Source: Candidatus Hydrogenedentota bacterium (GTDB lineage Bacteria > Hydrogenedentota > Hydrogenedentia > Hydrogenedentales > JAEUWI01). Taken from it: a stretch of 53,100 bases of DNA. Position 1 is the stretch's first letter. Each line of letters opens with the position of its first letter. Under the pieces are notes generated by a model. That model was not told the origin of the DNA. It did not search any database and saw only the letters and a program-made list of their open reading frames with translations. The stretch is taken from contig JAUIMA010000001.1 of assembly GCA_030432675.1 (NCBI GenBank), positions 1 through 53,100 of the forward strand. Reading direction: 5' to 3'. Both the position numbers and the translations under genes were made by a program. This document shows positions 1 to 53,100 of the stretch, piece by piece.

Positions 1-1
1 C

Positions 2-154
2 GGGCCGCAAGTCTACCTCGCAAACGACGGGACATTCACGCCCGTTGGAGATTTCTTTGCCGACCACAACACACCCAAGGCCCCAAAATACCTACCCCAC
101 CGAACGTCTTCCGGGGCGAGCCTGTCCCTACTTTCTGCCGCCGACGCCCCATAG
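2..154 (+). CDS. possible 3' end of a CDS truncated by the window edge (unknown product)
   Basis: Frame 2 is open from the window edge to TAG at 152-154 (51 codons, GPQVYLANDGTFTPVGDFFADHNTPK...). It is too short for the ORF track and has no recognisable motif. Confidence 0.25.
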   Translation, partial: GPQVYLANDGTFTPVGDFFADHNTPKAPKYLPHRTSSGASLSLLSAADAP

Positions 155-224
155 AAGAGCGTGGCGCGATTGTTAAACCATCATGCTCGCTCGGGATTCC
201 GGAGCGCAGAACACTTCCTTTTTT

Positions 225-250
225 GTGCTCTTTGCGTTCTTTGTGGTTAA
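225..250. repeat. solo copy of 26-nt repeat GTGCTCTTTGCGTTCTTTGTGGTTAA
   Basis: Identical to 1820-1845. Lies 15 nt downstream of the pyrC stop (265) on the minus strand. Confidence 0.8.
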
Positions 251-264
251 AAAACGGGTCCAGC

Positions 265-1536
265 CTACCCCCGCGAATACACCGACTTTCCGTCGCAAAT
301 CGTGTGCTTCACCAGGCCCTTGAGCGTTTCGCCAATAAACGGTGAGTTCTTACTGCGGGAACCAAACTCCGACTCCTGCACTTCCCATTCTGCCTTGGGG
401 TCGAAGATGCAGATATCCGCCGCACCGCCTTCTTTGAGTTCACCCACGCCCAAATCGCACAGGCGGGACCCGGCGACCGTCATGAGCTCAATGGCCCGCT
501 CAAGGGTGATGTGTCCGGGCTCCACCAGATCCGTGATCACCCGCGCCAACGACGTTTCCAGCCCGATGATACCGAAGGGGGCGTCCGCGAATTCGACCGA
601 CTTTTCTGTCGCCGTGTGGGGCGCATGGTCGGTGGCAATGCAATCCACTGTGCCGTCTTTAATGCCTTCGATGATGCCGTCGCAATCCACTTGTTCGCGG
701 AGGGGCGGATTCATCTTGGCGTTGCTATTAAAATCGCGAACGGCCTCGTCGGTGAGGGACCAGTGGTGGGGCGCGGCCTCGCAAGTCACCTTGACGCCTT
801 TTTTCTTATAGCGCCGAATGATGTCGATGCCTTCGGCGGTGGTCACATGCTGGATGTGGATGTGGGCACCAGTGAGCCAGGCCAACCGCGTATTACGGGC
901 GATGGCGATTTCTTCACAGGCTTTCGGGATGCCGGGAATGCCGAGGGTCGTGGCGGTGTAGCCCTCATTCATGGCACCACCACCGGAAAGATCGTGGTCT
1001 TCGCAGTGGGCCATATAGGGCAGGTCCACCATCTTCGCGTATTCCAAGACCCGGCGCATGACGTTGCTGTTCGGGATGTCTTTGCCATCATCCGTCACCG
1101 CCACGGCACCCACATCTTTCAATTCGGCCATCTCAGTGATTTCTTTGCCCATCATGCCCTTGGTGGCACAGGCGGCGGGGCGAATCTTGATGCAGGCCGT
1201 TTCCCGGGCACGCCGGTTCACGAACTCGACCATACCCGCGTTGTCGATGACGGGGTTGGTGTTGGCCATGGGCACCACGGTGGTGAAGCCGCCCCGGGCC
1301 GCCGCACGACTTCCCGTTTCGATGGTCTCTTTCGACTCAAAGCCAGGCTCGCGAAAGTGGACGTGGATGTCGACCAGGCCGGGGCAAACCACGCAGCCCG
1401 TCGCGTCGATGCTTTCATCGCCGCTCAGGTCTTTCCCGATTTTGACGATGGTGTCGCCCTCGAAAAGGACATCCAGTTTTTCAGACACGCCGCTGGCGGG
1501 GTCGATTACGTGGCCATTCTTGATTACGGTGCTCAT
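265..1536 (-). CDS. pyrC: dihydroorotase
   Basis: ORF 265-1578. Likely start is ATG at 1536 (MSTVIKNGHVIDP). Metal-ligand motifs DIHVHFREPG and DHAPH are present. Length and position after pyrB fit. Confidence 0.93.
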   Translation of the reverse strand: MSTVIKNGHVIDPASGVSEKLDVLFEGDTIVKIGKDLSGDESIDATGCVVCPGLVDIHVHFREPGFESKETIETGSRAAARGGFTTVVPMANTNPVIDNAGMVEFVNRRARETACIKIRPAACATKGMMGKEITEMAELKDVGAVAVTDDGKDIPNSNVMRRVLEYAKMVDLPYMAHCEDHDLSGGGAMNEGYTATTLGIPGIPKACEEIAIARNTRLAWLTGAHIHIQHVTTAEGIDIIRRYKKKGVKVTCEAAPHHWSLTDEAVRDFNSNAKMNPPLREQVDCDGIIEGIKDGTVDCIATDHAPHTATEKSVEFADAPFGIIGLETSLARVITDLVEPGHITLERAIELMTVAGSRLCDLGVGELKEGGAADICIFDPKAEWEVQESEFGSRSKNSPFIGETLKGLVKHTICDGKSVYSRG

Positions 1537-1663
1537 TACATTTCCTTGTCGCTGCAACGCGGATGCGCTATGCATCAATACGCGCGGTCTCGGGCATACA
1601 GTTTGTTTTCTTAGTACAACGAAGGCCCTAAGCGCAAAACGAAGTTAACCTGCCCAATAATTT

Positions 1664-1845
1664 TTAAACGCAAAGAACGCATAGCGCACAGAAAATTAAT
1701 GGTTGGAGGCTTTGATTGTGTCTAATGGTCGTGCTGAGGCTATTCCGCAGAAGCGGAATGGTATGCATCACTACGGAGGACCGTAGTGACGAGTGTCTCG
1801 TTCTTATGCCAGTTTCTCTGTGCTCTTTGCGTTCTTTGTGGTTAA
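1664..1845. repeat. MITE-like unit bounded by 26-nt inverted repeats ending in TTAA
   Basis: 1664-1689 (TTAAACGCAAAGAACGCATAGCGCAC) is the reverse complement, 22/26, of 1820-1845 (GTGCTCTTTGCGTTCTTTGTGGTTAA). The interior has perfect hairpins ATTCCGC-AGAA-GCGGAAT (1742-1759) and TCACTACGG-AGGA-CCGTAGTGA (1768-1789). Confidence 0.55.
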
Positions 1846-1881
1846 GACATTCTATATAGCGCGCGCGTCCCGAAGCGCAAC

Positions 1882-2862
1882 CTATTTCTTGGCGCGTTTC
1901 CCATTGACCAGCAGGTGCATGACCGCCATTCGAATTGCCACCCCGTTACTCACCTGCTCGAGGATGACGCTCCGGGGGCCATCGGCCACGTTGGTGGAAA
2001 GTTCGATATCGCGGTTGATGGGGCCCGGGTGCATGATAATGGCTTCGGGTTTGGCATGGACCAACGCGGCGGTGTCCACCCGAAAGAGGCGGATATATTC
2101 ACGGAGGCTCGGAAACAGTCCGTCACCTTGTCGCTCCAGCTGAATACGAAGGGAATAAATGATGTCGGCCCCGTCGATGGCCTCACGGAGATTGTGGGTC
2201 ACGTCGACGCCCATGCGCTCGATGGCCGTGGGCATGAGGGTAGAAGGGCCACAGAGCGTCACATCGGCACCGAGTTTTTTCAGGCACATGATATTGCTGC
2301 GCGCCACCCGGCTGTGCTCGATATCACCAATCAGGGCCACCCGCACGCCATCCAGGCCCGCCGTGGGGTCTTCCCTCAGGGCACGAATGTGGTTCCGCAT
2401 GGTAAAGGCATCCAGCAGCGCCTGGGTCGGATGCTCGTGCCGTCCGTCGCCCGCGTTGATGATGTGGGAATCATGTCGGGCCGCCAGGATGTGGGGCGCG
2501 CCCGCCGCACCATGGCGCAGGATGATGACATCGGAATGCATGGCCTCAATATTGGCCAGCGTATCGTGGAGGGTTTCGCCCTTGACGGAAGACGAGGAAC
2601 TCGCCGCAATCGCCAGGGTATCGGCCGACAGCCGCTTGGCCGCCAATTCAAAGGAGGTGCGGGTACGCGTGCTGGGCTCGTAGAACCAGTTCACCACCAG
2701 GCGGCCCTGCAACAGGGGCACCTTCTTGATGCCGCTCTCGCGCTCAGACACCGCCACAAACTGGGGCGCCGTATCGAGGATCAGCTCGATTTCTTCCCGG
2801 CTGAGCTCCTCAATACCGAGCAGGTCTTTACGAGACCAATTTAGTTCACGGGACGTGGGCAA
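1882..2862 (-). CDS. pyrB: aspartate carbamoyltransferase catalytic subunit
   Basis: 326 aa. Carbamoyl-phosphate site STRTRTSFE, HPTQALLD and HPGP motifs. Only 6 nt after the pyrR stop. Confidence 0.95.
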   Translation of the reverse strand: MPTSRELNWSRKDLLGIEELSREEIELILDTAPQFVAVSERESGIKKVPLLQGRLVVNWFYEPSTRTRTSFELAAKRLSADTLAIAASSSSSVKGETLHDTLANIEAMHSDVIILRHGAAGAPHILAARHDSHIINAGDGRHEHPTQALLDAFTMRNHIRALREDPTAGLDGVRVALIGDIEHSRVARSNIMCLKKLGADVTLCGPSTLMPTAIERMGVDVTHNLREAIDGADIIYSLRIQLERQGDGLFPSLREYIRLFRVDTAALVHAKPEAIIMHPGPINRDIELSTNVADGPRSVILEQVSNGVAIRMAVMHLLVNGKRAKK

Positions 2863-2868
2863 CGGCGT

Positions 2869-3447
2869 TTATGCTCCTTCTTCCAGGTCGGTGCGGCGGG
2901 TCAATAACACCGCATCTTCCCCATCAATCTCATGCAAGCGGGTGGTCACCCATTCGTTCGGCGTGGTCGCCATGGAATGACCGAGGTAGTCAGCCCGGAT
3001 CGGCAATTCCCGGCCACCACGGTCCACCACACAAGCCAACTGAATACGCCGGGGACGGCCATAGTCCATGACTTCGTCCATGGCCGCGCGAATGGTGCGC
3101 CCCGCCGCGAGGACATCGTCCACCAGCAGGATGGTGCGTCCATCCACATTAAAGTCAAAGTGGGTATTGCCCTTGTCCATGGCGGAGCCAATACCCCCGC
3201 GAAAATCGTCGCGATAGAGGGTCGTCGCCAGCGAACCCACCGGCGGGGCAACGCCCGTCAGCTCTTGAATGATGTCGGCCAGTCGATCGGCCAGGGGCCG
3301 ACCCCGTCGCAGGATACCGAGAAGTGCCAGATCTTCCAGCACGTCGTTACCATGCACGATCTCACGGGCCATCCGGCGGAGGGTTTCCGCCATAGCGGCC
3401 TCGTCCATCACAATCGTGGCTTCATCGGGCGGTGTCATTTCGGTCAT
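2869..3447 (-). CDS. pyrR: bifunctional pyrimidine operon regulator / uracil phosphoribosyltransferase PyrR
   Basis: 192 aa. PRPP-binding motif ILLVDDVLAAGRTIRAA. First gene of the pyrR-pyrB-pyrC order. Confidence 0.88.
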   Translation of the reverse strand: MTEMTPPDEATIVMDEAAMAETLRRMAREIVHGNDVLEDLALLGILRRGRPLADRLADIIQELTGVAPPVGSLATTLYRDDFRGGIGSAMDKGNTHFDFNVDGRTILLVDDVLAAGRTIRAAMDEVMDYGRPRRIQLACVVDRGGRELPIRADYLGHSMATTPNEWVTTRLHEIDGEDAVLLTRRTDLEEGA

Positions 3448-3461
3448 CGCGGTGTCCAGAC

Positions 3462-3493
3462 AAAAAAATTACCCTCTCGTGGGATGGAGAAGG
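3462..3493 (-). promoter_or_regulatory. candidate PyrR-responsive attenuator / terminator hairpin in the pyrR leader
   Basis: The minus-strand RNA reads CCUUCUC-CAUCCCAC-GAGAGGG followed by UAAUUUUUUU. The U-run ends 14 nt before the pyrR ATG. UCCCACGAGAGGGU resembles the PyrR binding loop consensus (UCCAGAGAGG type, recalled from memory). Confidence 0.35.
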
Positions 3494-3662
3494 TGGGCTC
3501 GTTCATCGTGAGGGCGACCCTTATACGTGATTCGGGTGCAGCCTTATGCGTACACCACGCCGATTGTAGCAGGGTCCCGGCGTCGATGTAAACTGGTCGT
3601 TGCCACCTCGGGTGATCGGTTACCCCGGAAACAGCCATTCCCTCTTGGAGCCCTCCCCCCAT

Positions 3663-5120
3663 ATGACAACGAGGCCATCGCAAACCATGAAAAAACAACG
3701 ACTCCTCACCCTGTTGCTGTCCGCCATTGCGGTCCTTCTTGTTGCCCTTGTCGGCTATGGGCACTATCTGGGCGAAGAAACCCGTGCCCTGCGTGCGGGT
3801 CACGGCCTGCCGCCCGCTGCGGAACCCTTCGTCCGTATCCAGGAAACCCTCCAGGCCGAATCCATACCCGCGCAAGATAGGGAGAATAGGCGAGGCCCCG
3901 CAGCGCCGGATGAAGCAACCCGTGAACTCGTGGACAACGTTAAGGCGGCGGAAGCCGTACTCACCCGCGCTGACACGATGTTCAGAGAGAACACCGCCTG
4001 GAACGAAGTCTACGACGACCTCTTCAGCCGACCCCAATCGACTTGGAGCGCCGCCGATTGGGCGCGACTCAGCGACGTGTTGGCGGAGAATAGCGATGTT
4101 CTGGCGGAAGTCTACGCCCTCGCGAACGGTAACGGGCCCCTCTATCCCCTGGATTTTTCTCAAGGATACCATCTTCCCCTACCCCACCTGAGCACCGTTC
4201 GTTCTATGGCGCGCCTCCTTCAGGCCAGCGCCATCTCACGGGCCCACAGCGGCGATGAGGCCGGGGCAGCCGCCGACCTCCTCGCGGGCGTCCGCCTGTC
4301 TTCGCGGCTGGAAGAGGAACCCCTCATCATCTCCCAGCTGGTACGGGTCGCCATTGACGCCATCATGTATCAAGGCGTCATCGAATCCTTTCCTCCGGGC
4401 GAGATTCCCCCGGAACTTCTCGCCCAGCTCTCCGCACACCACGAAGCCCGCGACCTCCCGGGGTCCCTGACGGCCATGTGGCAGATGGAAGGCAACATGG
4501 GCGTGGAGTTCATGTCGGGCATCATGAACGGTGGTTGGCAATCGGGCCAGGCGCAATTGCGGGAGTTCTTTCCCCACAGCCAATTTCCCGGTGGTGATTG
4601 GGCCGCCACCATCTATGCAAGCCCCTTCGCACGACCGTGGCAACACCTCGACATGATCGCTTTCGGGCAAGCCATGAACGCCTTCGAGCCGACCCTGGCC
4701 CAGCCCTTTTATGAGGCCCGGCCCATCATCGAAGAGATACAAGGGCATATTGATAGCCTCCCCCGAACCCGGGCCGTCACGCATGGTCTGGTACCCGCCA
4801 TGATGGCCATCCATCGCAGTATGGCCCGCGCCCAAACCTACCAGCACCTCTTGTCGGTCGGAGCCGCTGTAGAGACTTACGGCAACAACAACGGCACCTA
4901 CCCACCGAGCCTCAGTGACCTGCAGGGCGATACCAGCGTCATCGATCCCCACACCGGCGCTCCCTTTCAGTACCGCACTGACGGAGACACTTTCCAGCTC
5001 TACAGCGTCGGGCCCGACCTGACCGATGACGGCGGTGAACACGACGTGGTAGACGGCGACATCGTTTGGCGCGGCACGCGGAAGTCCACGGGCACCACGG
5101 GACTCGTCGCAACACGGTAA
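3663..5120 (+). CDS. membrane-anchored protein with C-terminal T2SS-G (pseudopilin)-like domain
   Basis: ORF 3600-5120. Probable start is ATG 3663 or 3687 (MKKQRLLTLLLSAIAVLLVALVGYG, one TM). The C-terminus GTYPPSLSDLQGDTSVIDPHTGAPFQYRTDGDTFQLYSVGPDLTDDGGEHDVVDGDIVW resembles the GspG C-terminal fold. There is no G/FTLIE prepilin leader. Confidence 0.7.
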   Translation: MTTRPSQTMKKQRLLTLLLSAIAVLLVALVGYGHYLGEETRALRAGHGLPPAAEPFVRIQETLQAESIPAQDRENRRGPAAPDEATRELVDNVKAAEAVLTRADTMFRENTAWNEVYDDLFSRPQSTWSAADWARLSDVLAENSDVLAEVYALANGNGPLYPLDFSQGYHLPLPHLSTVRSMARLLQASAISRAHSGDEAGAAADLLAGVRLSSRLEEEPLIISQLVRVAIDAIMYQGVIESFPPGEIPPELLAQLSAHHEARDLPGSLTAMWQMEGNMGVEFMSGIMNGGWQSGQAQLREFFPHSQFPGGDWAATIYASPFARPWQHLDMIAFGQAMNAFEPTLAQPFYEARPIIEEIQGHIDSLPRTRAVTHGLVPAMMAIHRSMARAQTYQHLLSVGAAVETYGNNNGTYPPSLSDLQGDTSVIDPHTGAPFQYRTDGDTFQLYSVGPDLTDDGGEHDVVDGDIVWRGTRKSTGTTGLVATR

Positions 5121-5384
5121 GCCCGCGAAACTGAACTATCCCGACGAGACGGAGCGGGTGGAACACTCCCTGGTGAATTAGACCGAAGCTTTTGCTTTAC
5201 CGAATCAATTGCGTCATAATACGAGCATACTTGGTCTACAGGATTTGCGTGCTATACTCCCTGAACGGCGACTTTCCACCCCTAGAACAGGTGGAATTCG
5301 GCGGGGCCGTTTGGGCAAGAGCACCTCAAATGCGGCCTGTAGATCGACGGGTGCGGTACCATTTTCGACTGATATTACCTTCCT

Positions 5385-8300
5385 ATGAACGCTGACGCAG
5401 ACCTCCTCATCAGCCTGGCTGGAATCCACGTGGGTCTTTTTCAACCCACCAGTATTCCGGTGGGCAAACCCCATTTGATCGGCTCGTTATTGGCTGAGCG
5501 TCTCGATGAAGCGGCCTTGGCTCGGCTCCGAAAATTTACCGCCGCTCAGTTGACCGACCCGACCTCTACCCTGGAAGTCTCTCTTGCCGCCTTAATAGAC
5601 GAAATGAACGGCATGGATCTGGAAAGCTCGAACGCTGCCACCCTTCCGGGTGGCCTGCCCAGAGGGCTGGATGCGGCCTTCACGAGTGGTTCCATTTCTA
5701 CCGAAGAGCCGGGGCGTTATCGCTTCCCGAAAGAACACGCCCGGGGAGGCATGGGGCGTATTCTGGTGGTTCACGATGAATTTCTCGATCGCCGCATTGC
5801 CCTCAAGGAATTGCTGGATCAGCGTTCGGAGCATTCGGGGGACTCGACGGTAAAGGCGGCCAATCCCGGCTCCGACCCGACGTCGAAGCAGCAACGGGAT
5901 CAGTTTCTCTATGAAGCCCGCATTACGGGCTACCTGGAACATCCATCTATCGTGCCCGTCTATGAACTGGGGCAACGGACCAACGGCTCGCTCTACTACA
6001 CGATGCGGCTGGTCAAGGGGCGGAGCCTCCGAATCGCGATTAAGGAAGCGCCGACGACAGAACAACGCCTTCGGCTTCTTTCGCACTTCGTCGACTTGTG
6101 TCAGGCCATCGCCTTTGCCCACGACCGCGGGGTCTTGCACCGCGACATCAAGCCGGGAAACGTCATGGTGGGTGAGTTCGGGGAAACGGTGGTCATTGAT
6201 TGGGGCCTGGCCCGGCTGGTTCAAGAGGGAGAGACGCCCAATGACGCGTTGTTTGAACCCGATGCCACGGGCGACGCCCTGGCCATCGGCACCCCGGCCT
6301 ATATGGCGCCAGAGCAGGCAGCCGGGGACCTCCGGCGTGTAAACGCGCGCTGCGATGTCTATTCGCTGGGTGCCGTACTGTATCAGTTGCTGACCGGGCG
6401 CGCCCCCTATCACGACCGCACCTCCGCTACAGTGCTTCGCAAACTCCTGGCCGGACCGCCCCCCGCGATATCTACGGTGGCCCCTGATGTTCCCGAGCAA
6501 CTGGCGGCCATCTGTGAACGGGCCATGGCACGAAATCCGGAGGCGCGGTATAGCAGCGCGAAGGACCTGGCCGATGACATTGAGCGCTTTCGATCAGGCC
6601 ATCTCGTAGGAGCGTACAACTACAGTGTCCGTGAATTGGTTTCTTTTTTTGTGTGGCGCTTTAAGGGTCCACTCATCGTGGGTGCCTTGGGCGCAATTGG
6701 CATCGCGGCAAGCATCTTTCTGAGTTACGAACAGATACAGGCGGAGCGTGACCGGGCCATCGCGGAGTCGGAGCGTGCCGTCGCCGCTGAAAAACAAGCC
6801 CGGGACGCCCAGGACTTTGCAGAACGGGAGTTTTACTTCGCCGCCATCGCCAGTGCGCGCAAAGACATCAGCGACGGAAGGTACGACCGGGCGATGCAGC
6901 AACTGGACGCCTGTCCACCGCGCTTTCGCCATTGGGAATGGGGCTATCTGCTCTATCTGTGCAATCAGGATCAACAGACCCTGCAGGCCCACGAGCCTGA
7001 AACCATCTGGTCCCTCGAATATTTGCCGGGTGGAACCCACCTGGCCAGCGCCGGGTTCGACAATGCCGCCCGCATCTGGCCGAAACAGGGCAGTGAACCC
7101 ACGCAGACCTACACCAGCCCCCACGGCGCTGTTATCGAAATCAGCCCCCACCCCTCGGAACCGGTCATCGCCTGTGCCGAGGAAAACGGCTACCTTACTA
7201 TCTACGACTACCAGCAGGGAGTCGTGCGCTCCTCTCGGCAACTGACCGAGGAGGATGTGAATTGCATTCAGTTTCACCCAGACGGAACGCGCTACCTCAC
7301 GGGCGACGATGACGGCAAGGTGCGGCTCTGGGATTACCCCGCCCACACAGAGCGCTATGCGGTGACACTTTCGGACCCCGGGGTAGAGTGCATCGCACTC
7401 AACCGGTCGGGCACCCTCTTCGCCACCTGCGACCGAAGCACACAGATCGAAATCCGGGATACGGAAACGGGGCAGGTCCAATTGACGCTGACTGGCCACA
7501 CCGGACGCAATACAGGATTGGCCTTCAGTCCTGATGGCGCTTACTTCGCCAGCTCCAGCCGGGATGGAACGGCCCGTATTTGGGACCTGCAGACGGGGGC
7601 AACAATCCAGACCCTTGCCGGCCATATATCCGCCGTGTGGGCGGTCCGCTTTTCTCCCGACGGCACCCATCTGGCCACCTGCGGATCGGACCTGACCGTA
7701 CGGGTCTGGGACACGTCTACCTGGCAAACAACGCGCATCTATCGTGGCCATCAACGGCAAGTCGACGCCTTGGCCTTTAGTCCCGATGGGCGCACCCTCC
7801 GCTCCGGCGATGATGCCGGCACCTTGAAAGAATGGGACACGGTGTTTCCCGGACCGCACACCGATATGTGGGCACTCCGAGGGCACAGCGGCACTATCAA
7901 TCACGTGACGTACAGTCCCGATGGCACCGTGCTCGTATCTTCAGCCGGTGACTGGAAAACCAGCGACGACACCACCGCCGGGGTTTGGGATGCCGAAACG
8001 GGCACCCTGCTTAACACCCTCAGCGGCCACGGGGCATCCGTCCGTCACGCGTCTTTCCACCCCGGAGAATCCGTGCTGGCCACCGCCAGTCACGACAAGA
8101 CAGTCCGCATCTGGCAAGGCTCCGACTTTGCAAGTTCCCACGTGCTGGGCCCCTTTATCGCCGAAGTAAATGTAACGGCCTTTTCGACGGCATCCCCCGA
8201 CGTGATTGCTGTGGGCCTGCGGGATGGGCAGCTGCGCCTGGTCAACTGGCGGGATGGCACCATCCTCCATGAGTGGGCCGCCCACACGGAGGAAGTGCTT

Positions 8301-8843
8301 GCCCTCCGTTTCAGTCCCAGTGGCGCGGTACTCGTTTCGAGCAGTGCCGACGAATCGGTCCACATTTCGGACGCGACCTCTGGAGAATTGGTCCGCACCA
8401 TCGGCGACCACGCGTCCCGCGTGCCGGCGCTGGCATTTTCGCCGGATGGAAAGCTGCTGGCAACTGGTGGACACGACTGGCGCATCAACCTCTGGGAAAC
8501 GGATGGGTGGACGCAGGTGGACGCCATGGAAGGCCATACCCAGGGCATTTATACCCTCAGCTTCAGCGACGACGGTCGTCGCCTCCTCTCCTCCAGCAGT
8601 GACGGCTCTTCGATCTTGTGGGACATGGACACTCGCCGCGATGTCTTGTCTATACAGGGCCGGGTAGGTGCCCTGCGCCCCGGATCGCAGGATCTGGCCA
8701 CCGGTATGCCAGACGGCAGTATTTACCTCTGGCCTTCTCTCCCCTGGGATGCCGACGTCTATGCGGATGGCAGCGACGCCACCCTCCGGCTACGTTGTGA
8801 GGCCGAGAAGCAGCGCTTCTGGCAGGCCCGCAACCGCCACTAA
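5385..8843 (+). CDS. serine/threonine protein kinase with TM segment and C-terminal WD40 beta-propeller repeats
   Basis: 1152 aa. Hanks kinase motifs RIALKEL, HRDIKPGNVMV, DWGLA and GTPAYMAPEQ. TM segment PLIVGALGAIGIAASIFLSY. More than 12 WD40-like repeats (e.g. ARIWDLQTG, VRVWDTSTW, VRLWDYP). Confidence 0.93.
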   Translation: MNADADLLISLAGIHVGLFQPTSIPVGKPHLIGSLLAERLDEAALARLRKFTAAQLTDPTSTLEVSLAALIDEMNGMDLESSNAATLPGGLPRGLDAAFTSGSISTEEPGRYRFPKEHARGGMGRILVVHDEFLDRRIALKELLDQRSEHSGDSTVKAANPGSDPTSKQQRDQFLYEARITGYLEHPSIVPVYELGQRTNGSLYYTMRLVKGRSLRIAIKEAPTTEQRLRLLSHFVDLCQAIAFAHDRGVLHRDIKPGNVMVGEFGETVVIDWGLARLVQEGETPNDALFEPDATGDALAIGTPAYMAPEQAAGDLRRVNARCDVYSLGAVLYQLLTGRAPYHDRTSATVLRKLLAGPPPAISTVAPDVPEQLAAICERAMARNPEARYSSAKDLADDIERFRSGHLVGAYNYSVRELVSFFVWRFKGPLIVGALGAIGIAASIFLSYEQIQAERDRAIAESERAVAAEKQARDAQDFAEREFYFAAIASARKDISDGRYDRAMQQLDACPPRFRHWEWGYLLYLCNQDQQTLQAHEPETIWSLEYLPGGTHLASAGFDNAARIWPKQGSEPTQTYTSPHGAVIEISPHPSEPVIACAEENGYLTIYDYQQGVVRSSRQLTEEDVNCIQFHPDGTRYLTGDDDGKVRLWDYPAHTERYAVTLSDPGVECIALNRSGTLFATCDRSTQIEIRDTETGQVQLTLTGHTGRNTGLAFSPDGAYFASSSRDGTARIWDLQTGATIQTLAGHISAVWAVRFSPDGTHLATCGSDLTVRVWDTSTWQTTRIYRGHQRQVDALAFSPDGRTLRSGDDAGTLKEWDTVFPGPHTDMWALRGHSGTINHVTYSPDGTVLVSSAGDWKTSDDTTAGVWDAETGTLLNTLSGHGASVRHASFHPGESVLATASHDKTVRIWQGSDFASSHVLGPFIAEVNVTAFSTASPDVIAVGLRDGQLRLVNWRDGTILHEWAAHTEEVLALRFSPSGAVLVSSSADESVHISDATSGELVRTIGDHASRVPALAFSPDGKLLATGGHDWRINLWETDGWTQVDAMEGHTQGIYTLSFSDDGRRLLSSSSDGSSILWDMDTRRDVLSIQGRVGALRPGSQDLATGMPDGSIYLWPSLPWDADVYADGSDATLRLRCEAEKQRFWQARNRH

Positions 8844-8855
8844 TACCCAATAAAA

Positions 8856-8892
8856 ACGGGCAGTCCACACCCATGGGGTGCGGCCTGCCCGT
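8856..8892. terminator. bidirectional stem-loop between convergent kinase and lpdA genes
   Basis: ACGGGCAG...CTGCCCGT outer stem with an inner CCACACC/GGTGCGG pairing. Flanked by AATAAAAA upstream and TTATTATTTTTTC downstream. Confidence 0.5.
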
Positions 8893-8911
8893 AGCTTGTT
8901 GCGAGGGGTTA

Positions 8912-10333
8912 TTATTTTTTCTTAGGGCGATAGATGTGGGTTGCGGTACCAAATACCGACGCGGCCGTTTCCATAACCGATTCACTCAAGGTCGGGTGGG
9001 GGTGAATGGTCAGGTCCAAATCGCTGACCAGCGCGCCCATCTCAATGGCGAGGGTACCTTCGGCAATCAGCTCACCGGCACCGGCACCTACGATACCCAT
9101 ACCCAACAGCTGTTCCGTTTCGGGGTCGGAAATAATCTTGGTCAACCCTTCGGTGCGGTTGATGGTCGTCGCACGACCGGATGCCGCCCAGGGGAAGCGT
9201 GCCACGTTAACTGCGCGGCCTTCTTGCTTGGCTTCTTCTTCCGTCAAACCACACCAGGCCACTTCGGGGTCGGTAAAGACCACCGCAGGGATCGCCTGGG
9301 GCTCAAAGGCTGCATTGTGTCCGGCGATGACTTCGGCGGCCACGCGCCCTTCGGCCGACGCCTTGTGGGCCAGCATGGCCCCACCCACGATATCGCCAAT
9401 TGCAAAGATATGCTCATCGGCCGTGCGCATCTGCTCGTCGACTTCGATGAAGCCCCGGTCGTTAACGACTACGCCCGTGCTCTTCAGGCCGAGACCGCTG
9501 GAATTGGGTTTCCGGCCGATGCTCACCAGCACCTTGTCAAAGACGCGGTTGGGCTTTTTGATACCTTCGCCTTCGAGGGTCACTTTGATGCCATTCTTCT
9601 GCTCTTTCATTTCGGCAATCTTGGTATTGAGCAGAATCTCTTTGAACTGACCTTCCAGACGGGCCTGCAGGGGCTTGACCAAATCGCGGTCCGCGCCGGG
9701 CAGGAGACCGGGCATCATTTCCACGCAGGTCACTTCGGAGCCCAACGCGGCATAGACGGTACCCAATTCCAACCCGATGTAACCACCGCCCACGAGGAGG
9801 AGGGATTCGGGAACGTCTTCCAACAGCAAGGCACCGGTGGAATTCATGATTCGATCGGTTTCGATCAAGGGGCCGAAACGGGCAGGACGGGAACCGGCAG
9901 CGATAATGGTGTATTCGGCGCTGAGCTTCACCTGCTTGCCATCGGCTTGCGTCACGACCAGGTTGGTGGAGTTCACAAAGTTACCACGGCCCTGGATGTA
10001 ATTAATCTTACGGGCATTCACAAGCTGACCAAGGCCACCGGTCATCTGCTCGACCACACCGGCCGTCGAGGCGCGAACGCGGTCCAGATCGATTTCGGGC
10101 TCGCCGTAGCTGAGGCCGAAGTAGGACGCCTCACGGGATTCATTGATTACCTTGGCCACATGCAAGAGGGCCTTGGAGGGGATGCACCCGCGATAAAGGC
10201 AGGTGCCGCCGGGGTTCTTTTCCACATCGATCAGGGTGACATCCAGCCCCAGATCAGCGGCCATAAAGGCGGCCGCATAGCCACCGGGTCCACCGCCCAG
10301 TACGGCAACTTGCGTGCTTTGTTCGCTACTCAT
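8912..10333 (-). CDS. lpdA: dihydrolipoyl dehydrogenase (E3)
   Basis: 473 aa. FAD motif GGGPGGYAAA. Redox-active disulfide GGTCLYRGCIPSKALL. Downstream of aceF. Confidence 0.95.
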   Translation of the reverse strand: MSSEQSTQVAVLGGGPGGYAAAFMAADLGLDVTLIDVEKNPGGTCLYRGCIPSKALLHVAKVINESREASYFGLSYGEPEIDLDRVRASTAGVVEQMTGGLGQLVNARKINYIQGRGNFVNSTNLVVTQADGKQVKLSAEYTIIAAGSRPARFGPLIETDRIMNSTGALLLEDVPESLLLVGGGYIGLELGTVYAALGSEVTCVEMMPGLLPGADRDLVKPLQARLEGQFKEILLNTKIAEMKEQKNGIKVTLEGEGIKKPNRVFDKVLVSIGRKPNSSGLGLKSTGVVVNDRGFIEVDEQMRTADEHIFAIGDIVGGAMLAHKASAEGRVAAEVIAGHNAAFEPQAIPAVVFTDPEVAWCGLTEEEAKQEGRAVNVARFPWAASGRATTINRTEGLTKIISDPETEQLLGMGIVGAGAGELIAEGTLAIEMGALVSDLDLTIHPHPTLSESVMETAASVFGTATHIYRPKKK

Positions 10334-10388
10334 GATTTATCCTCTTCCCCCGTCGGGGTTATGTTTTCTGCTGCTCCACCAGGGGCTA

Positions 10389-11741
10389 TCAGGATTCCAG
10401 AATCAACTTCCAGGGGTTTTCCAGGGCCTCGGCCACCCAACGCATGAAGCGGGCCGCATCGGCACCGTCGATGAGACGGTGGTCATAGGAAAGGCTCAGG
10501 GGAAGCATCGTCCGGGGAACCAGCTGTCCATTCTGGAAAACACCTTCCACGGCCGAACGGGACACCCCGAGGATGGCCACTTCCGGCGAGTTGATGATGG
10601 GCGTAAAGCCCGTTCCACCAAGACCACCCAGATTGCTGATGGTGAAGGTCGTGCCGGACATGTCTTCCAGCGTCAACTTGCGGTCCCGTGCTTTCTTGGC
10701 AATACCAGGAAGCTCCAGGGCCAATTCCTGCAGGCTCTTCTTGTCGACGTCGCGGATGGCGGGCACCAGCAGACCGGCCGGGGTATCCACCGCCACGCCG
10801 ATGTTGTAGTACTGCTTCAAGATGACCTGCTCGTTTTCGAGGTCGATGCTCGCATTAAACTTGGGAAAGCGGCGCAGCGCTTCGGTGATGACCTTCATCA
10901 AGAAGATGGTCACTGTCAGGCTTCCGCCCTCGGCCTTGATGGCGGGCGCATACTGCTTGCGGACCTGTTCCAGCGCTGTAATGTCGGCCTTCTCAAAGTG
11001 GGTCACATGGGGGATGGTCGTCCAGCAGTGGGTCATGTGGGCGGCGGTCTTTTTGCGGACACCGCTCATGCCATCGCGAACAATCTTACCCCAACGGTCG
11101 TCTTCCATGGCACCGGCCACGGCGGGTGCGGCGGAAGTTACCGGTACGGGTGCGGTCGTGGCAGCCGGAGCGGCGGAAGCCGATTCGCTGGCCGGGGGCG
11201 TGGCACCACTGGAGGAAGCGTAGGCTTCCACATCCTGGGCGGTAACGCGACCACTCGGATCCGACGTGGGCACGTCGGTCAATTGGACACCCAGGTTCCG
11301 CGCCAATTTGCGCACCGAAGGCGAGGCCAACACACGGCCGCCCACAGCGGGCTTTGCAGAAGGGGCCGCTTTGGGAGCGGGTTTCGCGGGTGCCGGGGCT
11401 GCCTTGGCTGCGGGCGCGGGCGCGGGTTTCGGAGCTTCCTTCTTCGCGGGCGCTTCTTTCTTCTCCGCCTTGGCAGCAGGCTTGGCTGACTCGCCACCAC
11501 CAGCCGACTCGTCGGCGACCAGAATAACCTGGCCCACACTCACGGCATCACCCACCTTGACGCGGATTTCCGTAATCTTGCCGCCAAAGGGAATGGGGAT
11601 TTCCGCCACGGCTTTGTCGGTTTCAATTTCGATGATGGACGTGTCGGCCGCCACGGTGTCACCCACCGAAGCCAGGAGGGTTGCCACGGTGCCCGAGGTA
11701 ACGCCCTCGCCCAATTCAGGCAATTTAAATTCTGTCGCCAT
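10389..11741 (-). CDS. aceF: dihydrolipoamide acetyltransferase (E2) of pyruvate dehydrogenase complex
   Basis: 450 aa. Lipoyl domain IETDKA. Ala/Pro-rich linkers. E3-binding domain ASPSVRKLARNLGV. Catalytic DHRLIDGA. Confidence 0.93.
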   Translation of the reverse strand: MATEFKLPELGEGVTSGTVATLLASVGDTVAADTSIIEIETDKAVAEIPIPFGGKITEIRVKVGDAVSVGQVILVADESAGGGESAKPAAKAEKKEAPAKKEAPKPAPAPAAKAAPAPAKPAPKAAPSAKPAVGGRVLASPSVRKLARNLGVQLTDVPTSDPSGRVTAQDVEAYASSSGATPPASESASAAPAATTAPVPVTSAAPAVAGAMEDDRWGKIVRDGMSGVRKKTAAHMTHCWTTIPHVTHFEKADITALEQVRKQYAPAIKAEGGSLTVTIFLMKVITEALRRFPKFNASIDLENEQVILKQYYNIGVAVDTPAGLLVPAIRDVDKKSLQELALELPGIAKKARDRKLTLEDMSGTTFTISNLGGLGGTGFTPIINSPEVAILGVSRSAVEGVFQNGQLVPRTMLPLSLSYDHRLIDGADAARFMRWVAEALENPWKLILES

Positions 11742-11838
11742 TAATCTCTCGTCCTGCGTGGTTCCGAATCATTCCGATGAAACATCACACAAGATGCCGC
11801 ATCAGACGATCCGCTGACCTCGGTTTCGCGCGCAAGCC

Positions 11839-11913
11839 CACCGTCCTGCAGGACGGTGCGTTCGCGGTAATGTACGTTGTATAAATGCAGCGACACGCAT
11901 TCCGTGTCGCTGC
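11839..11913. repeat. two perfect palindromic stem-loops in the aceE-aceF spacer
   Basis: CACCGTCCTGCAGGACGGTG (11839-11858) and GCAGCGACACG-CATTC-CGTGTCGCTGC (11887-11913), inside a 209-nt intra-operon spacer. Confidence 0.6.
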
Positions 11914-11950
11914 GCTAGGATTCAATCAGGCCAGCGGCCCGGCAGGGCCA

Positions 11951-14620
11951 TCAGGCAGAGGCCGGGTCGGGCTTGTTGGTTGCAATCTTCATGTCTTTCA
12001 TGGCCTTTTTGACCACGTCGATTTTTATTTTCCCTTCGCGGGCCAGGGAATTCAGCGTGGCCAGCACGATAAAGCGGGCGTCCACTTCAAAGTGATCGCG
12101 GAGGGCTTCGCGGGTTTCACTGCGGCCAAAGCCATCGGTGCCCAGGCTCTCGATGCCCTGGGGAATCCACTTGAGCAGGCTGTCGGGCAGGATCTTCATA
12201 TAATCCGACGCCGCAACCACAACGCCCTCTTCATTGGCCAGACACTTGGTCACGTAAGGTACGCGGGCCTTGGAGCCGGGGTGAATGCGATTCCAACGCT
12301 CAACGGCCAGACCATCGCGGCGAAGTTCGCCGTAGCTGGTCACGCTCCACACATCCGACGCGACTTTGTATTTCGTCTCGAGGATGTCGGCGGCCTTGAG
12401 TACTTCGTTCATGATGGCGCCGCTACCCAGCAACTGGGCCTTGAGCTTGGCACCCTTTTCCTGGGACGCGCGGAATTTATACATCCCCTTGAGGATGCCA
12501 TCACGCACCGTCTTGCCCTTGGGCATGGCGGGCATGGCGTAGTTTTCATTTTCCACGGTCAGGTAGTAGAAGACGCTCTCGCCGTTTTCATACATGCGGC
12601 GGATGCCATCCTGCACAATAACCGCCAGCTCATAGGCGAAGGCGGGGTCGTAGCAGAGCATGTTGGGCACCGTGCTACCGAGGACCAGGCTGTGCCCGTC
12701 CTGGTGCTGGAGCCCTTCGCCATTCAGCGTGGTCCGACCGGCCGTACCGCCGACGAGGAAGCCTTTGCAACGAATATCGCCCGCAAGCCACACCAAATCG
12801 CCAATACGCTGCATGCCAAACATGGAGTAGAATACGTAGAAGGGAATGGTGTTAATGCCGTGGGTGGCATAGGCCGTTCCCGCTGCCAGGAAGGACGCCA
12901 TGGAACCGGCTTCGTTGATGCCTTCTTCCAGAATCTGACCATCCGTCGCTTCGCGGTAATACAGCAGGTTGTCGGAGTCCACCGGCTCATAGAGCTGGCC
13001 TTTGGACGAGTAAATACCCACCTGGCGGAAGAGACCATCCATACCAAAGGTACGGGCTTCGTCGGGCACGATGGGCACAATCAAATCGCCGAGCTTTTTG
13101 TCACGGAGCAGCTTGGACATGATGCGCACGAGGACCATGGTGGTCGAAACGGCGCGGTCGTTGCCCGAGAAGAACTCCTTGATCAATTCATCGCTCGGTG
13201 CCTTAATGGCCGGGGCTTTTACGTCACGACGGGGCAGGTAGCCACCCAGTTCAGCACGACGGGCCTGCAGGTACTGCATTTCCGCTGTTTGCTCGTCGGG
13301 CTTGTAGAACGGCGCATAGGCCACTTCATCGTCGGTAATGGGAATGCCGAAGTTGCCACGGAACTCGCGCAACTCATCTTCGTTCATCTTTTTCTGCTGG
13401 TGGGTAATGTTCTTACCTTCACCCGCTTCACCCAGGCCATAGCCTTTGACCGTCTTCGCCAGGATAACCGTGGGACGGCCTTCGGTTTCCACCGCTTTCT
13501 TGTAAGCCGCGTGGACCTTTACGGGGTCATGACCGCCCCGTTTAATCTTACGGAGTTGCTCGTCGCTCAGGGTGTCGAGGAGGGGCTTGAGTTCGGGGTC
13601 GCGCTCGAGGAACCACTTGCGGATGTAGTCACCCGATTCCACGGTAAACTTCTGATAGTCCCCGTCCACGGCGTTTTCGAGCACCTGGATGAGGCGTCCA
13701 CCGTGTTCGGATTCGAAGACCGGATCCCACTCGCTGCCCCAGATCACCTTGATCACGTTCCAGCCGGCACCCCGGAAGATGCGCTCCAGTTCCTGGATAA
13801 TCTTGCCGTTACCACGCACCGGACCGTCCAGACGCTGGAGGTTACAGTTGATAACGAAGATCAGGTTGTCGAGGTTTTCCCGCACAGCCAGGCCGATAGC
13901 ACCCAGTGTTTCGGGCTCATCGCATTCGCCGTCGCCCAGGAAGGCCCACACGTGGCCGCCATTGTCGGGCTTGAGGCCACGGTCTTCCAGGTAGCGGTTA
14001 AACCATGCCTGGTAGATGGCCATGATGGGACCAAGCCCCATGGAAACGGTGGGGAATTGCCAGAACTCGGGCATGAGCCAGGGGTGGGGGTAGGAGGAAA
14101 GTCCGCCGCCCTTCGCCAGCTCACGTCGGAAGTTCTTGAGGTCTTTTTCGGTCAGACGCCCTTCCACAAAAGCACGGGCATAAATGCCGGGGGAGGCGTG
14201 GCCCTGGAAATAAATCTGGTCGCCGCCGTGCTCATCGGTCCGCCCGTGGAAGAAGTGGTTAAAGCCCACTTCATACAGGTTGGCGGAGGAAGCATAGGTC
14301 GAAATGTGACCGCCCACACCGTCGCTCTCGCGGTTGGCACGGACCACCATGGCCATGGCGTTCCAGCGAATGGTCGACTTGTTGAGTCGCTCCAACTCGC
14401 GATCACCCGGATACTCGGGCTCTTCGTCCACCGGAATGGTGTTGATGTACGGCGTGTTCGCCGTAAAGGGAAGACGCACACCCCGCTCGTAGGCCCGATC
14501 AGAAAGGCGATCCAACAGCTCACGCCCGATGTGCACGCCGCCTTCATCGACCAACGCGTCGAGGGCCTCCAGCCATTCCTGGGCTACTTGTTCATCCAAA
14601 GATTCGGGTTCAGTACTCAC
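11951..14620 (-). CDS. aceE: pyruvate dehydrogenase E1 component, homodimeric type
   Basis: 889 aa, the AceE-type length. GGHISTYASSA and the ThDP-binding region GDGECDEPE are present. Operon with aceF and lpdA. Confidence 0.95.
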   Translation of the reverse strand: MSTEPESLDEQVAQEWLEALDALVDEGGVHIGRELLDRLSDRAYERGVRLPFTANTPYINTIPVDEEPEYPGDRELERLNKSTIRWNAMAMVVRANRESDGVGGHISTYASSANLYEVGFNHFFHGRTDEHGGDQIYFQGHASPGIYARAFVEGRLTEKDLKNFRRELAKGGGLSSYPHPWLMPEFWQFPTVSMGLGPIMAIYQAWFNRYLEDRGLKPDNGGHVWAFLGDGECDEPETLGAIGLAVRENLDNLIFVINCNLQRLDGPVRGNGKIIQELERIFRGAGWNVIKVIWGSEWDPVFESEHGGRLIQVLENAVDGDYQKFTVESGDYIRKWFLERDPELKPLLDTLSDEQLRKIKRGGHDPVKVHAAYKKAVETEGRPTVILAKTVKGYGLGEAGEGKNITHQQKKMNEDELREFRGNFGIPITDDEVAYAPFYKPDEQTAEMQYLQARRAELGGYLPRRDVKAPAIKAPSDELIKEFFSGNDRAVSTTMVLVRIMSKLLRDKKLGDLIVPIVPDEARTFGMDGLFRQVGIYSSKGQLYEPVDSDNLLYYREATDGQILEEGINEAGSMASFLAAGTAYATHGINTIPFYVFYSMFGMQRIGDLVWLAGDIRCKGFLVGGTAGRTTLNGEGLQHQDGHSLVLGSTVPNMLCYDPAFAYELAVIVQDGIRRMYENGESVFYYLTVENENYAMPAMPKGKTVRDGILKGMYKFRASQEKGAKLKAQLLGSGAIMNEVLKAADILETKYKVASDVWSVTSYGELRRDGLAVERWNRIHPGSKARVPYVTKCLANEEGVVVAASDYMKILPDSLLKWIPQGIESLGTDGFGRSETREALRDHFEVDARFIVLATLNSLAREGKIKIDVVKKAMKDMKIATNKPDPASA

Positions 14621-15016
14621 CAGGGACCTTCATCCTTTCCACTAAATCGGGCACGCATGGACATGCCGCGAAAGATATTGAATTGCAGATTCTGGAAACT
14701 CAATCTGTTCCATACCCGGCAGGCACCGAGTGACATGGTATTGTAAGCCACCCACCCCGCTTACATCAAGGTCAGACCCGTCGCGCTACGCTATCAATAG
14801 CGTTTTCAAGCCCTTAGACCACTTGATACCCCGCCCTTTTCGCCCCTCGCACCGTCCAAAAAGAGCCCTAGGATTAATCGAATTGCGCCCAAAGCGTAGC
14901 GATTGTACAGAATAGATTACCCGCTCATGGCACGATTCCTGCACCTTCAAGGCAGTTGAATGACTCGCGTTGAAACGCGGCATGAGTCCCCGCCCAACCG
15001 CAGAGGAGTGCCTGTC

Positions 15017-15778
15017 ATGTTACGCAGTATGAACGAACAACTGAACTACACCGTGGAAGCCCTCGACGGCGAAGCCGGTCACCTCCACGATTTCCTCATC
15101 GATGAACGCACCTGGGTCGTCCGCTATGCCGTGGTCGATCTCGGCCACTGGCTGCCCGGACGGAAGGTCTTGCTCGCGCGCCCGGGGATTGACGCGGCCG
15201 ACTATGCCAGCAAGACCCTCACGCTCAAGGCCACAAAGGCCCAGATAGAAGCTTCGCCCGACCTGACGGACGATGCGCCGGTCTCGCGCCAGTATGAGCA
15301 GTATCTCTATGAACACTATCAGTGGGCTCCCTATTGGGCGCCGGGATTCGCCGGAGGCGGCGTTATGCCCATGGAGACGACCGCTATCTCCGAGCCCGAT
15401 TCGCCCCCTTTTAAGGCGGTAAACCCCCACCTGCGCAGCCTCCGGGAGCTTACGGGCTATTCCATCCTGGTGGATGAGGAACACGTCGGCCGGGTGGATG
15501 CCTTCATGTGCTATGACGACACCTGGGAAGTGCCCTTCCTCGTGGCCAATGTGGGTGGGTGGTTCCACAAGGAGCGTCTCATGGTGCCCACGAAACGGGT
15601 GGGCGAGATTGCCTTTACCGAACACCGACTCACCCTCAACATGCGGGCCGATACGCTGGATGACTTGCCCGCCTTTGACCCGGAAGCACCGGAAGCCGGG
15701 CGCATGGAAATGTGCGTCTACGACTATCGCGGCAAGATGGTGTCCCACGAACCGGTCAAAGACAAACACCGCCGTTAA
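15017..15778 (+). CDS. PRC-barrel domain-containing protein (two PRC-like halves)
   Basis: ORF 14960-15778. ATG 15017 is preceded by GAGGAG at 15003-15008. YTVEALDGEAGHLHDFLIDERTWVVRYAVVD and YSILVDEEHVGRVDAFMCYDDTWEVPFLV are PRC-barrel-like. Confidence 0.75.
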   Translation: MLRSMNEQLNYTVEALDGEAGHLHDFLIDERTWVVRYAVVDLGHWLPGRKVLLARPGIDAADYASKTLTLKATKAQIEASPDLTDDAPVSRQYEQYLYEHYQWAPYWAPGFAGGGVMPMETTAISEPDSPPFKAVNPHLRSLRELTGYSILVDEEHVGRVDAFMCYDDTWEVPFLVANVGGWFHKERLMVPTKRVGEIAFTEHRLTLNMRADTLDDLPAFDPEAPEAGRMEMCVYDYRGKMVSHEPVKDKHRR

Positions 15779-16099
15779 TCCCTGACCATACCCCTGTGTG
15801 GCGGTCGCGGAAGTCAGTCCATTCCGTGGTCGCCACATTTGCATAGGCCCCTGGCCCGTGTAGGTTTTACACAGACACACTGTATCAATAGTTTCCAACG
15901 TTACCAGGCGGCAGCCCCTGGCACCCGGGCATCTCGCCTTGGCACCGTGCTAATCCGGGCGTTTACACCCACTTAAGCGCCCCATCACCGGTTTCGGCAA
16001 GACTCTTGCACTGTACCTGTAGCCCGAAGGCATCCTGACCGCCCTAGGCGACACGATGTCCCACGAAACCGGAAAACCGGTGGAAAGAAGAGGTAACCC

Positions 16100-16594
16100 A
16101 TGAACGCACCCAAAGCACACACCGAAACCGTCACCTCCCTCGGACGTACCCGTCAGGCCAGTCTCGGCGAGGTCATCCAACGGCTCGTCGAAATCCACGC
16201 CCAACTCGCCGCGCATTATAGCCGCATGGCCCTCCGCGTGCCCGGCGACCGCTTCGGACTCGTCCTCACCTATCTCGCAGGACACGAGATGTCCCTCGTG
16301 GATTACCTGCAGAAATTCCTGACCGACGTACCCGAGACCGTGCGGGACCGCCGCTTCAAATATGTACCCGATTTAGCAGGTGCCGATCTCTTCGAACGGC
16401 TCATCCAGCAACCCACCACCGACCTGGACGCCCTCGCCGAACGGCTCCAGGAAATCCACCACGCCATCGACGCCGTCTACGAACCCCTTGACGGCAATCT
16501 GCTCCCCGAGGACCTGGCCGAAGTAGTCGACAAACTCCGCCTCCAGGAAAAAGAACACCTCATCGCCCAGCTCCGCGCCATCAATGATGAGTGA
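16100..16594 (+). CDS. hypothetical helical protein
   Basis: 164-aa ORF with GAAGAGG upstream of the ATG. Followed by a strong intrinsic terminator. No motif recognised. Confidence 0.65.
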   Translation: MNAPKAHTETVTSLGRTRQASLGEVIQRLVEIHAQLAAHYSRMALRVPGDRFGLVLTYLAGHEMSLVDYLQKFLTDVPETVRDRRFKYVPDLAGADLFERLIQQPTTDLDALAERLQEIHHAIDAVYEPLDGNLLPEDLAEVVDKLRLQEKEHLIAQLRAINDE

Positions 16595-16637
16595 CGGACG
16601 GAGCGATAGGGCAGAAGGATAGCGAGCAAAAAGCGCA

Positions 16638-16680
16638 CCCCCACACGCCGACGAATGCGTGTGGGGGTGATTCTTGTTTT
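16638..16680 (+). terminator. rho-independent terminator
   Basis: CCCCCACACGC-CGACGAAT-GCGTGTGGGGG followed by TGATTCTTGTTTT. Lies 44 nt after the stop of the 16100-16594 ORF. Confidence 0.75.
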
Positions 16681-16807
16681 GGGGTGTGGGGTGACCTACA
16701 GGACGCCCACGCAGTGCCGGTGGATGACGCACCGATACGCCGACACAACAACGCGCCTGGCACTCCCCTCCTGGGAGGGGCTGGGGTGGGTTTGGCGGGA
16801 AGAGCGC

Positions 16808-17578
16808 TTACCGAAAAACATGTTCCCGGTGATAAGCTACGTATTCGGGATCCGGCAGAAAGCGATGGGGGGCGACAATGGGCTTACCGGCGACCTCCTG
16901 TATGGCTTCCGCGTCGGCACGTGGCAGCGCCATCACCTCCGACGACACCACCACCCGAGACGCCTCATCCAACGTAATAAGACCCCGGTCAAAGGCCCGG
17001 TCGTGAAGGGCGTTGAGACAGAGCCCATTGCGCGGGTCCGTGCGCGCCTCAGGACGTGCAGCCCACGGGACTATGTGACTCGCATTCAGCAGCGACGGAA
17101 CCGCGAGGCCCGTGATGCAACATCGGCTGTGATAGGATTCCAAAACCATCTTGCGGAAGAACCCCTGATTGACCCGCTGCCTCACCAGCGCCTCCCGCGT
17201 GGTGCCCTCCCGCACCACCACCGCCGACTCTTCGGGAGACGCCGCAGCCACCGTCTCCTCTAACGACACTTTCAAGCGCGCCGCGAGCAGCCGTTCACTC
17301 TCGAAGACCATCCCATCCCAATCCGCGAAGAATTCCTCCCACACCGCGCGGTCGAGCTTGCTGGCGTTTGTGGCACCCTTTCGCGCCAAGGCGGGGTCTA
17401 TACTCGCCAAGTTTGCGAGCTTATAACTCACCGAGCCAGGCGTTCGCTCAAGAAGCTCTGCCAATGCGATTATCTTGGGATTGCCGTAGTGAATGCTGCC
17501 AAATGAAATCTTGCAATATAGATTTATCGCAAGGATGAGTTCCTCACGCGCCCATGCTCTGCCACGTGCTGCGCTCAT
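16808..17578 (-). CDS. HNH_2-type endonuclease (restriction-endonuclease-like)
   Basis: ORF 16808-17734. Probable start is ATG 17578 (MSAARGRAWAREELILAINLY), overlapping the upstream stop as ATGA. The C-terminal half CCITGLAVPSLLNASHIVPWAARPEARTDPRNGLCLNALHDRAFDRGLITLD matches the HNH_2 (PF13391-type) signature as I remember it. Confidence 0.8.
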   Translation of the reverse strand: MSAARGRAWAREELILAINLYCKISFGSIHYGNPKIIALAELLERTPGSVSYKLANLASIDPALARKGATNASKLDRAVWEEFFADWDGMVFESERLLAARLKVSLEETVAAASPEESAVVVREGTTREALVRQRVNQGFFRKMVLESYHSRCCITGLAVPSLLNASHIVPWAARPEARTDPRNGLCLNALHDRAFDRGLITLDEASRVVVSSEVMALPRADAEAIQEVAGKPIVAPHRFLPDPEYVAYHREHVFR

Positions 17579-17910
17579 GCGAACTCCATCATTCGCGCCA
17601 TCACACTCTCGGTGGTCCAACGCGCATTTCCTGCCAATGCAAACCGTGCTAGAAACTCGCTCGCGGCAAGATCGACCGTTGGAGCTTTCTCCGTGGGTAT
17701 CACCGACGCGATTTCGTGCCAAACATGGTCGCATTCGCGGTAGGGTGGCTCTTGCAAGTCTTCCAGCCCAACTTCAGACGGCACGAAAAACTCTCCTTCG
17801 TAGAAGTGCTCTTGAATTTGCTCAAACGTCACCTCCCCGGAAAGAATTACCTCGTGAAACAGCTTGTAGTTTCCGCCATCGCGGTACCTATATTCGATGT
17901 GGGTGTTCAT
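17575..17910 (-). CDS. small hypothetical protein translationally coupled to the HNH nuclease
   Basis: 111 aa (MNTHIEYRYRDGGNYKLFHEV...). GGGAGGGA RBS 5 nt upstream of the ATG. Its stop overlaps the HNH start by 4 nt. Confidence 0.7.
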   Translation of the reverse strand: MNTHIEYRYRDGGNYKLFHEVILSGEVTFEQIQEHFYEGEFFVPSEVGLEDLQEPPYRECDHVWHEIASVIPTEKAPTVDLAASEFLARFALAGNARWTTESVMARMMEFA

Positions 17911-18078
17911 TGGTCCCTCCCGATTGCCCTGGACATCGCTGTCTTCTCTCGCCCATTGTATTCATAATATACTGTCTTGAGCAGACAGATTTCACGGTTT
18001 AACGTTGGTGGAGGTTAGCGACGGACGTTGGAAGCGAGTCTACTCGATAGGACGCCGTCGCAAAGCGGAGTGGCCACT

Positions 18079-18357
18079 ATGGACCCTAAATCTTCGAGCG
18101 TAGAGGGAATATATTCAATTTCGGGCAAGCAGGGCTGGGATGCCATAGATATCATGTGGTGTACCCCTGAGGAAGTCGACGGCTATCTTTCCGGTGATTT
18201 CTACGGTGAACGTTTGGACTCCGGTTGGTACTTTGGGCCCCTGGTCAAGATTGGTGAGACGATTTTTGAGGTTCCGCCTCATTGTGAGGGTCCTCGGGGA
18301 CCCTTCGCTACGCGTGAGCAGGCCTTTGGGGCGGCGCAGACCGAGGTCGAAAACTGA
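18079..18357 (+). CDS. hypothetical protein
   Basis: ORF 18028-18357. ATG 18079 has GGAG 9 nt upstream. Divergent from the HNH pair. No motif recognised. Confidence 0.5.
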   Translation: MDPKSSSVEGIYSISGKQGWDAIDIMWCTPEEVDGYLSGDFYGERLDSGWYFGPLVKIGETIFEVPPHCEGPRGPFATREQAFGAAQTEVEN

Positions 18358-18400
18358 TTGTGCAACGCGTGGTCCCAGAGGCTGTTGGCGCCGCGTTTTT

Positions 18401-18529
18401 GTGGGACGGGTGGGACGGTCGAATAGTGAATGATGAATTGAGAATAGTGAATTGACTGTCTCGCCTTTCGGTGCCACATCATCTGAACGACACGGGTCCC
18501 ACAAGCCCCACAGGTCCCACAGGTCCCAC
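18401..18529. repeat. composite hairpin element: 9-nt periodic arms plus AT-rich GAATAGTGAAT module
   Basis: GTGGGACGG x2 (18401, 18410). GAATAGTGAAT at 18421-18431 and GAATAGTGAATTG at 18442-18454. Inverted GTCCCACNN x4 at 18496, 18505, 18514 and 18523. Confidence 0.85.
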
Positions 18530-18549
18530 ACAATCGGGTGAGTCCTACT

Positions 18550-19128
18550 CTACCCCCCTTCGTGCCGCCGTCCCTTTTGGCGATCGCGGACCGCGAGGCG
18601 GGCCCGGGTCATGCGTTCGCGGAGGCCGCCGTGTTCGAGGAATTCTTTTTCGAGATGGCGTAGCTGTCGGTTGAGCAGGTAGGTGGTCTGATGAATCAGG
18701 CAGACGACAATATTCGCAACCGTTTCGGGCGGGCGGGTGGTGAGGAAGGGTTCGAAGGTGGCGAAGCTCACGCCTTCACCTTGACTCAGTCGGCGCACAT
18801 AGCGCGCTTCTTTGCTTTCTTTGTCCCAGAGGGCCCCGTCGTGGGTGCGCAGGTAATCGAGGTAGTCGGCGAGGAGTTCTTCCAAACTGGCGCGGGCGAC
18901 GTTGGTCAGCTTGATTTCCATTTCCATGGAGGTGCCCGCCGCCTGGCTGCCTTCGATGATGTTCTGCTTACCCGAACGCGCCGCCTGAACCATCTGGTCG
19001 TAGGTCCGGTCCCGCTTGCTCAGAAATCGCCGACAGAAACAGACCGTGGCGTCATAGACGATTTCCGACTTTTGATAGGAAAGGAGTTGGGCGTAGCCGC
19101 CGTGCTTTGGTATGAAACCCTCGCTCAT
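18550..19128 (-). CDS. four-helix-bundle protein (23S rRNA IVS / Avd family) with C-terminal suffix domain
   Basis: 192 aa. YQKSEIVYDATVCFCRRF...QMVQAARSGKQNIIEGSQAAGTSMEMEIKLTNVARASLEELLADYLDYL matches the four-helix-bundle plus suffix-domain family as I recall it. Confidence 0.8.
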   Translation of the reverse strand: MSEGFIPKHGGYAQLLSYQKSEIVYDATVCFCRRFLSKRDRTYDQMVQAARSGKQNIIEGSQAAGTSMEMEIKLTNVARASLEELLADYLDYLRTHDGALWDKESKEARYVRRLSQGEGVSFATFEPFLTTRPPETVANIVVCLIHQTTYLLNRQLRHLEKEFLEHGGLRERMTRARLAVRDRQKGRRHEGG

Positions 19129-19207
19129 GATAGCCGCCCCGCTATGGTTGTGTTGTGGTGTACTCCCAGGATGATGCTAGAAACATGGGGCGGGTTTCCA
19201 GTTTTTT

Positions 19208-19465
19208 GTGGGACGCGTGGGACTTGTGGGACCGGTGAGACAGCCGAATAGTGAATGATAAATAGAGAATGAAGAATTGATTGTCTCGTCGTGCGGCAGA
19301 GTCTTGCCGGAGTGAATTTAGAACCCCAGAAACTTTACTGGATTCCCGCATGCGCGGGAATGACAAATCGCCACCTCGAACGAGGTCGTGGGCCCGGTGA
19401 GCCTGCGTGGTCTACCTGACGTCGTCAGGCCGTCCCACAGGTCTCACCGGTCCCACTCGTCCCAC
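19208..19465. repeat. composite hairpin element (9-nt periodic arms, AT-rich module, embedded REP-like hairpin)
   Basis: GTGGGAC/GTGAGAC units at 19208, 19217, 19226 and 19235. GAATAGTGAAT at 19246-19256. ATTCCCGC-ATGC-GCGGGAAT at 19342-19361. Inverted GTCCCAC/GTCTCAC units at 19432, 19441, 19450 and 19459. Degenerate inner arm at 19388-19405. Confidence 0.85.
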
Positions 19466-19496
19466 ATAACTTCAAAAAAGACCCTCGGCCTTCAGC

Positions 19497-20675
19497 CTAT
19501 TTCCATTTAATCTTCGCCACATACACGGAATTATCCGAGCCGTATTTTTCGATGCCCACGGGCTGCATCCATTCGGCGACGCTGACCCAGGTTTCGTTTT
19601 CGCTCACTTTGGTGACGGCGAAGTTACCGAGGCGGGCGCCGCGTTCGGGGACGAGGATGCGCTCGGTGCTGCGGATGACTTGCAGCGTGTCGGGGTTGAC
19701 CTGGGCCATGAAGAGGGGTGCGCGGTGACGGAAGACGTGGTCGTTGTTGGCACCACGGCGGGTGTAGACCAGGAAGAGGCCGTCGGGGTGGGTGACCCAG
19801 TGTTGCTGGGTGTTGTAGGAGCCCAGCTCTTCGCCGTCGTCGAAGGTCCAGGGCTTGGCTTCGTCAAAGTGGAGTCCGTCGCTGCCGCTGGTGACGTAGC
19901 CCTTCACATCGTTGCGGAGGGTAAGGAAAAATCGGCCCTTGTATTCGGCGAGAGAGGGCTCGGGAAAACCGCGCTCCACGGGCACGGTGTGCATGCTGCC
20001 GTGCTCCACGTAGGAGAGGGTGTCGCCGTCGAAGCGGGCGCGCACCACGGTGGCGCTGTATTGTTTGGTGTCTTTCCCCTTGAAATAAATGGGCAGCAGG
20101 ATGTCGCCATTGGGCAGGTCGACGCGCTGGGTGCAACCGGCGCCATTGTTGAAGAAGTAGGGCTCGTCGGGCATCTCCATGTTCTTCCACGTGGACCAGG
20201 TGCGGGCTTCGGGATTGTAGACCGAATAGGCGGTCGTCCGTGCGCGGTTGGTGTGGATGAGCTTATTGTCCTTGTTATACATGGCGGTGTGGCCCGTGCC
20301 CAGGAGCTTGCCGGTGGCGGCGTGCCACTTGGGGGTGAAGTCACAGATGACCGCTGTGCCCCCGTCGCCATAGGGGATGCGCCCGAGGTTTTCGTGCTCG
20401 GTGGGACCGCTCCAGGTCTTGCCACCGTCGTCGGTCCGCATTTCGTTGAGGGCGTAGAAAATATCCGAGCCACTCAGGAGGAGCTTCTGCATGGTGAGCA
20501 CTACCGTGGGCGTTTCCCCCGGGATGGTCCCCGCACGAGGATGGACCCAGCAGGTCTCTTTGTCGAAGCCCGAACTGATGGTCTGCAGCTCAACATCGTA
20601 GTCGACCGGCTCGACGGCCATGGTGGGGAGTAGGCCTAAAATCAAGGCGAGTATCATTGCATGTTTCATTGTCAT
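19497..20675 (-). CDS. secreted BNR/Asp-box repeat protein, exo-alpha-sialidase-like
   Basis: 392 aa. Signal peptide MKHAMILALILGLLPTMAVEP. Asp-box TDDGGKTWSG. Beta-propeller-like composition. Confidence 0.72.
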   Translation of the reverse strand: MTMKHAMILALILGLLPTMAVEPVDYDVELQTISSGFDKETCWVHPRAGTIPGETPTVVLTMQKLLLSGSDIFYALNEMRTDDGGKTWSGPTEHENLGRIPYGDGGTAVICDFTPKWHAATGKLLGTGHTAMYNKDNKLIHTNRARTTAYSVYNPEARTWSTWKNMEMPDEPYFFNNGAGCTQRVDLPNGDILLPIYFKGKDTKQYSATVVRARFDGDTLSYVEHGSMHTVPVERGFPEPSLAEYKGRFFLTLRNDVKGYVTSGSDGLHFDEAKPWTFDDGEELGSYNTQQHWVTHPDGLFLVYTRRGANNDHVFRHRAPLFMAQVNPDTLQVIRSTERILVPERGARLGNFAVTKVSENETWVSVAEWMQPVGIEKYGSDNSVYVAKIKWK

Positions 20676-20693
20676 TTTCCCTTCAAACGCTGG

Positions 20694-20810
20694 TCGAATA
20701 GTGAATTTAGAATTTATAATAGTGAATTGTCTTGCAACCGTCGTGTCGAGGCTGACGAATAGTCTCCAAAATAGCCCCGCTTAAAATTCACTGTTCTAAA
20801 TTCCAAATTC
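20694..20810. repeat. AT-rich GAATAGTGAAT module copy with inverted partner
   Basis: GAATAGTGAAT at 20696-20706, AATAGTGAATTG at 20719-20730 and inverted ATTCACTGTTC at 20786-20796. About 45 nt are colinear with 18419-18465 and 19244-19288. Confidence 0.8.
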
Positions 20811-21197
20811 TTAACCCGCACTCCGCGTGTTCTTTACGATAGCAATCAGGATGCTAACGATTTCATTCGCTTCTGAGGATAGTTCTGCCAACTGCTGCGT
20901 CGAGCAGATTTCTGCGGCTATCAAGAGCCGTAGCCAGTATAAGGTTTCTCGTGCCTCCTTCAATGCGATAGACATTTTCGAAAGAAAGTCCGCGCGACTC
21001 TGCCCGCCTTGGGCTTCCTCCACATTCGCTCCGATAGACGTGCCTGCACGCAGCAATTGATTCGAGAGCGTACGTGCAACGCCCGGATTTTGGTCCAAGT
21101 GCTGCGCCAACTTCACAATCCGCACCGAAAAGTTAAAGGTACGCTCGGTTATGTGTTGTCGCTCCGTCTCCAAAACAGGCCCCCTTTCAAAATTCAC
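20811..21197 (-). CDS. four-helix-bundle protein (23S rRNA IVS / Avd family)
   Basis: 128 aa. SNQLLRAGTSIGANVEEAQGGQSRADFLSKMSIALKEARETLYWLRLL is the classic family signature. The track start is GTG 21197, inside the repeat, so the true start is uncertain. Confidence 0.85.
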   Translation of the reverse strand: MNFERGPVLETERQHITERTFNFSVRIVKLAQHLDQNPGVARTLSNQLLRAGTSIGANVEEAQGGQSRADFLSKMSIALKEARETLYWLRLLIAAEICSTQQLAELSSEANEIVSILIAIVKNTRSAG

Positions 21198-21300
21198 TAT
21201 TCTAAATTCTCAATTTATTATGCCGGCGGGCCGCCGGCGCTCCATAGAATTCCCAATTCTAAATTCACAATTCACTATTCAAAATTCATTATTCTAACTT
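21189..21300. repeat. inverted-orientation copies of the AT-rich module plus a GC hairpin
   Basis: ATTCACTATTC at 21192-21202 and 21270-21280. GCCGGCG-GGC-CGCCGGC at 21222-21238. Overlaps the 5' end of the 4HB gene and abuts the 3' end of the PQQ dehydrogenase gene. Confidence 0.8.
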
Positions 21301-21302
21301 CT

Positions 21303-23426
21303 TCAGTTCTCAATTCGAAACGCGACGTACGCATCGCCTTCGTCGGTGCCCATCTTGCCGCCGGCGGCAGCGGTCACCACATACTGCACGCCGTCGACCA
21401 TATAGGTGGCGGGTGTGGCGTAGCCCCCGGCGGGGAGTTTGGTTTCCCACAGGAGCTTGCCGGATTTTTTGTCATAGGCGTGGAACATCTCGTCTTTGGT
21501 GGCGCCGATGAAAATTACGCCGCCCTTCGTCACGAGGGGACCACCATAGTTTTCGGTGCCCGTTTGTTCGTGGCCTTCTTCACGGAGGCGGGGCGTATCG
21601 CCGAGCACGGACTTCCACACGATTTCGCCGGTGTTCATATCGATGGCATTGAGGGTGCCCCAGGGCGGCTTGATGGCGGGGTAACCCAGGTGATCGACGA
21701 AGCGGTTCCAGCCCGTGTGGCGGAAGATGGGCTTTTTATCGGCCTCCGGTTTTTCGTCGTCCGCTTTTTCATCACGGGGCGCGTCGGCGGCGTAAATATA
21801 GTCGAGGATATTCTTCATCCCCTTCTCCCCCAGGTTTTTGAAGGAAGGCATGAAGCCCTTGCCCGCGAGCATGAGGGCTTCGGCGTCTTCCCGCTTGAGG
21901 CGCTCGCTGATGCCCTTGAGGGGCGGATACATGCTGAAGGGATTCCCCTCGCGCTCGACGCCATGGCAGAAGAGACACTGCTTCGCATAGATCATGGCCC
22001 CTTCACGGAGGGCCGGGTCACTGCCGAGCTGATTAATATCCACCATGGTGAGAATCCACGGCATCTCGCTGGCGTTGATGTAGAGCAGGCCCGTCTCGGG
22101 GTCCACGGCCGCACCACCCCATTCGCCTCCGCCATCGTAACCGGGAAAGACGAGGGTGCCTTCGCGGCTTGGTGGGCCGAAGCGCTCGCGACGGATGACT
22201 TCCCAGCGCTTCATCACCATCTCGCGGGACTCGGGGGTAATGTCGGTGATGTCGTTAAAGTCGAAGGTACTCCGCGAAAAGGCTTCGGGCTTGGTGGGTA
22301 CCGGTTGGGTCTTAGCGGCCAGCTCGCCCTCCAGGTCGGAGGCGGGCGCGGGCACTTCTTCAATGGGGAAAAGGGGTTCGCCGGTTTCACGGTCGAAGAG
22401 GAAGACGAGGGCCGACTTGGTGATCTGTGCCACCGCATCGATCGTTTTTCCATCGTGCTCCACCGTGAGGAGGTTGGGCGGGGCCGGGAGATCGCGGTCC
22501 CACAGGTCGTGGTGCACGGTCTGGAAATGCCACTTCCGCTCGCCCGTCCCCGCGTCCAGCGCCAGCAGGGTGTTGGCGAAGAGATTGTCGCCATGGCGAT
22601 CGCCGCCATAAAAATCAAAGGCCGCCGCGCCCGTGGGCACATAGACCATGCCCCGCTCGGCATCGAGGCTCATACCCGCCCACGAGTTGGCCCCACCGGT
22701 GAACTCATGGGCACCCGCTGGCCAGGTGTCATAACCGAATTCGCCCGGCTGGGGGATGGTGTGAAAGGTCCACGCGATTGCGCCGGTGTGCACGTTGTAG
22801 GCGCGGATATGGCCCGGTGCGGCGGGATGGGATTCCATGGTGCGCAGGCCGATGATGTAGAGGTCTTTATAGACCACGCCGGGGGACGAGGACTCGGCAT
22901 AGATTTTTTCCGGGTCACGGCCGAGTCCTTCCGACAGCCGCACCTTTCCGCCGTCACCAAAGCCCTCCACCGGTTTCCCCGTGTCGGGGTCCAGGGCGTA
23001 AAGAAAGGGGCCGCCGCCATAGAGCAGACGGCGCTGGGTGCCATCGGCCCACCAGCCAAAGCCGCGGCAGACCGACTTCTTCGGCTCATCGGCCGTAAAG
23101 GTCCATTTTTCCTCGCCCGTGGCGGCGTTGAGGGCGAAGACCTTCATGAAGGGGGACACGCCGTAAAGCACCCCGTCGATAACGAGGGGGTTACATTGAA
23201 TCTGACCCACCTTCTTCTCGTCGGCCCCTTCACTCGAATAGCGCCACGCGACGGAGAGCTTCGAAACGTTTTCCGTGTTGATTTGATCCAAGGTCGAATA
23301 TTGACCGCTGTCCGCCCCACCGAGATAGGCGCTCCAGTTGCTGTCCTGTGCGGTGGCCTGCGCGCCCGCAAGGAGCGCCGTGAGGCCCAGGGCCAGTGAA
23401 AGACAGCGCGGTTTTCCCAAAATCAT
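21303..23426 (-). CDS. PQQ-dependent dehydrogenase (beta-propeller) with embedded cytochrome c domain
   Basis: 707 aa. Signal peptide. N-terminus SNWSAYLGGADSGQYSTLDQINTENVSKLSVAWRY is typical of quinoprotein dehydrogenases. Haem motif CLFCHG lies at about aa 488-493. Confidence 0.85.
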   Translation of the reverse strand: MILGKPRCLSLALGLTALLAGAQATAQDSNWSAYLGGADSGQYSTLDQINTENVSKLSVAWRYSSEGADEKKVGQIQCNPLVIDGVLYGVSPFMKVFALNAATGEEKWTFTADEPKKSVCRGFGWWADGTQRRLLYGGGPFLYALDPDTGKPVEGFGDGGKVRLSEGLGRDPEKIYAESSSPGVVYKDLYIIGLRTMESHPAAPGHIRAYNVHTGAIAWTFHTIPQPGEFGYDTWPAGAHEFTGGANSWAGMSLDAERGMVYVPTGAAAFDFYGGDRHGDNLFANTLLALDAGTGERKWHFQTVHHDLWDRDLPAPPNLLTVEHDGKTIDAVAQITKSALVFLFDRETGEPLFPIEEVPAPASDLEGELAAKTQPVPTKPEAFSRSTFDFNDITDITPESREMVMKRWEVIRRERFGPPSREGTLVFPGYDGGGEWGGAAVDPETGLLYINASEMPWILTMVDINQLGSDPALREGAMIYAKQCLFCHGVEREGNPFSMYPPLKGISERLKREDAEALMLAGKGFMPSFKNLGEKGMKNILDYIYAADAPRDEKADDEKPEADKKPIFRHTGWNRFVDHLGYPAIKPPWGTLNAIDMNTGEIVWKSVLGDTPRLREEGHEQTGTENYGGPLVTKGGVIFIGATKDEMFHAYDKKSGKLLWETKLPAGGYATPATYMVDGVQYVVTAAAGGKMGTDEGDAYVAFRIEN

Positions 23427-23466
23427 ATCATGTCCCTTTCTGTTTACGCAGTCACTTGCTCGGCGC

Positions 23467-23563
23467 GATGGGCCGTATGGGGCCTATGGGTCGTATGACG
23501 TTCTCAAAGGACACCACTTGCCCCGCAGGTATCATACGACCCATTGGCCCCATACGTCCCACA
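23467..23563. repeat. long imperfect hairpin built from 9-nt periodic units (diverged member of the GTGGGAC family)
   Basis: GATGGGCCGTATGGGGCCTATGGGTCGTATGAC (23467-23499) pairs with TCATACGACCCATTGGCCCCATACGTCCCAC (about 23532-23562). About 30-nt loop. Lies between two minus-strand genes. Confidence 0.8.
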
Positions 23564-23571
23564 AACTTTCC

Positions 23572-24723
23572 TCACTCGGCCGCCAGCGTACCTATCAGCC
23601 ACCCATACACCGAGTCGCCAATTTGAAGATAGCCCGTGCCCGCCGGGTGCACACTGTTATTTTGCCGCGTCACTTCCACATCATTCCGGCTGTTCGCCGG
23701 GCCCGTGCTGGTGGGATAGTTCCGCACACAGTCCAGGTTAATATAGGCCGGGATGAGACTGATATGTTCGCCGTCACGGCCGCCATAGCTCTCGGCCATA
23801 CGCTCCACGACCCGATGCTGATTGCGGCGATACTGCCAACGGGTCTGATTGTTCCTGTAGTTCGCCCCAAAGGCATCCTGACTCACCGTGGGGGGTACGG
23901 GCGCAAGGAGCCCGATTTTCGTGTCCGGGTTCACGCCGTGTATCTGGGCGATGAGGGCGTCCAAGTGGCCAAACATCGCGTCGATAACGCCTTCAATGTT
24001 GTCGTCTTTGGCGCTGAAGGTATCGTTGCAGCCCAGGAACAGGGTCACCACATCGGGCGCCACGCCACCGTTCACCTCCGCACAATAGCGACCATAGTCG
24101 AGCCCGACTTCACCGGCTTCATTCTTGTAGACAAAGGGGCTGGGACGTTCCTTGTAGGGCGCATCGCGGGGGGCCTCGGTGTAGTGGGTGGCGAAACGGG
24201 CCGCCGTCCAGCCGCCATAGCCCTCGTGGCGATTCCGCTTGTCTTCCTTCGGCGCATGACTGCCCACCAGGGTCAGGTTCGGCGTATCGTCGGTAGCGCA
24301 GAAATCCACCAGCGCCTGGGTGTAGATGGAGGCATGGGTGAGGCTGTCGCCAATGACCAGGGCCGATACGGCGCGGTCTTTCAGGGTCGCCGGGTCCGTC
24401 ACCACCACGGTGCTGCTACCCTCGGCGATGACCGCGTTGCTCTGATTGAAAACCCGCAGTTTCAGTGCGTAGTGGCCCACCTCCTCCACCTTGGGCGTAT
24501 AGGTCCAGCGCTCGGCCTGTTGAATGCCCACGCCGCAGTCCACATCAAAGGCATAGTTATTGGCATTGAGGACCAACACCACGTTGTCGAAGTAGAGATT
24601 GGCCTCCACCCCCGGCGTGGCGTAAATCGTGGTCGGCATAGACAACCGCACGGGTGCCGATTCGGCCCCGGCCACCCCCGCGATTGAGAGAAAAGACAAG
24701 AGCAAAACACGTACAAGCAACAT
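23572..24723 (-). CDS. secreted SGNH/GDSL-family hydrolase
   Basis: ORF 23572-24795. Likely start is ATG 24723 (MLLVRVLLLSFLSIAGVAGA signal peptide). Block I VIGDSLTHA, block III LFLGCNDT, block V-like NSVHPAG. Confidence 0.8.
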   Translation of the reverse strand: MLLVRVLLLSFLSIAGVAGAESAPVRLSMPTTIYATPGVEANLYFDNVVLVLNANNYAFDVDCGVGIQQAERWTYTPKVEEVGHYALKLRVFNQSNAVIAEGSSTVVVTDPATLKDRAVSALVIGDSLTHASIYTQALVDFCATDDTPNLTLVGSHAPKEDKRNRHEGYGGWTAARFATHYTEAPRDAPYKERPSPFVYKNEAGEVGLDYGRYCAEVNGGVAPDVVTLFLGCNDTFSAKDDNIEGVIDAMFGHLDALIAQIHGVNPDTKIGLLAPVPPTVSQDAFGANYRNNQTRWQYRRNQHRVVERMAESYGGRDGEHISLIPAYINLDCVRNYPTSTGPANSRNDVEVTRQNNSVHPAGTGYLQIGDSVYGWLIGTLAAE

Positions 24724-25018
24724 GGGATACCTCCGGGATACTACGCCACACGATGGGAAGCTACCCATGCTAGCGTGTGCCCCCGCAGATTGCAATGCTG
24801 TCGGGAGTCAGGCGGTGGGTTAGGCGTCCCCGCCGGACTAAAGACCCACGGAGGCCATCCCGGGCACGGGCTGTGGGGAAGGAGACGTAGTCGTTATACG
24901 ACATCCCGCCATCCAGTGGGTTCCACAACATGCCATGACAAGCGGGACGCTTATCCCACTAAAAAGCCGGGGCCACCTCCCCCAAAAAGGAAGACAGCCC
25001 CGGCTCCAAAGGTATTAC

Positions 25019-26416
25019 TTACCCGGGAATCTCCGTCCGCAGGTGCATGCTCTTCAAGCGCGTAAAGCCCAGCAGGCCATAGGTCGACAGGGTTGCGCCA
25101 CGGCCCGTGTCTTTCACGCCGCACCAGGGCAAGGCGGGGTCGAGGCAGTCGCAACGGTTCATGAAGAAGGTGCCCGTCTCAATCTGCTCGCCAATGCGAA
25201 TGGCCCGCTCGGTGTCGCTGGTCCAGATGGAGGCCGTCAGGCCATAGGGACTGTCGTTCATGTATTGAATGGCCTCTTCATCGCTGGAGACTTTGCAGAT
25301 GCCAATGACGGGCCCAAAGCTCTCTTCCTGCATGAGGGAACACTCCTGGGGCGCATCGGCCACCACGGCGGGTGCCAGGAAATAGCCCTTCGACGGCGTC
25401 GTGAATTCATCGGGCGAAACCACCAGGCGCGCACCGGCGGCCACGGCATCCTGCACCTGCTGCTTCAGGAAGGGAATGGCGCCCTTGGAGGCCAGGGGCC
25501 CGAGGCTTGTCTTTTCATCCGTGGGGTCACCCACTACGTATTCGCGGGCTTTGGCGGCATAGGCTTCCACGAACTTGTCGTAGATGGGCGCTTCCACGTA
25601 AATGCGCTCCACGGCACAGCAGGACTGACCCGCGTTGTAAAAGGCGCCGTCCACACAGTTGGCGACGGCCCAGTCGAAATCGGCATCGGCGCACACATAG
25701 GCCGGGTCTTTACCGCCGAGCTCCAGGCCCACTTCCACAAAGCGGTCGGCGGCACTGCGGTTGACCTGACGTCCACCAGACACAGACCCCGTAAAGGAAA
25801 CGTGGTCTACGCCGTTGTGTTTAATCAATAACTCGGTCACGCTGTGGTCTGCCGCGATGGCCTGCACGAGTCCCTCGGGCGCACCGGCGGCACGGAAGGC
25901 ATCTTCAAAGGCCGTGGCACAGAGGGGCGTCTTGCTGGAGTGCTTGACGATGACCGCGTTGCCCGCAAGCACAGCCGGTACCACGACATTCACGGCAATC
26001 ATAAGGGGGTAGTTCCACGCGGCAATATCGAGCACGACACCCAAGGGCTCGTGACGAATGTATCGGGTAAAGCCTTCCTTTTCCGGGAGCACATCATCGG
26101 CCAGGGTTTCGTCGGCAATGGCAATCATGTGATTGCCCCGCTCTAAGACCCCGCCGATCTCGCCTTTCGCCTGGCCCAGGGGCTTGCCCATCTGCGCCGT
26201 AACCGCAGCGGCTACCTCGTCGCCGTTGGCCTCAAACCAGGCCAGGGCCCGTTCGCACAGGGCCTTCCGTTCGCCCAGGGGCGAGGTGCGCCAGCCCACA
26301 TAGGCTTCGCGGGCACGGGAGACAACCCTATCGACCCCTTCGGCGGCGAGGCCTTCGACGGTGTAGACCACTTCTTCGGTGGCGGGACTGATAACTTCAA
26401 TGACAGTACTGGCCAT
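25019..26416 (-). CDS. NAD(P)-dependent aldehyde dehydrogenase family protein
   Basis: 465 aa. LELGGKDP, catalytic-Cys region NAGQSCCAVERIYV and EESFGPV. Confidence 0.92.
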   Translation of the reverse strand: MASTVIEVISPATEEVVYTVEGLAAEGVDRVVSRAREAYVGWRTSPLGERKALCERALAWFEANGDEVAAAVTAQMGKPLGQAKGEIGGVLERGNHMIAIADETLADDVLPEKEGFTRYIRHEPLGVVLDIAAWNYPLMIAVNVVVPAVLAGNAVIVKHSSKTPLCATAFEDAFRAAGAPEGLVQAIAADHSVTELLIKHNGVDHVSFTGSVSGGRQVNRSAADRFVEVGLELGGKDPAYVCADADFDWAVANCVDGAFYNAGQSCCAVERIYVEAPIYDKFVEAYAAKAREYVVGDPTDEKTSLGPLASKGAIPFLKQQVQDAVAAGARLVVSPDEFTTPSKGYFLAPAVVADAPQECSLMQEESFGPVIGICKVSSDEEAIQYMNDSPYGLTASIWTSDTERAIRIGEQIETGTFFMNRCDCLDPALPWCGVKDTGRGATLSTYGLLGFTRLKSMHLRTEIPG

Positions 26417-26690
26417 GATAAACCTCGTTTGCTTGGCAGGCGATCACCGGGGAAATTCGACGAAACAAAAAGGATGGAGCCGTGATCGCGGGCCACATCG
26501 CTATCCGCTCTGGGTGGAGGGAAGTGCGCAGAACGCGCGGGGTGCGGCACCCAGAAACCGTGGGCTAAGTATACGGCAGCGTCCAATTTCCGCGCAACAT
26601 GGCCCGTTTGCAAAGCTACTGGTGAAGCGTTACCATGGTGAAAGGGAATGCTGTTTTCACCGTGTACAATATCTGGAGAGAGGTATTATC

Positions 26691-28193
26691 GTGGCTGTTT
26701 TTTTAATGGGTACGGGTGCGCAGCACTCGCTTCAAAATGTCGTTGCACTCTTGGAAAAACAGCTACTAAGGACACAGGGTGTCCCCCGGCGCATCAACGC
26801 CTGGAGTGGCGATTTCCGACTGGAGGCAGAGCGGCCAGATTTTGATGCCCCTTTTTCGCGCTTTGCCGTGTACTTACCGAAGAGCTGGCCCGACGTTGGG
26901 GCACTGGAAGAAAAGACCCGGGGACTCGCGCCCTATGGTACCGTCTCGCACAATGAGGACAACGTCCAGTTTTCCTTCGTACCACCGGAAGGCGAAGGCC
27001 CTGAAAAAAGCCTGGAGGCCTTCGATTCCTTCGCGGCCGAACTGACCCTGCCCGAAGTGTGGCGGGCCGAGGGCGACAAATACCGCTTGGATCACATCAG
27101 CGCCGAACTGCTGTTCAAGGCCATCATTCAATATCGCGCCAGCGATGTGCACTTGTCCCCCGGGGTAAGTCCCGTATTTCGAATCGACGGCGAAACCCGC
27201 TCCTCTGATCTCCTCGGGCCCCTGTCGGCCGTTCAGATTGAGAGCCTGATTCGCGAGATGTCCCTCGACGAAGCGTGGAAAGAATTCGAAACCACCCGGC
27301 AAACCAGCTTTAACTACCATCAATCGGGGCTGGGCTATTCCCGGGTCTCGGCCTTCGTCAAATCCGGCGCACCCCATTGCACGATTCGCTTCTTGCCGGA
27401 GACCATCCCCAGTTTCGAAGAACTCCACGTGCCCAAGGACACCATGGTCAAGCTGGCGGAGCTCCACCGCGGACTGCTTCTGGTCACCGGCATGACAGGC
27501 AGCGGCAAGACCACCACCGTGGCCGCCCTCATCGATTGGATCAATTCGACCCGTTCCAGTCACATCCTCACTATCGAAAACCCCATCGAATTTGTGCACA
27601 CCAATAAGAAGTCTATCGTCTCCCAACGAAACCTCGGCATGGATGTGGACTCCTTCTATGACGCGGTGACGGGTGCGCTACGGCACGATCCGGATGTCAT
27701 TCTCATTGGTGAAATGCGGGACCCCGACACCATCCGCTCCGCCATCAACGCAGCGGCCACCGGCCACCTGGTGGTGAGCACGCTCCACGCCAACACGGCG
27801 GCCGAAGTGGTGAACCGAGTGCTCAGCTTCTTCGATCCCGTCGAGCGTGACTTGGTGAAACTTCAGCTGCGCGACTGTCTCCAGTGTGTCATCTGCCAGC
27901 GACTCGTGCCCAAACTCGGGGGCGGGCGCATCCCGGCTCTCGAAATGATGCTCAACGATGTAAAGGCCATCGCGGACGGCATTATGGAAGGCAGCACGGA
28001 CCATATCCGCATCGGCATGCAGCAGACCGTCTCCCACTCTTTCCTCTTCGAGCACTATCTCCACAACCTGTTAAAGCAGCAGAAAATCGATTTGGCCCAC
28101 GCCCAGGAGTTTGCCACCGATCAGAGTATGCTCGATCAGATTCGGATGGGTACCTATGCCGTACCCCGCCTGGAAGGGGTACGCGGCCACTAA
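26691..28193 (+). CDS. PilT/PilU-family hexameric ATPase with about 150-aa N-terminal extension
   Basis: ORF 26379-28193. The 5' part overlaps the ALDH start and is unlikely to be coding. GTG 26691 is preceded by GGAGAGAGG; the alternative is ATG 26706. Walker A GMTGSGKTTT, Asp box HILTIENPIEF, Walker B DPDVILIGEMRD, His box TGHLVVSTLHAN. The PilT N-domain begins near ELLFKAIIQYRASDVHL. Confidence 0.85.
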   Translation: MAVFLMGTGAQHSLQNVVALLEKQLLRTQGVPRRINAWSGDFRLEAERPDFDAPFSRFAVYLPKSWPDVGALEEKTRGLAPYGTVSHNEDNVQFSFVPPEGEGPEKSLEAFDSFAAELTLPEVWRAEGDKYRLDHISAELLFKAIIQYRASDVHLSPGVSPVFRIDGETRSSDLLGPLSAVQIESLIREMSLDEAWKEFETTRQTSFNYHQSGLGYSRVSAFVKSGAPHCTIRFLPETIPSFEELHVPKDTMVKLAELHRGLLLVTGMTGSGKTTTVAALIDWINSTRSSHILTIENPIEFVHTNKKSIVSQRNLGMDVDSFYDAVTGALRHDPDVILIGEMRDPDTIRSAINAAATGHLVVSTLHANTAAEVVNRVLSFFDPVERDLVKLQLRDCLQCVICQRLVPKLGGGRIPALEMMLNDVKAIADGIMEGSTDHIRIGMQQTVSHSFLFEHYLHNLLKQQKIDLAHAQEFATDQSMLDQIRMGTYAVPRLEGVRGH

Positions 28194-28273
28194 GAGCAAT
28201 GCGCCCACCTGGGCTCGAATAACACCGATGCCCTGCCACAAGTCCGTGCCAACGGGAAGGCAGTCATTGCACG

Positions 28274-29794
28274 TCAGCCGGCCGACGTCACCCCCGCATC
28301 GAGGGCGGGCACCCCGTCTTCTGTTTTGGCGGGCGCGGGCGGAGGCGTTGCCGCCTTCTTACGCGCCAGGTGCCGCAATCGGTGGATGATGATCGCCTCA
28401 TTGCGAATAGAGACGGTCAGCGCAATCATGAACCAATAGGGTTCCATGATTCGAACAATCAGGAAGGAGATGGTGCCGAAGGAGTGCACGATGAGCGCGG
28501 CCGTAGCACCAAACATCCCCAACGCGATTCCCCGCGCCATCCAATCTTCAGTCCAGCGATAGGCCTGCCGGGTGGTCCGCAGCACCTGAAACAACAGGAA
28601 CACGAAAGCCACCAGCCCCACCACACCGGTTTCAAGCAACACGCGGGCATATTGGCTGTCCAGCACCGACTCCCACGACACACCGCCTCCGAAGAAAAAG
28701 AACTGGGGCCCGAGACTAAGGATGAATCCGACCTTCCGCCACACGTGCACCCGCTCGTAGGTGGACTTATCCACATTCACGCCGAGATCACGCCCCGCCA
28801 CCACCAGCTCGCGCCCGCCATCTTCTTGTATCGTATAGGCCACCCGCTCGATAACGGCCGTCGGCATGATCAGCGTCGAGGAAGCCAACAGCAATGCGAT
28901 AACTGCCAGAATGAAGTACTTGCGGCTCATGAGAGCGATCACGGTAAAGCCCACCAAGAGAGCGACGTATGAAGCACGCGATAGGGTGTAGAGCAAGGGT
29001 ATGAAACCCGCGCTAACGAGTAAAAAATACATACACTTGATGCGTATTTTCTTCGCCTGCAACGCCAATCCCAAGGCGACGCACAGGCAAATGACCAGGT
29101 AACCCCCGAGGGTGTTGGGCTCGGTGCCCCCCTTTTCAAAGGGTGCACTCACCCGGGGCGTTGTGCCAATGCTGTAAATGCCATAACAGCTCACGATCAG
29201 CATGACGATAAAAAACAACCCAATCGGGGCCCGGAGGTCTTTCGATGCCCGCACCGAGTGGGCCACCATGAAGAAGATAAGATAAAACTCCAACATCTTC
29301 AACATGACAAAGAAAGCGGTCCGCTTATCCCACGCGGGCAAGCTGCGCTCATAGGCCAGCAACGTGGCGAAGACACACACGGCAAAATAGGCCACAATAC
29401 CGGAATTGATAGGACTCGGCTGCCAGAGCGCCAAGCGCCCTTCGAAGGTAAGTTTGATCATGACACCAATGAAGATGACGATAATCAACAAGTCATCGTA
29501 GCGGATGTTCAGACTTCGATCGCCGTTGGCCGCAGGCCGCAATTCGATCTCCGGCGACAGCAACATGGCAATCAGGAGGATAAATAGACCGAATTCGACC
29601 CGAACCACCGTGCCACCGAAGACCACCATGCTGATGGCCAACGCTGCCGTGAGGCTGTCATTGCCGAGCACCAGGTGCTGGGCAACCAGCATCACGCTGC
29701 TGACGAGCATGAACGCGGCAAAAATCGGGACTTCCAGTTGACTCTCGGCAACTTCACCACGACCGATTCCGCGTTCTGATCGGAAGAATGCCAT
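28274..29794 (-). CDS. Wzy / O-antigen-ligase-like polymerase (multi-pass membrane protein)
   Basis: 506 aa, about 11-12 TM segments. LLYTLSRASYVALLVG and DSQYARVLLETGVVGL resemble the Wzy_C / O-antigen ligase signature. Last gene of the envelope operon. Confidence 0.78.
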   Translation of the reverse strand: MAFFRSERGIGRGEVAESQLEVPIFAAFMLVSSVMLVAQHLVLGNDSLTAALAISMVVFGGTVVRVEFGLFILLIAMLLSPEIELRPAANGDRSLNIRYDDLLIIVIFIGVMIKLTFEGRLALWQPSPINSGIVAYFAVCVFATLLAYERSLPAWDKRTAFFVMLKMLEFYLIFFMVAHSVRASKDLRAPIGLFFIVMLIVSCYGIYSIGTTPRVSAPFEKGGTEPNTLGGYLVICLCVALGLALQAKKIRIKCMYFLLVSAGFIPLLYTLSRASYVALLVGFTVIALMSRKYFILAVIALLLASSTLIMPTAVIERVAYTIQEDGGRELVVAGRDLGVNVDKSTYERVHVWRKVGFILSLGPQFFFFGGGVSWESVLDSQYARVLLETGVVGLVAFVFLLFQVLRTTRQAYRWTEDWMARGIALGMFGATAALIVHSFGTISFLIVRIMEPYWFMIALTVSIRNEAIIIHRLRHLARKKAATPPPAPAKTEDGVPALDAGVTSAG

Positions 29795-29862
29795 GCCTGT
29801 CCCTTATCCTGTCCACACGGCGCGGCCACCGTGAAGGTGTCGGCCGGAAAACGCGCAATCGC

Positions 29863-32109
29863 TTAGAAGTGGTACCACTTGCGGCGCCCTGACGACCCGT
29901 CATCGTAGTAGTAGTAATAGTAGTAGTAGTGCCGACGGGTGGTTTCCAGTCCGTTTACCACCACACCCGCCACAGCCACCTTGGCCGTCGAGAGCAGCTT
30001 CTTCGCTCGAATGACCGTTTCGCGGCGCGCATTATTGGTTGATACGACCATCATGCAGGTGTCCACATGGGTCGCCAATAAGACCGGGTCTGTTACCACG
30101 AGCACCGAGGGCGCATCACAGATAACCAGATCAAAGGAAGCACCCAACTGGTCCATCAATTCCGCCATGTGGTCGGAACCAATCAACTCCGAAGGATTAG
30201 GGGGCACCCGTCCACTCGAAATAATCCAGAGGTTGTCTATCCGTGTCGGCCGAATGACGCTCTTCGAATCCAGTCCTTCGCGCAACACGTCGGCCAGACC
30301 CGGCCCACGCTCCATACGCAAGACGCGGTGCACATTGGGACGACGCAAGTCGGTGTCCACAATCAGGACCCGCATGCCGCGGTCGGCCATGGTAACCGCA
30401 AGATTTACCGCCGTCGTGGTCTTGCCTTCACCCGGCACGGCACTCGTCACCATCACCGTCTGGGGCTTGTCCTTAATGGTGGCAAACTGAAAGTTCGTCC
30501 GCAGGGTACGGTACGCTTCGGAGATGGGTGACTTGGGGTCGTGTTGGGTGACGATGCAGGAGTCGATTTGCTCCTCATCCACCGTGCTGACATAGGTCGC
30601 CCGCCGTCGTCGGCCACCCCGAGGCCGACCGAAGCGCATCCGCGGAATGGTACCGATCACTTCGAGGCCGATGTATTCGTTCACATCTTCGATGCTTCGA
30701 ATGGAAGTGTCGTTGTACTCGGTGACCATCGCAAAAACGAACATCACGATAAACCCGATGAGTCCGCCGATAGCAAAATTAACCCACTGCTGACGACTGC
30801 CGGGGACCCCCATAGGAACCGCCGATGCAATCGCGTCCTTCCGCTCCACGGAGCCCAGGCCCCGCTCGATATCCCGCCGAATCTCCATCTCCCGATCCGA
30901 GTACTGATTGAGCCGGGTCTCGATATTCTCCACTTCCCGCTTGAGCCGGTCCGAATCCACCTTGAGGTTGGCCAACTCGGGCACGCGGGGAATCAATTCC
31001 TCCCGCTCTTTCTTGATGGCTTGCTCACGCAACTCCAAGCCCGTCATCTGCAGGCGAATTTCAATCTGCTGACGATAAATCTCGTTGCGCTTCACCCAGA
31101 TATCACTGCCCCCGGGAACGCCCGAAGACTTTTGCTTCTCCGCCTCGAGGATAAGCGCCTGAGTCTCCGCGATGAGTTCTTCCAATTCAATCAGGCGCGG
31201 CCAGCTCGGTTGGTAAATCGCGCTAAGGGTCAGCTTCTCCTCCAGCAGTTTATCCAGATCCGCGAAAAGGCCGGTCACCAAATTGTCACTCGGCTGATTC
31301 AAGGACTCCGAAAACTGCTCGGAAGCCAATGCGAGTTCCGCATCCAGTTTATTCAATTTCTGCGTTGCGGCCACTTTGCTGACTTCGATTTCGCGCAGTT
31401 CCCGCTCTTTCTCGGCCAATCGCTGATCGATGTCTTCATAGTCCTGAAAACCATGGGCCTGCATGAATTCCAGCCGCGCCTGTTCCGCTTCGGCCAAATC
31501 GTCGCGAAGAGACTGAATGATTCCAACGGCATCTTCATGGCTATGTTGGGCCAACTCCAGATGGCGGTGGCGATTTACCTCCAAAAAGGCACGGGTGGCA
31601 AACTCAGCAATCGCATTCGCTTCTTCGGCCGTTTCGCAACGCTCCACATTGATATCGATGTACTGGTCGCCCTGGGCCGAAATCGAAATCTTACTCTGAA
31701 CCGAGGCGGCCAGCGAACGAAACTCCGCGGGAGAGACCACGTTACTGGTTCGACCGCCCGAAGCCACATCCGTCTGAATCATGGCGCGGGCCACCTCTTC
31801 CGCAAGCGTATTCAGACTCGTGCGTTCCACAAGACTTCCCGCCGTCATCACATAGGGAGAAGGGGGAGAATTGGTCATGATCCGGCTGGAGCGGCCATCG
31901 GCGACCACCAATTTACCGGAGGTCCGATACATCGTCTCGGCCGTTTCCTGGGTATACCACGCCACCCCACCAAAGGCCAGGGCACCAAACAATGTACCCA
32001 ACAGGAGGAGGAGCCAGCGATCAGAAAACACGTTCCAGACGTAGCGGAACTGGTTGTCCTGATTTTCCCGTGTGGTGTCTTCCAATACAGGCGCGTCTAT
32101 ACTCGACAT
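29863..32109 (-). CDS. polysaccharide co-polymerase / bacterial tyrosine autokinase (Wzc/GumC-like)
   Basis: 748 aa. Two TM segments flank a long coiled-coil region. Walker A SAVPGEGKTTTAVNLA, Walker A' LIVDTDLRRP, Walker B DLVICDAPSV. C-terminal tyrosine cluster HYYYYYYYYDD. Confidence 0.9.
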   Translation of the reverse strand: MSSIDAPVLEDTTRENQDNQFRYVWNVFSDRWLLLLLGTLFGALAFGGVAWYTQETAETMYRTSGKLVVADGRSSRIMTNSPPSPYVMTAGSLVERTSLNTLAEEVARAMIQTDVASGGRTSNVVSPAEFRSLAASVQSKISISAQGDQYIDINVERCETAEEANAIAEFATRAFLEVNRHRHLELAQHSHEDAVGIIQSLRDDLAEAEQARLEFMQAHGFQDYEDIDQRLAEKERELREIEVSKVAATQKLNKLDAELALASEQFSESLNQPSDNLVTGLFADLDKLLEEKLTLSAIYQPSWPRLIELEELIAETQALILEAEKQKSSGVPGGSDIWVKRNEIYRQQIEIRLQMTGLELREQAIKKEREELIPRVPELANLKVDSDRLKREVENIETRLNQYSDREMEIRRDIERGLGSVERKDAIASAVPMGVPGSRQQWVNFAIGGLIGFIVMFVFAMVTEYNDTSIRSIEDVNEYIGLEVIGTIPRMRFGRPRGGRRRRATYVSTVDEEQIDSCIVTQHDPKSPISEAYRTLRTNFQFATIKDKPQTVMVTSAVPGEGKTTTAVNLAVTMADRGMRVLIVDTDLRRPNVHRVLRMERGPGLADVLREGLDSKSVIRPTRIDNLWIISSGRVPPNPSELIGSDHMAELMDQLGASFDLVICDAPSVLVVTDPVLLATHVDTCMMVVSTNNARRETVIRAKKLLSTAKVAVAGVVVNGLETTRRHYYYYYYYYDDGSSGRRKWYHF

Positions 32110-32112
32110 AGC

Positions 32113-33591
32113 CTAGTCCTTCCGCACTTCCGCTCGGGCTTCAAGGGCCGCCAGAAAGGGATCCGTATGACCGAAGCCATCCATATCCAGACTGCGCTCC
32201 CAACGAATGTCTTCCGGCCGATCGTGAATGGTGGGTGTCACAAATATCATCAGCTCGCGGCTGGTGCGTGTGCGCTCTTTGTGTTTAAAGAGATTTCCGA
32301 AAATTGGAAGGTTGCCCAAGCCCGGAAGCTTCTGGATTACCGTATGATTGTCGGCCATCACAATGCCACCAATCACGAGTGACTGACCATCTCGTACAAT
32401 GCGTTGGCTGTTACTGCTACGCAGGGCGCGAACGGGCACCCCGTTGGAAACACCTACCGCCGTGGACACCTCGGGGGCCAGCTCGACCAGGACATACCGT
32501 CCGCCATCCGGGTCACGACGCACGTGGGGCACCACTTCCAGGACGATACCAATCTCCAGGAATTGCACATTCTCGACGGACGAGAAGCCCGCCGTGCCGA
32601 CTTCGGAATAGGGAAATTCTTCGGTCATACGAATCGTCGCCGGCTTGTGGTTTACGGTACCCACATAGGGGGATGCCAACAGTTCGGCCTTGTCATCGGC
32701 CACCAGGGCATCAAGCATTACGCCCAGATCAATGCCACTGTTCATATAACCCATAAACATCTGGCCGGGAGCCGCCACCTGAACCGGCACCTGGAGACGG
32801 CGATCAAAATCCCCTTCATCAAGGAAACGGCGACTCAATCCACCGCCCCGATTCCCCGTGTCGAGTGACTCATTAAACTCGGGGCCTACCGACTGGCGGA
32901 TCGAAGTCAACACCGCATCCTGCCGCGGCGGAGGCGTATAGCCACCACCCGCATGATCGCCCTGAACAAACCAGCGGATGCCGAGTTCCTTGGCCGCAGC
33001 GGTTTCCACTTCGACGATCTTGGACTCGATTAACACCTGCGTAATCTGGGACTCCATCTGGTCCAATTCGTGAATAACAGAAATCATGTTCTGCAGGATC
33101 CCCGATTCGTCCGTCAGAATCAGGCTGTTGGTATTGGGGTCGAAACTTACACTGCCACCTGCCGACGACATTCCGTTCAGGGCTTTCTCCAGGCCACCGG
33201 CATCCGCGTTGTTCAACGGGATAACCTTGGTCTGCATGGATTGGGTACGCATGACACCACCGGGAAGGGCCATGGCGCCCTCGATGCTACGAGAAACGGT
33301 CACCCGCGGATTCTTCAAAATGCTCTTGAATCCCATGGAAACCCGCGCACCCGCGTCGTTCAGACTCAGCCCCTTCAGCGTCACGTTGCCAATATAGGGC
33401 AATTCCACATTGCCCTTGCTGTCCAGCTGGGTCGTCGTCGACAATTCCGGCTGACGATGGACGTTGATGTACACCAAGTCCCCGGGAGTCAGGAAATCCT
33501 CTTTCATCGTTTCCGCTGCGGCGGGTATGATACCGAGGCACAGGCTGACGATAGAAAGAACGAGGGTGAACCGCGTTGACAGGCTTAACAT
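32113..33591 (-). CDS. outer-membrane secretin with N-terminal Wza-type Poly_export domain
   Basis: 492 aa. Signal peptide. GDLVYINVHRQPELSTTTQLDSKGNVELPYIGNVTLKGLSLNDA...NPRVTV is Poly_export-like. KVIPLNNADAGGLEKALNGM...SFDPNTNSLILTDESGILQNMISVIHELD is Secretin_N-like. The C-terminus GGIVMADNHTVIQKLPGLGNLPIFGNLFKHKERTRTSRELMIFVTPTI is the secretin signature. Confidence 0.85.
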   Translation of the reverse strand: MLSLSTRFTLVLSIVSLCLGIIPAAAETMKEDFLTPGDLVYINVHRQPELSTTTQLDSKGNVELPYIGNVTLKGLSLNDAGARVSMGFKSILKNPRVTVSRSIEGAMALPGGVMRTQSMQTKVIPLNNADAGGLEKALNGMSSAGGSVSFDPNTNSLILTDESGILQNMISVIHELDQMESQITQVLIESKIVEVETAAAKELGIRWFVQGDHAGGGYTPPPRQDAVLTSIRQSVGPEFNESLDTGNRGGGLSRRFLDEGDFDRRLQVPVQVAAPGQMFMGYMNSGIDLGVMLDALVADDKAELLASPYVGTVNHKPATIRMTEEFPYSEVGTAGFSSVENVQFLEIGIVLEVVPHVRRDPDGGRYVLVELAPEVSTAVGVSNGVPVRALRSSNSQRIVRDGQSLVIGGIVMADNHTVIQKLPGLGNLPIFGNLFKHKERTRTSRELMIFVTPTIHDRPEDIRWERSLDMDGFGHTDPFLAALEARAEVRKD

Positions 33592-33652
33592 GAGTTTTCA
33601 CTCCACAGGGTTATTTGATTCCGGGTCGCCTTAATGGGGAGCCGGTTATAGA

Positions 33653-35683
33653 CTACTGGGCTGGTGCTGCCTCGGTCGCTTCCGCGTTTCCTTCGGAAGC
33701 CTCCGCAGGTTCCGGTGTCGTCATGACGGCCGGATACTCATCAGCCGCATTCTCTTCACGACTTTCAACACCGGGCTCTGACATCATTTCGCCCGACATT
33801 GTTTCCGGCGTTGCTTCGGGAGCGGCTACCGGCGTATCCGGGACATTTTCCACATCCGAGGGCATCACAGGATTTGCCTCATCCGTACCGGCATCCGATT
33901 CTTCGTAGCTCAGCCATTCCAGATTTTTTTGCAACTCTGCCTTCATGCTCGGCTCGATGCCAGGCACCTGGATAGCACGCTGCCAATAGGTTGCTGCGGT
34001 TTCCATGAAGGCATCCCGATTCGCATCGGAAGTAGCCAAATCGGCGCGGATTTTATACAGCTCGCCGAGACTTCGAAAATCTTCATCCACGGTATAATTT
34101 CCCGGGAGAAAAGCAGCCTGAAGATACGCACTCTCTGCCGCTTCATACTCGGACTTCTGACTGTAAGCCCGGGCCAGGTAGCGCAGCATGGTCAACGCCG
34201 CCTGGGGGTCATTGGCGGGATCGGCCTGGTCCCGGAGCATATCAATGGCCTTATCATAGTCGCCCAGCTCGTAATAGAGCCGACCCATGATCGTTTCCGC
34301 CCGGGTCCGTTTGCGATGCAACGGGTTTTCCTGAATGAACGTAGCAAACCGCTCTACTGCGGCGGTGTAACGACGCCGCATTTCGTCTCGCGAGCGGATA
34401 TCGCCCAGGGTCAGGGCGTAGGCCGCGCGAAACTGGGCATCGGCCGCCGCTACGGGGTCCGCACCCACCTTATGGGCCAGGCTGTCATAGGCCCGAGACG
34501 CTTCCGGGTATTTGCCCTCTTTCATCAGGCGGCTGGCTTTTACTTCGAGATCTTCCGCCCGCTGTAGCACGGGGGCCACGACGTAAACGTATCCGGCCAC
34601 TACCCCCCCAATCAGGACAACCAATAACACGATCATGCGAACCACTTTGCCCGCCCGGCGTCCGCCACGGGTATGGCGTTTCGAACGACGGCGGGCTGGC
34701 GCCGCACTGTAGTCGTAAGACAAATCGGCGTCCATATCGACCGATGTGGGGCTGGTCGCACTGTAGGTTGGCAATAAACTCGGGGCAGGTGCTGCCGGGG
34801 TGGTCGGCGCAGTGGCCTCTTGCGGAGGACGCTTTCCAAGGGTCTGCATCAACTGCTCCGCTTCCGCGAGCGCTTCCCGTGAAGGCACTTTGGGCGATGC
34901 TTCGGGTGGCGCTGGTGTCGACGCGGGCTCCTCCGCTGGGGCCTCCTCGATAGCATTAACGCCTTCCGCGACGGAGTCCAACAAGGAATCCCAATCATCC
35001 GTCAGTGACCCATCCGCCTCAGGAACGGGCTCGGCAGGCCCATCGGGGGTCGATGGCGTGGCAGGGTCACCTGTCGGCTCCTCTGGCTGTGCACTGACTT
35101 CTTCAATCTGCTCCAACAGCGCCAACAAATCGGCTGACGGTGAAGACTCCTCCTCCGGTTCCGCAGGCACTTCTGCCGGTGAGGCCAATGGGGTCGTCGT
35201 CCGCACATCGTCGGGCGGCTCCGGGAATCCCGATTCCAGGCCCGCGACGATGTCCTTGAAGGCATCAACGGAGGAGCTCGGGGCGGGCGCACTCCCGCGC
35301 AGGGTATCGCTTCCGCGGTCGGGCACAAGATTACTATCCAGCGAGACATCCGAAAGCCCACCCGCGCCGCCATCATTTCCGTCGTCCACGTCAGACACGC
35401 CCTTTTCATAAAAACTCAGGGGTGCAGCGGGGTTGAGATCATCGTCACTCACGGAATCTTCGGGCTCGGAAACGGCCGGTGCCCCGTCCCGAATGGGAGC
35501 CCGTGTAAGGCCCGACATTTGAATGAAATCCAGGGAATTAGCGCGCTGCCCATCGGGCACCCCACTGCCAAAGCGGTCGTCATCGGGCATGCCCGCCAGC
35601 AAGTCACCGTCGATCGCATCGGCCGTAAAGGGATCGCTCCCTTCGCCGGAAAAGTCTTGCTCCTGTTCGGCACCTGACGCCAT
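33653..35683 (-). CDS. TPR-repeat bitopic membrane protein with acidic/Pro-rich disordered regions (MshN/PrsT-like role?)
   Basis: ORF 33653-35773. ATG 35683 lies 1 nt after the ATPase stop; the alternative ATG 35704 overlaps it. The N-terminal ~340 aa are D/E/P/A/S-rich. TM segment VVRMIVLLVVLIGGVVAGYVYVV. TPR-like helices follow (KYPEASRAYDSLA, GDYDKAIDMLR, SEYEAAESAYLQAA). Acidic tail. Confidence 0.75.
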   Translation of the reverse strand: MASGAEQEQDFSGEGSDPFTADAIDGDLLAGMPDDDRFGSGVPDGQRANSLDFIQMSGLTRAPIRDGAPAVSEPEDSVSDDDLNPAAPLSFYEKGVSDVDDGNDGGAGGLSDVSLDSNLVPDRGSDTLRGSAPAPSSSVDAFKDIVAGLESGFPEPPDDVRTTTPLASPAEVPAEPEEESSPSADLLALLEQIEEVSAQPEEPTGDPATPSTPDGPAEPVPEADGSLTDDWDSLLDSVAEGVNAIEEAPAEEPASTPAPPEASPKVPSREALAEAEQLMQTLGKRPPQEATAPTTPAAPAPSLLPTYSATSPTSVDMDADLSYDYSAAPARRRSKRHTRGGRRAGKVVRMIVLLVVLIGGVVAGYVYVVAPVLQRAEDLEVKASRLMKEGKYPEASRAYDSLAHKVGADPVAAADAQFRAAYALTLGDIRSRDEMRRRYTAAVERFATFIQENPLHRKRTRAETIMGRLYYELGDYDKAIDMLRDQADPANDPQAALTMLRYLARAYSQKSEYEAAESAYLQAAFLPGNYTVDEDFRSLGELYKIRADLATSDANRDAFMETAATYWQRAIQVPGIEPSMKAELQKNLEWLSYEESDAGTDEANPVMPSDVENVPDTPVAAPEATPETMSGEMMSEPGVESREENAADEYPAVMTTPEPAEASEGNAEATEAAPAQ

Positions 35684-35684
35684 A

Positions 35685-36704
35685 TCAGCCCAATCCCTGA
35701 TCATGTCTGGCCCGCGCGGATCGCAACAGCAAATCGGCCGCGCGCTGATCGCGCGACTGCTGATCCCGCACATTTCGCTCCCGAATACCGCCTGGGGCCA
35801 CCGGCGTTACGGGGGCGGGTGGCCGGGCAGATGCCCCGATAGCTGCCGCAACGCGGGCACGCTTTTCGGGATCGGGTAACGTGGTCTTCTCTATCGTATG
35901 TAACACTATATCGTGCGTTATGCGCCTGGTCTTTAGCTGGGCCGCCAATAGAAGGGCATTTCGACACAGGGTTACCATGACACGAGGACTTCCTTCGGCG
36001 TAGGCGTGGATGGCCCGCAGGGCGCCCTCTTCAAACTCGGGGCCCGTGCCCGGCTGGGCTCCCGCCTGCTGTAAGCGAAAGGCAATAAACTGCTGGGCCT
36101 CATCAAAATCGATGGGTTCCAGCGTATAGGTCAGGTTGATCCGTTGCTCAAAATTGGGTGCGGCCTGTAAGACCTGCATCCATTCCAGCTGCGCAAAGAA
36201 CACCAGGTTCAGTAATTTGTGTTGCTGGGTTTCCAGATTCTGCACCAGCCGGAGCAACTCCAGTTGACCGCGCTTATTCAGATTCTGCGCATCGTCAATG
36301 ATGAGTGTGCAAATCCGATCCCGATTTTCCAGGAGATGCTGGTTCAACGCCTCCATATAGGCCACGAACGATTGCTCCGCAGGGCGCAGACCAAATTGAG
36401 CCACGATACTCTCCAGCAGGGCAAAACTGGTCCAGGAGGGTATGGGCGATCCGATCACCGCCGTAAGATAGCGATCCGGATCGGCCGCCATCCCCGTCAT
36501 CAGCTTACGCAGGAGGGTCGTCTTGCCCGTACCATAATTCCCGAGCACGACTGCGATCCCGTGAGAAGCATCGATACCATTCCACAGACGGTAGAGGCAC
36601 TCTTTGTGGCCCCGGGTGGCGTAAAAATACACCGGGTCTGCTGTGGGAGCAAAAGGCTGCTCCGCGAGACCCAACTGACGTAAATAGGTTTGCGTTCCAT
36701 CCAT
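35685..36704 (-). CDS. ExeA/GspA/MshM-like AAA+ ATPase (no peptidoglycan-binding tail)
   Basis: ORF 35685-36869. Family-typical start at ATG 36704 (MDGTQTYLRQLGLAEQPFAPTADPVYFY). Walker A LGNYGTGKTTL. Walker B LIIDDAQNL. Confidence 0.85.
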   Translation of the reverse strand: MDGTQTYLRQLGLAEQPFAPTADPVYFYATRGHKECLYRLWNGIDASHGIAVVLGNYGTGKTTLLRKLMTGMAADPDRYLTAVIGSPIPSWTSFALLESIVAQFGLRPAEQSFVAYMEALNQHLLENRDRICTLIIDDAQNLNKRGQLELLRLVQNLETQQHKLLNLVFFAQLEWMQVLQAAPNFEQRINLTYTLEPIDFDEAQQFIAFRLQQAGAQPGTGPEFEEGALRAIHAYAEGSPRVMVTLCRNALLLAAQLKTRRITHDIVLHTIEKTTLPDPEKRARVAAAIGASARPPAPVTPVAPGGIRERNVRDQQSRDQRAADLLLRSARARHDQGLG

Positions 36705-37178
36705 GCGCGTATGCCTGTTCCAATCGGTGTAGATTTGCCAAGCCCTCTGCACGCGGTATAGGACACACCGCCGTTCAGAGCGCCCCCAATACAGAGGGGA
36801 CCACAACATAGGGGGCATCCCTGCACCCTGAATCGCGATCTTGGCTACTGTGGGTAGACCTGCCGCCACTGCGCACCGCGACGAAACGGTTTCGTCACGA
36901 AATCCGACCCACTCCGGGGCCTGTAAATCACACCAACGCAGCAGCTAAGCAATTGATTTCAACCGATCTAGCCACTCCTAATAATACTCCTGCAAAACAG
37001 GACTGTCAACCGATTACCGGTGCGGCCCAAATTTTTGGTCGGCCACCGGAAACCCCGTAAGCTGCGGAAAGAACGAATTTCGAGACCCTATGGACGATGG
37101 GACGCAGATAATGACCCCGTGCCCTTGCTATACTGCGGCCTCAATTTGCCCCCGAAAACAGCCTCACAGGAGTTAACG

Positions 37179-40874
<3,696 letters not shown>

Positions 40875-40911
40875 GCGTGGCAATCACCGCAGGGGAAATA
40901 CGGACGGCGCA

Positions 40912-41790
40912 TTGGACAAATCAGAAGCAAAGAAGGTCTTTCGAGAGGCGGACACCCTCTACGAGCAGGGCCAATACGACGCGGCATTGCACCTGCTGCA
41001 ACGGTTGAACCGTGAATTCCCCCGTCAGAAGCACATCATGTATTCCGCCGCCCTCTGCCTGGAACAACTCGGCCGTGCCCAGGAATCCATCGCACTGTGC
41101 GAACAACTCATCGAACGCTTTCAGGATGACCGCGCCGAAATAATTCTCAGTCGCTTCGCCGGTGAAGAGGCCCCCGAGCCACCGGTCATCACCCCCAGTG
41201 GCTCACGGCGCCTCACGACCGATGACCGCCGTCTCATCGCCATGCTCATGCAGGACCCTGAAACCATGACGCCCCTGCCAGCACGCCGTGGGTCTGACCG
41301 CATTCTCCTTTACAGCATTGGCGTGATTGCCCTGGCATTGACTATCGTAATAGCGGCGGGTGCCTTTGTGTTTTACGCGCCCGGCGCGGGCCCATCCACG
41401 GGCATCTCCCTCAGCACCAACGGCGACACCCTCACCCTCGGGCAGGTCTTCGTCATTTTCCTGGCCACCAGCTTCGCCGCCAACACGGTGGCCATGTTCG
41501 TCCTGCTGGCCCTCATGGGACACCAGCGCTACGAGTCTCCGGTGGACAATGTCTTCGACGTCATGCAATATGCGTTCTACGTCAGTTTGCTCTTGTGCAT
41601 CCCCGTACTTGGCTGGATCGCCATCCCCCTTATGCTCCGACGACATTACTTTTTCCCCATGGGAGAACTCTTCCTCTTTCTCCTCCTGCAGACGGTCATG
41701 GCCACGGGCTTCGCCATTATCTTCGGAGCCATCATGCTACTCCTCGGATACGGCTGGGTATTCTCCAACCTCGCCGACGCGGCCGCCTGA
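40912..41790 (+). CDS. TPR-like N-terminal domain membrane protein (4-5 TM)
   Basis: 292 aa, TTG start in the track. The N-terminus ADTLYEQGQYDAALHLLQRLNREFPRQKHIMYSAALCLEQLG is TPR-like. The C-terminal half is hydrophobic. Paralogous to the N-terminus of 42144-42599. Confidence 0.65.
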   Translation: MDKSEAKKVFREADTLYEQGQYDAALHLLQRLNREFPRQKHIMYSAALCLEQLGRAQESIALCEQLIERFQDDRAEIILSRFAGEEAPEPPVITPSGSRRLTTDDRRLIAMLMQDPETMTPLPARRGSDRILLYSIGVIALALTIVIAAGAFVFYAPGAGPSTGISLSTNGDTLTLGQVFVIFLATSFAANTVAMFVLLALMGHQRYESPVDNVFDVMQYAFYVSLLLCIPVLGWIAIPLMLRRHYFFPMGELFLFLLLQTVMATGFAIIFGAIMLLLGYGWVFSNLADAAA

Positions 41791-42143
41791 CAAGGCCAGC
41801 TTATAGCACTACAAAGGTGCCGCCCTTACGGACGTGAGGTACGGGGACTGCCTCGACGTCGTCCACCCTGCCCCACGCATACCAACCCCGGGGCCAACGG
41901 GTCCCCCTACCCCCGTAACACGACCGCAACCGTCGGAGACGTCCCCCTCCCCATGACGCTCTGGTTCCTTCCAGAGGGGGACAGCCTCGCCTTCCGAGAT
42001 ACCGCCTCCTGAAAATGACAATGGTTGAACACCACAGTTTTTACCTTACTGCGTCGCGATTGAAGTCGAGGCAGTCCCCGGAAGTTGCGCCCCGTCCCGG
42101 CCTGTCGTATTATTTGGGGTGCGCACATCGCACGAGGATACTT

Positions 42144-42599
42144 ATGGAACGACATATCGCCCAGAATAAGTTCGGCCAGGCCGACCTCCTGTTCCAACAG
42201 GGACGTTTCGACGAATCCCTGTCGCTCTTGGATGAATTAGACCAGGCCTTTCCGAATTCACCCAACGTGATGTTTCCCCGGGCACGGTGTCTTCTGGAGA
42301 TTGGGGAGACCAACGAGGCCCTCGACATCCTTGATGAATTGGCGCTCCAGCACCAACATCAGGAAGCCATCGAGCTCAAGAGTGAAGTCGCCGATGCCCT
42401 CATCACCCTGACCCAGCCGGTTCAATCGGAGGCCCGTCACCGGGATGGCCCTACACCGGATCAGGTAAAGGCCGCACGGTCATCCAGTCACGCGGGCAGT
42501 GTGCCGGAGATTACCGGCAACCGGATAGTCTTCGTGGTGGTTGGATTAGGCTTGCTGATCGTGTTGCTGGGCATCGTGCTCGTGGTGGTCGCCCAATAA
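42144..42599 (+). CDS. TPR-like N-terminal domain protein with single C-terminal TM
   Basis: ORF 42015-42599. ATG 42144 is preceded by GAGGA. ADLLFQQGRFDESLSLLDELDQAFPNSPNVMFPRARCLLEIG aligns with 40912-41790. C-terminal TM IVFVVVGLGLLIVLLGIVLVVV. Confidence 0.65.
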   Translation: MERHIAQNKFGQADLLFQQGRFDESLSLLDELDQAFPNSPNVMFPRARCLLEIGETNEALDILDELALQHQHQEAIELKSEVADALITLTQPVQSEARHRDGPTPDQVKAARSSSHAGSVPEITGNRIVFVVVGLGLLIVLLGIVLVVVAQ

Positions 42600-42603
42600 G
42601 GGC

Positions 42604-44241
42604 CTACTGCACCATGGCCTTGATCGACTCAATGCGTTTCAGGTTGTCACGCACATCTTGCAACACAGCCTTCTCTTCTTCAAAGGCCAGTCGGGGGGCC
42701 AGAAAAGCCGCTTTCAAATCCTGCAAGCTTCCTTGACGGGCCATCCACGCCACAGACCGTATTGCGAATGAAAGTATGACCAACTCCACCGTTGTGATAA
42801 TGGCAAGTACCGTCGCCGAATGGATGAGAAACGACACGTCGAGAAATCGTGCCGCCAGGTAGGACTTCACGACGATAAAGGCGGTATAGCACAAGAAGGC
42901 CACGGGCGGCACATCGAGCAATACGGTCGTCAGCCACCGACTCAAACGCCGGGCACCGTTTTGAACCCGCTCCCGGGCGGGCCCCTTGATCACCGAGACC
43001 AGCCGCCGGTCCAATTCCTGCTGAAAGGCCAACTCTCCCGCCCCCTCGCGCACCTCAATACCGGCGCGAACAAAGGTCAGGGCCAGCTCGCTCTGCTGGG
43101 TGCGGTAATATTCCAAGACCCGCTCGGGTGCGATGGTCTCCTCATGGGGCATCAAATCATCGCTGGTCAGTAGCTCCGCCGCGCGACGTCCATCGCTGTT
43201 CTTCAGTCCCGCCAACGACAGAAAGCTCGGCATCCGCATGGGCAGACTGCGGAGCGCATCCAAGACGCGATAACAAATCCCTATATACCCTTTGGAGCGC
43301 ACGCTCGTCTCACGACCCACGGCATAGGTCCAGAGATGGGGTTCGGCGAAAAGGTGGTCACTCACAAAGCCCAGGCTTTCCCGGGCGAGTGCCTTGTCCG
43401 ACGCTTGAATTCCCTTTTCCAGGTCGGCGAGGGCGGGCCTGATTTCCTCCGCAATCTCATCGAGGCGCTGTGTCGCCTTCTGGAGGAGTCCCGCCACGTT
43501 GGACCGCTTGATCCGGGCAATACGCTCGCGGTTCAACTCCTGCCGCAAGAACTGGTCCAGCGCCGGCCCATCGTATTCCTCTTCCTCGGGCTTGCCACCG
43601 GCCATCTTGCGATCCAGCGTGCGCAGGGCGTTTACCCGAAAGTAAGGCCCCGTCTCAAAGCCCTGATCCTTCAGCCGCTCCAGCCAGTGCTCTTTAACCG
43701 AAGGCTGGGGACCCGCTTTGGTCTCCACGCAAATCATGGCGCGCTGCCCACGAAGGGGACGCAACAAGGACCACGAGGCTTCGTCCAGATACTTCTCCGT
43801 GCTCGCGCACAATACGATTAAATCGCATTGCTTTAAGACCTCTACGGTGCGCTCCCGGTGGATATGAGCGATGCTGTCCGAGTCGGGCGTATCAATGAGC
43901 ACAAGGTGTTCCAGCGCCGACCGGGGCACCCCCTCCCATTCATGGAAGGGCAATTCTGTTCCGGGCGGGTGATAGGCCATGGGCTTGGTGGTACAGGGGC
44001 GCATGGCCGACGTCAGGGCAATCTGGTCGCCTGCAATGGCATTGAGCAGGGTCGACTTTCCCACACCAGAGCCGCCCACCAGGGCCACCACCAGAACATC
44101 GTCCAGGCGGGCCTCGCGGGTCTGTAACTCGTTGACCCGCTCCCGAAGACGGGCCGTCTCCTGACGGAGGGCTTTCCAGGGGCCGTCATAGTCGGCCAGG
44201 GCTTCCAGGTGCTCGAGGACGTTTAAGATACTGTCAGACAC
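42604..44241 (-). CDS. membrane-anchored P-loop GTPase (dynamin-like?), partner B
   Basis: 545 aa. G1 GGSGVGKST, G3 LIDTPD, degenerate G4 ETKAG. Long helical middle. Two C-proximal TM segments (TTVLLDVPPVAFLCYTAFIVV and FLIHSATVLAIITTVELVILSFAI). Its start overlaps the upstream gene by 19 nt. Confidence 0.78.
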   Translation of the reverse strand: MSDSILNVLEHLEALADYDGPWKALRQETARLRERVNELQTREARLDDVLVVALVGGSGVGKSTLLNAIAGDQIALTSAMRPCTTKPMAYHPPGTELPFHEWEGVPRSALEHLVLIDTPDSDSIAHIHRERTVEVLKQCDLIVLCASTEKYLDEASWSLLRPLRGQRAMICVETKAGPQPSVKEHWLERLKDQGFETGPYFRVNALRTLDRKMAGGKPEEEEYDGPALDQFLRQELNRERIARIKRSNVAGLLQKATQRLDEIAEEIRPALADLEKGIQASDKALARESLGFVSDHLFAEPHLWTYAVGRETSVRSKGYIGICYRVLDALRSLPMRMPSFLSLAGLKNSDGRRAAELLTSDDLMPHEETIAPERVLEYYRTQQSELALTFVRAGIEVREGAGELAFQQELDRRLVSVIKGPARERVQNGARRLSRWLTTVLLDVPPVAFLCYTAFIVVKSYLAARFLDVSFLIHSATVLAIITTVELVILSFAIRSVAWMARQGSLQDLKAAFLAPRLAFEEEKAVLQDVRDNLKRIESIKAMVQ

Positions 44242-45995
44242 TGCGTGTGAATCCTTCGAAGGGTCTCCGCCGCCTCACTATCGAGGGCCGCACGGCCTTC
44301 CGCAAGCGGCACGAGGGCCGCCTCTAAAATGTGTTCATGGAGCGCCCGCTCAAATCGGGCCTGCTGTTCTTTGTGCCAGGGCGCCATGAGGTCCACCCAC
44401 TTGTCGGCAAACTGGTGCTCCAGCACCCGGGAGAAAAATTCCCCGGCCAAGGGGCTCGTCGCCGCCACCACTTCCGGAACGCCCACCCCGCCCGAATAGA
44501 CCGCCAGGGGCAAGGCCACCGCCGTGGGTGCGAGCATGAGCATGGCATCCAACTGCACCAGAAAAAGACGGCGCATCTTATTGTCATTCCACCATTCATC
44601 CAGCGTCTTCTCCGCATGGGCACGGAACGCATCCGAAATATTGTCGTCCACCAACGTCGCCGCCTCGACGGCCGCCACCACCTCGGTGACCTCCAGGGCC
44701 TCGAATCGTTTGGCGACCATGTCCCGGGCAGGCTGATCGAGATGCTCCGCCAGCTCGACACAGTCCCGGATGAAATCCCGGGTGCGGATGGACAACTCGC
44801 GTGCGTGGTAGGAGCGCAGTTCATCGGCCGTGGGCGGTTTCTTCGCCGAAGTGAGCGTCAGCCGACTGCGCACCATCTCGCCCAGCGAACGCCCCACATA
44901 GCTCACCCCATCCACCGCGGCCGCACCCACCTTACCCACCGTACGGCTTACGGCACCACGGCGGGCCTTGATGTGGTTGTGAAGCAGTTTGCCAACTTGC
45001 GCACCAGGCTCTGGATCATAGCTCTGCGCCACGGCCTCGGCGCGGTGCTCAAACAGCTTTGACACCCCGTCGAAACTCTTGGCAAAGTCATCGAGACGTG
45101 CCACAAATTCTTCGGTGTGTCCCGTGAAGTGTTTCAGCGTATCCCGATAGACCCGGTCTTTCGTGTCGACCACATCCATCTGTTCCAGGTAAGCGCGCAG
45201 GGGCTCCGTATCGCTGAGAGAAGCGATGCGGTGATCACAGGATTCCATGAGGGTAAAATCGTGGGGCACCACGAAAAATGTGCGCTCTTCGATACCGACG
45301 GATTGGCAAAAGTCTTCCAGCTGTGCCCGTGCCACTTCAAAATCCTGGGCGTCGTTGGCCTTATTCATCAGCGGCAGAATTACACGTCCCGAATCGGCGG
45401 CCTGACGAAAATAGGCGATGACCTGTTCATCCTGATACTTTTCCCCGGTTAACACGGCAATCAGCACATCACAGACCGCCTGAATGTTTTCTGCCACATC
45501 CCAATTAATGAGATCGATAGAATCCACATCGGGCACATCCAGCAACACCATGTGATCGGGCAGTCCTTCACAGGCTTTCATAAAGAGGGTGTCGGGCGCC
45601 GCGCTCCGGTCGATGGGGTCGGTGTCGTGGGCCTGAAAGCGCGCCTGAAGTCCCGGAACCAGGTTGCCCGCCACACCCTGGTCGAAGCGATGCTGATTGC
45701 CAACCAACAAGGGCCGACACGTCGCCGCAGCCGTCGCCCGCACGGGACTTAGTTCGGCCCCGGCGAGGAGATTGAAAACCGTAGATTTACCGGTATTAGT
45801 CCCCCCCGCCACTGCGGCAACGAGCACATCCTTTCCCGCCAACTGGGGAAGGAGCTTGAAGGTCAACAACTTGCGCCATTCGCCGGTATCTTTGAACAGG
45901 GCCCCATGGAGCGCGGGCTGTGATTCCAACGCCGAATCCAACGTGCGCAGGGCCGTGTCGAAGACTTCCAGATCGTGATTCAAGGCATCATCCAT
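44223..45995 (-). CDS. P-loop GTPase with hydrophobic C-proximal segment (dynamin-like?), partner A
   Basis: 590 aa. G1 GGTNTGKST, G3 LLDVPD, G4-like LMNKAND. Helical stalk-like region. Hydrophobic LFLVQLDAMLMLAPTAVALPLAVY. Confidence 0.78.
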   Translation of the reverse strand: MDDALNHDLEVFDTALRTLDSALESQPALHGALFKDTGEWRKLLTFKLLPQLAGKDVLVAAVAGGTNTGKSTVFNLLAGAELSPVRATAAATCRPLLVGNQHRFDQGVAGNLVPGLQARFQAHDTDPIDRSAAPDTLFMKACEGLPDHMVLLDVPDVDSIDLINWDVAENIQAVCDVLIAVLTGEKYQDEQVIAYFRQAADSGRVILPLMNKANDAQDFEVARAQLEDFCQSVGIEERTFFVVPHDFTLMESCDHRIASLSDTEPLRAYLEQMDVVDTKDRVYRDTLKHFTGHTEEFVARLDDFAKSFDGVSKLFEHRAEAVAQSYDPEPGAQVGKLLHNHIKARRGAVSRTVGKVGAAAVDGVSYVGRSLGEMVRSRLTLTSAKKPPTADELRSYHARELSIRTRDFIRDCVELAEHLDQPARDMVAKRFEALEVTEVVAAVEAATLVDDNISDAFRAHAEKTLDEWWNDNKMRRLFLVQLDAMLMLAPTAVALPLAVYSGGVGVPEVVAATSPLAGEFFSRVLEHQFADKWVDLMAPWHKEQQARFERALHEHILEAALVPLAEGRAALDSEAAETLRRIHTQCLTVS

Positions 45996-46034
45996 AGACG
46001 TGAACCCGTAGAATGGGGCGGGTGGAGCAGGCCA

Positions 46035-46217
46035 TCAGCCCAGCCACATACCTTTGGTAAGAAAAAGGAGCCAAAGCACTCCGAAAATTGTAAACAGAAT
46101 GGAGAATTTGATGAGCTTCTGCTTGAATTCCGGATCCCGCTGAAATTTACACGTGGGGCACGGCGCTGACGGATCTTCGATTACTTGCCCGCATCCGGGG
46201 CACTGTATGGGAGCCAT
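46035..46217 (-). CDS. zinc-ribbon membrane peptide
   Basis: 60 aa. CPGC-x12-CPTC followed by TM IKFSILFTIFGVLWLLFL. Ends 39 nt upstream of GTPase A on the same strand. Confidence 0.55.
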   Translation of the reverse strand: MAPIQCPGCGQVIEDPSAPCPTCKFQRDPEFKQKLIKFSILFTIFGVLWLLFLTKGMWLG

Positions 46218-46377
46218 GGTATGATTGCCTTCCTTACTTCCGATACCGAAGGGAGCGGGTCTACAGGCCGCTCCTCCAACGGCGTAACCGCCCTATCATA
46301 CGTGATCGGCACGGGCTCAGAAAAACAGTCGCCCACTTATTCTCCGTTCTCCCACCCATTTCACCGTCGAGCGCCCC

Positions 46378-47262
46378 CTATTCGCGGAGGACGCCTTGGT
46401 CCATTGTATGCACCACGGTGGTCCTGTAATCTCTGATTTGCGATGCGATATGCCGGGCAGATGCCTCGTCGGCGCAAAGTCCAAACACGGTAGGACCGCT
46501 ACCACTCATGGCACTCGCAAGACAGCCTGACGCCATCAGTTGCGCCTTGATCACGCCCAACTCCGGGTGATCACAGAGCACACCCGACTCCATGCGATTG
46601 AAAATAACATCGGCCACCTGGCCCGCCGCGAGTCCCGAGAGCGCCGCGTTAAAGGCCGGGGTTTTCCCATTCACGGGGGCCATCACGTTTCGGGTTAACT
46701 GGGGGTGGCCATAGGCGTGCCCTGCCGTCACGGCCAGGGGGGGGTGGACCAATACCAGCCAATGGGTGGGCAGGGGGGGCAATGGCGTCATCACTTCTCC
46801 CCGCCCCGTTGCGGCGACCGTGCCACCGAGGACACAAAAGGGGACGTCAGACCCCAACTCCAATGCCAACTCACAGAGTTTGTGGACATCCCACCCGAGA
46901 GACCACAGGTCATTCAGCGCAATCAAGGTCGCGGCGGCATTTCCGGAGCCGCCCGCCAACCCGGCCGCAATGGGCAAGTTTTTCTCCAAGTGAATCTTCA
47001 CGCCGTCGGGGAGGCCCGTCTGCGCCTTCACCAGCGCGGCAGCGCGATAGACCAGGTTATCCGCCCCTCCACCCAGCGTGTCATCACTGCAGGTCAGTTG
47101 GATTCCCGATGAATGGGGCGCTACCACCAGGCGGTCATAGAGGTTGATGGACTGAAGCACCGTCTCGATATCGGTGAAACCGTCGGAACGACGGGACAGG
47201 ACATCGAGATAGAGATTTATTTTCCCATAAGAACGGTAGGACAAGACCGACACGACACGCAC
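46378..47262 (-). CDS. ispE: 4-(cytidine 5'-diphospho)-2-C-methyl-D-erythritol kinase
   Basis: 294 aa. N-terminus YGKINLYLDVLSRRSDGF. GHMP kinase motif PIAAGLAGGSGNAAATL. Confidence 0.9.
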   Translation of the reverse strand: MRVVSVLSYRSYGKINLYLDVLSRRSDGFTDIETVLQSINLYDRLVVAPHSSGIQLTCSDDTLGGGADNLVYRAAALVKAQTGLPDGVKIHLEKNLPIAAGLAGGSGNAAATLIALNDLWSLGWDVHKLCELALELGSDVPFCVLGGTVAATGRGEVMTPLPPLPTHWLVLVHPPLAVTAGHAYGHPQLTRNVMAPVNGKTPAFNAALSGLAAGQVADVIFNRMESGVLCDHPELGVIKAQLMASGCLASAMSGSGPTVFGLCADEASARHIASQIRDYRTTVVHTMDQGVLRE

Positions 47263-47271
47263 TCCAAACGA

Positions 47272-48945
47272 CTAAAACTTCCGTGTCCACAAAATCGAAA
47301 TTACCAGAACACTACCCAGCAGGCCAGCGAAAACAAAGCCCGCCACGCCCAATCGACTGATGGTCGATTCGGTCGTAATCAGCAAACTGGACCCAACGAT
47401 AAGAGCGGCCACAATCATGCCCACCGTATTTCGGCTGCTCGCCCGATCAATGGTCGCGGCGAGATCATCCAGGTGCTCGTGATGAATTGAGAACTTAAGC
47501 TTTCCTTTGCGCAATTGCTGCAGAAGCTGGGCAATATCCCGGGGCAACTGATGGCCCAGACGTAAGAGCACCCGGGTATTGTGCTTCGCGTCACGAAACA
47601 ACTGCCGGGGGGCATAGCGCCGCTTGATGAGCCGCTCCACATAGGGCTGAATAATGGGCACCATGTCCAGATTGGGGTCAAGGCCCCGCCCCACCATCTC
47701 AATCGTCGCCAGCGCCTTGATAAGCAATGAAAATCGCGGGGCCAATTCCATGTTTGCCCGCTGCAAAATCTGCGTCGTCCGCTCCAGCCCTCGCGCCACC
47801 TGCCCCCCGCCGAGAATGGCGCGAGCCTCAAAGGCGATAAACTCCGTGAGCTCTCGCTCCAACACATCCTGGTCGGCGGGCTCGCCCCCCGTCGTCAATA
47901 GCAGAATGGCATCCACGCAAGCCCGGCTGTCCCGCTCAAAAAGGGCGAGGAACAAATCTCCGATGGCAGCCACATCGCTCTGCTCCAGGTGACCCGCCAT
48001 CCCCAAATCGATAAAGGCCAGGTGATTGTCCTGGGTCACGAAGATGTTGCCCGGATGGGGATCGGCATGAAAAAGCTGGAACTCGAAGACCATGCGACAG
48101 AGGGCGTCACAGCCGTTAATCGCGACCTGCTCTGGCGTGCAATTGCGCTCGGGAAAGGACGCCACCTGATCCACGCGCACCCCGTCCACCCAGTCCATGG
48201 TGAGCAAGGTATGGCCCGAAAACTCCGGGTATACCTGGGGCATATCCACCGCGCCGTCGTCTTCAAAGTTAGTCCGGAACTGCTCGATAACCCGGGCCTC
48301 AATGCTCAAGTCGAGCTCACGCCGGATGGAGCGGGCGAATTCATCCACAATGCCCGGTGGGTCAAGCCAATTGATATCGTCCAGATGCTCGGCGCTCCAT
48401 TCGGCCACCTGGCGCATGAGGCTCAGGTCCGACTCGATAATCTTTTCCACACCGGGACGCTGGATCTTCACCACGACCTGTTGGCCGTCAAAGAGCGTGG
48501 CCCGATAGACCTGACTCAGCGAGGCCGATGCAATGGGCGTGGTGTCGAAGGTGGCGAAAAGTTCGGCACACGACTTACCCAGGGCCGCCTTGACGACCCC
48601 ATCCATCGTTTCGAAGGGGAGGGCATCCACCCGGTCCTGCAGATTGCTGAGCTCCCGTGCTGTCTCAAGCCGAATCAGATCGGGCCGGGTGCTCAGGATT
48701 TGACCGAGCTTCACAAAGGTGGGGCCCAGTTCCACCAGGGCTGAACGCATTCGCTGCCCGAAATTATGGGGAGGGCCCGGGGTAGCTTCCATGAGCTTGA
48801 GGCTGCGCAGTAACTTTGCCGGCAGGCTGCGATGAAACCCGGCCCGTTGCAACAGATCGGCAAAGCCGTGCTTCACGAACACCTGAAGCACTTCCGCCAG
48901 ACGTACGGCGTTTACCGTCTGTTTTCCAAGCCGGGAATAGTGCAC
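47272..48945 (-). CDS. ubiB: ABC1/UbiB-family atypical kinase
   Basis: 557 aa. ASLSQVYRA, FHADPHPGNIFV and IDLGMAG motifs. C-terminal TM segments. The symbol denotes the family only; the physiological role is not established here. Confidence 0.85.
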   Translation of the reverse strand: MHYSRLGKQTVNAVRLAEVLQVFVKHGFADLLQRAGFHRSLPAKLLRSLKLMEATPGPPHNFGQRMRSALVELGPTFVKLGQILSTRPDLIRLETARELSNLQDRVDALPFETMDGVVKAALGKSCAELFATFDTTPIASASLSQVYRATLFDGQQVVVKIQRPGVEKIIESDLSLMRQVAEWSAEHLDDINWLDPPGIVDEFARSIRRELDLSIEARVIEQFRTNFEDDGAVDMPQVYPEFSGHTLLTMDWVDGVRVDQVASFPERNCTPEQVAINGCDALCRMVFEFQLFHADPHPGNIFVTQDNHLAFIDLGMAGHLEQSDVAAIGDLFLALFERDSRACVDAILLLTTGGEPADQDVLERELTEFIAFEARAILGGGQVARGLERTTQILQRANMELAPRFSLLIKALATIEMVGRGLDPNLDMVPIIQPYVERLIKRRYAPRQLFRDAKHNTRVLLRLGHQLPRDIAQLLQQLRKGKLKFSIHHEHLDDLAATIDRASSRNTVGMIVAALIVGSSLLITTESTISRLGVAGFVFAGLLGSVLVISILWTRKF

Positions 48946-49004
48946 TCAATTCCTTTCCAACGACCCCGGCATAGTGTCCCGGTTGCCGTTGCAAAATTGC
49001 CCCG

Positions 49005-50732
49005 TCAGGACCCCGATTGTGCCGTCTTAACCGAAGCAGAACCGCCCAGAGTCACGGTACGCTCACCAACAACCGTACCGTTTTCGTCATACTCCACCAC
49101 ATTCCAGTTGCGGGGCGCGCGGGCATTATCGTCCATGGGCTGACCCTGGACCCGCTCGCGGGTAATCATGCCGGAAATGTCTTCGCGAAGCCGCTTGCTC
49201 AGCCGACCATGAAATTCGATGGGCCCGGGCCAGAGGCTGGCCGCCGTCGCGAGATCATCCGAAATATCAGCCGAGTTACCCATCCGGCACTGGAGCGGCG
49301 CAGGAATTACCCCGTACATGGCCATACGGGCTACCGAGCCACTCGCATCCAACCAGTCATCCACGTTATCCTGGATTGCACCGGAAGACGCGGGAAATAC
49401 CGGAATGGGTGCCGCCGCCACGCGCAGCGCCTTGTAGGCAGCGTTCTGTGCTTCGGCGCGGGTTAGTTTCAACTTCGCCAGGGCGGTTTCAGGAATCATC
49501 GACTTTTCTACCACGATGAAGGCAGCCCCCCAGTCGCTCAAGGTTTTTACCTTGGCCGCCAGGGCTGCCGAAGCACCCGGGTCCAGGGGATTGATCCAGG
49601 ATTGGCCATCGGAACTCTCGGTCGTCCAGGCGTTCCCGCCCTCTTTGGCCACGAGCGGGTCAATCGACACGCCCACGTTTAAATCGGCGGATATCAGGGA
49701 ACCGATCGCCGACTTCATATTTTTTGGAAAACGCCCTGCCGCACCACTCATGGAGCCGGGCCGCCCTTCCCATCCACGGCTCAAGAGCACATGGTCGATA
49801 CCTGCCTGCTTCCAGCTCGTGCTGGCAGCCACATATTCATCCAGACCTTGGGTATCATCCAACGTATACCAGCCGCGGGCCAGGAAATTCCGTTCTGGCG
49901 ATTCCACAAACATGCTGTAGGCCCAACAGTAATACAGGTCTACCCGATGGGGTTCGGGCACGCCGTGGGACATCCAAAGGGGGTCGGCCAGAAGTTTCTC
50001 TCCCGGAGCCAACACCTTCGCCGGACCATACTTGCACACAAGTTCGCCGTGCCACTCCCCGTCCCGCTCGGTAAATCCAATAGAAGACTCGGCCAGGCCG
50101 CCTGGAAGTAGCCCCACCCCAAAGCAAATAGGTTTAGTGGGATCATGGATCACCGCCATGGTCGCCTGTTCCTGCCCTACGACCACAGGCTGCCCACCTA
50201 CATCCTGCAGGCTGCGGTAGCGAACCCGCGTCTGGGGACTGAGCTGCTGCATGACCGAGGTCTTAGCCACGACCGGGTAGATTCGCTCGATGGCCACATC
50301 GCTCGTGCCCACATTTTCGACCAGAATTTCGACAAAAACGAAGGGGCGGGATTTAAACGTGCGCATGACATGCGAGACTTTCAACCCGTTCTTCGGCTCA
50401 AAGGTCACGGAATAGGTGGTGCCATCACCCAATACGTGGGTAAAGGCATCCCGGCTGGGTTTTCCTTCACCGAGATTCAGTCCGTTGAGCTCCGTACCGT
50501 CCGCGAGCACCACCGAGAAGCCCATGCTGTCGGCCAACACGGTCTCATCTTTCAGCAGCACACGCCACTCGGCATTGTCCTCCGCGTAGATCAACACCCC
50601 TTCCTCGATCGGGATGCGATAGTGATTGCGCAAATCCCAAGGCAGACTGGGATCCGCAATCGCCTTCCCGGACAGCAGACCCACCAGGATGAGAAAAAGA
50701 ATGGTCATGAATCGAGACCCATAGGTCGTCAT
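49005..50732 (-). CDS. secreted hypothetical protein (possible glycoside-hydrolase-like TIM barrel)
   Basis: 575 aa. Signal peptide MTILFLILVGLLSGKAIA. The region GIDHVLLSRGWEGRPG...GRFPKNMKSAIGSLISADLNVGVSIDP is only vaguely alpha-galactosidase-like. The function is not supported beyond this. Confidence 0.6.
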   Translation of the reverse strand: MTTYGSRFMTILFLILVGLLSGKAIADPSLPWDLRNHYRIPIEEGVLIYAEDNAEWRVLLKDETVLADSMGFSVVLADGTELNGLNLGEGKPSRDAFTHVLGDGTTYSVTFEPKNGLKVSHVMRTFKSRPFVFVEILVENVGTSDVAIERIYPVVAKTSVMQQLSPQTRVRYRSLQDVGGQPVVVGQEQATMAVIHDPTKPICFGVGLLPGGLAESSIGFTERDGEWHGELVCKYGPAKVLAPGEKLLADPLWMSHGVPEPHRVDLYYCWAYSMFVESPERNFLARGWYTLDDTQGLDEYVAASTSWKQAGIDHVLLSRGWEGRPGSMSGAAGRFPKNMKSAIGSLISADLNVGVSIDPLVAKEGGNAWTTESSDGQSWINPLDPGASAALAAKVKTLSDWGAAFIVVEKSMIPETALAKLKLTRAEAQNAAYKALRVAAAPIPVFPASSGAIQDNVDDWLDASGSVARMAMYGVIPAPLQCRMGNSADISDDLATAASLWPGPIEFHGRLSKRLREDISGMITRERVQGQPMDDNARAPRNWNVVEYDENGTVVGERTVTLGGSASVKTAQSGS

Positions 50733-50998
50733 TGCTCGTTGCTCCGCCGAAAACGAAAACGCTGTGTGTTCCGTTCGATTGGTTGTATCCGTATCGCTAC
50801 ACTTAGTGGCATGAAAATCCGCCTATACACGATCTAGAGTATACCCCATCCTGCCGGGACGCTGGTACTGGGCACCACTGAACGTAGTATAGCTGGAATC
50901 GGACACCAAGAGCCGCCACGTATCTTTTTTTGATGGTGCTATCTATTTTTTTGGTTCACTGGTATTATCGACGTGGTGCAATCTGCGTTGGGGAGTAT

Positions 50999-52228
50999 AT
51001 GGGTAGAGAAGATGACAGAATCAAAGTTCTCATTGCCGAAGACGTACCGTCGCTACGCCTCGTGATCGTACGCCTATTAACGGAGTGGGGATTTGAAGCC
51101 ATACCCTGTGGTGATGGCCTGGCAGCACAAGAAGCCTTGGCCAAACCCAATGGGCCACGTATTGCCATTCTTGATTGGGTAATGCCCCACAAAAGTGGTC
51201 CGGAGGTCTGTGAGTGGATTACCAATGAGCTCAATACCTTCGTCTATACAATCATTCTCACCGGGAAGACGAAACAGGATGATTTGTTTGCCGGCCTGAC
51301 TGCCGGAGCTCACGCCTACATTACCAAGCCTGCCGACCCGGAGGAGCTTCATGCACGGTTGAAGGTGGGACTTCGTTTTGTCAATTACGAAGCAGAATTG
51401 GCCCAAAAGAATGAAGAGCTCCAACGTTACGCCACCCAAATGGAATTACTGGCAGAAGAACGGGCAAAGCAATTGGTCCATGCCGACCGGATGGTGACCC
51501 TGGGCACCATGAGTGCCGGAATCGCCCACGAGATCAATAATTCCACCGCCCTGCTTTCCGGCAACGTGCAGACTTTGCAAAAATTCTGGCCGGTGATGGA
51601 AAAGGCAATGAGAGAAGCGGCGCAACCCAACGAAGAGAACTTCCAGCTGAATTTCATTTTGGAGGAAGTCCCAAATGTCCTTACGGGTATGCGAAGTGGC
51701 ATTGTACGCATTTCAAAAATAGTGAAGAGTTTGAAGACCTACGCCCATCGCGGCGCAACGAACGAACAAGAAGCAACTCAAATCAACGATTGCATCCATT
51801 CTGCCCTGGATTTGTGTGAAAACGCGTTGAAACGAACCACGAGCATCGAGTTGCATCTGGCGGAGGATTTGCCAGCCGTTCTCGCAGCACCCCAGCAAAT
51901 TGAGCAGGTTTTCGTGAACATGATCGTCAACGCCTGCGATTCGATTCGGCCCACTGGGCCCGGTGTGATTACGATCACCACCACACAACGTAGCGGCGAC
52001 GTCATTATCTGTTTTGAAGATACCGGCGAAGGGATTCCGCCTGATGTTCTGGAGAAAATATGGGACCCCTTTTACACGACGAAAGGCATTGGCAAAGGCA
52101 CGGGGCTCGGATTGTCTATTAGCTTGGGTATCCTTGAGAGTCACGGAGGTACCTATCATGCAGAAAACAGGAGTCAAGGGGGTGCCCGTTTTAACTTGAC
52201 ACTCCCCGCCATGGAGACAGACACTTAA
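50999..52228 (+). CDS. hybrid response-regulator receiver / histidine kinase (cytoplasmic)
   Basis: ORF 50930-52228. ATG 50999 is preceded by GGGGAG. REC domain (KVLIAEDV, ILDWVMP, KP). H-box AHEINNS. N-box NMIVNACDS. G-boxes EDTGEGIP and GTGLGLSIS. Confidence 0.88.
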   Translation: MGREDDRIKVLIAEDVPSLRLVIVRLLTEWGFEAIPCGDGLAAQEALAKPNGPRIAILDWVMPHKSGPEVCEWITNELNTFVYTIILTGKTKQDDLFAGLTAGAHAYITKPADPEELHARLKVGLRFVNYEAELAQKNEELQRYATQMELLAEERAKQLVHADRMVTLGTMSAGIAHEINNSTALLSGNVQTLQKFWPVMEKAMREAAQPNEENFQLNFILEEVPNVLTGMRSGIVRISKIVKSLKTYAHRGATNEQEATQINDCIHSALDLCENALKRTTSIELHLAEDLPAVLAAPQQIEQVFVNMIVNACDSIRPTGPGVITITTTQRSGDVIICFEDTGEGIPPDVLEKIWDPFYTTKGIGKGTGLGLSISLGILESHGGTYHAENRSQGGARFNLTLPAMETDT

Positions 52229-52305
52229 ATTGTGGCTGCGCCAAATTTGGCCGGTAGTTGGGGCCTGCGCCAGCGAGACACTCATAGATAGCGAGGACCG
52301 CAGAG

Positions 52306-52728
52306 ATGAAAGTCAGGCTATTGGTCGTGGACGACGAATTGGGTATTCAGGAAATGATACAACGCCATTTCCGGTTTCTCGGATTTGAAGTCGATTGTGC
52401 AAACAATGGGGAGCAAGCGTTGGGCATCATGGCGAAAGCTCGCTATGACATCGTCATTTCCGACATTATGATGCCCGTCATGGACGGCCCCGAAATGTTG
52501 CGGGTAATTCGACGTCTGTATCCCATGACACATGTTATAATGATGACGGGCTATGTCACCATGGACAATGCCTTGACGTGTATGAGACTTGGGGCAGACA
52601 CGCTGGTTTTCAAGCCCCTGGAAGATATGGGTACGCTGGAAAAAGCCGTGGCCGATGCCGTTGAACACATTCAACACTGGCTGGGATTGCTTAAAGAACT
52701 ACAATCCATGAAACCACCGACCATATAG
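52306..52728 (+). CDS. single-domain response regulator (CheY-like)
   Basis: 140 aa. LLVVDDE, phospho-acceptor ISDIMMP, MMTGY and FKP. Confidence 0.9.
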   Translation: MKVRLLVVDDELGIQEMIQRHFRFLGFEVDCANNGEQALGIMAKARYDIVISDIMMPVMDGPEMLRVIRRLYPMTHVIMMTGYVTMDNALTCMRLGADTLVFKPLEDMGTLEKAVADAVEHIQHWLGLLKELQSMKPPTI

Positions 52729-52739
52729 GGATTCTCCCG

Positions 52740-53057
52740 TTGGATACTAATCTCGACGTAGATGATGCGCTCCGAACGGAGTTTATCGACGAATCTCTGG
52801 AGATGCTATCAGGGCTGGAAAGCCTTTTTATCTCCCTCGAACAGGAACCCGACAACCTGGACGTGGTACAAGCCATTTTCCGGCCCATCCATTCGATTAA
52901 GGGCAACTCTTCGTTTTTCGATTTTCCCTCGGTGAAGACGCTATCTCACGAAATGGAGACTATTCTCGATCTTGTTAGAAAAAAGAATCTGGGCGTCTCT
53001 CCCGAACTGATCGGCGCCGAACTGGCAGGTGTTGATCTACTGAAAGAAATGCTATAG
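52740..53057 (+). CDS. Hpt (CheA P1-like) phosphotransfer domain protein
   Basis: 105 aa, TTG start in the track. EFIDESLEMLSGLE...FRPIHSIKGNSSFFDF carries the phospho-His motif HSIKG. The TAG stop at 53055-53057 is followed by open frame to the window end. Confidence 0.7.
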   Translation: MDTNLDVDDALRTEFIDESLEMLSGLESLFISLEQEPDNLDVVQAIFRPIHSIKGNSSFFDFPSVKTLSHEMETILDLVRKKNLGVSPELIGAELAGVDLLKEML

Positions 53058-53100
53058 CGGGGTCGGGCGGGAAGCCCCGAAGTCCGTGATCAGGAAATCT

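What the first reader, a model, noticed from the sequence alone, without database searches (positions are those of the whole stretch)
18401..21300. Four-helix-bundle (Avd / 23S-IVS family) genes behave like cassettes bracketed by a shared AT-rich repeat module
Two four-helix-bundle genes (18550-19128 with a suffix domain; 20811-21197) flank an unrelated sialidase-like gene. Each is bordered on both sides by copies of a conserved module of about 45 nt: CGAATAGTGAAT-N8-12-AATAGTGAATTG-N-TGTCT(C/T)G. Copies lie at 18419-18465, 19244-19288 and 20694-20735. Inverted ATTCACT(A/G)TTC copies lie at 20786-20796, 21192-21202 and 21270-21280. The module is strikingly AT-rich in a ~60% GC genome. It overlaps the annotated 5' end of the second 4HB gene and abuts the last codons of the PQQ dehydrogenase gene (…FRIEN). 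This family is named for its occurrence inside rRNA intervening sequences, and it includes DGR Avd proteins. The arrangement here suggests the gene plus its repeats form a mobile or recombinogenic intergenic cassette, or share a common regulatory or RNA element.
Basis: partly seen in the sequence, partly recalled or inferred. Interest (0 to 1): 0.6.

Follow-up and report, generated by a model that had tools for sequence, protein, structure and literature searches.

The report
Repeat-armed four-helix-bundle gene cassettes
Two small four-helix-bundle genes of the "rRNA intervening-sequence protein" family each sit among mirror-image runs of short tandem repeats (7-base for one, 9-base for the other); related genomes have these inserts present, absent, or reduced to the repeats alone, so they are gain-and-loss cassettes of a kind so far described only inside ribosomal RNA genes.

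Summary
The repeats are real, but the "45-nt module" is a tandem array of 7-nt GAATNNN units. It is a dispersed intergenic family: 27 runs in this genome and 24-92 hits in each of five congeners.

These are 9-nt GTGGGACNN arrays forming two homologous hairpins, at 18401-18531 and 19208-19465.

All six four-helix-bundle genes of this genome lie next to such arrays, and each has its own unit. In a phylum sample the repeat period follows the protein subfamily:
- TIGR02436: 7 nt, in 28 of 33 loci.
- TIGR04258: 9 nt, in 19 of 32 loci.
- No locus crossed over.

The cassettes are accessory. Orthologous spacers in congeners are empty, hold arms only, or hold other small genes. The closest relative carries a related cassette directly after the sialidase-like gene, flanked by a 75-nt duplicate of that gene's end. 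This window has that site empty.

No recombinase, DGR reverse transcriptase or Rfam family is present.

Gain and loss most likely run by recombination at direct repeats. That the arrays are the protein's ligand is inference. Arm mismatches show no G·U strand bias, which argues against a selected RNA stem.

This scan has met the same cassette design before on other genomes. I found no paper describing it outside 23S rRNA.

The parts
18401..18531 (.). Hairpin element A. Left arm: GTGGGACGG x2 (18401-18418). Loop: GAATNNN x5 heptamer array (18421-18455), then CTGTCTCG. Right arm: four GTCCCAC-type nonamers (18496-18531). It lies just 3' of the first four-helix-bundle gene.
   Evidence: Sequence and pattern hits. 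The arms pair in the fold, at -46 to -50 kcal/mol with z of -1.2 to -2.1. It is homologous to element B, 58 of 73 bases over the loop and 3' arm (L037).
18550..19128 (-). Four-helix-bundle gene 1, the long 'suffix-domain' type (192 aa, MSEGFIPKHGGY...).
   Evidence: TIGR04258 at 83.3 bits (cut-off 40). TIGR02436 at 26.7 bits. PF05635 at 24.2 bits, below its cut-off. Orthologues are 95% identical in G003 and 88% in G005, and are flanked by the same GTGGGAC arrays.
19208..19465 (.). Hairpin element B. Left arm: GTGGGAC x3 plus GTGAGAC (19208-19243). Loop: a GAATNNN-type heptamer array (19246-19280), then TTGTCTCG, then about 140 nt that include a REP-like palindrome (19341-19365). Right arm: GTCCCAC / GTCTCAC x4 (19432-19465). 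It lies 5' of gene 1.
   Evidence: Together with element A it forms direct repeats on either side of gene 1. The same hairpin-gene-hairpin layout occurs at C554 in this genome and at L103, L106, L107 and L109 in congeners.
19497..20675 (-). In G003 and G006 its 3' end is the site where a cassette inserted with a duplication of the gene's tail. In this window that site (19497) is empty.
   Evidence: No Pfam, NCBIfam or PDB sequence match. Orthologues found. Tail duplicates.
20696..20730 (+). Distal heptamer arm of cassette 2: GAATAGT GAATTTA GAATTTA TAATAGT GAATTGT. It is inverted relative to the arrays at 20786-20813 and 21192-21318.
   Evidence: It pairs with 20786-20813 in a hairpin of -31 to -33 kcal/mol, z about -4 on both strands.
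20786..20813 (-). Proximal heptamer array: GAATNNN x4 on the minus strand. It contains the stop codon of gene 2.
20811..21173 (-). Four-helix-bundle gene 2, the short type. The longest ORF runs to 21197. The likely start is TTG at 21173, behind AAAGGGGG.
   Evidence: PF05635 at 82.6 bits and TIGR02436 at 99.1 bits. PDB 2RLD at E 2e-26. The start is inferred from alignment with the G003 and G007 homologues.
21192..21318 (-). Upstream heptamer arrays (GAATNNN on the minus strand): 21192-21219 and 21249-21318. A GC-rich hairpin (21222-21238) splits them. The outer array supplies the last five codons (FRIEN) and the stop codon of the PQQ dehydrogenase gene (21303-23426).
   Evidence: In five congeners the PQQ gene also ends in repeat-encoded FRIEN, FRIEK or FRIKN.

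Best explanation
The region holds two cassettes of the kind known from ORF-bearing 23S rRNA intervening sequences, here lodged between ordinary genes. Each cassette is a four-helix-bundle gene plus arrays of a short tandem repeat in inverted orientation.

Shown:
1. The repeat period is set by the protein subfamily: 7 nt for TIGR02436 and 9 nt for TIGR04258. The unit sequence drifts together with the protein.
2. Gene 2 is enclosed by GAATNNN arrays.
3. Gene 1 lies between two homologous hairpin elements with GTGGGACNN stems. It is therefore flanked by direct repeats of 130-260 nt as well as by inverted arms.
4. The cassettes are accessory DNA. Orthologous spacers in congeners are empty, contain only the arms, or contain other small genes.
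5. Four insertions in relatives are flanked by a duplicated copy (about 22-190 nt) of the neighbouring gene's 3' end. For the two copy pairs beside the sialidase-like gene (G003, G006), all 16 differences from the working copy are synonymous. At the PyrK-like locus L035, 13 of 22 differences are at third codon positions.

Inferred:
1. Cassettes are gained and lost by ordinary recombination between direct repeats, that is, repeat hairpins or duplicated gene ends. This would work like Campbell-type integration and excision, or like one-sided homologous capture of DNA from a related lineage. No element-encoded enzyme would be needed.
2. Gene loss leaves arms-only hairpins, which make up most of the dispersed arrays.
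3. The arrays are the nucleic-acid ligand of the oligomeric protein, which would explain the subfamily-specific period.

What the protein does for the cell or for the element is not known.
For: - All 6 PF05635 genes in the genome lie next to 7- or 9-nt arrays, each with its own unit family. Among 4643 other genes, 212 have an array on at least one side and 5 have arrays on both sides.
- Phylum sample: 9-nt arrays at 19 of 32 long-type loci and at no short-type locus. 7-nt arrays at 28 of 33 short-type loci and at no long-type locus.
- Inverted arms are detectable at 41 of 61 loci, against 5 of 61 in mismatched controls. Protein identity against unit distance gives r = -0.57 (short type) and -0.50 (long type).
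- Presence/absence at three sites in congeners.
- G003 has a filled site with a 75-nt tail duplicate, 69 of 75 bases identical, all 6 differences synonymous. G006 has an arms-only hairpin at the same site with a 70-nt duplicate, all 10 differences synonymous, plus a third tail copy of about 22 nt.
- The G000 tail matches the upstream G003 copy at positions 24, 30, 42 and 60, and the downstream copy at positions 57 and 63. That is roughly the pattern a single crossover would leave.
- Further tail duplicates occur at L035 (152 nt aligned; the displaced copy spans about 190 nt) and L108 (four copies of an hsdS-like tail).
- The 4HB2-type proteins of G000 and G003 are 75% identical, while their flanking genes are 93-98% identical. 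They are therefore not recent orthologues.
- No recombinase lies within 5 kb. The only reverse transcriptase in the genome is of the group II intron type.
Against: - No movement, circle or enzyme was observed.
- The crossover mosaic rests on six sites, one of which does not fit.
- Tail duplicates flank only a minority of cassettes: about 3 of some 90 loci screened automatically (L035, L108 and the G003 cassette in L013), plus the arms-only hairpin of G006. They also flank a gene that is not a four-helix-bundle gene in G006. They may therefore be a general recombination scar rather than a property of the cassette.
- GAATAGT arrays are abundant in congeners without a cognate gene. G005 has 64 hits and no short four-helix-bundle gene. 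A simple 'protein maintains its arrays' model does not predict this.
- The covariation between unit and protein could reflect linkage alone.
- Protein binding to the arrays is untested.
Confidence: 0.55

Rival explanations
1. An RNA-level element, as in rRNA. The inverted arrays pair in the transcript and RNase III cuts the stem. The cassette is excised from, or insulates, the host mRNA. The arrays exist to build that stem.
For: In Coxiella, a 28-bp stem made of the terminal inverted repeats, next to tandem GACAGAT heptamers, is cut by RNase III (PMC4990558). This genome has rnc at C65. Both genes are co-oriented with their neighbours. Heptamer arrays downstream of genes favour one orientation, 38 to 15. 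The same was reported for Xanthomonas and Nostoc heptamers (PMC4692102).
Against: Arm mismatches that would be G·U on the gene's strand number 49, against 60 on the opposite strand, over 41 loci. So there is no sign of selection for an RNA stem. Hairpin folds are equally good on both strands. The hairpin-gene-hairpin layout does not enclose the gene in one stem. Rfam gave no match.
Confidence: 0.2
2. The arrays are an independent family of dispersed intergenic repeats (REP-, STRR- or G4-like, or regulator binding sites). Four-helix-bundle genes merely tend to land or survive in the same spacers, so there is no cassette as a unit.
For: 22 of the 27 GAATNNN runs in this genome are not near a four-helix-bundle gene. 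Five congeners have 24-92 hits each, including genomes with no cognate gene. Dispersed heptamer and nonamer arrays, often in convergent pairs, were described without any link to this gene family (PMC4692102 and PMC2700814).
Against: All 6 of the genome's four-helix-bundle genes are flanked by arrays, against 4.6% of other genes. The six genes map one-to-one onto the six main unit families. The period tracks the protein subfamily without exception in 47 informative loci. Related proteins in different genera share units. In G003 the arms and the gene were inserted together as one block of about 535 nt, followed by the 75-nt tail duplicate.
Confidence: 0.15
3. The cassettes are moved by a site-specific recombinase supplied in trans, in the manner of an integron or an IMEX element, and the hairpins serve as its recombination sites.
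For: The hairpins are imperfect inverted repeats beside promoter-poor small genes. Serial insertions occurred at one site after the sialidase-like gene in G006. A toxin-antitoxin pair occupies the same spacer in G001.
Against: No integrase lies in the neighbourhood. The arms differ between cassettes within one genome. The duplicated target varies from 22 to about 190 nt and is host gene sequence, not a conserved core site.
Confidence: 0.07
4. Remnants of diversity-generating retroelements: an Avd-like gene lying between a variable region at the 3' end of a target gene and its template repeat.
For: The family includes Avd. In G003, G006, L035 and L108 a four-helix-bundle gene, or its arms alone, sits between two imperfect copies of a gene's 3' end.
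Against: The genome has no DGR-type reverse transcriptase. The only RT is a group II intron ORF. The differences between copies are not adenine-specific, and all 16 in G003 and G006 are synonymous third-position changes. DGR mutagenesis does the opposite.
Confidence: 0.03

Closest known systems
ORF-bearing intervening sequences of 23S rRNA (Coxiella burnetii S23p IVS; Leptospira). Warrier et al. 2016, PMC4990558
   Same: The protein family is the same (PF05635). The gene lies between inverted terminal repeats. Tandem heptamers (GACAGAT in Coxiella) sit at the gene's 5' side and vary in copy number between strains. The element was proposed to be selfish or mobile.
   Different: Here the cassettes lie between protein-coding genes, not in helix 25 or 45 of 23S rRNA. 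The arms are whole arrays of units. A second subfamily uses 9-nt units. Gene 1 lies between two hairpins rather than inside one stem. RNase III processing is untested, and the mismatch pattern gives no support for a selected RNA stem.
Dispersed heptamer and other short tandem repeats in bacterial intergenic regions. GGGNATC in Xanthomonas and Nostoc (Rehm et al. 2015, PMC4692102). Heptamer and octamer 'global regulator sites' of Geobacter metallireducens (Aklujkar et al. 2009, PMC2700814)
   Same: Tandem 7- to 9-nt units. Strongly intergenic. Often just after stop codons in one orientation. Often in convergent pairs at variable distance. Tens of copies per genome.
   Different: Neither paper mentions four-helix-bundle genes. 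The units here are AT-rich (GAATNNN) or GTGGGACNN, so a G-quadruplex explanation does not apply to the first. Here each unit family has a cognate gene in the genome.
DGR accessory protein Avd (same superfamily; pentameric, basic, a cofactor of the reverse transcriptase)
   Same: Four-helix-bundle fold family. The closest solved relative of gene 2, PDB 2RLD, is deposited with five chains.
   Different: No DGR reverse transcriptase, no template/variable repeat pair and no adenine mutagenesis.
C-terminal displacement scars in rhs / cdiA-type loci, and integrative elements that bring a replacement 3' end for their target gene.
   Same: A working gene end is followed, after the insert, by a displaced copy of the same end. 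The displaced copy differs mainly by changes compatible with coding.
   Different: Here the insert is a cassette of about 0.1-0.6 kb without a toxin or immunity gene or an integrase. The duplicated segment is short, 22-190 nt.

Membership tests
TIGR02436 / PF05635 four-helix-bundle protein (gene 2) | Profile match above the curated cut-off over the full domain | tested here: met
   PF05635 at 82.6 bits (cut-off 33.8), profile positions 4-105 of 106. TIGR02436 at 99.1 bits (cut-off 24). PDB 2RLD at E 2e-26.
TIGR04258 four-helix-bundle suffix-domain protein (gene 1) | C-terminal suffix domain above the cut-off, together with an N-terminal four-helix-bundle part | tested here: met
   TIGR04258 at 83.3 bits (cut-off 40), residues 134-181. 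TIGR02436 at 26.7 bits (cut-off 24), residues 18-86. PF05635 reaches only 24.2 bits, below its cut-off. The single-sequence AF2 model is all-helical but has pLDDT 44 and is unusable.
ORF-bearing 23S rRNA intervening sequence | Inserted in a 23S rRNA gene (helix 25 or 45) | tested here: not met
   The flanking genes encode proteins. No Rfam family, rRNA included, matches 18000-21600.
ORF-bearing 23S rRNA intervening sequence | A PF05635 ORF between inverted terminal repeats, with tandem heptamers beside the ORF | tested here: met
   Inverted arms at 41 of 61 related loci, against 5 of 61 controls.
ORF-bearing 23S rRNA intervening sequence | Excision of the stem-loop from the transcript by RNase III | not testable with these tools
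   The rnc gene is present. The indirect test, G·U strand bias in the arms, was negative at 49 against 60.
Diversity-generating retroelement (Avd) | An adjacent DGR reverse transcriptase, and a template/variable repeat pair differing at adenines | tested here: not met
   The only RT in the genome is a group II intron ORF on another contig. The duplicated gene ends in relatives differ only by synonymous third-position changes, and these are not adenine-specific.
Transposon / MITE | Terminal inverted repeats shared by all copies, a short fixed target duplication, and a transposase somewhere in the genome | tested here: not met
   The arms differ between the six cassettes of one genome. The duplications are 22-190 nt of host gene sequence. 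I did not search for a cognate transposase.
Integron gene cassette | attC-type site and an IntI integrase with attI | not tested
   No recombinase lies within 5 kb. I ran no attC model and no genome-wide IntI search.
Dispersed intergenic heptamer repeats (as in PMC4692102 and PMC2700814) | Tandem 7-nt units, intergenic, near gene ends with an orientation bias, often in convergent pairs, many copies per genome | tested here: met
   27 GAATNNN runs, of which 25 are intergenic in a genome that is 86% coding. Sense to antisense downstream of genes is 38 to 15 for the three heptamer families. Five congeners have 24-92 hits each, and the reversed-pattern control has 0.

The most novel reading that the evidence does not exclude
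Four-helix-bundle genes with their repeat hairpins are a widespread class of gene cassette that needs no recombinase of its own. The oligomeric protein reads tandem units, with 7 or 9 nt per unit depending on subfamily. The cassette enters and leaves repeat hairpins or gene ends by recombination, and leaves arms-only hairpins behind. If so, three unexplained things would share one explanation: the 23S rRNA intervening sequences, the excess of dispersed 7- to 9-nt tandem repeats in many bacterial genomes, and the function of the large PF05635 / TIGR04258 family.
Probability: 0.3. Interest if true: 0.8.

Novelty: new variant of a known kind. Interest (0 to 1): 0.66.

Why it matters
PF05635 / TIGR02436 is a very large family with no assigned function apart from its DGR branch, Avd. 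Dispersed heptamer and nonamer repeats have been reported several times with no agreed function; one study proposed G-quadruplex formation, another regulator binding sites.

Three results make concrete experiments possible:
- The repeat period tracks the protein subfamily.
- The unit sequence tracks the protein.
- Gene and arms come and go together between close relatives, sometimes leaving a duplicated gene end.

The experiments are binding assays with defined arrays, and excision assays at defined direct repeats.

There is also a practical point for annotation. In such genomes the ends of ordinary genes (here the PQQ dehydrogenase, ...FRIEN) and the starts of four-helix-bundle ORFs are partly made of repeat units. 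Displaced gene-end copies should not be called as gene fragments.

Tried and rejected
- Rfam scan of 18000-21600 at E up to 1: no match.
- Promoter and terminator scan: nothing beyond chance.
- Single-sequence AlphaFold2 model of gene 1: pLDDT 44, so I ran no fold search.
- G·U strand bias in the arms, as a test for a selected RNA stem: negative. The first run had some minus-strand loci in the wrong orientation. I corrected this, and the result did not change.
- DGR reading: rejected on the substitution pattern and the lack of a DGR reverse transcriptase.
- Translated displaced gene ends, which would explain their purely synonymous differences: neither copy has an in-frame start.
- ORFs inside the non-four-helix-bundle inserts of G005 and G006 at the PQQ spacer: nothing recognisable by eye, and I ran no profile search.
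- Literature searches for this gene family together with repeats: only the Coxiella IVS paper, plus papers on repeats without the gene.
- A strict automatic array detector finds arrays on both sides of only 2 of the 6 genes. The second side at the other four was seen by eye and is more degenerate or lies inside the ORF.


Full report
**Source.** I did not test that.

**Observation.**
- GAATAGTGAAT (up to 1 mismatch) occurs 10 times in the window, all between 18421 and 21294, against 0.4 expected.
- A second repeat was missed. GTGGGACNN, with a 9-nt period, lies at 18401-18418 and 19208-19243 on the plus strand and at 18496-31 and 19432-65 on the minus strand. These account for 12 of the 21 GTGGGAC hits in the window, where about 10 are expected by chance over the whole window.
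- These nonamers form the stems of two homologous hairpin elements: A (18401-18531) and B (19208-19465). The loops of both contain the GAATNNN arrays.
- Gene 1 (18550-19128, minus strand) lies between elements B and A.
- Gene 2 (20811-21197 as the longest ORF) has GAATNNN arrays on its own strand at 21192-21318 and 20786-20813. It has the inverted array at 20696-20730.
- The hairpin 20690-20815 folds at about -32 kcal/mol with z about -4 on either strand.

**The genes.**
- Gene 2 matches PF05635 (82.6 bits), TIGR02436 (99.1 bits) and PDB 2RLD (E 2e-26).
- Gene 1 matches TIGR04258 "four helix bundle suffix domain" (83.3 bits) and the bundle models only weakly. It has no solved relative by sequence.
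- The gene between them has no Pfam, NCBIfam or PDB sequence match, so "sialidase-like" is unsupported.
- The nearby genes encode a PQQ dehydrogenase, an SGNH hydrolase, an aldehyde dehydrogenase, a PRC-barrel protein and an HNH_2 nuclease. No recombinase is among them.

**The whole genome.**
- There are six PF05635 hits.
- All six lie beside arrays of short tandem repeats, and the unit differs at each locus:
  - C404: CAGTTGA / TAGTGGA.
  - C453: GAAGAGT, 13 units.
  - C471 gene 2: GAATAGT.
  - C265: GTGGACGAG.
  - C554: AAAGGACNN.
  - C471 gene 1: GTGGGACNN.
- The three short proteins have 7-nt units. The three long "IPKHGGY..." proteins have 9-nt units.
- These six units are also the main array families of the genome. 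Each has 13 to 62 runs, almost all intergenic, in a genome that my crude gene caller puts at 86% coding.
- Two further nonamer families have no gene that I could find.
- With a strict detector, all 6 four-helix-bundle genes have an array within 250 nt on at least one side, against 212 of 4643 other genes. Only 5 other genes have arrays on both sides.
- The association runs one way. 22 of the 27 GAATNNN runs are not near a four-helix-bundle gene.
- Downstream of genes, the three heptamer families favour one orientation, 38 to 15. Rehm et al. reported the same for GGGNATC repeats (PMC4692102).

**Other genomes of the phylum.** I took the 30 best loci for TIGR04258 and the 30 best for TIGR02436 from 135 genomes, and added the loci of this genome.
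- 9-nt arrays were found at 19 of 32 long-type loci and 7-nt arrays at none.
- 7-nt arrays were found at 28 of 33 short-type loci (two also showed an 8-nt period) and 9-nt arrays at none.
- These genomes are related, so the counts overstate independence.
- Upstream and downstream flanks are inverted copies of each other at 41 of 61 loci. When flanks of different loci are paired, the figure is 5 of 61.
- Protein identity and unit distance are correlated (r = -0.57 for short, -0.50 for long). About half of the pairs at 70% identity or more share a unit within one mismatch. Almost none do below 50%.
- Among the arm mismatches, those that would be G·U on the gene's strand number 49, and those that would be G·U on the other strand number 60. 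This gives no sign that the arms are kept as an RNA stem on the gene's strand.

**Presence and absence in congeners.** I fetched orthologous loci from eight congeners.
- The PQQ dehydrogenase ends in repeat-encoded FRIEN, FRIEK or FRIKN in all five that I read. That array is therefore old.
- The spacer behind it varies:
  - G000 and G007: the gene 2 cassette.
  - G003 (flanking proteins 93-98% identical): identical sequence up to the GC hairpin, then unrelated sequence.
  - G005: arms enclosing about 430 nt with no four-helix-bundle gene.
  - G006: other sequence.
  - G001: a HigB/HigA-like pair.
- At the C453 site, G003 is filled, G006 has an arms-only hairpin, and G005 and G007 have no arrays. 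At the C404 site, G006 has a different nonamer hairpin.
- GAATAGT-type arrays are abundant in all five congeners tested, with 24-92 hits each and none for the reversed pattern.
- A gene 2-type gene at 75% identity or more was found only in G003 and G007. G005 (94% complete) showed no short-type gene at all.

**A filled and an empty site.**
- In G003 a gene 2-type cassette (arm, gene, arm; about 535 nt) lies directly after the stop codon of the sialidase-like gene. It is followed by a second copy of that gene's last 75 nt, 69 of 75 bases identical. The window has the same site empty, with near-identical flanks.
- In G006 the same site holds an 86-nt arms-only hairpin, then a 70-nt copy of the gene end (60 of 70 identical), then another gene, then a third copy of about 22 nt.
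- All 16 differences between working and displaced copies are synonymous third-position changes. Yet the displaced copies have no in-frame start codon.
- In-place duplication followed by neutral decay would not give this pattern. It fits two copies that diverged while each was part of a working gene in separate lineages, and were then joined by recombination.
- The tail in this window matches the upstream G003 copy at positions 24, 30, 42 and 60 and the downstream copy at positions 57 and 63. This is close to what one crossover between the two copies would leave. With six sites and one misfit, it is only suggestive.
- Similar duplicates flank a long-type gene in G116: 152 nt aligned (the displaced copy spans about 190 nt), from a convergent PyrK-like gene, with 13 of 22 differences at third positions.
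- In G006:C446 an hsdS-like gene end is repeated four times, around two arms-only derivative ORFs and one intact long-type gene.
- The gene 2-type proteins of G000, G003, G004 and G007 are all 70-80% identical to one another, whatever the species distance. The G000 and G003 copies are therefore not recent orthologues.

**Interpretation.**
- Shown: the cassette design; the link between period and subfamily; the covariation of unit and protein; the accessory nature of the cassettes; and the duplicated gene ends.
- Inferred:
  - Gain and loss run by recombination at direct repeats. For gene 1 these are hairpins A and B, a layout also seen at C554, L103, L106, L107 and L109.
  - Arms-only hairpins are what remains after gene loss.
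  - The arrays are the protein's ligand.
- The closest published relative is the ORF-bearing 23S rRNA intervening sequence. It has inverted terminal repeats, tandem GACAGAT heptamers of variable number, and RNase III excision (PMC4990558).
- This genome has rnc, but the window cassettes are not in rRNA.
- A DGR origin is excluded. The only reverse transcriptase is a group II intron ORF, and the substitution pattern is wrong.
- Dispersed short tandem repeats of this kind have been described without reference to this gene family (PMC4692102, PMC2700814).
- I found no paper linking the two outside rRNA.

**Earlier notes of this scan.** They describe the same cassette design in many other genomes, and two further cases of duplicated gene ends beside such cassettes. 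I used them as leads to papers and to the TIGR04258 family. The tests reported here are my own.

**Limits.**
- No usable structure model for gene 1.
- My gene calls for the whole genome are crude.
- Several arrays were recognised by eye where the automatic detector failed.
- Most comparisons are within one phylum.

Noticed in passing
window 19341-19365: A REP-like palindrome, GGATTCCCGCATGCGCGGGAATGAC, lies inside the loop of hairpin B. A similar palindrome occurs in the PQQ spacer of congener G006.
   Followed up: no
window 16808-17734 (-): An HNH_2 nuclease gene with a small upstream partner lies about 670 nt from hairpin A. It stays near gene 1 in G003 and G005. I did not examine whether it has any role in cassette turnover.
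   Followed up: no
L017 (G001:C486) about 4790-5512: A HigB/HigA-like toxin-antitoxin pair occupies the spacer between the PQQ dehydrogenase gene and the sialidase-like gene, directly after the heptamer array. This is the spacer where this window has four-helix-bundle gene 2.
   Followed up: partly
L108 (G006:C446), positions 810-2240 of L108 read on the strand of the four-helix-bundle gene: The last ~85 nt of an hsdS-like gene, ending in an ATGA stop/start overlap, occur four times. They separate two arms-only derivative ORFs, one intact long four-helix-bundle gene and a gene that looks DarT-like. The derivative ORFs read through, in frame, into the copied gene end.
   Followed up: partly
own genome C265:12425-12472; also L035 and L108: In some long-type genes one nonamer arm lies inside the ORF, as an in-frame Ser/Thr/Pro-rich linker in front of the suffix domain.
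   Followed up: no
own genome C160:928-1143; C3:14830-15030; C100, C494, C209, C241, C649: Very long nonamer arrays occur: 10 x GTGAGACCA followed by 13 x GTCCCACAA, and 22 x GTCCGAAGC. There is also a CACGAAGNN hairpin family. No four-helix-bundle gene for the GTCCGAAGC and CACGAAGNN families was found in this 94%-complete assembly.
   Followed up: no
L014 (G005:C194) 8160-8480 versus window 18401-18531: The hairpin downstream of gene 1 has its heptamer array next to the opposite arm in G005 compared with this window. The loop may have been inverted between the inverted arms. The unique loop parts could not be aligned, so this is uncertain.
   Followed up: no
own genome C453:7377-7472 and window 21303-21320: Host genes borrow their last codons and stop codon from the arrays: ...KKLFEE* at C453 and ...AFRIEN* for the PQQ dehydrogenase. 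The C-terminal residues differ between congeners as the array changes.
   Followed up: partly

Follow-up and report, generated by a model that had tools for sequence, protein, structure and literature searches.

Polysaccharides made by Wzx/Wzy-type pathways are thought to cross the outer membrane either through Wza-type helical barrels or, in myxobacteria, by means of a short OPX protein and a separate porin. Wza and Wzc are both octamers. The canonical job of secretins is the export of folded proteins, and the exporters generally attributed to XrtA/PEP-CTERM EPS loci are of the Wza type. In the cryo-EM structure of E. coli Wza-Wzc, the forearm of the Wzc helical arm contacts the D1 domain of Wza, and deletion of D1 abolishes the colocalisation of the two proteins (PMC12881504). 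The class-3 OPX proteins lack the Wza_C helix and depend on a separate Wzp beta-barrel for outer membrane passage (bioRxiv 10.1101/2022.02.11.480155). Secretins have been raised as true polysaccharide conduits only recently, for slime nozzles; cyanobacteria and myxobacteria need GspD/PilQ to secrete slime (PMC12475490). The secretins of these nozzles are ordinary T2SS/T4P proteins, unlike the OPX-secretin fusion described in this paper, for which we found no published description and which databases only label automatically.

The fusion is encoded in a 53-kb window, by which we mean the whole stretch of Hydrogenedentota DNA analysed (53,100 nucleotides). The initial annotation had placed five closely spaced minus-strand genes at 28274-36704. 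All five ORFs are found there and the spacings of 1, 61, 3 and 68 nt match exactly. The genes and their surroundings are as follows.

26379-28193, plus strand: PilT/PilU-family ATPase gene, convergent with wzy, a neighbour of uncertain membership
28274-29794, minus strand: Wzy-like gene (506 aa)
29863-32109, minus strand: Wzc-like gene (748 aa)
32113-33591, minus strand: OPX-secretin fusion gene (492 aa)
33653-35683, minus strand: TPR-protein gene (676 aa, ATG at 35683)
35685-36704, minus strand: AAA_22 ATPase gene (339 aa, ATG at 36704)
36981-37009, minus strand: sigma-70-like promoter, TTGACA-17-TATTAT, 11/12 consensus, upstream of the ATPase gene

The start codons chosen here for the ATPase and TPR genes fit the orthologues, with alignments that start at residue 1. 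The promoter-like site is the only one between 26000 and 37300, against a mean of 5.1 in shuffled sequence, and is called by consensus match only, promoters of the phylum Hydrogenedentota being uncharacterised. It leaves a leader of about 270 nt before the ATPase gene, to which no Rfam family could be matched. No terminator-like sites were found in the operon's two intergenic gaps; with the lone upstream promoter-like site, this counts for the explanation proposed below. Among about 50 Hydrogenedentota-type loci (secretin identities of 44-96%), the five-gene order recurs in every one whose sequence extends far enough, so the arrangement is not a chance one.

The central protein begins with a signal peptide, which is followed by a Poly_export domain (D1 of Wza), a single Secretin_N domain and an entire secretin barrel. 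The three domains all score above their Pfam gathering thresholds, at 55.7, 50.3 and 117 bits, respectively.

33292-33498, minus strand: Poly_export / Wza D1, residues 32-100, with PGD motif (PF02563, E 5.7e-15, cut-off 28 bits)
33046-33231, minus strand: single Secretin_N, residues 121-182 (PF03958, E 2.7e-13)
32227-32709, minus strand: secretin barrel, residues 295-455 (PF00263, E 8.7e-34, model positions 1-167 of 169, cut-off 27.5 bits)

The secretin had been recognised before and the profile search supports it, but the N-terminal Poly_export domain had been missed. The earlier picture of a secretin-assembly module next to a polysaccharide module without Wza thus has to be replaced, as the exporter is OPX-like and a secretin at the same time. 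In Foldseek comparisons the D1 domain superimposes on the M. xanthus class-3 OPX protein WzaB (9n9a) with an rmsd of 0.8 Å over 70 columns at 31% identity, and on E. coli Wza (2j58) with 1.3 Å over 80 columns, the fold matches to Wza/WzaB ranging overall from 0.8 to 1.4 Å. WzaB, one of the M. xanthus class-3 OPX proteins along with WzaX and WzaS, is closest to this domain in both sequence and fold (phmmer against 9n9a, E 2e-6). The predicted model has a pLDDT of 75-86 across the D1 stretch, although the overall confidence of the monomer model is low (pLDDT 57). A linker of about 20 residues precedes Secretin_N, and its residues 103-113 fall below 50. The Secretin_N domain matches N-terminal periplasmic domain structures of GspD and HofQ. 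For the secretin barrel, profile searches against structures find GspD (5wq7, E 4.5e-48) and PilQ (E 1e-42), the matches to these two proteins spanning E 1e-48 to 1e-35, and Foldseek finds GspD, PilQ and InvG at E values of about 1e-12. These matches assign the protein to the secretin superfamily and its N-terminal domain to the D1 of the OPX family.

The differences from both parent families are equally clear. Like GspD and PilQ, its best structural matches, the fusion has a complete secretin domain and an N3-like Secretin_N. Unlike them it lacks N1/N2, Secretin_N being found only once, and Pfam detects no N0 (PF21305), STN (PF07660) or AMIN (PF11741) domain, types of domain that are present in ordinary relatives. 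The curated models score below their cut-offs, which are of the equivalog type for GspD (TIGR02517, 184.5 against 351.35) and MshL (TIGR02519, 84 against 250.2) and of the subfamily type for PilQ (TIGR02515, 178.7 against 284.35). With Wza, the fusion shares D1, which in E. coli makes the contact with the arms of Wzc (PMC12881504). In place of D2/D3 (SLBB) and the amphipathic helix barrel, however, it has a Secretin_N ring and the beta-barrel of a secretin; SLBB and Wza_C gave no Pfam match, while ordinary OPX matches do carry SLBB. The lipoprotein signal of Wza is not seen either, given a signal peptide with AAA-E at its end and an unconserved Cys at residue 18. With the class-3 OPX proteins and Wzp it has in common a D1 without Wza_C helix and passage through a beta-barrel, but the barrel is provided in cis and is that of a multimeric secretin rather than of a monomeric PgaA-like porin, and the SLBB domain of the class-3 proteins is missing. 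The same three-domain architecture is found in all of the best 120 database relatives. JGI pipelines call the homologues GspD, PilQ or HofQ.

The two genes downstream resemble genes for polysaccharide assembly. The wzc gene starts 3 nt past the fusion stop, with a Shine-Dalgarno-like GGAAGGA inside the 3' end of the fusion gene. The Wzc-like protein passes the cut-off of TIGR01007 (178.9 against 108.05 bits) and also matches Wzc (PRK11519, E 3.9e-48) and the chain-length model TIGR03007 (E 1.5e-14), both below their cut-offs and both aligning across its predicted periplasmic part. This predicted periplasmic domain of about 395 aa is flanked by TM helices at residues 32-50 and 445-463, the topology expected of a Wzc, although neither Wzz nor GNVR is matched by Pfam in this copy. 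The C-terminal side is a cytoplasmic BY-kinase, in which Walker A (GEGKT) lies at residue 560 and eight consecutive tyrosines occupy residues 728-735 (29905-29928). Profile searches support the earlier BY-kinase assignment, and by its sequence the protein is a probable PCP-2a with every BY-kinase hallmark, comparable to Wzc of the group 1 capsule and colanic acid systems of E. coli. The shared operon with a Wzy-family protein adds to this likeness, while the Wzb phosphatase is missing from the window. The Wzy-like protein has about 11-12 TM segments by hydropathy and a large loop at about residues 316-384. Its match to Wzy_C (PF04932) is below gathering (E 4e-4, 20.6 against 31.7 bits), but the orthologues in the related loci L083, L163 and L164 have precomputed Wzy_C matches, and the alignment with the L164 protein covers the full length (27% identity, E 3e-40). 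The Wzy_C assignment made earlier, like that of the TPR, is below gathering in the window's own proteins and reaches it in their orthologues. Polymerases and ligases are indistinguishable by sequence in this family, so the Wzy-like protein may be either.

About 35 candidate ORFs were scanned with Pfam; the results agree with the earlier statement that the window holds no glycosyltransferase, flippase, exosortase, Wzb, pilin or GspF gene, and they revealed no priming transferase and no PilM-P, PilC/GspF, PilB or GspC gene either. Several of the scanned ORFs had no Pfam match at all. The claim that no GspE/PilB-type ATPase is present proved wrong, as the gene at 26379-28193 on the plus strand belongs to the T2SSE superfamily (T2SSE, E 3e-42) and more precisely to the PilT/PilU family (TIGR01420, 343.4 bits against a cut-off of 319.1). 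Its product is a member of this hexameric-ATPase family with an N-terminal extension. The true start probably lies downstream of the listed GTG, since the orthologues align from about residue 65-108.

In three divergent clades a PCP gene comes directly after the fusion gene. This is so in all Hydrogenedentota-type loci and in three distant loci with 30-33% identity, including Auribacterota, which like Hydrogenedentota is an uncultured phylum. The distant fusion clades keep the adjacency of TPR, OPX-secretin and PCP genes, and the TPR gene was directly upstream of the fusion gene in all loci examined. The distant loci are complete polysaccharide clusters, with GT4/GT2 glycosyltransferases, a Wzy_C gene, Wzm/Wzt and asparagine synthase among their genes. 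Auribacterota relatives of the fusion adjoin Exosortase_EpsH/EpsI or asparagine synthase, and in the related locus L081 a GT2 gene follows wzy. The operon had been described as a self-contained export core. This does not hold in view of the glycosyltransferases, Wzm/Wzt or exosortase that relatives carry beside the same core, and the genes for the remaining steps presumably lie in other parts of the genome.

The operon most likely exports a surface polysaccharide. We think it probable that it is the envelope-spanning core of a Wzx/Wzy-type EPS pathway, possibly an exosortase-related one, in which the channel is a secretin docked onto Wzc via D1. Enzymes encoded elsewhere in the genome would make lipid-linked repeat units, which the Wzy-like protein would polymerise while the Wzc co-polymerase and tyrosine autokinase controls the process. 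The polymer would then exit through the multimeric secretin pore and not through an alpha-helical barrel as in Wza. The fusion appears to have lost N0 and most of the N-domains which tie ordinary secretins to the inner membrane platforms of T2SS and T4P. The Wza D1 stands in their place, and we propose that it docks the pore onto the arms that Wzc extends into the periplasm. The cytoplasmic AAA_22 ATPase may join with the TPR protein, which is anchored in the membrane, to form an accessory like GspA/B or MshM/N. The task of this accessory would be to position the secretin, or to assemble it, across the peptidoglycan.

The idea that a polymer made with Wzc and Wzy may leave through a secretin pore had been put forward before, and it is strengthened by the physical fusion of this secretin to a Wza D1. 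The role of GspD/PilQ in slime secretion gives a precedent for a polysaccharide-like material that depends on a secretin (PMC12475490) and also counts for this reading. In the present locus the secretin is genetically coupled to Wzc/Wzy and not to GspC-M or PilM-P. The expected stoichiometry counts against it, as the solved secretins matched here have 12-15 chains per entry compared with the octameric Wza and Wzc. With no flippase, priming transferase or glycosyltransferase in the 53-kb window, the link to a specific polymer is missing as well.

The role of the ATPase and TPR pair is the part of this explanation for which there is the most serious alternative. The ATPase is soluble, with no TM segment or PG_binding domain found, and Pfam supports its earlier assignment as an ExeA-type AAA_22 protein (E 5.4e-18). 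Walker A GNYGTGKT is found at residue 55 and DDAQ at residue 137. Its motifs and profile matches place it with the P-loop ATPases of the GspA/ExeA-MshM and PEP-CTERM-associated kind. The gene comes first in the operon wherever upstream sequence is covered (38 loci, by crude ORF clustering). The TPR protein is a bitopic protein of the inner membrane, with an acidic, Pro-rich N-terminal region predicted to be cytoplasmic, a single TM at residues 351-369 after the basic cluster RRRSKRHTRGGRRAGK, a TPR part predicted to be periplasmic and an acidic tail. Its TPR matches (residues 437-524) are weak, and YbgF-like and BamD-like matches are below cut-off. The orthologues share the N-terminal motifs DLDFIQMTGLTRP and SFYEKGVxDVD.

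The encoding of an AAA_22 ATPase beside a membrane/TPR partner and a secretin resembles GspA/GspB (ExeA/ExeB) and MshM/MshN. In the ExeAB system, ExeA binds peptidoglycan to assemble ExeD, and the pair is a peptidoglycan-binding assembly factor (PMC4098917). This is paralleled by the LysM domain in 9 of the 38 TPR orthologues analysed. In the same set, TPR families are found in up to 32 proteins and YfiO/BamD-like matches in 9. The differences are that GspA-type ATPases are membrane-anchored, bear a periplasmic peptidoglycan-binding domain and are paired with a bitopic partner that binds the secretin, whereas here the ATPase has neither TM nor PG_binding_1, and LysM is absent from the TPR protein encoded in the window. 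Moreover, the AAA_22 ATPase is missing from the Auribacterota and P0271-type fusion loci. It is therefore not an obligatory partner of the secretin, which weakens the proposed role in secretin assembly.

A possible alternative, to which we give less weight, is that the export core works as described but that the ATPase/TPR pair, rather than assembling the secretin, serves the EPS pathway as a regulator or scaffold, such as a PrsT-like system or a switch associated with Wzc. The best NCBIfam model of the ATPase is TIGR03015 (pepcterm_ATPase, E 1.2e-45, 156 bits against a cut-off of 324.5), a family defined by its association with XrtA/PEP-CTERM EPS loci, and the exporters attributed to such loci in the initial annotation are of the Wza type. 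In Auribacterota a histidine kinase and response regulators, then the TPR gene, lie directly upstream of the fusion where AAA_22 is absent, and 27 loci have FHA-GAF-HD regulators as divergent neighbours. The PEP-CTERM regulatory trio likewise includes a TPR protein, PrsT, but PrsT has a lipoprotein signal (PMC1569441) whereas our TPR protein is TM-anchored and has no match to the PrsT model TIGR02917. The LysM and BamD/YfiO-like matches of some orthologues point to an envelope and peptidoglycan role instead, and the constant position of the TPR gene directly upstream of the fusion gene also counts against this alternative.

The likeness to XrtA/EpsH loci also raises the question whether the secretin exports proteins. 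It could carry exosortase-processed PEP-CTERM proteins or protein-polysaccharide conjugates, beside or instead of free polysaccharide, with D1 only tethering the pore to the EPS machine. Folded proteins are the canonical cargo of secretins, and the Auribacterota locus L164 holds the fusion together with Exosortase_EpsH and EpsI. That locus is at least one exception to the statement in the initial annotation that the exporter of PEP-CTERM loci is Wza-like and not a secretin. Four PEP-CTERM-type NCBIfam models are best or near-best for the operon proteins, and both kinds of locus also have a TPR protein and a membrane protein of the O-antigen-ligase-like kind. All four score below cut-off: TIGR03015 as given above, the tyrosine kinase TIGR03018 with 157.8 against 230.65, the chain-length determinant TIGR03007 with 53.1 against 278.85 and TIGR03027, the Poly_export export protein, with 28.1 against 180; TIGR03097 had no match among the operon proteins. 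A further difference from XrtA/EpsH loci is that the outer membrane part of the exporter is a secretin. The founding paper left the outer membrane crossing of PEP-CTERM proteins unexplained (PMC1569441). We nevertheless consider protein export unlikely. Unlike in XrtA/EpsH loci, Pfam scans found no exosortase or PEP-CTERM gene in the window. None was seen either among the annotated genes up to 10 kb to each side of the Hydrogenedentota loci examined, and a search of the window and about 60 related loci with a crude regular expression gave no PEP-CTERM tails. The P0271-type fusion is accompanied by Wzm/Wzt and glycosyltransferases, without an exosortase in the surrounding 10 kb, and genes for a T2SS-like pseudopilus or platform, by which proteins could be pushed, are absent.

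It seems very improbable that we are dealing with a common pilus or T2SS secretin which has gained an accessory N-domain of the beta-grasp-like kind, cooperates with the PilT-family ATPase and stands next to wzc and wzy by conserved synteny only: the PilT/PilU-family gene ends 80 nt from the wzy stop and keeps this position in 14 related loci, the homologues bear GspD, PilQ or HofQ names, and secretin, ExeA-like ATPase and TPR protein resemble an MshL-MshM-MshN set (MshL model, 84 bits), but the PilT-like gene, which is convergent, is lacking in most of the related loci while the PCP gene is always adjacent, the GspD, PilQ and MshL scores are far under their cut-offs, no N0 or AMIN domain is found by Pfam, the window has no pilin, PilM-P, PilC/GspF or PilB genes, and the distant fusion clades sit within glycosyltransferase clusters.

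Returning to polysaccharide export through a D1-docked secretin, a more speculative version, which we regard as a long shot, is that the chimera is a dedicated wide-bore glycan secretin. It might have evolved for cargo too bulky for Wza, either heavily branched or decorated with exosortase-processed PEP-CTERM proteins. A 12-15-mer would dock with a symmetry mismatch on the Wzc ring and be placed by an ATP-dependent ExeA-like/TPR-LysM factor. If this were true, such a secretin would supply, at least for some phyla, the outer membrane step that exosortase systems have been missing.

Automatic names are misleading for these proteins, since 'GspD/PilQ/HofQ' and 'polysaccharide export family protein' each cover one half of the fusion. 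A natural fusion of D1 and secretin may serve as a genetic "Rosetta stone" for secretins as polysaccharide conduits. It is conserved in all Hydrogenedentota-type loci examined and present in Auribacterota, always with the PCP gene directly after it, and thus offers a compact and testable construct. The fusion bears on the coupling between secretin and PCP and on the mismatch between 8-fold and 12-15-fold symmetry, and its locus bears on what the ExeA-like ATPase of EPS loci does.

The secretin named in the initial annotation is a chimera of the Wza D1 domain and a secretin. A complete secretin domain is indeed present (residues 295-455, 117 bits), but it is preceded by one Secretin_N domain (residues 121-182) and by an N-terminal Poly_export domain (residues 32-100, 55.7 bits) that had been overlooked. 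The domain scan detected no N0, STN or AMIN domain in the fusion, and neither the SLBB domains nor the C-terminal helix of Wza. In a profile search against solved structures the C-terminal two thirds matched GspD/PilQ and the N-terminal domain Wza/OPX. The AlphaFold monomer is confident domain by domain only (overall pLDDT 57, D1 75-86) and was read as separate domains. With Foldseek, the N-terminal domain superposes on the Myxococcus xanthus class-3 OPX WzaB (9n9a) with an rmsd of 0.8 A at 31% identity and on Escherichia coli Wza D1 with an rmsd of 1.3 A, and the remainder of the model retrieves GspD, PilQ and InvG. The protein is a member of the secretin superfamily that lies outside the GspD, PilQ and MshL families.

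In the E. coli Wza-Wzc cryo-EM structure the forearm of the Wzc helical arm touches Wza D1, and deletion of D1 abolishes Wza-Wzc colocalisation (PMC12881504). Since E. coli Wzc contacts Wza at D1, the sole piece of Wza kept by the fusion is the one that docks to the polysaccharide co-polymerase (PCP). At the other end of the fusion, a tail of about residues 458-492 (32113-32220, minus strand) conserves W464, R466, L468, E488 and R490, and residues 478-490 are predicted to form an amphipathic helix; the tail could be an S-domain-like segment that serves a pilotin or the TPR partner.

The fusion gene is the third of five minus-strand reading frames, all found exactly where the initial annotation had placed them.

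Operon genes, promoter and convergent neighbour
28274-29794, minus strand: Wzy-like protein
29863-32109, minus strand: Wzc-like protein
32113-33591, minus strand: secretin (fusion)
33653-35683, minus strand: TPR protein
35685-36704, minus strand: ATPase
37009-36981, minus strand: sigma-70-like promoter (TTGACA-17-TATTAT), just upstream of the ATPase gene
26379-28193, plus strand: PilT/PilU-family ATPase (TIGR01420, 343 bits against a cut-off of 319)

From the ATPase towards wzy the intergenic gaps are 1, 61, 3 and 68 nt, and neither of the two larger ones contains a terminator-like hairpin. The promoter is the only sigma-70-like one in the region 26000-37300. The secretin, wzc and wzy starts are each preceded by a Shine-Dalgarno-like sequence, and as that of wzc lies inside the 3' end of the secretin gene, translational coupling of these two genes is suggested. 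Scanning the window and the 270-nt leader for Rfam families and tRNAs gave no match, and thus no known riboswitch.

The ATPase, a soluble P-loop protein, carries an AAA_22 domain, the Walker A motif GNYGTGKT and a DDAQ motif. In the TPR protein an acidic, proline-rich N-terminal half is followed by a basic cluster and a single transmembrane helix, from which we predict that the N-terminal half is cytoplasmic and the TPR domain beyond the helix periplasmic. The TPR domain is weakly similar to YbgF and BamD; among 38 orthologues, nine carry a LysM peptidoglycan-binding domain and nine a YfiO/BamD match. Two motifs at N-terminal residues ~35-100, DLDFIQMTGLTRP and SFYEKGVxDVD, are nearly invariant across these orthologues, in a region that is otherwise acidic and disordered; the ATPase or the Wzc kinase might dock at them. 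The Wzc-like protein has two transmembrane helices flanking a domain of ~395 residues predicted to be periplasmic, a BY-kinase domain scoring above cut-off (TIGR01007, 178.9 bits), a GEGKT Walker A and, near the C-terminus, eight tyrosines in a row. The Wzy-like protein has ~11-12 transmembrane segments; its own Wzy_C match is sub-threshold and its orthologues match Wzy_C clearly.

All 120 best database relatives of the fusion share its three-domain architecture. The architecture is already visible in databases under automatic names: 'polysaccharide biosynthesis/export family protein [Candidatus Hydrogenedentes]' at NCBI, and GspD, PilQ or HofQ at JGI. Full-length relatives (44-96% identity) occur at ~50 loci in species-representative genomes, the closest being JAXMOL010000002.1 at 96%. 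Nearly all of these records are labelled Hydrogenedentota or Hydrogenedentales, and some binchicken MAGs among them bear an unconfirmed Nitrospirales label. Hits beyond this set have 27-30% identity and, as their alignments begin only at residue ~115, represent ordinary secretins. In tblastn searches with the window proteins, the order ATPase-TPR-fusion-Wzc-Wzy was found at every locus of the set with enough sequence; the accompanying gene maps are crude. The commonest upstream neighbour is a divergent FHA-GAF-HD(HD_5) regulator (27 loci, for example 4693-6501 in related locus L003), sometimes with an adjacent sigma-54 response regulator. We would guess at an HD-GYP-type c-di-GMP phosphodiesterase. 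An oxoprolinase (window 37020-40874) has replaced the regulator in this genome and in the two closest relatives. Glycosyltransferases are only occasional in the flanks of these loci.

An exhaustive HMMER search with the first 200 residues of the fusion against 1.84 billion cluster representatives returned some 15-20 that match over both D1 and Secretin_N, so the architecture is rare. Two of these, P0138 and P0142, have the same three kinds of domain at 30-33% full-length identity. Searches for their close relatives in species-representative genomes and JGI metagenome contigs gave nothing useful; their context, obtained through protein searches and contig look-ups, places relatives in full polysaccharide clusters.

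Gene content of distant fusion loci
Locus of the P0271 clade of fusions: GT4s, radical-SAM enzymes, GAF histidine kinase, response regulator, TPR protein, fusion, Wzz/GNVR PCP, separate BY-kinase, Wzm/Wzt, GT2s
Auribacterota loci (Ca. Ancaeobacter aquaticus, MAG RA.bin133): histidine kinase, response regulators, TPR protein, fusion, PCP, BY-kinase, Wzy_C protein, several glycosyltransferases

In the Auribacterota loci the next genes are an asparagine synthase (L163) or Exosortase_EpsH and EpsI (L164; JAKLEM010000005.1, 5336-20756), the latter being an exosortase locus with a secretin-chimera exporter. No AAA_22 ATPase was found in the P0271-clade or Auribacterota fusion loci, which leaves TM-TPR, D1-secretin and PCP as the universal core. 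In Hydrogenedentota and Auribacterota this core is followed by a Wzy-like gene, and the window's Wzy-like protein, by sequence, is clearly orthologous to its Auribacterota counterpart (E 3e-40). The TPR proteins of the two are weakly similar from the transmembrane helix onward (E 2e-5).

Domain content, gene order and spacing, conservation and the association of relatives with polysaccharide genes are established by sequence. We infer from these a scheme in which Wzy would polymerise lipid-linked repeat units under the control of Wzc, the Wzc arms would bind the D1 domains of the fusion, and the gated barrel of the secretin would let the polymer across the outer membrane. More speculatively, the flexible linker between D1 and Secretin_N (~20 residues, pLDDT below 50) could take up a mismatch in subunit number between Wzc, an octamer, and a secretin of 12-15 subunits. 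Such a system would resemble the Wza-Wzc translocon in its way of working and, more closely, the myxobacterial class-3 OPX with its Wzp porin (bioRxiv 10.1101/2022.02.11.480155), except that here a secretin, fused in cis, provides the barrel.

The role of the ATPase and TPR proteins can be read in two ways. ExeAB bind peptidoglycan and the ExeD secretin (PMC4098917), and by analogy, insertion or anchoring of the pore through the cell wall may fall to the ATPase/TPR(-LysM) pair. Since the other fusion clades lack the ATPase, a PrsT-like regulatory role (PMC1569441) has to be taken seriously as an alternative. The kinship with XrtA/PEP-CTERM exopolysaccharide loci is real: four operon proteins match the TIGR models of those systems, and for the ATPase the best curated model is the XrtA/PEP-CTERM-associated TIGR03015 (156 bits against a cut-off of 324.5). 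However, none of the four scores reaches its cut-off and the part of this genome covered here showed no exosortase, and we therefore do not file the operon as a routinely annotated XrtA locus. The L164 exosortase, used as a query for Hydrogenedentota exosortases, returned only its own Auribacterota contig. A crude regular expression for PEP-CTERM tails found none in the window or in ~60 related loci, including the exosortase-bearing L164, and is uninformative. A T2SS or pilus locus was rejected as a reading of the operon: the fusion scores far below the GspD, PilQ and MshL cut-offs, scans of the window showed no pilin, PilM-P, PilC/GspF or PilB gene, and most related loci lack the PilT-like gene whereas a PCP gene always adjoins the fusion.

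In line with the initial annotation, Pfam scans of ~35 candidate ORFs of the window detected no glycosyltransferase, flippase, exosortase, Wzb, pilin or GspF. The further claim that the window lacks a GspE/PilB-type ATPase has to be withdrawn in view of the PilT/PilU-family gene, which is convergent with wzy and ends 80 nt from its stop, with a terminator-like hairpin after it (28301-28321, plus strand). The protein has an N-terminal extension without a known domain, whose length depends on the true start. A PilT-like gene keeps this convergent downstream position in 14 related loci, and no further pilus or T2SS gene was found in the window.

The other neighbours of the operon are housekeeping or unrelated genes, among them aldehyde dehydrogenase, PQQ dehydrogenase, oxoprolinase, the pyruvate dehydrogenase complex, pyr genes and dynamin-like GTPases. 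An alcohol/aldehyde oxidation module is suggested by a row of genes at 21303-26416 (minus strand), in which a PQQ-dependent dehydrogenase fused to a cytochrome c domain is accompanied by a GDSL hydrolase and an aldehyde dehydrogenase; the closest relatives (L001, L005) keep this row beside the operon. Two genes in tandem, with an overlap of 19 nt (42604-44241 and 44223-45995, minus strand), both with MMR_HSR1/Dynamin_N matches, look like a bacterial dynamin-like protein pair and adjoin two small TPR proteins (40912-41790, 42015-42599). At 5385-8843 (plus strand) a protein of 1152 residues has a Ser/Thr protein kinase domain and, after it, at least 10 WD40 repeats. Around 16000-21000 the GC skew switches from -0.12 to +0.12, and GC falls to 0.556 at 20001-22000. 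Within this stretch lie an HNH endonuclease (16808-17734), an ORF that matches the 23S rRNA IVP family weakly and below threshold (18550-19128), and one of 392 residues (19497-20675) that has a GC3 of 0.81 and matches nothing in Pfam or NCBIfam. The stretch could represent a small mobile or defence islet.

Ordinary GspD/PilQ secretins are reported to be required for slime secretion (PMC12475490), which provides a precedent in function. OPX fusions are not mentioned in that paper, and our literature searches turned up neither an OPX-secretin fusion nor this operon. The case for secretin-mediated glycan export here is wholly genomic, and the host phyla are uncultured. For specialists in capsule export and secretins the finding should be moderately to strongly surprising, and with the fusion, export of glycan through a secretin can be tested directly.

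Follow-up and report, generated by a model that had tools for sequence, protein, structure and literature searches.

The closest described systems are the OPX proteins and the co-polymerases (PCPs) on which they dock. In the Wza-Wzc system of the E. coli group 1 capsule and colanic acid (PDB 2J58, 9r60-9r69), Wza is composed of an N-terminal Poly_export/PES domain (D1), the SLBB rings D2/D3 and an amphipathic Wza_C helix, which forms the α-helical barrel spanning the outer membrane. Wza without D1 loses its co-localisation with Wzc, and salt bridges from D99 and E102 to Wzc are essential (PMC12881504). PslD from the Psl system of P. aeruginosa (PDB 9v6l/9v75) is a minimal OPX protein. It is a lipoprotein of 256 aa that forms octamers, has a D3 domain and places one β-strand per protomer in the membrane. 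Its D1/PES domain binds motif 3 of PslE, and its parallel β-barrel in place of an α-barrel shows that OPX proteins can exchange, in evolution, the module that spans the outer membrane. The PCP-contact residues are not conserved between the known systems, the constrictions of Wza and PslD measure 9.6-13 Å and the solved OPX entries are 8-mers (PMC13434223; PDB). The class-3 OPX proteins WzaX/S/B of M. xanthus (PDB 9n9a; bioRxiv 10.1101/2022.02.11.480155) lack an outer membrane-spanning helix and recruit Wzp, a separate, monomeric, PgaA-like porin of 18 strands. The published outer membrane routes, including that for OPX proteins without a membrane-spanning helix, are thus the Wza α-barrel, the PslD parallel β-barrel and the separate Wzp porin.

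Secretins are homo-oligomeric (12-16-mer) gated channels of the outer membrane whose usual cargoes are proteins and pili. They are normally coupled to an inner-membrane platform (GspC, PilP, PrgH) by their N0 domain; in PilQ and GspD, N0/STN (and AMIN) domains couple to PilP and GspC. Their accessory systems include GspA/GspB (ExeAB), MshM/MshN, which belongs to MshL, and the TPR pilotins PilF, PilW, Tgl and TadD. The word secretin has also been used loosely for Wza in several papers. From the slime nozzles of cyanobacteria and M. xanthus it was argued that secretins can export non-protein polymers; secretins were implicated in slime and polysaccharide secretion, but direct and indirect roles could not be told apart (PMC12475490).

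The window analysed here, a stretch of 53,100 nt from a member of the Hydrogenedentota, contains a gene in which an OPX domain and a secretin are joined. It is an ATG-initiated open reading frame on the minus strand (32113..33591) encoding 492 aa plus stop. The original prediction gave no strand; all peptides quoted in it were found in the minus-strand translation, and a plus-strand reading of 32113-33591 was rejected because it is interrupted by stops. A Poly_export domain at about residues 30-105, Secretin_N and a secretin domain had been proposed, and Pfam hmmscan placed all three in one polypeptide above their gathering scores (GA). Poly_export (PF02563) matched residues 32-100 (33292..33498) with E 5.7e-15 and 55.7 bits (GA 28), Secretin_N (PF03958) residues 121-182 (33046..33231) with E 2.7e-13 and 50.3 bits (GA 28.2), and Secretin (PF00263) residues 295-455 with E 8.7e-34 and 117 bits (GA 27.5), the last match covering model positions 1-167 of 169. 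These scores far exceed chance. The complete β-barrel/gate domain comprises residues 183-455 (32227..33045). A signal peptide (residues 1-26; 33514..33591) lies within a hydrophobic segment of residues 1-29 and has a probable SPI site between AAA and E. Residues 101-118 (33238..33291) form a linker that is variable in a 50-sequence alignment, is modelled with low confidence and leads directly from D1 into Secretin_N. The C-terminal tail (residues 456-492; 32116..32226) contains a helix at 477-486 in the model. All these parts are encoded on the minus strand.

Two of the terms originally applied to the protein have to be narrowed. It is Wza-type in its D1/PES domain; SLBB (D2/D3) gave no Pfam match at E <= 0.01, and Wza_C and Caps_synth_GfcC were likewise without a Pfam match, the C-terminal module being a secretin. 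Secretin_N is present as a single ring-building domain, equivalent to N3 of GspD, and not as a canonical repeat. In BLASTP, E. coli GspD 260-608 aligned to residues 113-473 with 28% identity, and GspD 260-330 is the part that aligned to Secretin_N. Neither STN nor type_II_gspD_N0 was matched in Pfam, and Poly_export sits at the N0 position. As a whole the protein stayed below the NCBIfam cutoffs for GspD (TIGR02517, 184.5 vs 351.35), PilQ (TIGR02515, 178.7 vs 284.35) and MshL (TIGR02519, 84 vs 250.2). We also considered that it might be a lipoprotein like Wza and PslD. This was rejected, since the N-termini of 50 homologues show no conserved lipobox; the window protein has none and a lipobox-like string occurs in 7 of the 50. 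The C-termini of the family share a 'PE..W.R' sequence and an E-x-R-[KR]-[DE] motif at the extreme end, so that, judged from sequence, the tail is possibly a partner-binding site resembling an S-domain. No second Poly_export or secretin open reading frame was found elsewhere in the window.

Structure prediction gave the same picture. In the AlphaFold (AF2) monomer model D1 has a pLDDT of about 90 and Secretin_N of 87-93; values are below 50 in the linker (103-111) and low in the gate region. With Foldseek the body of the model matched GspD, PilQ and InvG at E ~1e-19, and D1 superimposed on WzaB (9n9a) with an rmsd of 0.8 Å over 71 columns and on Wza (2J58) with 1.4 Å over 85 columns. A phmmer search of the PDB with the entire protein found PilQ and GspD at E 1e-31. 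A family profile of the N-domain found OPX proteins only, namely WzaB (9n9a, E 1.2e-10), Wza (~1e-6) and PslD. Pfam, the PDB profile and Foldseek thus bear out that the N-terminal region is a Poly_export domain with the fold of Wza D1/WzaB and not an N0/N1 domain on its secretin-like body.

Like Wza, the fusion protein possesses the GPGD...PEL motif of the D1 fold. The stretch V43-x-R45-x-P-E48-L-S50 aligns to W-D99-H-P-E102-L of Wza, and R45, which is present in 50 of 50 sequences, occupies the position of the Wza contact residue D99. Because PCP-contact residues differ between the known systems, the conserved PEL loop does not specifically indicate docking. The remainder of the protein departs from the described OPX systems. 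Whereas Wza has SLBB rings and crosses the outer membrane with an α-helical barrel of 8 subunits, the fusion has neither SLBB rings nor Wza_C, nor a conserved lipobox, and would cross it with a gated secretin β-barrel of an expected 12-15. Unlike PslD it carries an N3-type ring and an entire secretin domain, some 270 residues long. Class-3 OPX proteins provide, with WzaB, the best structural and sequence match to its D1; both lack an outer membrane-spanning helix and both recruit a β-barrel, which in M. xanthus is a separate monomeric porin and in the fusion is a covalently joined, gated and presumably oligomeric secretin. The published classification (bioRxiv 10.1101/2022.02.11.480155) defines OPX proteins by at least one SLBB (β-grasp) domain behind D1; having none, the fusion belongs to none of its three classes. 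Compared with PilQ and GspD, it shares the Secretin_N and Secretin domains and its nearest relatives are of the PilQ type, but it has one N-domain only, OPX D1 instead of N0/STN (and AMIN), and no T2SS or T4P genes in its operon. In the nearest secretins that are not fused, the place of D1 is taken by STN/N0 or AMIN.

The fusion gene lies in a cassette of five genes on the minus strand. The first encodes an AAA_22 P-loop ATPase (35685..36869; AAA_22 E 7.6e-18) without a transmembrane segment. The listed open reading frame begins at GTG; homologues align from about residue 44-60 of the query, and the true start is likely M56 (36704), for a protein of about 339 aa. Its best NCBIfam match was the XrtA/PEP-CTERM-associated ATPase TIGR03015 (E 1.9e-45, 155.4 bits vs cutoff 324.5). 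An assignment as GspA/ExeA orthologue was rejected; similarity to E. coli GspA was weak and confined to the P-loop region (E 4e-4), and for this reason we refer to the protein as AAA_22, TIGR03015-like. The second gene (33653..35773) encodes a bitopic TPR protein with an acidic cytoplasmic N-region, one transmembrane segment at about 373-404, a periplasmic TPR domain at about 404-640 (TPR Pfam matches at 466-554) and an acidic tail. It likely starts at M31 (35683), abutting the ATPase stop.

Downstream of the fusion follows a PCP-2a tyrosine autokinase of the Wzc type (29863..32109; 748 aa). The predicted Wzc neighbour is bona fide: TIGR01007 scored 178.9 bits (cutoff 108) and PRK11519 gave E 3.9e-48, and the protein has a Walker ATPase, two transmembrane helices (~31-52 and ~441-465) with a periplasmic domain of some 390 aa between them, and a C-terminal YYYYYYYY (Y8) cluster. 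The position of the fusion gene next to such a kinase is a further likeness to Wza. A conserved Gly-rich loop is our guess for the apex of its helical arms, with 328-341 as the candidate loop. The spacing of 3 nt between the two genes also held, the stop of the fusion (32113-32115) being followed by GCT and the ATG of Wzc (32109). The last gene (28274..29794; 506 aa) encodes a polytopic Wzy-like or O-antigen-ligase-like membrane protein with about 10 hydrophobic segments. Its Wzy_C match was weak (E 4e-4, below GA), and it is 29% identical (E 1e-43) to the protein at the same position of a distant locus, L084, for which a Pfam Wzy_C match is recorded.

The gaps of 3, 61 and 68 nt, the overlapping ATPase and TPR reading frames and one promoter-like site upstream are the signals of an operon. 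This site (36981..37009, minus strand; TTGACA-17-TATTAT, 11/12) lies upstream of the cassette, between divergently oriented genes, and is the sole such site in 27900-37200 (mean of 4.4 in shuffles); the match is to a σ70 consensus only, promoters of the host phylum being uncharacterised. Long antisense reading frames over the cassette (e.g. 30541-32382 on the plus strand) were treated as GC-rich shadows, though they recur in related loci. As regards the Wzx/Wzy pathway, the PCP-2a is clear, the Wzy-like protein weakly matched and Wzx absent from the window cassette. Since no flippase, glycosyltransferase or initiating transferase is found in the window cassette or conserved in the Hydrogenedentota loci, the link of the cassette to a particular glycan is indirect.

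As in the accessory systems of other secretins, the gene is immediately preceded by those for an AAA_22-family ATPase and a TPR protein. GspA-type proteins differ from the cassette ATPase, which has no transmembrane segment and no peptidoglycan-binding domain, and TPR pilotins are outer membrane lipoproteins whereas the TPR protein here is a bitopic inner-membrane protein. Homology of the pair to GspA/GspB, MshM/MshN or pilotins is not established.

The fusion was found in at least 43 species-representative genomes of Hydrogenedentota, and the same three Pfam domains were present in all of the best 120 homologues. The order ATPase, TPR protein, fusion, Wzc, Wzy-like protein is retained in Hydrogenedentota loci down to 41% identity. 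Among the 43 loci, Wzc lies directly downstream of the fusion in 42, the TPR gene directly upstream in 39 and a Wzy-like gene is present in 36; the ATPase gene was seen in 33, the loci without it being cut off by contig ends. None of the 43 has another Poly_export reading frame within ±8 kb, as judged with a D1 profile able to detect Wza in the PDB. Two distant clades (31-35% identity), whose gene context was taken from cluster members and metagenome contigs, have the fusion between a TPR protein with a transmembrane segment and a Wzz/GNVR PCP plus BY-kinase. One of these loci, L082, carries an ABC/Wzt transporter; the other, the Auribacterota-like L084, carries Wzy_C, glycosyltransferases, a deacetylase, Exosortase_EpsH and EpsI. 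In both the upstream protein has a basic-TM-TPR structure analogous to that of the window TPR protein, and in L084 it matched the PilW and Tgl models weakly. Scans of species genomes with the distant-clade fusions P0135 and P0138 found no fusion-bearing relatives. The phylogenetic distribution thus covers Hydrogenedentota and two distant clades, and adjacency of fusion and PCP extends over three divergent clades from at least two phyla.

Cryo-EM structures of 2026 identify D1/PES as the co-polymerase-docking module, and we therefore read the fusion as a secretin in which N0 has been swapped for D1. Taken with the polysaccharide operon in which it lies, this combination looks like an undescribed outer membrane route for sugar polymers. 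We put the probability at roughly 0.6 that the protein is the outer membrane component of a machine for polysaccharide polymerisation and export, built from a PilQ/GspD-type secretin with D1/PES in place of N0. That a Wzc-docking domain has been grafted onto a secretin, as the original prediction already suggested, agrees with the 2026 structures and with the PCP adjacency in three clades, and a contact between D1 and Wzc would follow from it. In such a machine, lipid-linked repeat units would be polymerised by the Wzy-like protein, either at the Wzc oligomer or within it. Wzc would extend its periplasmic helical arms to the D1 domains and bind them; these domains would hang below the secretin on flexible linkers of about 18 residues. 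The growing glycan would cross the N3-like ring, push through the secretin gate and exit via the β-barrel, the secretin supplying the outer membrane-spanning part in cis. The AAA_22 ATPase and the bitopic TPR protein may be accessory factors for assembly of the secretin or for scaffolding. Several points speak against this reading. OPX/PCP complexes of known structure are 8:8, secretins of known structure contain 12-15 identical chains, the secretin lumen is far wider than one glycan chain needs, and the fusion lacks the SLBB domains with which the OPX channel is thought to be lined. The indirect link to a glycan, the weak Wzy match, the distant likeness of the ATPase to GspA and the unspecific PEL loop also count against it. 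That the secretin is a dedicated polysaccharide exporter standing on Wzc by way of the grafted D1, and one which may carry exosortase-processed proteins as well, we consider an even chance.

The large pore would be accounted for if the secretin carried PEP-CTERM-type proteins or protein-glycan conjugates together with exopolysaccharide, D1 tying it to the PCP and the polysaccharide pathway. For the ATPase, the PCP/kinase and D1 of the cassette, the NCBIfam models that match best or nearly best belong to the XrtA/PEP-CTERM set, the best for D1 being EpsE and pepcterm_export; in L084 the fusion clusters with Exosortase_EpsH and EpsI, and the best match of its PCP is the XrtA chain-length determinant TIGR03007 (219 bits, below the curated cutoff). 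How PEP-CTERM proteins pass the outer membrane is unknown (PMC1569441), and proteins tagged with MYXO-CTERM or GlyGly-CTERM cross it by the T2SS (PMC11980579). Every XrtA-family match is, however, below its curated cutoff, including TIGR03027 (OPX) on the fusion (28.1 vs 180) and the PCP and kinase models TIGR03007/03018 (53.1 vs 278.9; 157.8 vs 230.7). The canonical XrtA system uses a small Wza-like OPX protein and not a secretin. Among fusion loci exosortase genes occur only in L084; neither exosortase nor EpsI is present among the scanned window ORFs or the families conserved across the 43 loci. A regex scan of window ORFs and 45 loci gave no convincing PEP-CTERM-like C-termini, and the cassette has no T2SS-like pseudopilus or platform genes. 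We therefore regard combined export of this kind as rather unlikely.

With a secretin core closest to PilQ and GspD, the protein might instead be an ordinary T4P/T2SS-like pilus or protein secretin, its Poly_export-like domain just standing in for a periplasmic ring domain or for one close to the peptidoglycan, and the presence of Wzc nearby being incidental. A gene for a PilT-family ATPase is present in the window and in 12 of the 43 related loci, but it is on the opposite strand, convergent to the cassette, and absent from most loci. The cassette contains no pilin, PilMNOP or GspC-M genes, and the conserved neighbours are the ATPase, TPR, Wzc and Wzy-like genes, not those of T2SS, T4P, T3SS or phage assembly. 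Of the OPX domains only D1 is known to bind PCPs, and adjacency to a PCP gene at 31-35% identity in at least two phyla is not incidental; this explanation is distinctly improbable.

Given the symmetry mismatch, it is difficult to envisage one continuous, sealed conduit. The mismatch would be less troublesome if the secretin part did not conduct and only anchored a periplasmic D1 ring in the outer membrane, the polymer leaving by a porin encoded elsewhere as in class-3 OPX plus Wzp. Most OPX proteins have no outer membrane-spanning segment of their own and use a separate β-barrel (bioRxiv 10.1101/2022.02.11.480155). No candidate porin is conserved in the 43 loci, however, and the full Pfam secretin model is matched, with many invariant residues in the barrel and gate region. 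To keep a gated channel of about 370 residues solely as an anchor would be unparsimonious, and we judge this very improbable. That the fusion is an artefact of mis-assembly, frameshift or the joining of two adjacent genes in gene calling is scarcely credible and is refuted by its conservation, as one uninterrupted ORF here and the same single ORF in over 120 protein clusters, which stem from independent assemblies at NCBI, JGI, ENA and Logan, with the same architecture in 43 species-representative genomes and two further clades.

Literature searches found no published description or characterisation of a Poly_export-secretin fusion, so the architecture is conserved but, as far as these searches show, not already characterised, and the OPX classification of 2022 (bioRxiv 10.1101/2022.02.11.480155) has no class with a secretin. 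The covalently attached secretin would add one more outer membrane solution for OPX proteins, the fourth, to those published. If the reading as a dedicated polysaccharide exporter docked on Wzc is true, OPX proteins would gain a fourth structural class with the fusion, which would also be the first secretin permanently wired into a glycan pathway. The coupling of an 8-fold co-polymerase to a 12-15-fold secretin would be a structural puzzle; this mismatch must be solved by the machine, or its PCP is non-octameric. The inner-membrane-coupling domain of secretins is, as the fusion shows, a swappable module. For the question whether secretins can export polysaccharide, a genome that wires a secretin to a Wzc/Wzy machine offers a clean test system, and the fusion in an exosortase locus hints at an outer membrane route for PEP-CTERM proteins. 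Hydrogenedentota and an Auribacterota-like lineage, both of them uncultured phyla, possess a compact, conserved, putative export module of 4-5 genes, which could be reconstituted heterologously.

The OPX-secretin fusion is encoded by a single open reading frame of 492 codons with one ATG start at window positions 32113-33591 on the minus strand; the plus-strand reading was rejected, as it is full of stops. Three Pfam domains were found, all scoring well beyond their gathering thresholds (GA): Poly_export (PF02563, residues 32-100, E = 5.7e-15, 55.7 bits, GA 28), Secretin_N (PF03958, residues 121-182, E = 2.7e-13, 50.3 bits, GA 28.2) and Secretin (PF00263, residues 295-455, E = 8.7e-34, 117 bits, GA 27.5, nearly the entire model). 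The original prediction that these three are joined in one polypeptide was thus correct, and all peptides it quoted are present in the minus-strand translation. Its description of the N-terminus as Wza-type needs refinement: D1, the N-terminal OPX domain, is present but no other Wza domain is, and the strand is minus. Nowhere in the protein was there a Pfam match to SLBB, Wza_C, STN/N0 or AMIN. Residues 1-29 are hydrophobic with an AAA|E site and resemble an ordinary signal peptide; a comparison of homologue N-termini revealed no conserved lipobox. Directly after the secretin domain, residues 456-492 (32116-32226, minus strand) carry the family-conserved motif PE..(T/R)W(D/E)R, and the extreme C-terminus keeps E-x-R-[KR]-[DE] even where the intervening 20 residues vary. 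These residues could serve the TPR protein described below, or another partner, as an S-domain-like docking peptide.

As had been proposed, the N-terminal domain is an OPX D1 and not a secretin N0/N1 domain, on which Pfam, Foldseek and a profile search of the PDB agreed. The profile retrieved OPX proteins only (WzaB 1.2e-10, Wza ~1e-6, PslD 0.016). In an AlphaFold2 monomer model built from an alignment of 50 homologues (mean pLDDT 72), confidence was ~90 at residues 31-100 and 87-93 in the Secretin_N domain, the two being joined by a disordered linker (residues 101-118). Foldseek superimposed the N-domain on the class-3 OPX protein WzaB of Myxococcus xanthus (9n9a) with an rmsd of 0.8 Å over 71 columns and on Escherichia coli Wza (2J58) with 1.4 Å over 85 columns, while the body of the protein matched the secretins GspD, PilQ, InvG, RcpA and pIV (E 1e-13 to 1e-20). 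These profile and fold matches therefore argue against reassigning the domain to an ordinary secretin N0. The N3 and secretin domains of E. coli GspD align to residues 113-473 (28% identity, E = 1e-27). Because the alignment starts at N3, the single Secretin_N domain is the N3 equivalent and N0-N2 of GspD are replaced. The nearest non-fusion secretins in a library of 1.84 billion proteins have STN/N0, sometimes plus AMIN, at the position of D1.

The fusion gene is the third of a same-strand cassette (all minus strand). It is preceded by genes for an AAA_22 ATPase (35685-36869), which lacks transmembrane (TM) segments and whose best NCBIfam match, the XrtA/PEP-CTERM-associated ATPase TIGR03015, is below cutoff, and for a bitopic TPR protein (33653-35773) with an acidic cytoplasmic region, one TM segment and a periplasmic TPR domain. 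A Wzc-type PCP-2a tyrosine autokinase (29863-32109) and a polytopic Wzy-like protein (28274-29794; weak Wzy_C, E = 4e-4) follow. The ATPase and TPR ORFs overlap, the later gaps are 61, 3 and 68 nt, and the region's only strong sigma-70-like match is located just ahead of the first gene. The autokinase gene predicted 3 nt downstream is indeed there, its ATG exactly three bases past the fusion stop. The 748-aa product scored above the TIGR01007 cutoff (178.9 bits, cutoff 108), matched E. coli Wzc models (E ~1e-48), has two TM helices flanking a periplasmic domain of ~390 residues, and ends in HYYYYYYYYDD. The cassette contains no flippase or glycosyltransferase gene. The ATPase is marginally similar to E. 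coli GspA. As judged only from gene position and analogy to secretin accessory factors, it and the TPR protein may help to assemble or pilot the secretin, or may form a periplasmic scaffold.

Elsewhere in the window, a 1152-aa Ser/Thr protein kinase is joined to two WD40 beta-propellers (5385-8843, plus strand). Two dynamin-like/MMR_HSR1 GTPases of 545 and 590 aa are encoded by overlapping tandem genes (42604-44241 and 44223-45995, minus strand), the usual layout of bacterial dynamin-like proteins. ORFs of 524 aa (8873-10447) and 953 aa (11885-14746), both on the plus strand, had no Pfam or NCBIfam match; the coding strand of the latter is uncertain, as an 889-aa ORF (11951-14620) runs antisense to it. 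Real genes are also overlapped on the opposite strand by very long "shadow" ORFs of up to 755 aa (30541-32382 and 33070-33579, plus strand; 37329-39596, minus strand; and others). Several seemed "conserved" across related loci on ORF clustering, so that gene calling in this genome of 59% GC is easily misled.

All of the best 120 matches to the fusion in a collection of 5.8 billion proteins carry the same three domains. The named ones come from Candidatus Hydrogenedentes/Hydrogenedentota MAGs and are labelled "polysaccharide biosynthesis/export family protein" or GspD/PilQ/HofQ. When one genome per GTDB species was searched, 43 loci had a full-length fusion (41-96% identity, the 96% being that of MAG JAXMOL01 to the window), all in Hydrogenedentota or in doubtfully labelled bins with the same cassette. 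Below these, identity fell sharply to ~30%, with secretin-only matches from other phyla that lacked D1. The doubtful bins are species representatives titled Nitrospirales/Nitrospiraceae (L011, L013, L015, L026, L028, L029, L031, L040, L041) or Bathyarchaeia (L034), many of them "binchicken" co-assemblies; they hold complete Hydrogenedentota-type cassettes at 45-54% identity, and probably either the labels are wrong or the contigs are contaminants. In a 50%-clustered library only ~18 representatives aligned full-length, among them P0135 (35% identity) and P0138 (31%), distant fusions in which all three domains are again present; these counts cover the matches listed, and thousands of weaker ones could include more divergent fusions. 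One contig that bears a P0138-cluster member includes a lepA gene, whose product shares 83% identity with the LepA of a Candidatus Auribacterota MAG and no more than 62% with the LepA proteins of Verrucomicrobiota-labelled MAGs. At least two phyla, assigned by NCBI to separate superphyla (FCB and PVC), therefore have the fusion. When the secretin core was placed in a crude neighbour-joining tree, all fusions fell into one clade that took in just two PilQ-type proteins, a pattern that, as a rough indication, fits a single origin or few origins.

According to tblastn and ORF clustering, the cassette order was kept in essentially all 43 loci wherever the contig was long enough. Besides the cassette only two flanking genes were conserved. 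One, divergent and directly upstream of the ATPase gene in 19 loci (e.g. locus L003, 2693-4450, minus strand), encodes an FHA-GAF-HD-GYP (HD_5) protein, possibly a regulator (c-di-GMP or phospho-threonine) of the export operon. The window lacks it and has a hydantoinase/oxoprolinase gene in that slot. This divergent 1284-aa ORF (37020-40874, plus strand), shared with the two closest relatives (L001 and L002) only, has Hydantoinase_A and Hydantoinase_B (oxoprolinase/caprolactamase-like alpha and beta subunits) fused in one chain. The other flanking gene, in 12 loci including the window, encodes a PilT/PilU-family ATPase (26379-28193, plus strand; TIGR01420 344 bits, cutoff 319) convergent on the Wzy-like gene. 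Its N-terminal extension of ~137 aa has no family match, and the true start is probably near 26700. A profile that detects PDB Wza found no second Poly_export ORF within 8 kb on either side in any related locus.

The core layout is retained in the loci of the two distant clades. In L082 the order is histidine kinase, response regulator, TM-TPR protein, 182-aa protein, fusion, Wzz/GNVR PCP (polysaccharide co-polymerase) and separate BY-kinase, followed by radical-SAM genes, an ABC2/Wzt transporter and glycosyltransferases. In the Auribacterota-like L084 it is histidine kinase, two response regulators, TM-TPR protein, fusion, PCP (TIGR03007-like, 219 bits) and BY-kinase, followed by a Wzy_C protein, glycosyltransferases, a formyltransferase, a deacetylase, Exosortase_EpsH and EpsI. 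Between the window and L084, the Wzy-like proteins show homology (E = 1e-43), and the TPR proteins have a common layout of basic stretch, TM segment and TPR (E = 1e-7). In both distant loci the TM-TPR protein has an N-terminal HATPase_c_4 domain (L082, 7547-9418; L084, 8403-10070), whereas the Hydrogenedentota cassettes encode the AAA_22 ATPase in a gene of its own, ahead of a TPR protein with an acidic N-region; this suggests differing cytoplasmic input modules on one periplasmic partner. The triad of TPR protein, OPX-secretin and PCP is kept in three clades, which makes a strong guilt-by-association case that the fusion works with a polysaccharide co-polymerase.

The N0 domain of secretins binds an inner-membrane platform (GspD-GspC, PilQ-PilP, InvG-PrgH). 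The simplest reading is a module swap in which this platform-coupling domain was exchanged for the PCP-coupling domain of OPX proteins, so that a Wzc/Wzy machine would feed a secretin pore. E. coli Wza without D1 loses co-localisation with Wzc; by cryo-EM the forearm of the Wzc helical arm meets D1 via D99-K332 and E102-H338, and mutating the interface abolishes capsule production (PMC12881504). The D1/PES domain of Pseudomonas aeruginosa PslD engages motif 3 of PslE, whose octamer it stabilises (PMC13434223). Membrane-spanning parts also vary among OPX proteins: that of Wza consists of helices and that of PslD is a parallel beta-barrel (PMC13434223), while class-3 proteins have none and use a separate porin (bioRxiv 10.1101/2022.02.11.480155). 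The Wza loop W-D99-H-P-E102-L aligns to H-R45-Q-P-E48-L of the fusion, where R45 is invariant (50/50) and position 48 is Glu or Asp in 49/50. This is compatible with D1-Wzc docking but is no proof, because the PEL motif is family-wide and PCP-contact residues vary among systems (PMC13434223). On the Wzc side, a conserved Gly-rich loop between heptad-like segments of the periplasmic domain (residues 328-341, S-S-G-V-P-G-G334-S-D-I-W338-V-K-R341, ~31087-31128, minus strand; G334 31/31, W338 26/31, R341 29/31) is a candidate for the helical-arm apex that would meet D1.

Stoichiometry does not fit this reading. Solved OPX and PCP assemblies are octamers and solved secretins in the PDB contain 12-15 identical chains per entry. 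With D1 on every secretin protomer via a flexible linker of ~18 residues, either a subset of the D1 copies alone would engage an octameric Wzc, or the stoichiometry of this system is another. The secretin lumen is also far wider than a glycan chain requires, and the large pore would be accounted for if exosortase-processed proteins or protein-glycan conjugates were co-exported. An exosortase is present in L084, several proteins of the cassette are similar to families of the XrtA system, the T2SS is required by other proteins that are sorted via their C-termini (PMC11980579), and no outer-membrane route is known for PEP-CTERM proteins (PMC1569441). However, the window and the Hydrogenedentota loci yielded neither an exosortase nor PEP-CTERM-like proteins, and we consider co-export rather unlikely. 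That the fusion is a pilus or protein secretin in an incidental polysaccharide neighbourhood is very improbable; its neighbour in all three clades is a PCP. It is about as improbable that the secretin part, which matches nearly the whole Pfam model, is a non-conducting anchor, and an artefact, given the recurrence of the architecture, can be practically dismissed.

The protein has the barrel and N3-type domain of the secretin superfamily and is a member, but it lacks N0 and a secretin gene context and scores below every curated equivalog cutoff. It shares with OPX proteins the PES/D1 domain, the single sequence feature common to them all, and PCP adjacency, but it has neither SLBB nor any known OPX C-terminal module and therefore falls outside the three published OPX classes (bioRxiv 10.1101/2022.02.11.480155). 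In the literature we found no description of a Poly_export-secretin fusion. Judged entirely from sequence, predicted structure and synteny in uncultured organisms, the protein recombines two export modules already known from the outer membrane and is conserved over two candidate phyla. PilQ/GspD secretins have been claimed as slime nozzles of cyanobacteria and M. xanthus, with direct polymer conduction left open (PMC12475490). The fusion provides independent genomic evidence for the dedication of at least one secretin lineage to a glycan pathway; it would surprise OPX and secretin specialists alike and is directly testable.

Follow-up and report, generated by a model that had tools for sequence, protein, structure and literature searches.

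A predicted tandem pair of DynA/DynB-type dynamin-like GTPases with a variant switch II in Hydrogenedentota

The window analyzed here, a stretch of 53,100 nucleotides from a Candidatus Hydrogenedentota bacterium, carries two overlapping genes, A and B, whose products probably form a heterotypic bacterial dynamin-like pair of the DynA/DynB type acting on curved membrane. Judged from sequence, their closest characterized relatives are DynA and DynB of Streptomyces, the sporulation-septum dynamin-like pair of Schlimpert et al. 2017 (cited via PMC8748795, PMC6104087, and bioRxiv 10.1101/2025.06.23.661029), of which they are distant counterparts.

Gene layout and predicted architecture

The ORF listing and re-translation of the motifs confirmed three co-directional ORFs on the minus strand in the order Z, A, and B, with the motifs and the 19-nt overlap that a preliminary description of this DNA had quoted (Table 1). 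All three appear to be genuine genes rather than chance ORFs, A and B because they have hundreds of full-length homologues of tightly fixed length, and Z because its four cysteines and transmembrane (TM) helix are kept throughout its genus. The start codon of B is a GTG located within A, and a Shine-Dalgarno-like AAGGA, also within A, lies 11-12 nt 5' of it. The junction overlaps in relatives as well (loci L024-L027, L030-L031, L039, and L040), by 13-28 nt and mostly by 19 nt, and we interpret the overlap as translational coupling. The neighbors of the pair here are ubiB-ispE. The window also encodes a secretin/Wza-type outer-membrane pore, and the host is for that reason probably diderm.

Table 1 Positions of the three genes and of their motifs and membrane segments in the window
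Feature	Position	Strand	Description
Z	46035..46217	-	ORF; 60 aa; CPGC...CPTC (CxxC-x10-CxxC) zinc-ribbon and single TM
A	44223..45995	-	ORF; 590 aa; DynA-like dynamin-like GTPase; upstream pair member
B	42604..44241	-	ORF; 545 aa; DynB-like dynamin-like GTPase; C-terminal TM hairpin; downstream pair member
A/B overlap	44223..44241	-	19 nt; A stop with B GTG start
A G1 / P-loop GGTNTGKST	45780..45806	-	Invariant in 63 homologues
A switch II / G3 variant DVPDVDS	45519..45539	-	D153, P155, D156, D158, and S159 invariant
A G4 variant NKAND	45351..45365	-	N211 and K212 invariant
A hydrophobic helix-turn-helix	44466..44567	-	Residues 477-510; candidate membrane paddle; hydropathy, AF2 helices
B G1 / P-loop GGSGVGKST	44050..44076	-	Invariant among homologues
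B switch II / G3 variant DTPDSDS	43873..43893	-	D117, T118, P119, D120, and D122 invariant (64 homologues)
B G4 remnant TKAGP	43708..43722	-	No specificity Asp; T174 and K175 invariant, following positions variable
B transmembrane hairpin	42760..42924	-	TM1 residues 440-458; TM2 residues 476-494

The AF2 models of A (pLDDT 82.8) and B (pLDDT 81.7) both show a GTPase domain followed by a helical neck and trunk to which the C-terminal helices return. In a Foldseek search, A matched BDLP (2j68, E 2e-10) as well as Drp1, Cj-DLP1/2, OPA1, and IniA, and B matched IniA (6j72, E 9e-11) and BDLP (2j69, E 6e-10) as well as Cj-DLP1/2 and mitofusin. The top 50 PDB matches were all dynamin-superfamily or closely related large GTPases, and the dynamin-superfamily matches had a probability of 1.00 over alignments of 600-700 columns, with low TM-scores (0.2-0.5) because the long helical domains are in different hinge states. 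The models thus show A and B to have the predicted dynamin/BDLP/mitofusin architecture of N-terminal helices, GTPase, neck and trunk, hydrophobic tip element, and returning C-terminal helices. Since these matches run over the full length of both proteins, the earlier proposal of a tandem bacterial dynamin-like pair holds. Its description of A and B as paralogues also stands in part: hhalign aligned them (98.4%, E 5e-15, 219 columns), and the relationship is limited to the GTPase domain and the first stalk helix.

Sequence searches returned less. The curated families gave only generic MMR_HSR1 and Dynamin_N P-loop matches, and no solved homologue was found by sequence for either protein. Membership of the Bacillus DynA family, a fused two-headed dynamin-like protein (DLP), and of the Escherichia coli CrfC family was rejected, as scores lay far below the NCBIfam equivalog cut-offs (DynmDynABac, 15.5 and 18 bits versus 1600; CrfC, 18.9 bits versus 1146).

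Hydropathy places a membrane element, paddle or TM, near the predicted trunk tip of both proteins, as located from sequence position, which bears out the suggestion that they are membrane-associated and that B has two clear TM segments. The two segments of B reach peaks of 2.10 and 2.31, are kept in the family profile, and coincide with AF2 helices 436-462 and 469-513 (pLDDT 85-92). The helix-turn-helix of A is of moderate strength and weaker than this hairpin, with a Kyte-Doolittle peak of 1.88, but it is conserved in the family (mean peak 1.7 at 481-499); AF2 places its helices at 473-488 and 490-501 and, after them, a loop modeled with low confidence.

Relationship to Streptomyces DynA/DynB and distribution of the pair

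For comparison, we used five Streptomyces-type genomes (7.5-9.2 Mb, 71-75% GC, 5-7 SsgA-family genes each), in which the strong B-type profile matches (E <= 1e-20) comprise one tandem pair only. These genomes were recognized via size, GC, SsgA-family copy number, and Lys74 numbering, not via a named DynA/DynB sequence. The P-loop lysine of the first gene product is residue 74 in 5/5, matching the published DynA K74A mutant (bioRxiv 10.1101/2025.06.23.661029), and the second product has two C-terminal TM helices, matching the "two transmembrane segments" described for DynB (PMC8748795); the Streptomyces-type pair is therefore taken to be DynA/DynB. By blastp, A is most similar to the first gene product and B to the second; identity is 28-36% and does not extend beyond the GTPase domain. 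In a tree of 119 rows, a single branch separates all first from all second genes (SH-aLRT 96), and the same branch is recovered with 26 pairs (UFBoot 92, SH-aLRT 94). Because the first gene of the Streptomyces-type pairs falls on the A side and the second on the B side, we classify A as DynA-like and B as DynB-like. The trees show the duplication that gave rise to the two lineages to predate, on this phylogenetic evidence, the divergence of seven or more phyla. Orthology to a characterized housekeeping GTPase pair, which the preliminary description had named as counting against its reading, is therefore present in remote form; of the relatives it listed, BDLP and IniA hold at the level of fold, whereas the closest characterized relatives lie in Streptomyces rather than with BDLP, IniA, or LeoA.

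The two systems share adjacent co-directional genes, an upstream protein without a TM hairpin, a downstream protein with two C-terminal TM helices, and, as inferred from the Streptomyces-type genomes, D-x-P-D-x-D-S in place of DxxG in both members. The P-loop lysine is residue 70 in A and 74 in DynA. However, the long extension at the N terminus of DynB has no counterpart in B (P-loop lysine at residue 62 in B versus 129 in DynB), and A, unlike DynA, has a hydrophobic paddle-like segment. The hosts differ as well: here it is a member of Hydrogenedentota, probably diderm, with no match to SepF in the source genome, whereas the divisome partners of Streptomyces DynB (SepF2, SsgB, and SepX) are actinobacterial.

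Among 135 Hydrogenedentota genomes, A is present in 110 and B in 106. Both are missing from the same genera, the few discrepancies falling at contig ends, and A precedes B on the same strand in 20/20 loci. These profiles show a pair that is single-copy, apparently co-inherited and co-lost, and present in ~80% of the genomes. Identity is 95% at best, 68-77% in the rest of the genus, and 40-50% across the order, pointing to vertical inheritance that tracks the species phylogeny. In other families, the neighbors are varied housekeeping genes (rpsL-rpsG-fusA, leuS, or xth).

In the wider family, homologous cluster representatives numbered 148 at E <= 1e-30 and 1985 at E <= 1e-10, with named members from Verrucomicrobiota and Planctomycetota. 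In a genome scan, pairs turned up in Planctomycetota (among them Singulisphaera acidiphila DSM 18658), Methylococcales, Desulfobacterota, Chloroflexota, Actinomycetota, and Bacteroidota. Adjacent co-directional genes with a TM-anchored downstream product were seen in 20/20 Hydrogenedentota loci, in most loci of other phyla, and in the Streptomyces-type loci. By sequence, the pair thus belongs to a large unnamed family spanning many phyla.

The three-gene unit proposed earlier did not hold up. Z, with one hydrophobic TM helix at residues 35-53, is directly upstream of A in 8/8 genomes of the genus, where its four cysteines and the helix are invariant. It was absent from 6/6 other genomes of the same family that were searched, and the rest of the phylum yielded just two marginal matches (E 7e-4 and 0.0099), for which adjacency to A was not established. 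A Pfam search with Z gave sub-threshold zinc-ribbon matches only. Across the phyla examined, no third conserved gene was found beside the pair. The conserved unit is accordingly read as two genes, A and B, with Z as a genus-restricted add-on.

A family-wide substitution in switch II

The canonical motifs stated for all (bacterial) DLPs are G1 GxxxxGKS/T, G2 T, G3 DxxG, and G4 N/TKxD (PMC5827413). Both A and B contain GxxxxGKS/T at G1 and a candidate G2 threonine, and the GGTN[TI]GKS form of A is common to the upstream genes of Planctomycetota pairs. At G3, however, both are invariantly D-x-P-D, with aspartate replacing the glycine of DxxG. In the AF2 model of B, DTPDSDS follows strand E113-117, the canonical beta3 position. 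The G4 aspartate is missing from B and from most A homologues, in which the fourth position is N in 45/63 and D in 11/63, and this conservation pattern supports the earlier remark that G4 is degenerate in both.

Of the family members sampled, 119/119 have DxPD and 108/119 the longer form DxPDxD[ST]; among the top 150 cluster representatives, 112/115 full-length proteins carry the DxPD signature. We therefore regard D-x-P-D-x-D-S/T in place of DxxG as a sequence hallmark of the whole family. The DVPD and DTPD strings that the preliminary description had quoted are instances of this fixed hallmark. We found no description of an Asp-for-Gly switch II in the literature. The Streptomyces-type DynA/DynB pairs deviate from DxxG in the same way, so an accepted DLP pair, too, is an exception to the published generalization, and DxxG was treated here as not strictly defining for dynamin-like proteins. 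The Asp-for-Gly switch II and the missing G4 aspartate of the Hydrogenedentota proteins suggest that catalysis or switching is modified and that nucleotide specificity may be relaxed.

Several known systems are similar in structure. Campylobacter jejuni Cj-DLP1/Cj-DLP2 (PDB 5owv/5oxf; PMC6104087) are an operon-encoded BDLP-class pair with full-length Foldseek matches to A and B (E 3e-8 to 3e-7), and they are the expected model for heterotypic G-dimerization and membrane tethering by A/B. Yet they have no detectable sequence relationship to A/B beyond the P-loop, have DxxG by the published generalization (PMC5827413), and bind membrane peripherally. Cj-DLP1 also has an assembly domain specific to Campylobacter. 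Nostoc punctiforme BDLP1 (PDB 2j68/2j69), the best structural match for A and the second for B, shares with the cyanobacterial Tandem A and Tandem B clades (PMC5827413) and with A/B the GTPase-neck-trunk-paddle topology and tandem genes, but it is longer (693 aa), relies on a transient paddle instead of a TM hairpin, and is by sequence no member of the DxPD family, the sole PDB profile match being the P-loop (E 6e-4). Mycobacterial IniA/IniC (PDB 6j72; PMC6715688), the best structural match for B, are likewise a DLP pair of similar size that works on membrane; however, they have no sequence-level match to A/B, and their genes lie in the drug-induced iniBAC operon. Being outside the DxPD family by sequence, they presumably keep the canonical DxxG. 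Mitofusin and Fzo1 (PDB 5yew, 5gom, and 9kfd) share a GTPase, a helical bundle, a C-proximal TM hairpin, and termini on the same side, and mitofusin gave the best TM-scores (0.38-0.39 query-normalized, 0.51-0.52 target-normalized, rmsd about 6 Å). They are eukaryotic outer-mitochondrial-membrane fusogens, and their likeness to A/B is one of fold only.

Alternative readings and a possible role in the cell

In bacterial DLPs, heterotypic pairing is reportedly the rule (PMC6104087). On the DynA/DynB reading, B would be a permanent resident of the cytoplasmic membrane, its GTPase and stalk projecting into the cytoplasm, and would recruit A at roughly 1:1. Nucleotide binding would then drive heterotypic assembly of G domains and stalks on the inner membrane face, so that the complex tethers or stabilizes strongly curved membrane, and hydrolysis would reset it. 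As with Streptomyces DynAB, the most likely site would be the division septum as it closes, with damage repair as the main alternative. Z may be a small membrane protein that the genus acquired recently, an accessory factor at most.

In the damage-repair alternative, which we rate as possible though on balance unlikely, A/B would be a machine for membrane-damage surveillance and repair like Bacillus subtilis DynA or mycobacterial IniA, which have repair roles in the literature (PMC6104087, PMC8844932). It would cluster at lesions made by pore-formers, antibiotics, or phages and seal or fuse the membrane, with no dedicated role in division. The fold matches to IniA and BDLP agree with this, as does the distribution: ~20% of Hydrogenedentota genomes, whole genera included, have FtsZ without the pair, which is therefore dispensable, and five planctomycete genomes carry an A/B-type pair without FtsZ, so that stabilization of the FtsZ ring cannot be the general activity of the family. 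FtsZ was not found in the source assembly and is present in 8/8 same-genus genomes. Against repair, the pair groups with DynA/DynB-type pairs on the tree, the B. subtilis DynA equivalog is not matched (15-18 bits), and no conserved stress-response genes lie beside the pair. This reading overlaps mechanistically with the DynA/DynB one, and only the physiological role differs.

Other explanations fare worse. An obligate three-component system, with the zinc-ribbon/TM peptide as anchor or regulator of the GTPases, seems improbable: although Z is co-directional with A, 39 nt upstream of it, and keeps this position in its genus, it is missing from other genera, including that of L038 in the same family, where ispE adjoins A directly, and it appears to diverge faster than A (50-54% versus 68% identity in most of the genus). 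We consider it very unlikely that the unit is a defense module, as had been suggested, of the Eleos type (LeoA/LeoBC) with the peptide as third component. Tandem DLPs do exist in Eleos, and PADLOC gave weak matches (B to LeoBC, E 2.7e-7; B to LeoA, 8.8e-7; A to LeoA, 2e-3), but these are confined to the N-terminal GTPase region (residues 23-171) around the P-loop. Moreover, base composition is uniform, no defense or mobile genes were seen in the loci examined, and single copy, vertical descent, housekeeping neighbors, and a genus-restricted Z do not fit a defense module. It is scarcely credible that A and B, instead of being dynamin-like, are small TRAFAC GTPases of the ribosome-associated or another kind. 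Database names ("50S ribosome-binding GTPase" and "SAR1 family") and the top sequence-level matches (the P-loop regions of MMR_HSR1, Era, EngA, and HydF) point that way, but the matches cover ~30-130 residues round the P-loop and score far under curated cut-offs. The other ~350 residues make up a helical stalk that includes membrane segments, and the full-length structural matches are exclusively dynamin-superfamily.

A broader reading is more speculative, and we put it forward as a rather unlikely extension of the DynA/DynB assignment. The DxPDxD[ST] family might be an ancient pan-bacterial DynA/DynB module with a catalytic or switch mechanism unlike that of all studied dynamins. The aspartate of switch II could, for example, help through its side chain to form a site for a cation or water, or nucleotide specificity could be relaxed. 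The core job of such a module would be an FtsZ-independent membrane step in cell division or envelope constriction, which, if true, would explain the persistence of the pair in planctomycetes that lack FtsZ.

Gene layout and the conserved pair

The locus consists of Z, a small peptide with a zinc ribbon (CxxC...CxxC), and two GTPases, A and B. The three co-directional ORFs of the preliminary description were all found, and re-translation at the exact coordinates recovered the motifs quoted for A (GGTNTGKST / DVPD / NKAND) and B (GGSGVGKST / DTPD / TKAG). As claimed, the stop of A overlaps the start of B by 19 nt; an AAGGA motif sits 11-12 nt 5' of the B start, and A and B are translationally coupled. 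On the minus strand, ubiB is followed by ispE, a spacer, Z, a 39-nt gap, A, and B. Base composition is uniform across the window. While a scan for promoters and terminators gave no signal exceeding the shuffled expectation, one weak sigma-70-like site lies near the ispE-Z spacer, within the 3' end of ispE (46430-46403). No Rfam match was obtained over 42000-47000, including the spacer.

Features of the locus, with positions in the window
Feature	Position	Strand	Description
ubiB	47272-48945	-	
ispE	46378-47262	-	
ispE-Z spacer	46218-46377	-	160 nt
Z	46035-46217	-	60-aa ORF
A	44223-45995	-	590-aa ORF
B	42604-44241	-	545-aa ORF, GTG start

Convergent with B lie two paralogous plus-strand genes with a TPR head and a TM tail (40912-42599), the second of which stops 4 nt from the stop of B. 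These genes were rejected as partners of A and B; they neighbor the pair only in loci of the same genus (L024-L026) and thus are not conserved partners of the GTPases.

Both A and B are single-copy in the genome that holds the window. Across 135 Hydrogenedentota genomes, A was detected in 110 genomes and B in 106. Genera that lack one gene also lack the other, and the rare mismatches between the two distributions fall at contig ends. Identity tracks kinship (95% for the best match, 68-77% for the remaining genomes of the genus, and 40-50% across the order), and the two genes are co-inherited. In 20 Hydrogenedentota loci taken with 8-kb flanks, A precedes B on the same strand in every case, and the overlap is usually similar in size. 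The sole non-adjacent pair among them, in locus L043 (genome:contig G134:C79), has ~1.3 kb between A and B (~9790-11070); this interval holds an ORF of 253 aa on the same strand, whose product is hydrophobic at its N terminus. In one other Hydrogenedentota genome, a different contig holds an additional B-type copy that has diverged to 32% identity (G115:C58:214-1806).

Z is present in all eight genomes of the genus, always immediately 5' of A, and retains four invariant Cys residues and its TM helix. No Z was found in other genera, including genomes of the same family in which ispE abuts A. Because Z is absent outside the genus while A-B recurs, the three-gene unit first proposed was rejected; the A-B pair is the conserved unit, and Z is a genus-level addition. 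A defense module had also been suggested. However, PADLOC matches of A and B to LeoA/LeoBC of the Eleos defense system were weak and N-terminal, inheritance follows kinship, and the neighbors are housekeeping genes; placement in a defense island was rejected on this evidence. Flanking genes are kept among close relatives only; elsewhere the flanks are unrelated housekeeping genes, including rpsL-rpsG-fusA, leuS, xth, and ispE.

Predicted fold and membrane segments

Pfam, NCBIfam, and PADLOC revealed only generic P-loop similarity in A and B (MMR_HSR1, and Dynamin_N over the P-loop), and no NCBIfam model scored above cut-off for either protein. Profile searches against PDB sequences were likewise limited to P-loop stretches, indicating that the family has no solved member. 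We built AF2 models of A and B from alignments of 63-64 sequences, with pLDDT values of 82-83. [quoted passage not shown] Model B matched IniA (9e-11) and BDLP (6e-10) as well as Campylobacter jejuni Cj-DLP1/2, Drp1, and mitofusin, and model A matched BDLP (2e-10), followed by Drp1, Cj-DLP1/2, OPA1, and IniA. The compact mitofusin constructs gave TM-scores of 0.38-0.39 (query-normalized) and 0.51-0.52 (target-normalized) at ~6 Å rmsd, low values that are expected for hinged multi-domain proteins. A and B are paralogous over the GTPase domain and first stalk helix. Predicted structure was thus decisive for the dynamin-like fold of the modeled proteins, where sequence libraries see only the P-loop.

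Hydropathy scans placed one TM helix in Z (residues 35-53), a single moderately hydrophobic helix-turn-helix in A (477-510), and two strong TM segments in B (440-458 and 476-494). The features of A and B are retained in the family-averaged profile, bearing out family-wide the hydrophobic segments near the C termini and the two TMs previously ascribed to B.

Relation to DynA/DynB and the wider DxPD family

To our knowledge, the DynA/DynB type has been studied in Streptomyces only, where it is termed specific to filamentous actinobacteria. Our Streptomyces-type set comprises five Actinomycetota genomes (7.5-9.2 Mb, 71-75% GC, and 5-7 SsgA-family genes each), a label that rests on these indirect markers and not on named DynA/DynB sequences; SsgA-family genes were found in 0 of 14 control genomes. 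In each genome of the set, the B-type profile strongly matched one tandem pair and nothing else. In the first gene of the pair (GSTGAGKS...DAPDIDS), the start is conserved (MVTLD...) and puts the P-loop Lys at residue 74 in all five genomes, which fits the numbering of the published DynA mutant K74A (bioRxiv 10.1101/2025.06.23.661029). The product of the second gene (GATGSGKS...DLPDHDS) carries a pair of TM helices at its C-terminal end, in line with how DynB has been described (PMC8748795). Against this pair, the best match of A was to the first gene (28% over 230 aa, E 1e-14) and that of B to the second (36% over 130 aa, E 5e-15).

In a 119-row tree, one branch (SH-aLRT 96) parts all upstream genes and the DynA-like proteins from all downstream genes and the DynB-like proteins. 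A tree of 26 pairs from at least seven phyla recovered the identical single split (UFBoot 92 / SH-aLRT 94, in 94% of bootstrap trees), and in both halves Hydrogenedentota are sister to Planctomycetaceae/Pirellulales and the Streptomyces-type genes to Chloroflexota. The single split implies that the duplication is ancient and the gene order has been retained. By way of the marker-assigned Streptomyces genomes, these comparisons argue for A and B as remote orthologues of DynA and DynB, respectively. The pair is a new, remote instance of the already known DynA/DynB-type dynamin-like pair, and the annotation of the locus is mostly clean: a DynA/DynB-like pair with a small zinc-ribbon membrane protein specific to the genus.

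Every named homologue of A and B comes from a Candidatus Hydrogenedentes/Hydrogenedentota MAG. An exhaustive B-profile search returned 1985 cluster representatives at E <= 1e-10, 148 of them at E <= 1e-30; the shell past the Hydrogenedentota orthologues consists of "hypothetical proteins" of 550-660 aa, the named ones from Verrucomicrobiota and Planctomycetota. Among the top 150 representatives, 112 of 115 full-length proteins carry D-x-P-D at the switch II/Walker B position. A scan of species-representative genomes found relatives in Planctomycetota (including Gemmata, Fuerstiella, Schlesneria, and the cultured strain Singulisphaera acidiphila DSM 18658), Methylococcales, Granulosicoccaceae, Syntrophobacteraceae, Desulfobacterales, Chloroflexota/Limnocylindria, Actinomycetota, and one Chitinophagaceae MAG. 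Among sampled genomes, B-type genes occur in ~30% of 201 from Planctomycetota and 22% of 251 from Actinomycetota. The two-gene order recurs: behind an upstream GTPase gene, and usually overlapping it, lies a gene for a GGTG[VT]GKS...D-x-P-D protein that has two TM helices at its C-terminal end. The upstream P-loop depends on lineage (GGTN[TI]GKS, GGTGTGKS, GPTGAGKS, and GPTQxGKS in Gammaproteobacteria), and seeming gammaproteobacterial B-type singletons are likewise preceded by a GTPase partner. Clustering the neighbors of 100 loci brought up nothing but antisense shadow ORFs and genes local to a lineage; no third gene is conserved from phylum to phylum.

The Chitinophagaceae pair (L116, GGTNTGKS/GGTGVGKS), on a 5-kb Bacteroidota-labeled contig, nests within Planctomycetaceae clades in both tree halves, a placement that reflects horizontal transfer or else mis-binning of the contig. 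Several Pirellulales/Planctomycetaceae B-type genes are preceded by same-strand ORFs of ~520-820 aa with no recognizable P-loop or DxPD (L054 4285-5853, L077 4328-5881, and L050 1369-3843), which may be degenerate pseudo-GTPase DynA-like partners or unrelated genes. Short DLPD-type GTPases of 407-441 aa with no TM, from Acidimicrobiia and other Actinomycetota MAGs (L100 5773-7098, L102 1092-2315, and L089 7406-8719), appear to be a shortened variant of the family.

Nucleotide site and proposed role

While G1 is canonical in both A and B, switch II reads invariantly D-x-P-D-x-D-S/T and follows the beta3-equivalent strand in the AF2 models. Textbook GTPases have Gly at this position of switch II, and a review describes G3 as a DxxG common to all (B)DLPs (PMC5827413). 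Literature searches on the DxPD/DTPD variant in GTPases and on planctomycete dynamins yielded no pertinent paper. Within Hydrogenedentota, B (TKA-x) and the majority of A homologues (NKAN) lack the specificity Asp of G4, and NKxD is retained in many relatives from other phyla. Judged from these motifs, the Asp-for-Gly replacement may change switch or catalytic geometry, and the odd nucleotide site possibly relaxes nucleotide specificity.

On the model of Cj-DLP1/2 (PMC6104087) and Streptomyces DynAB, B would stay permanently anchored in the inner membrane, its GTPase and stalk on the cytoplasmic side, and A would be recruited to it. Nucleotide binding would then drive heterotypic A-B assembly that tethers or stabilizes curved membrane, and hydrolysis would reset the complex. 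As to physiological role, we tentatively prefer action at the closing septum, a reading that we hold as possible; repair of membrane damage ranks narrowly behind it as the main alternative. An FtsZ match is absent in five planctomycete carriers, including a complete Singulisphaera genome, and present in 13 of 14 controls, so the DxPD family is not FtsZ-dependent in general. No ftsZ match was found in the window's own assembly (94%-complete, 710 contigs). However, FtsZ occurs in 130 of 135 Hydrogenedentota genomes, including all eight others of the genus; the missing gene is almost certainly an assembly gap and not a biological absence, and the notion of FtsZ-less Hydrogenedentota was rejected on these counts.

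Bacterial dynamin-like pairs are poorly understood. This locus and its relatives show the two-gene module to be of old origin and broad distribution, spanning Hydrogenedentota, PVC phyla, methanotrophic Gammaproteobacteria, Desulfobacterota, Chloroflexota, and Actinomycetota. What is of interest lies in the family and not in this particular locus: its breadth, the unreported Asp-for-Gly hallmark of switch II, and its occurrence in FtsZ-less bacteria. The fixed switch II Asp and the FtsZ-less carriers bear on how dynamin-like pairs work and on their ancestral function.
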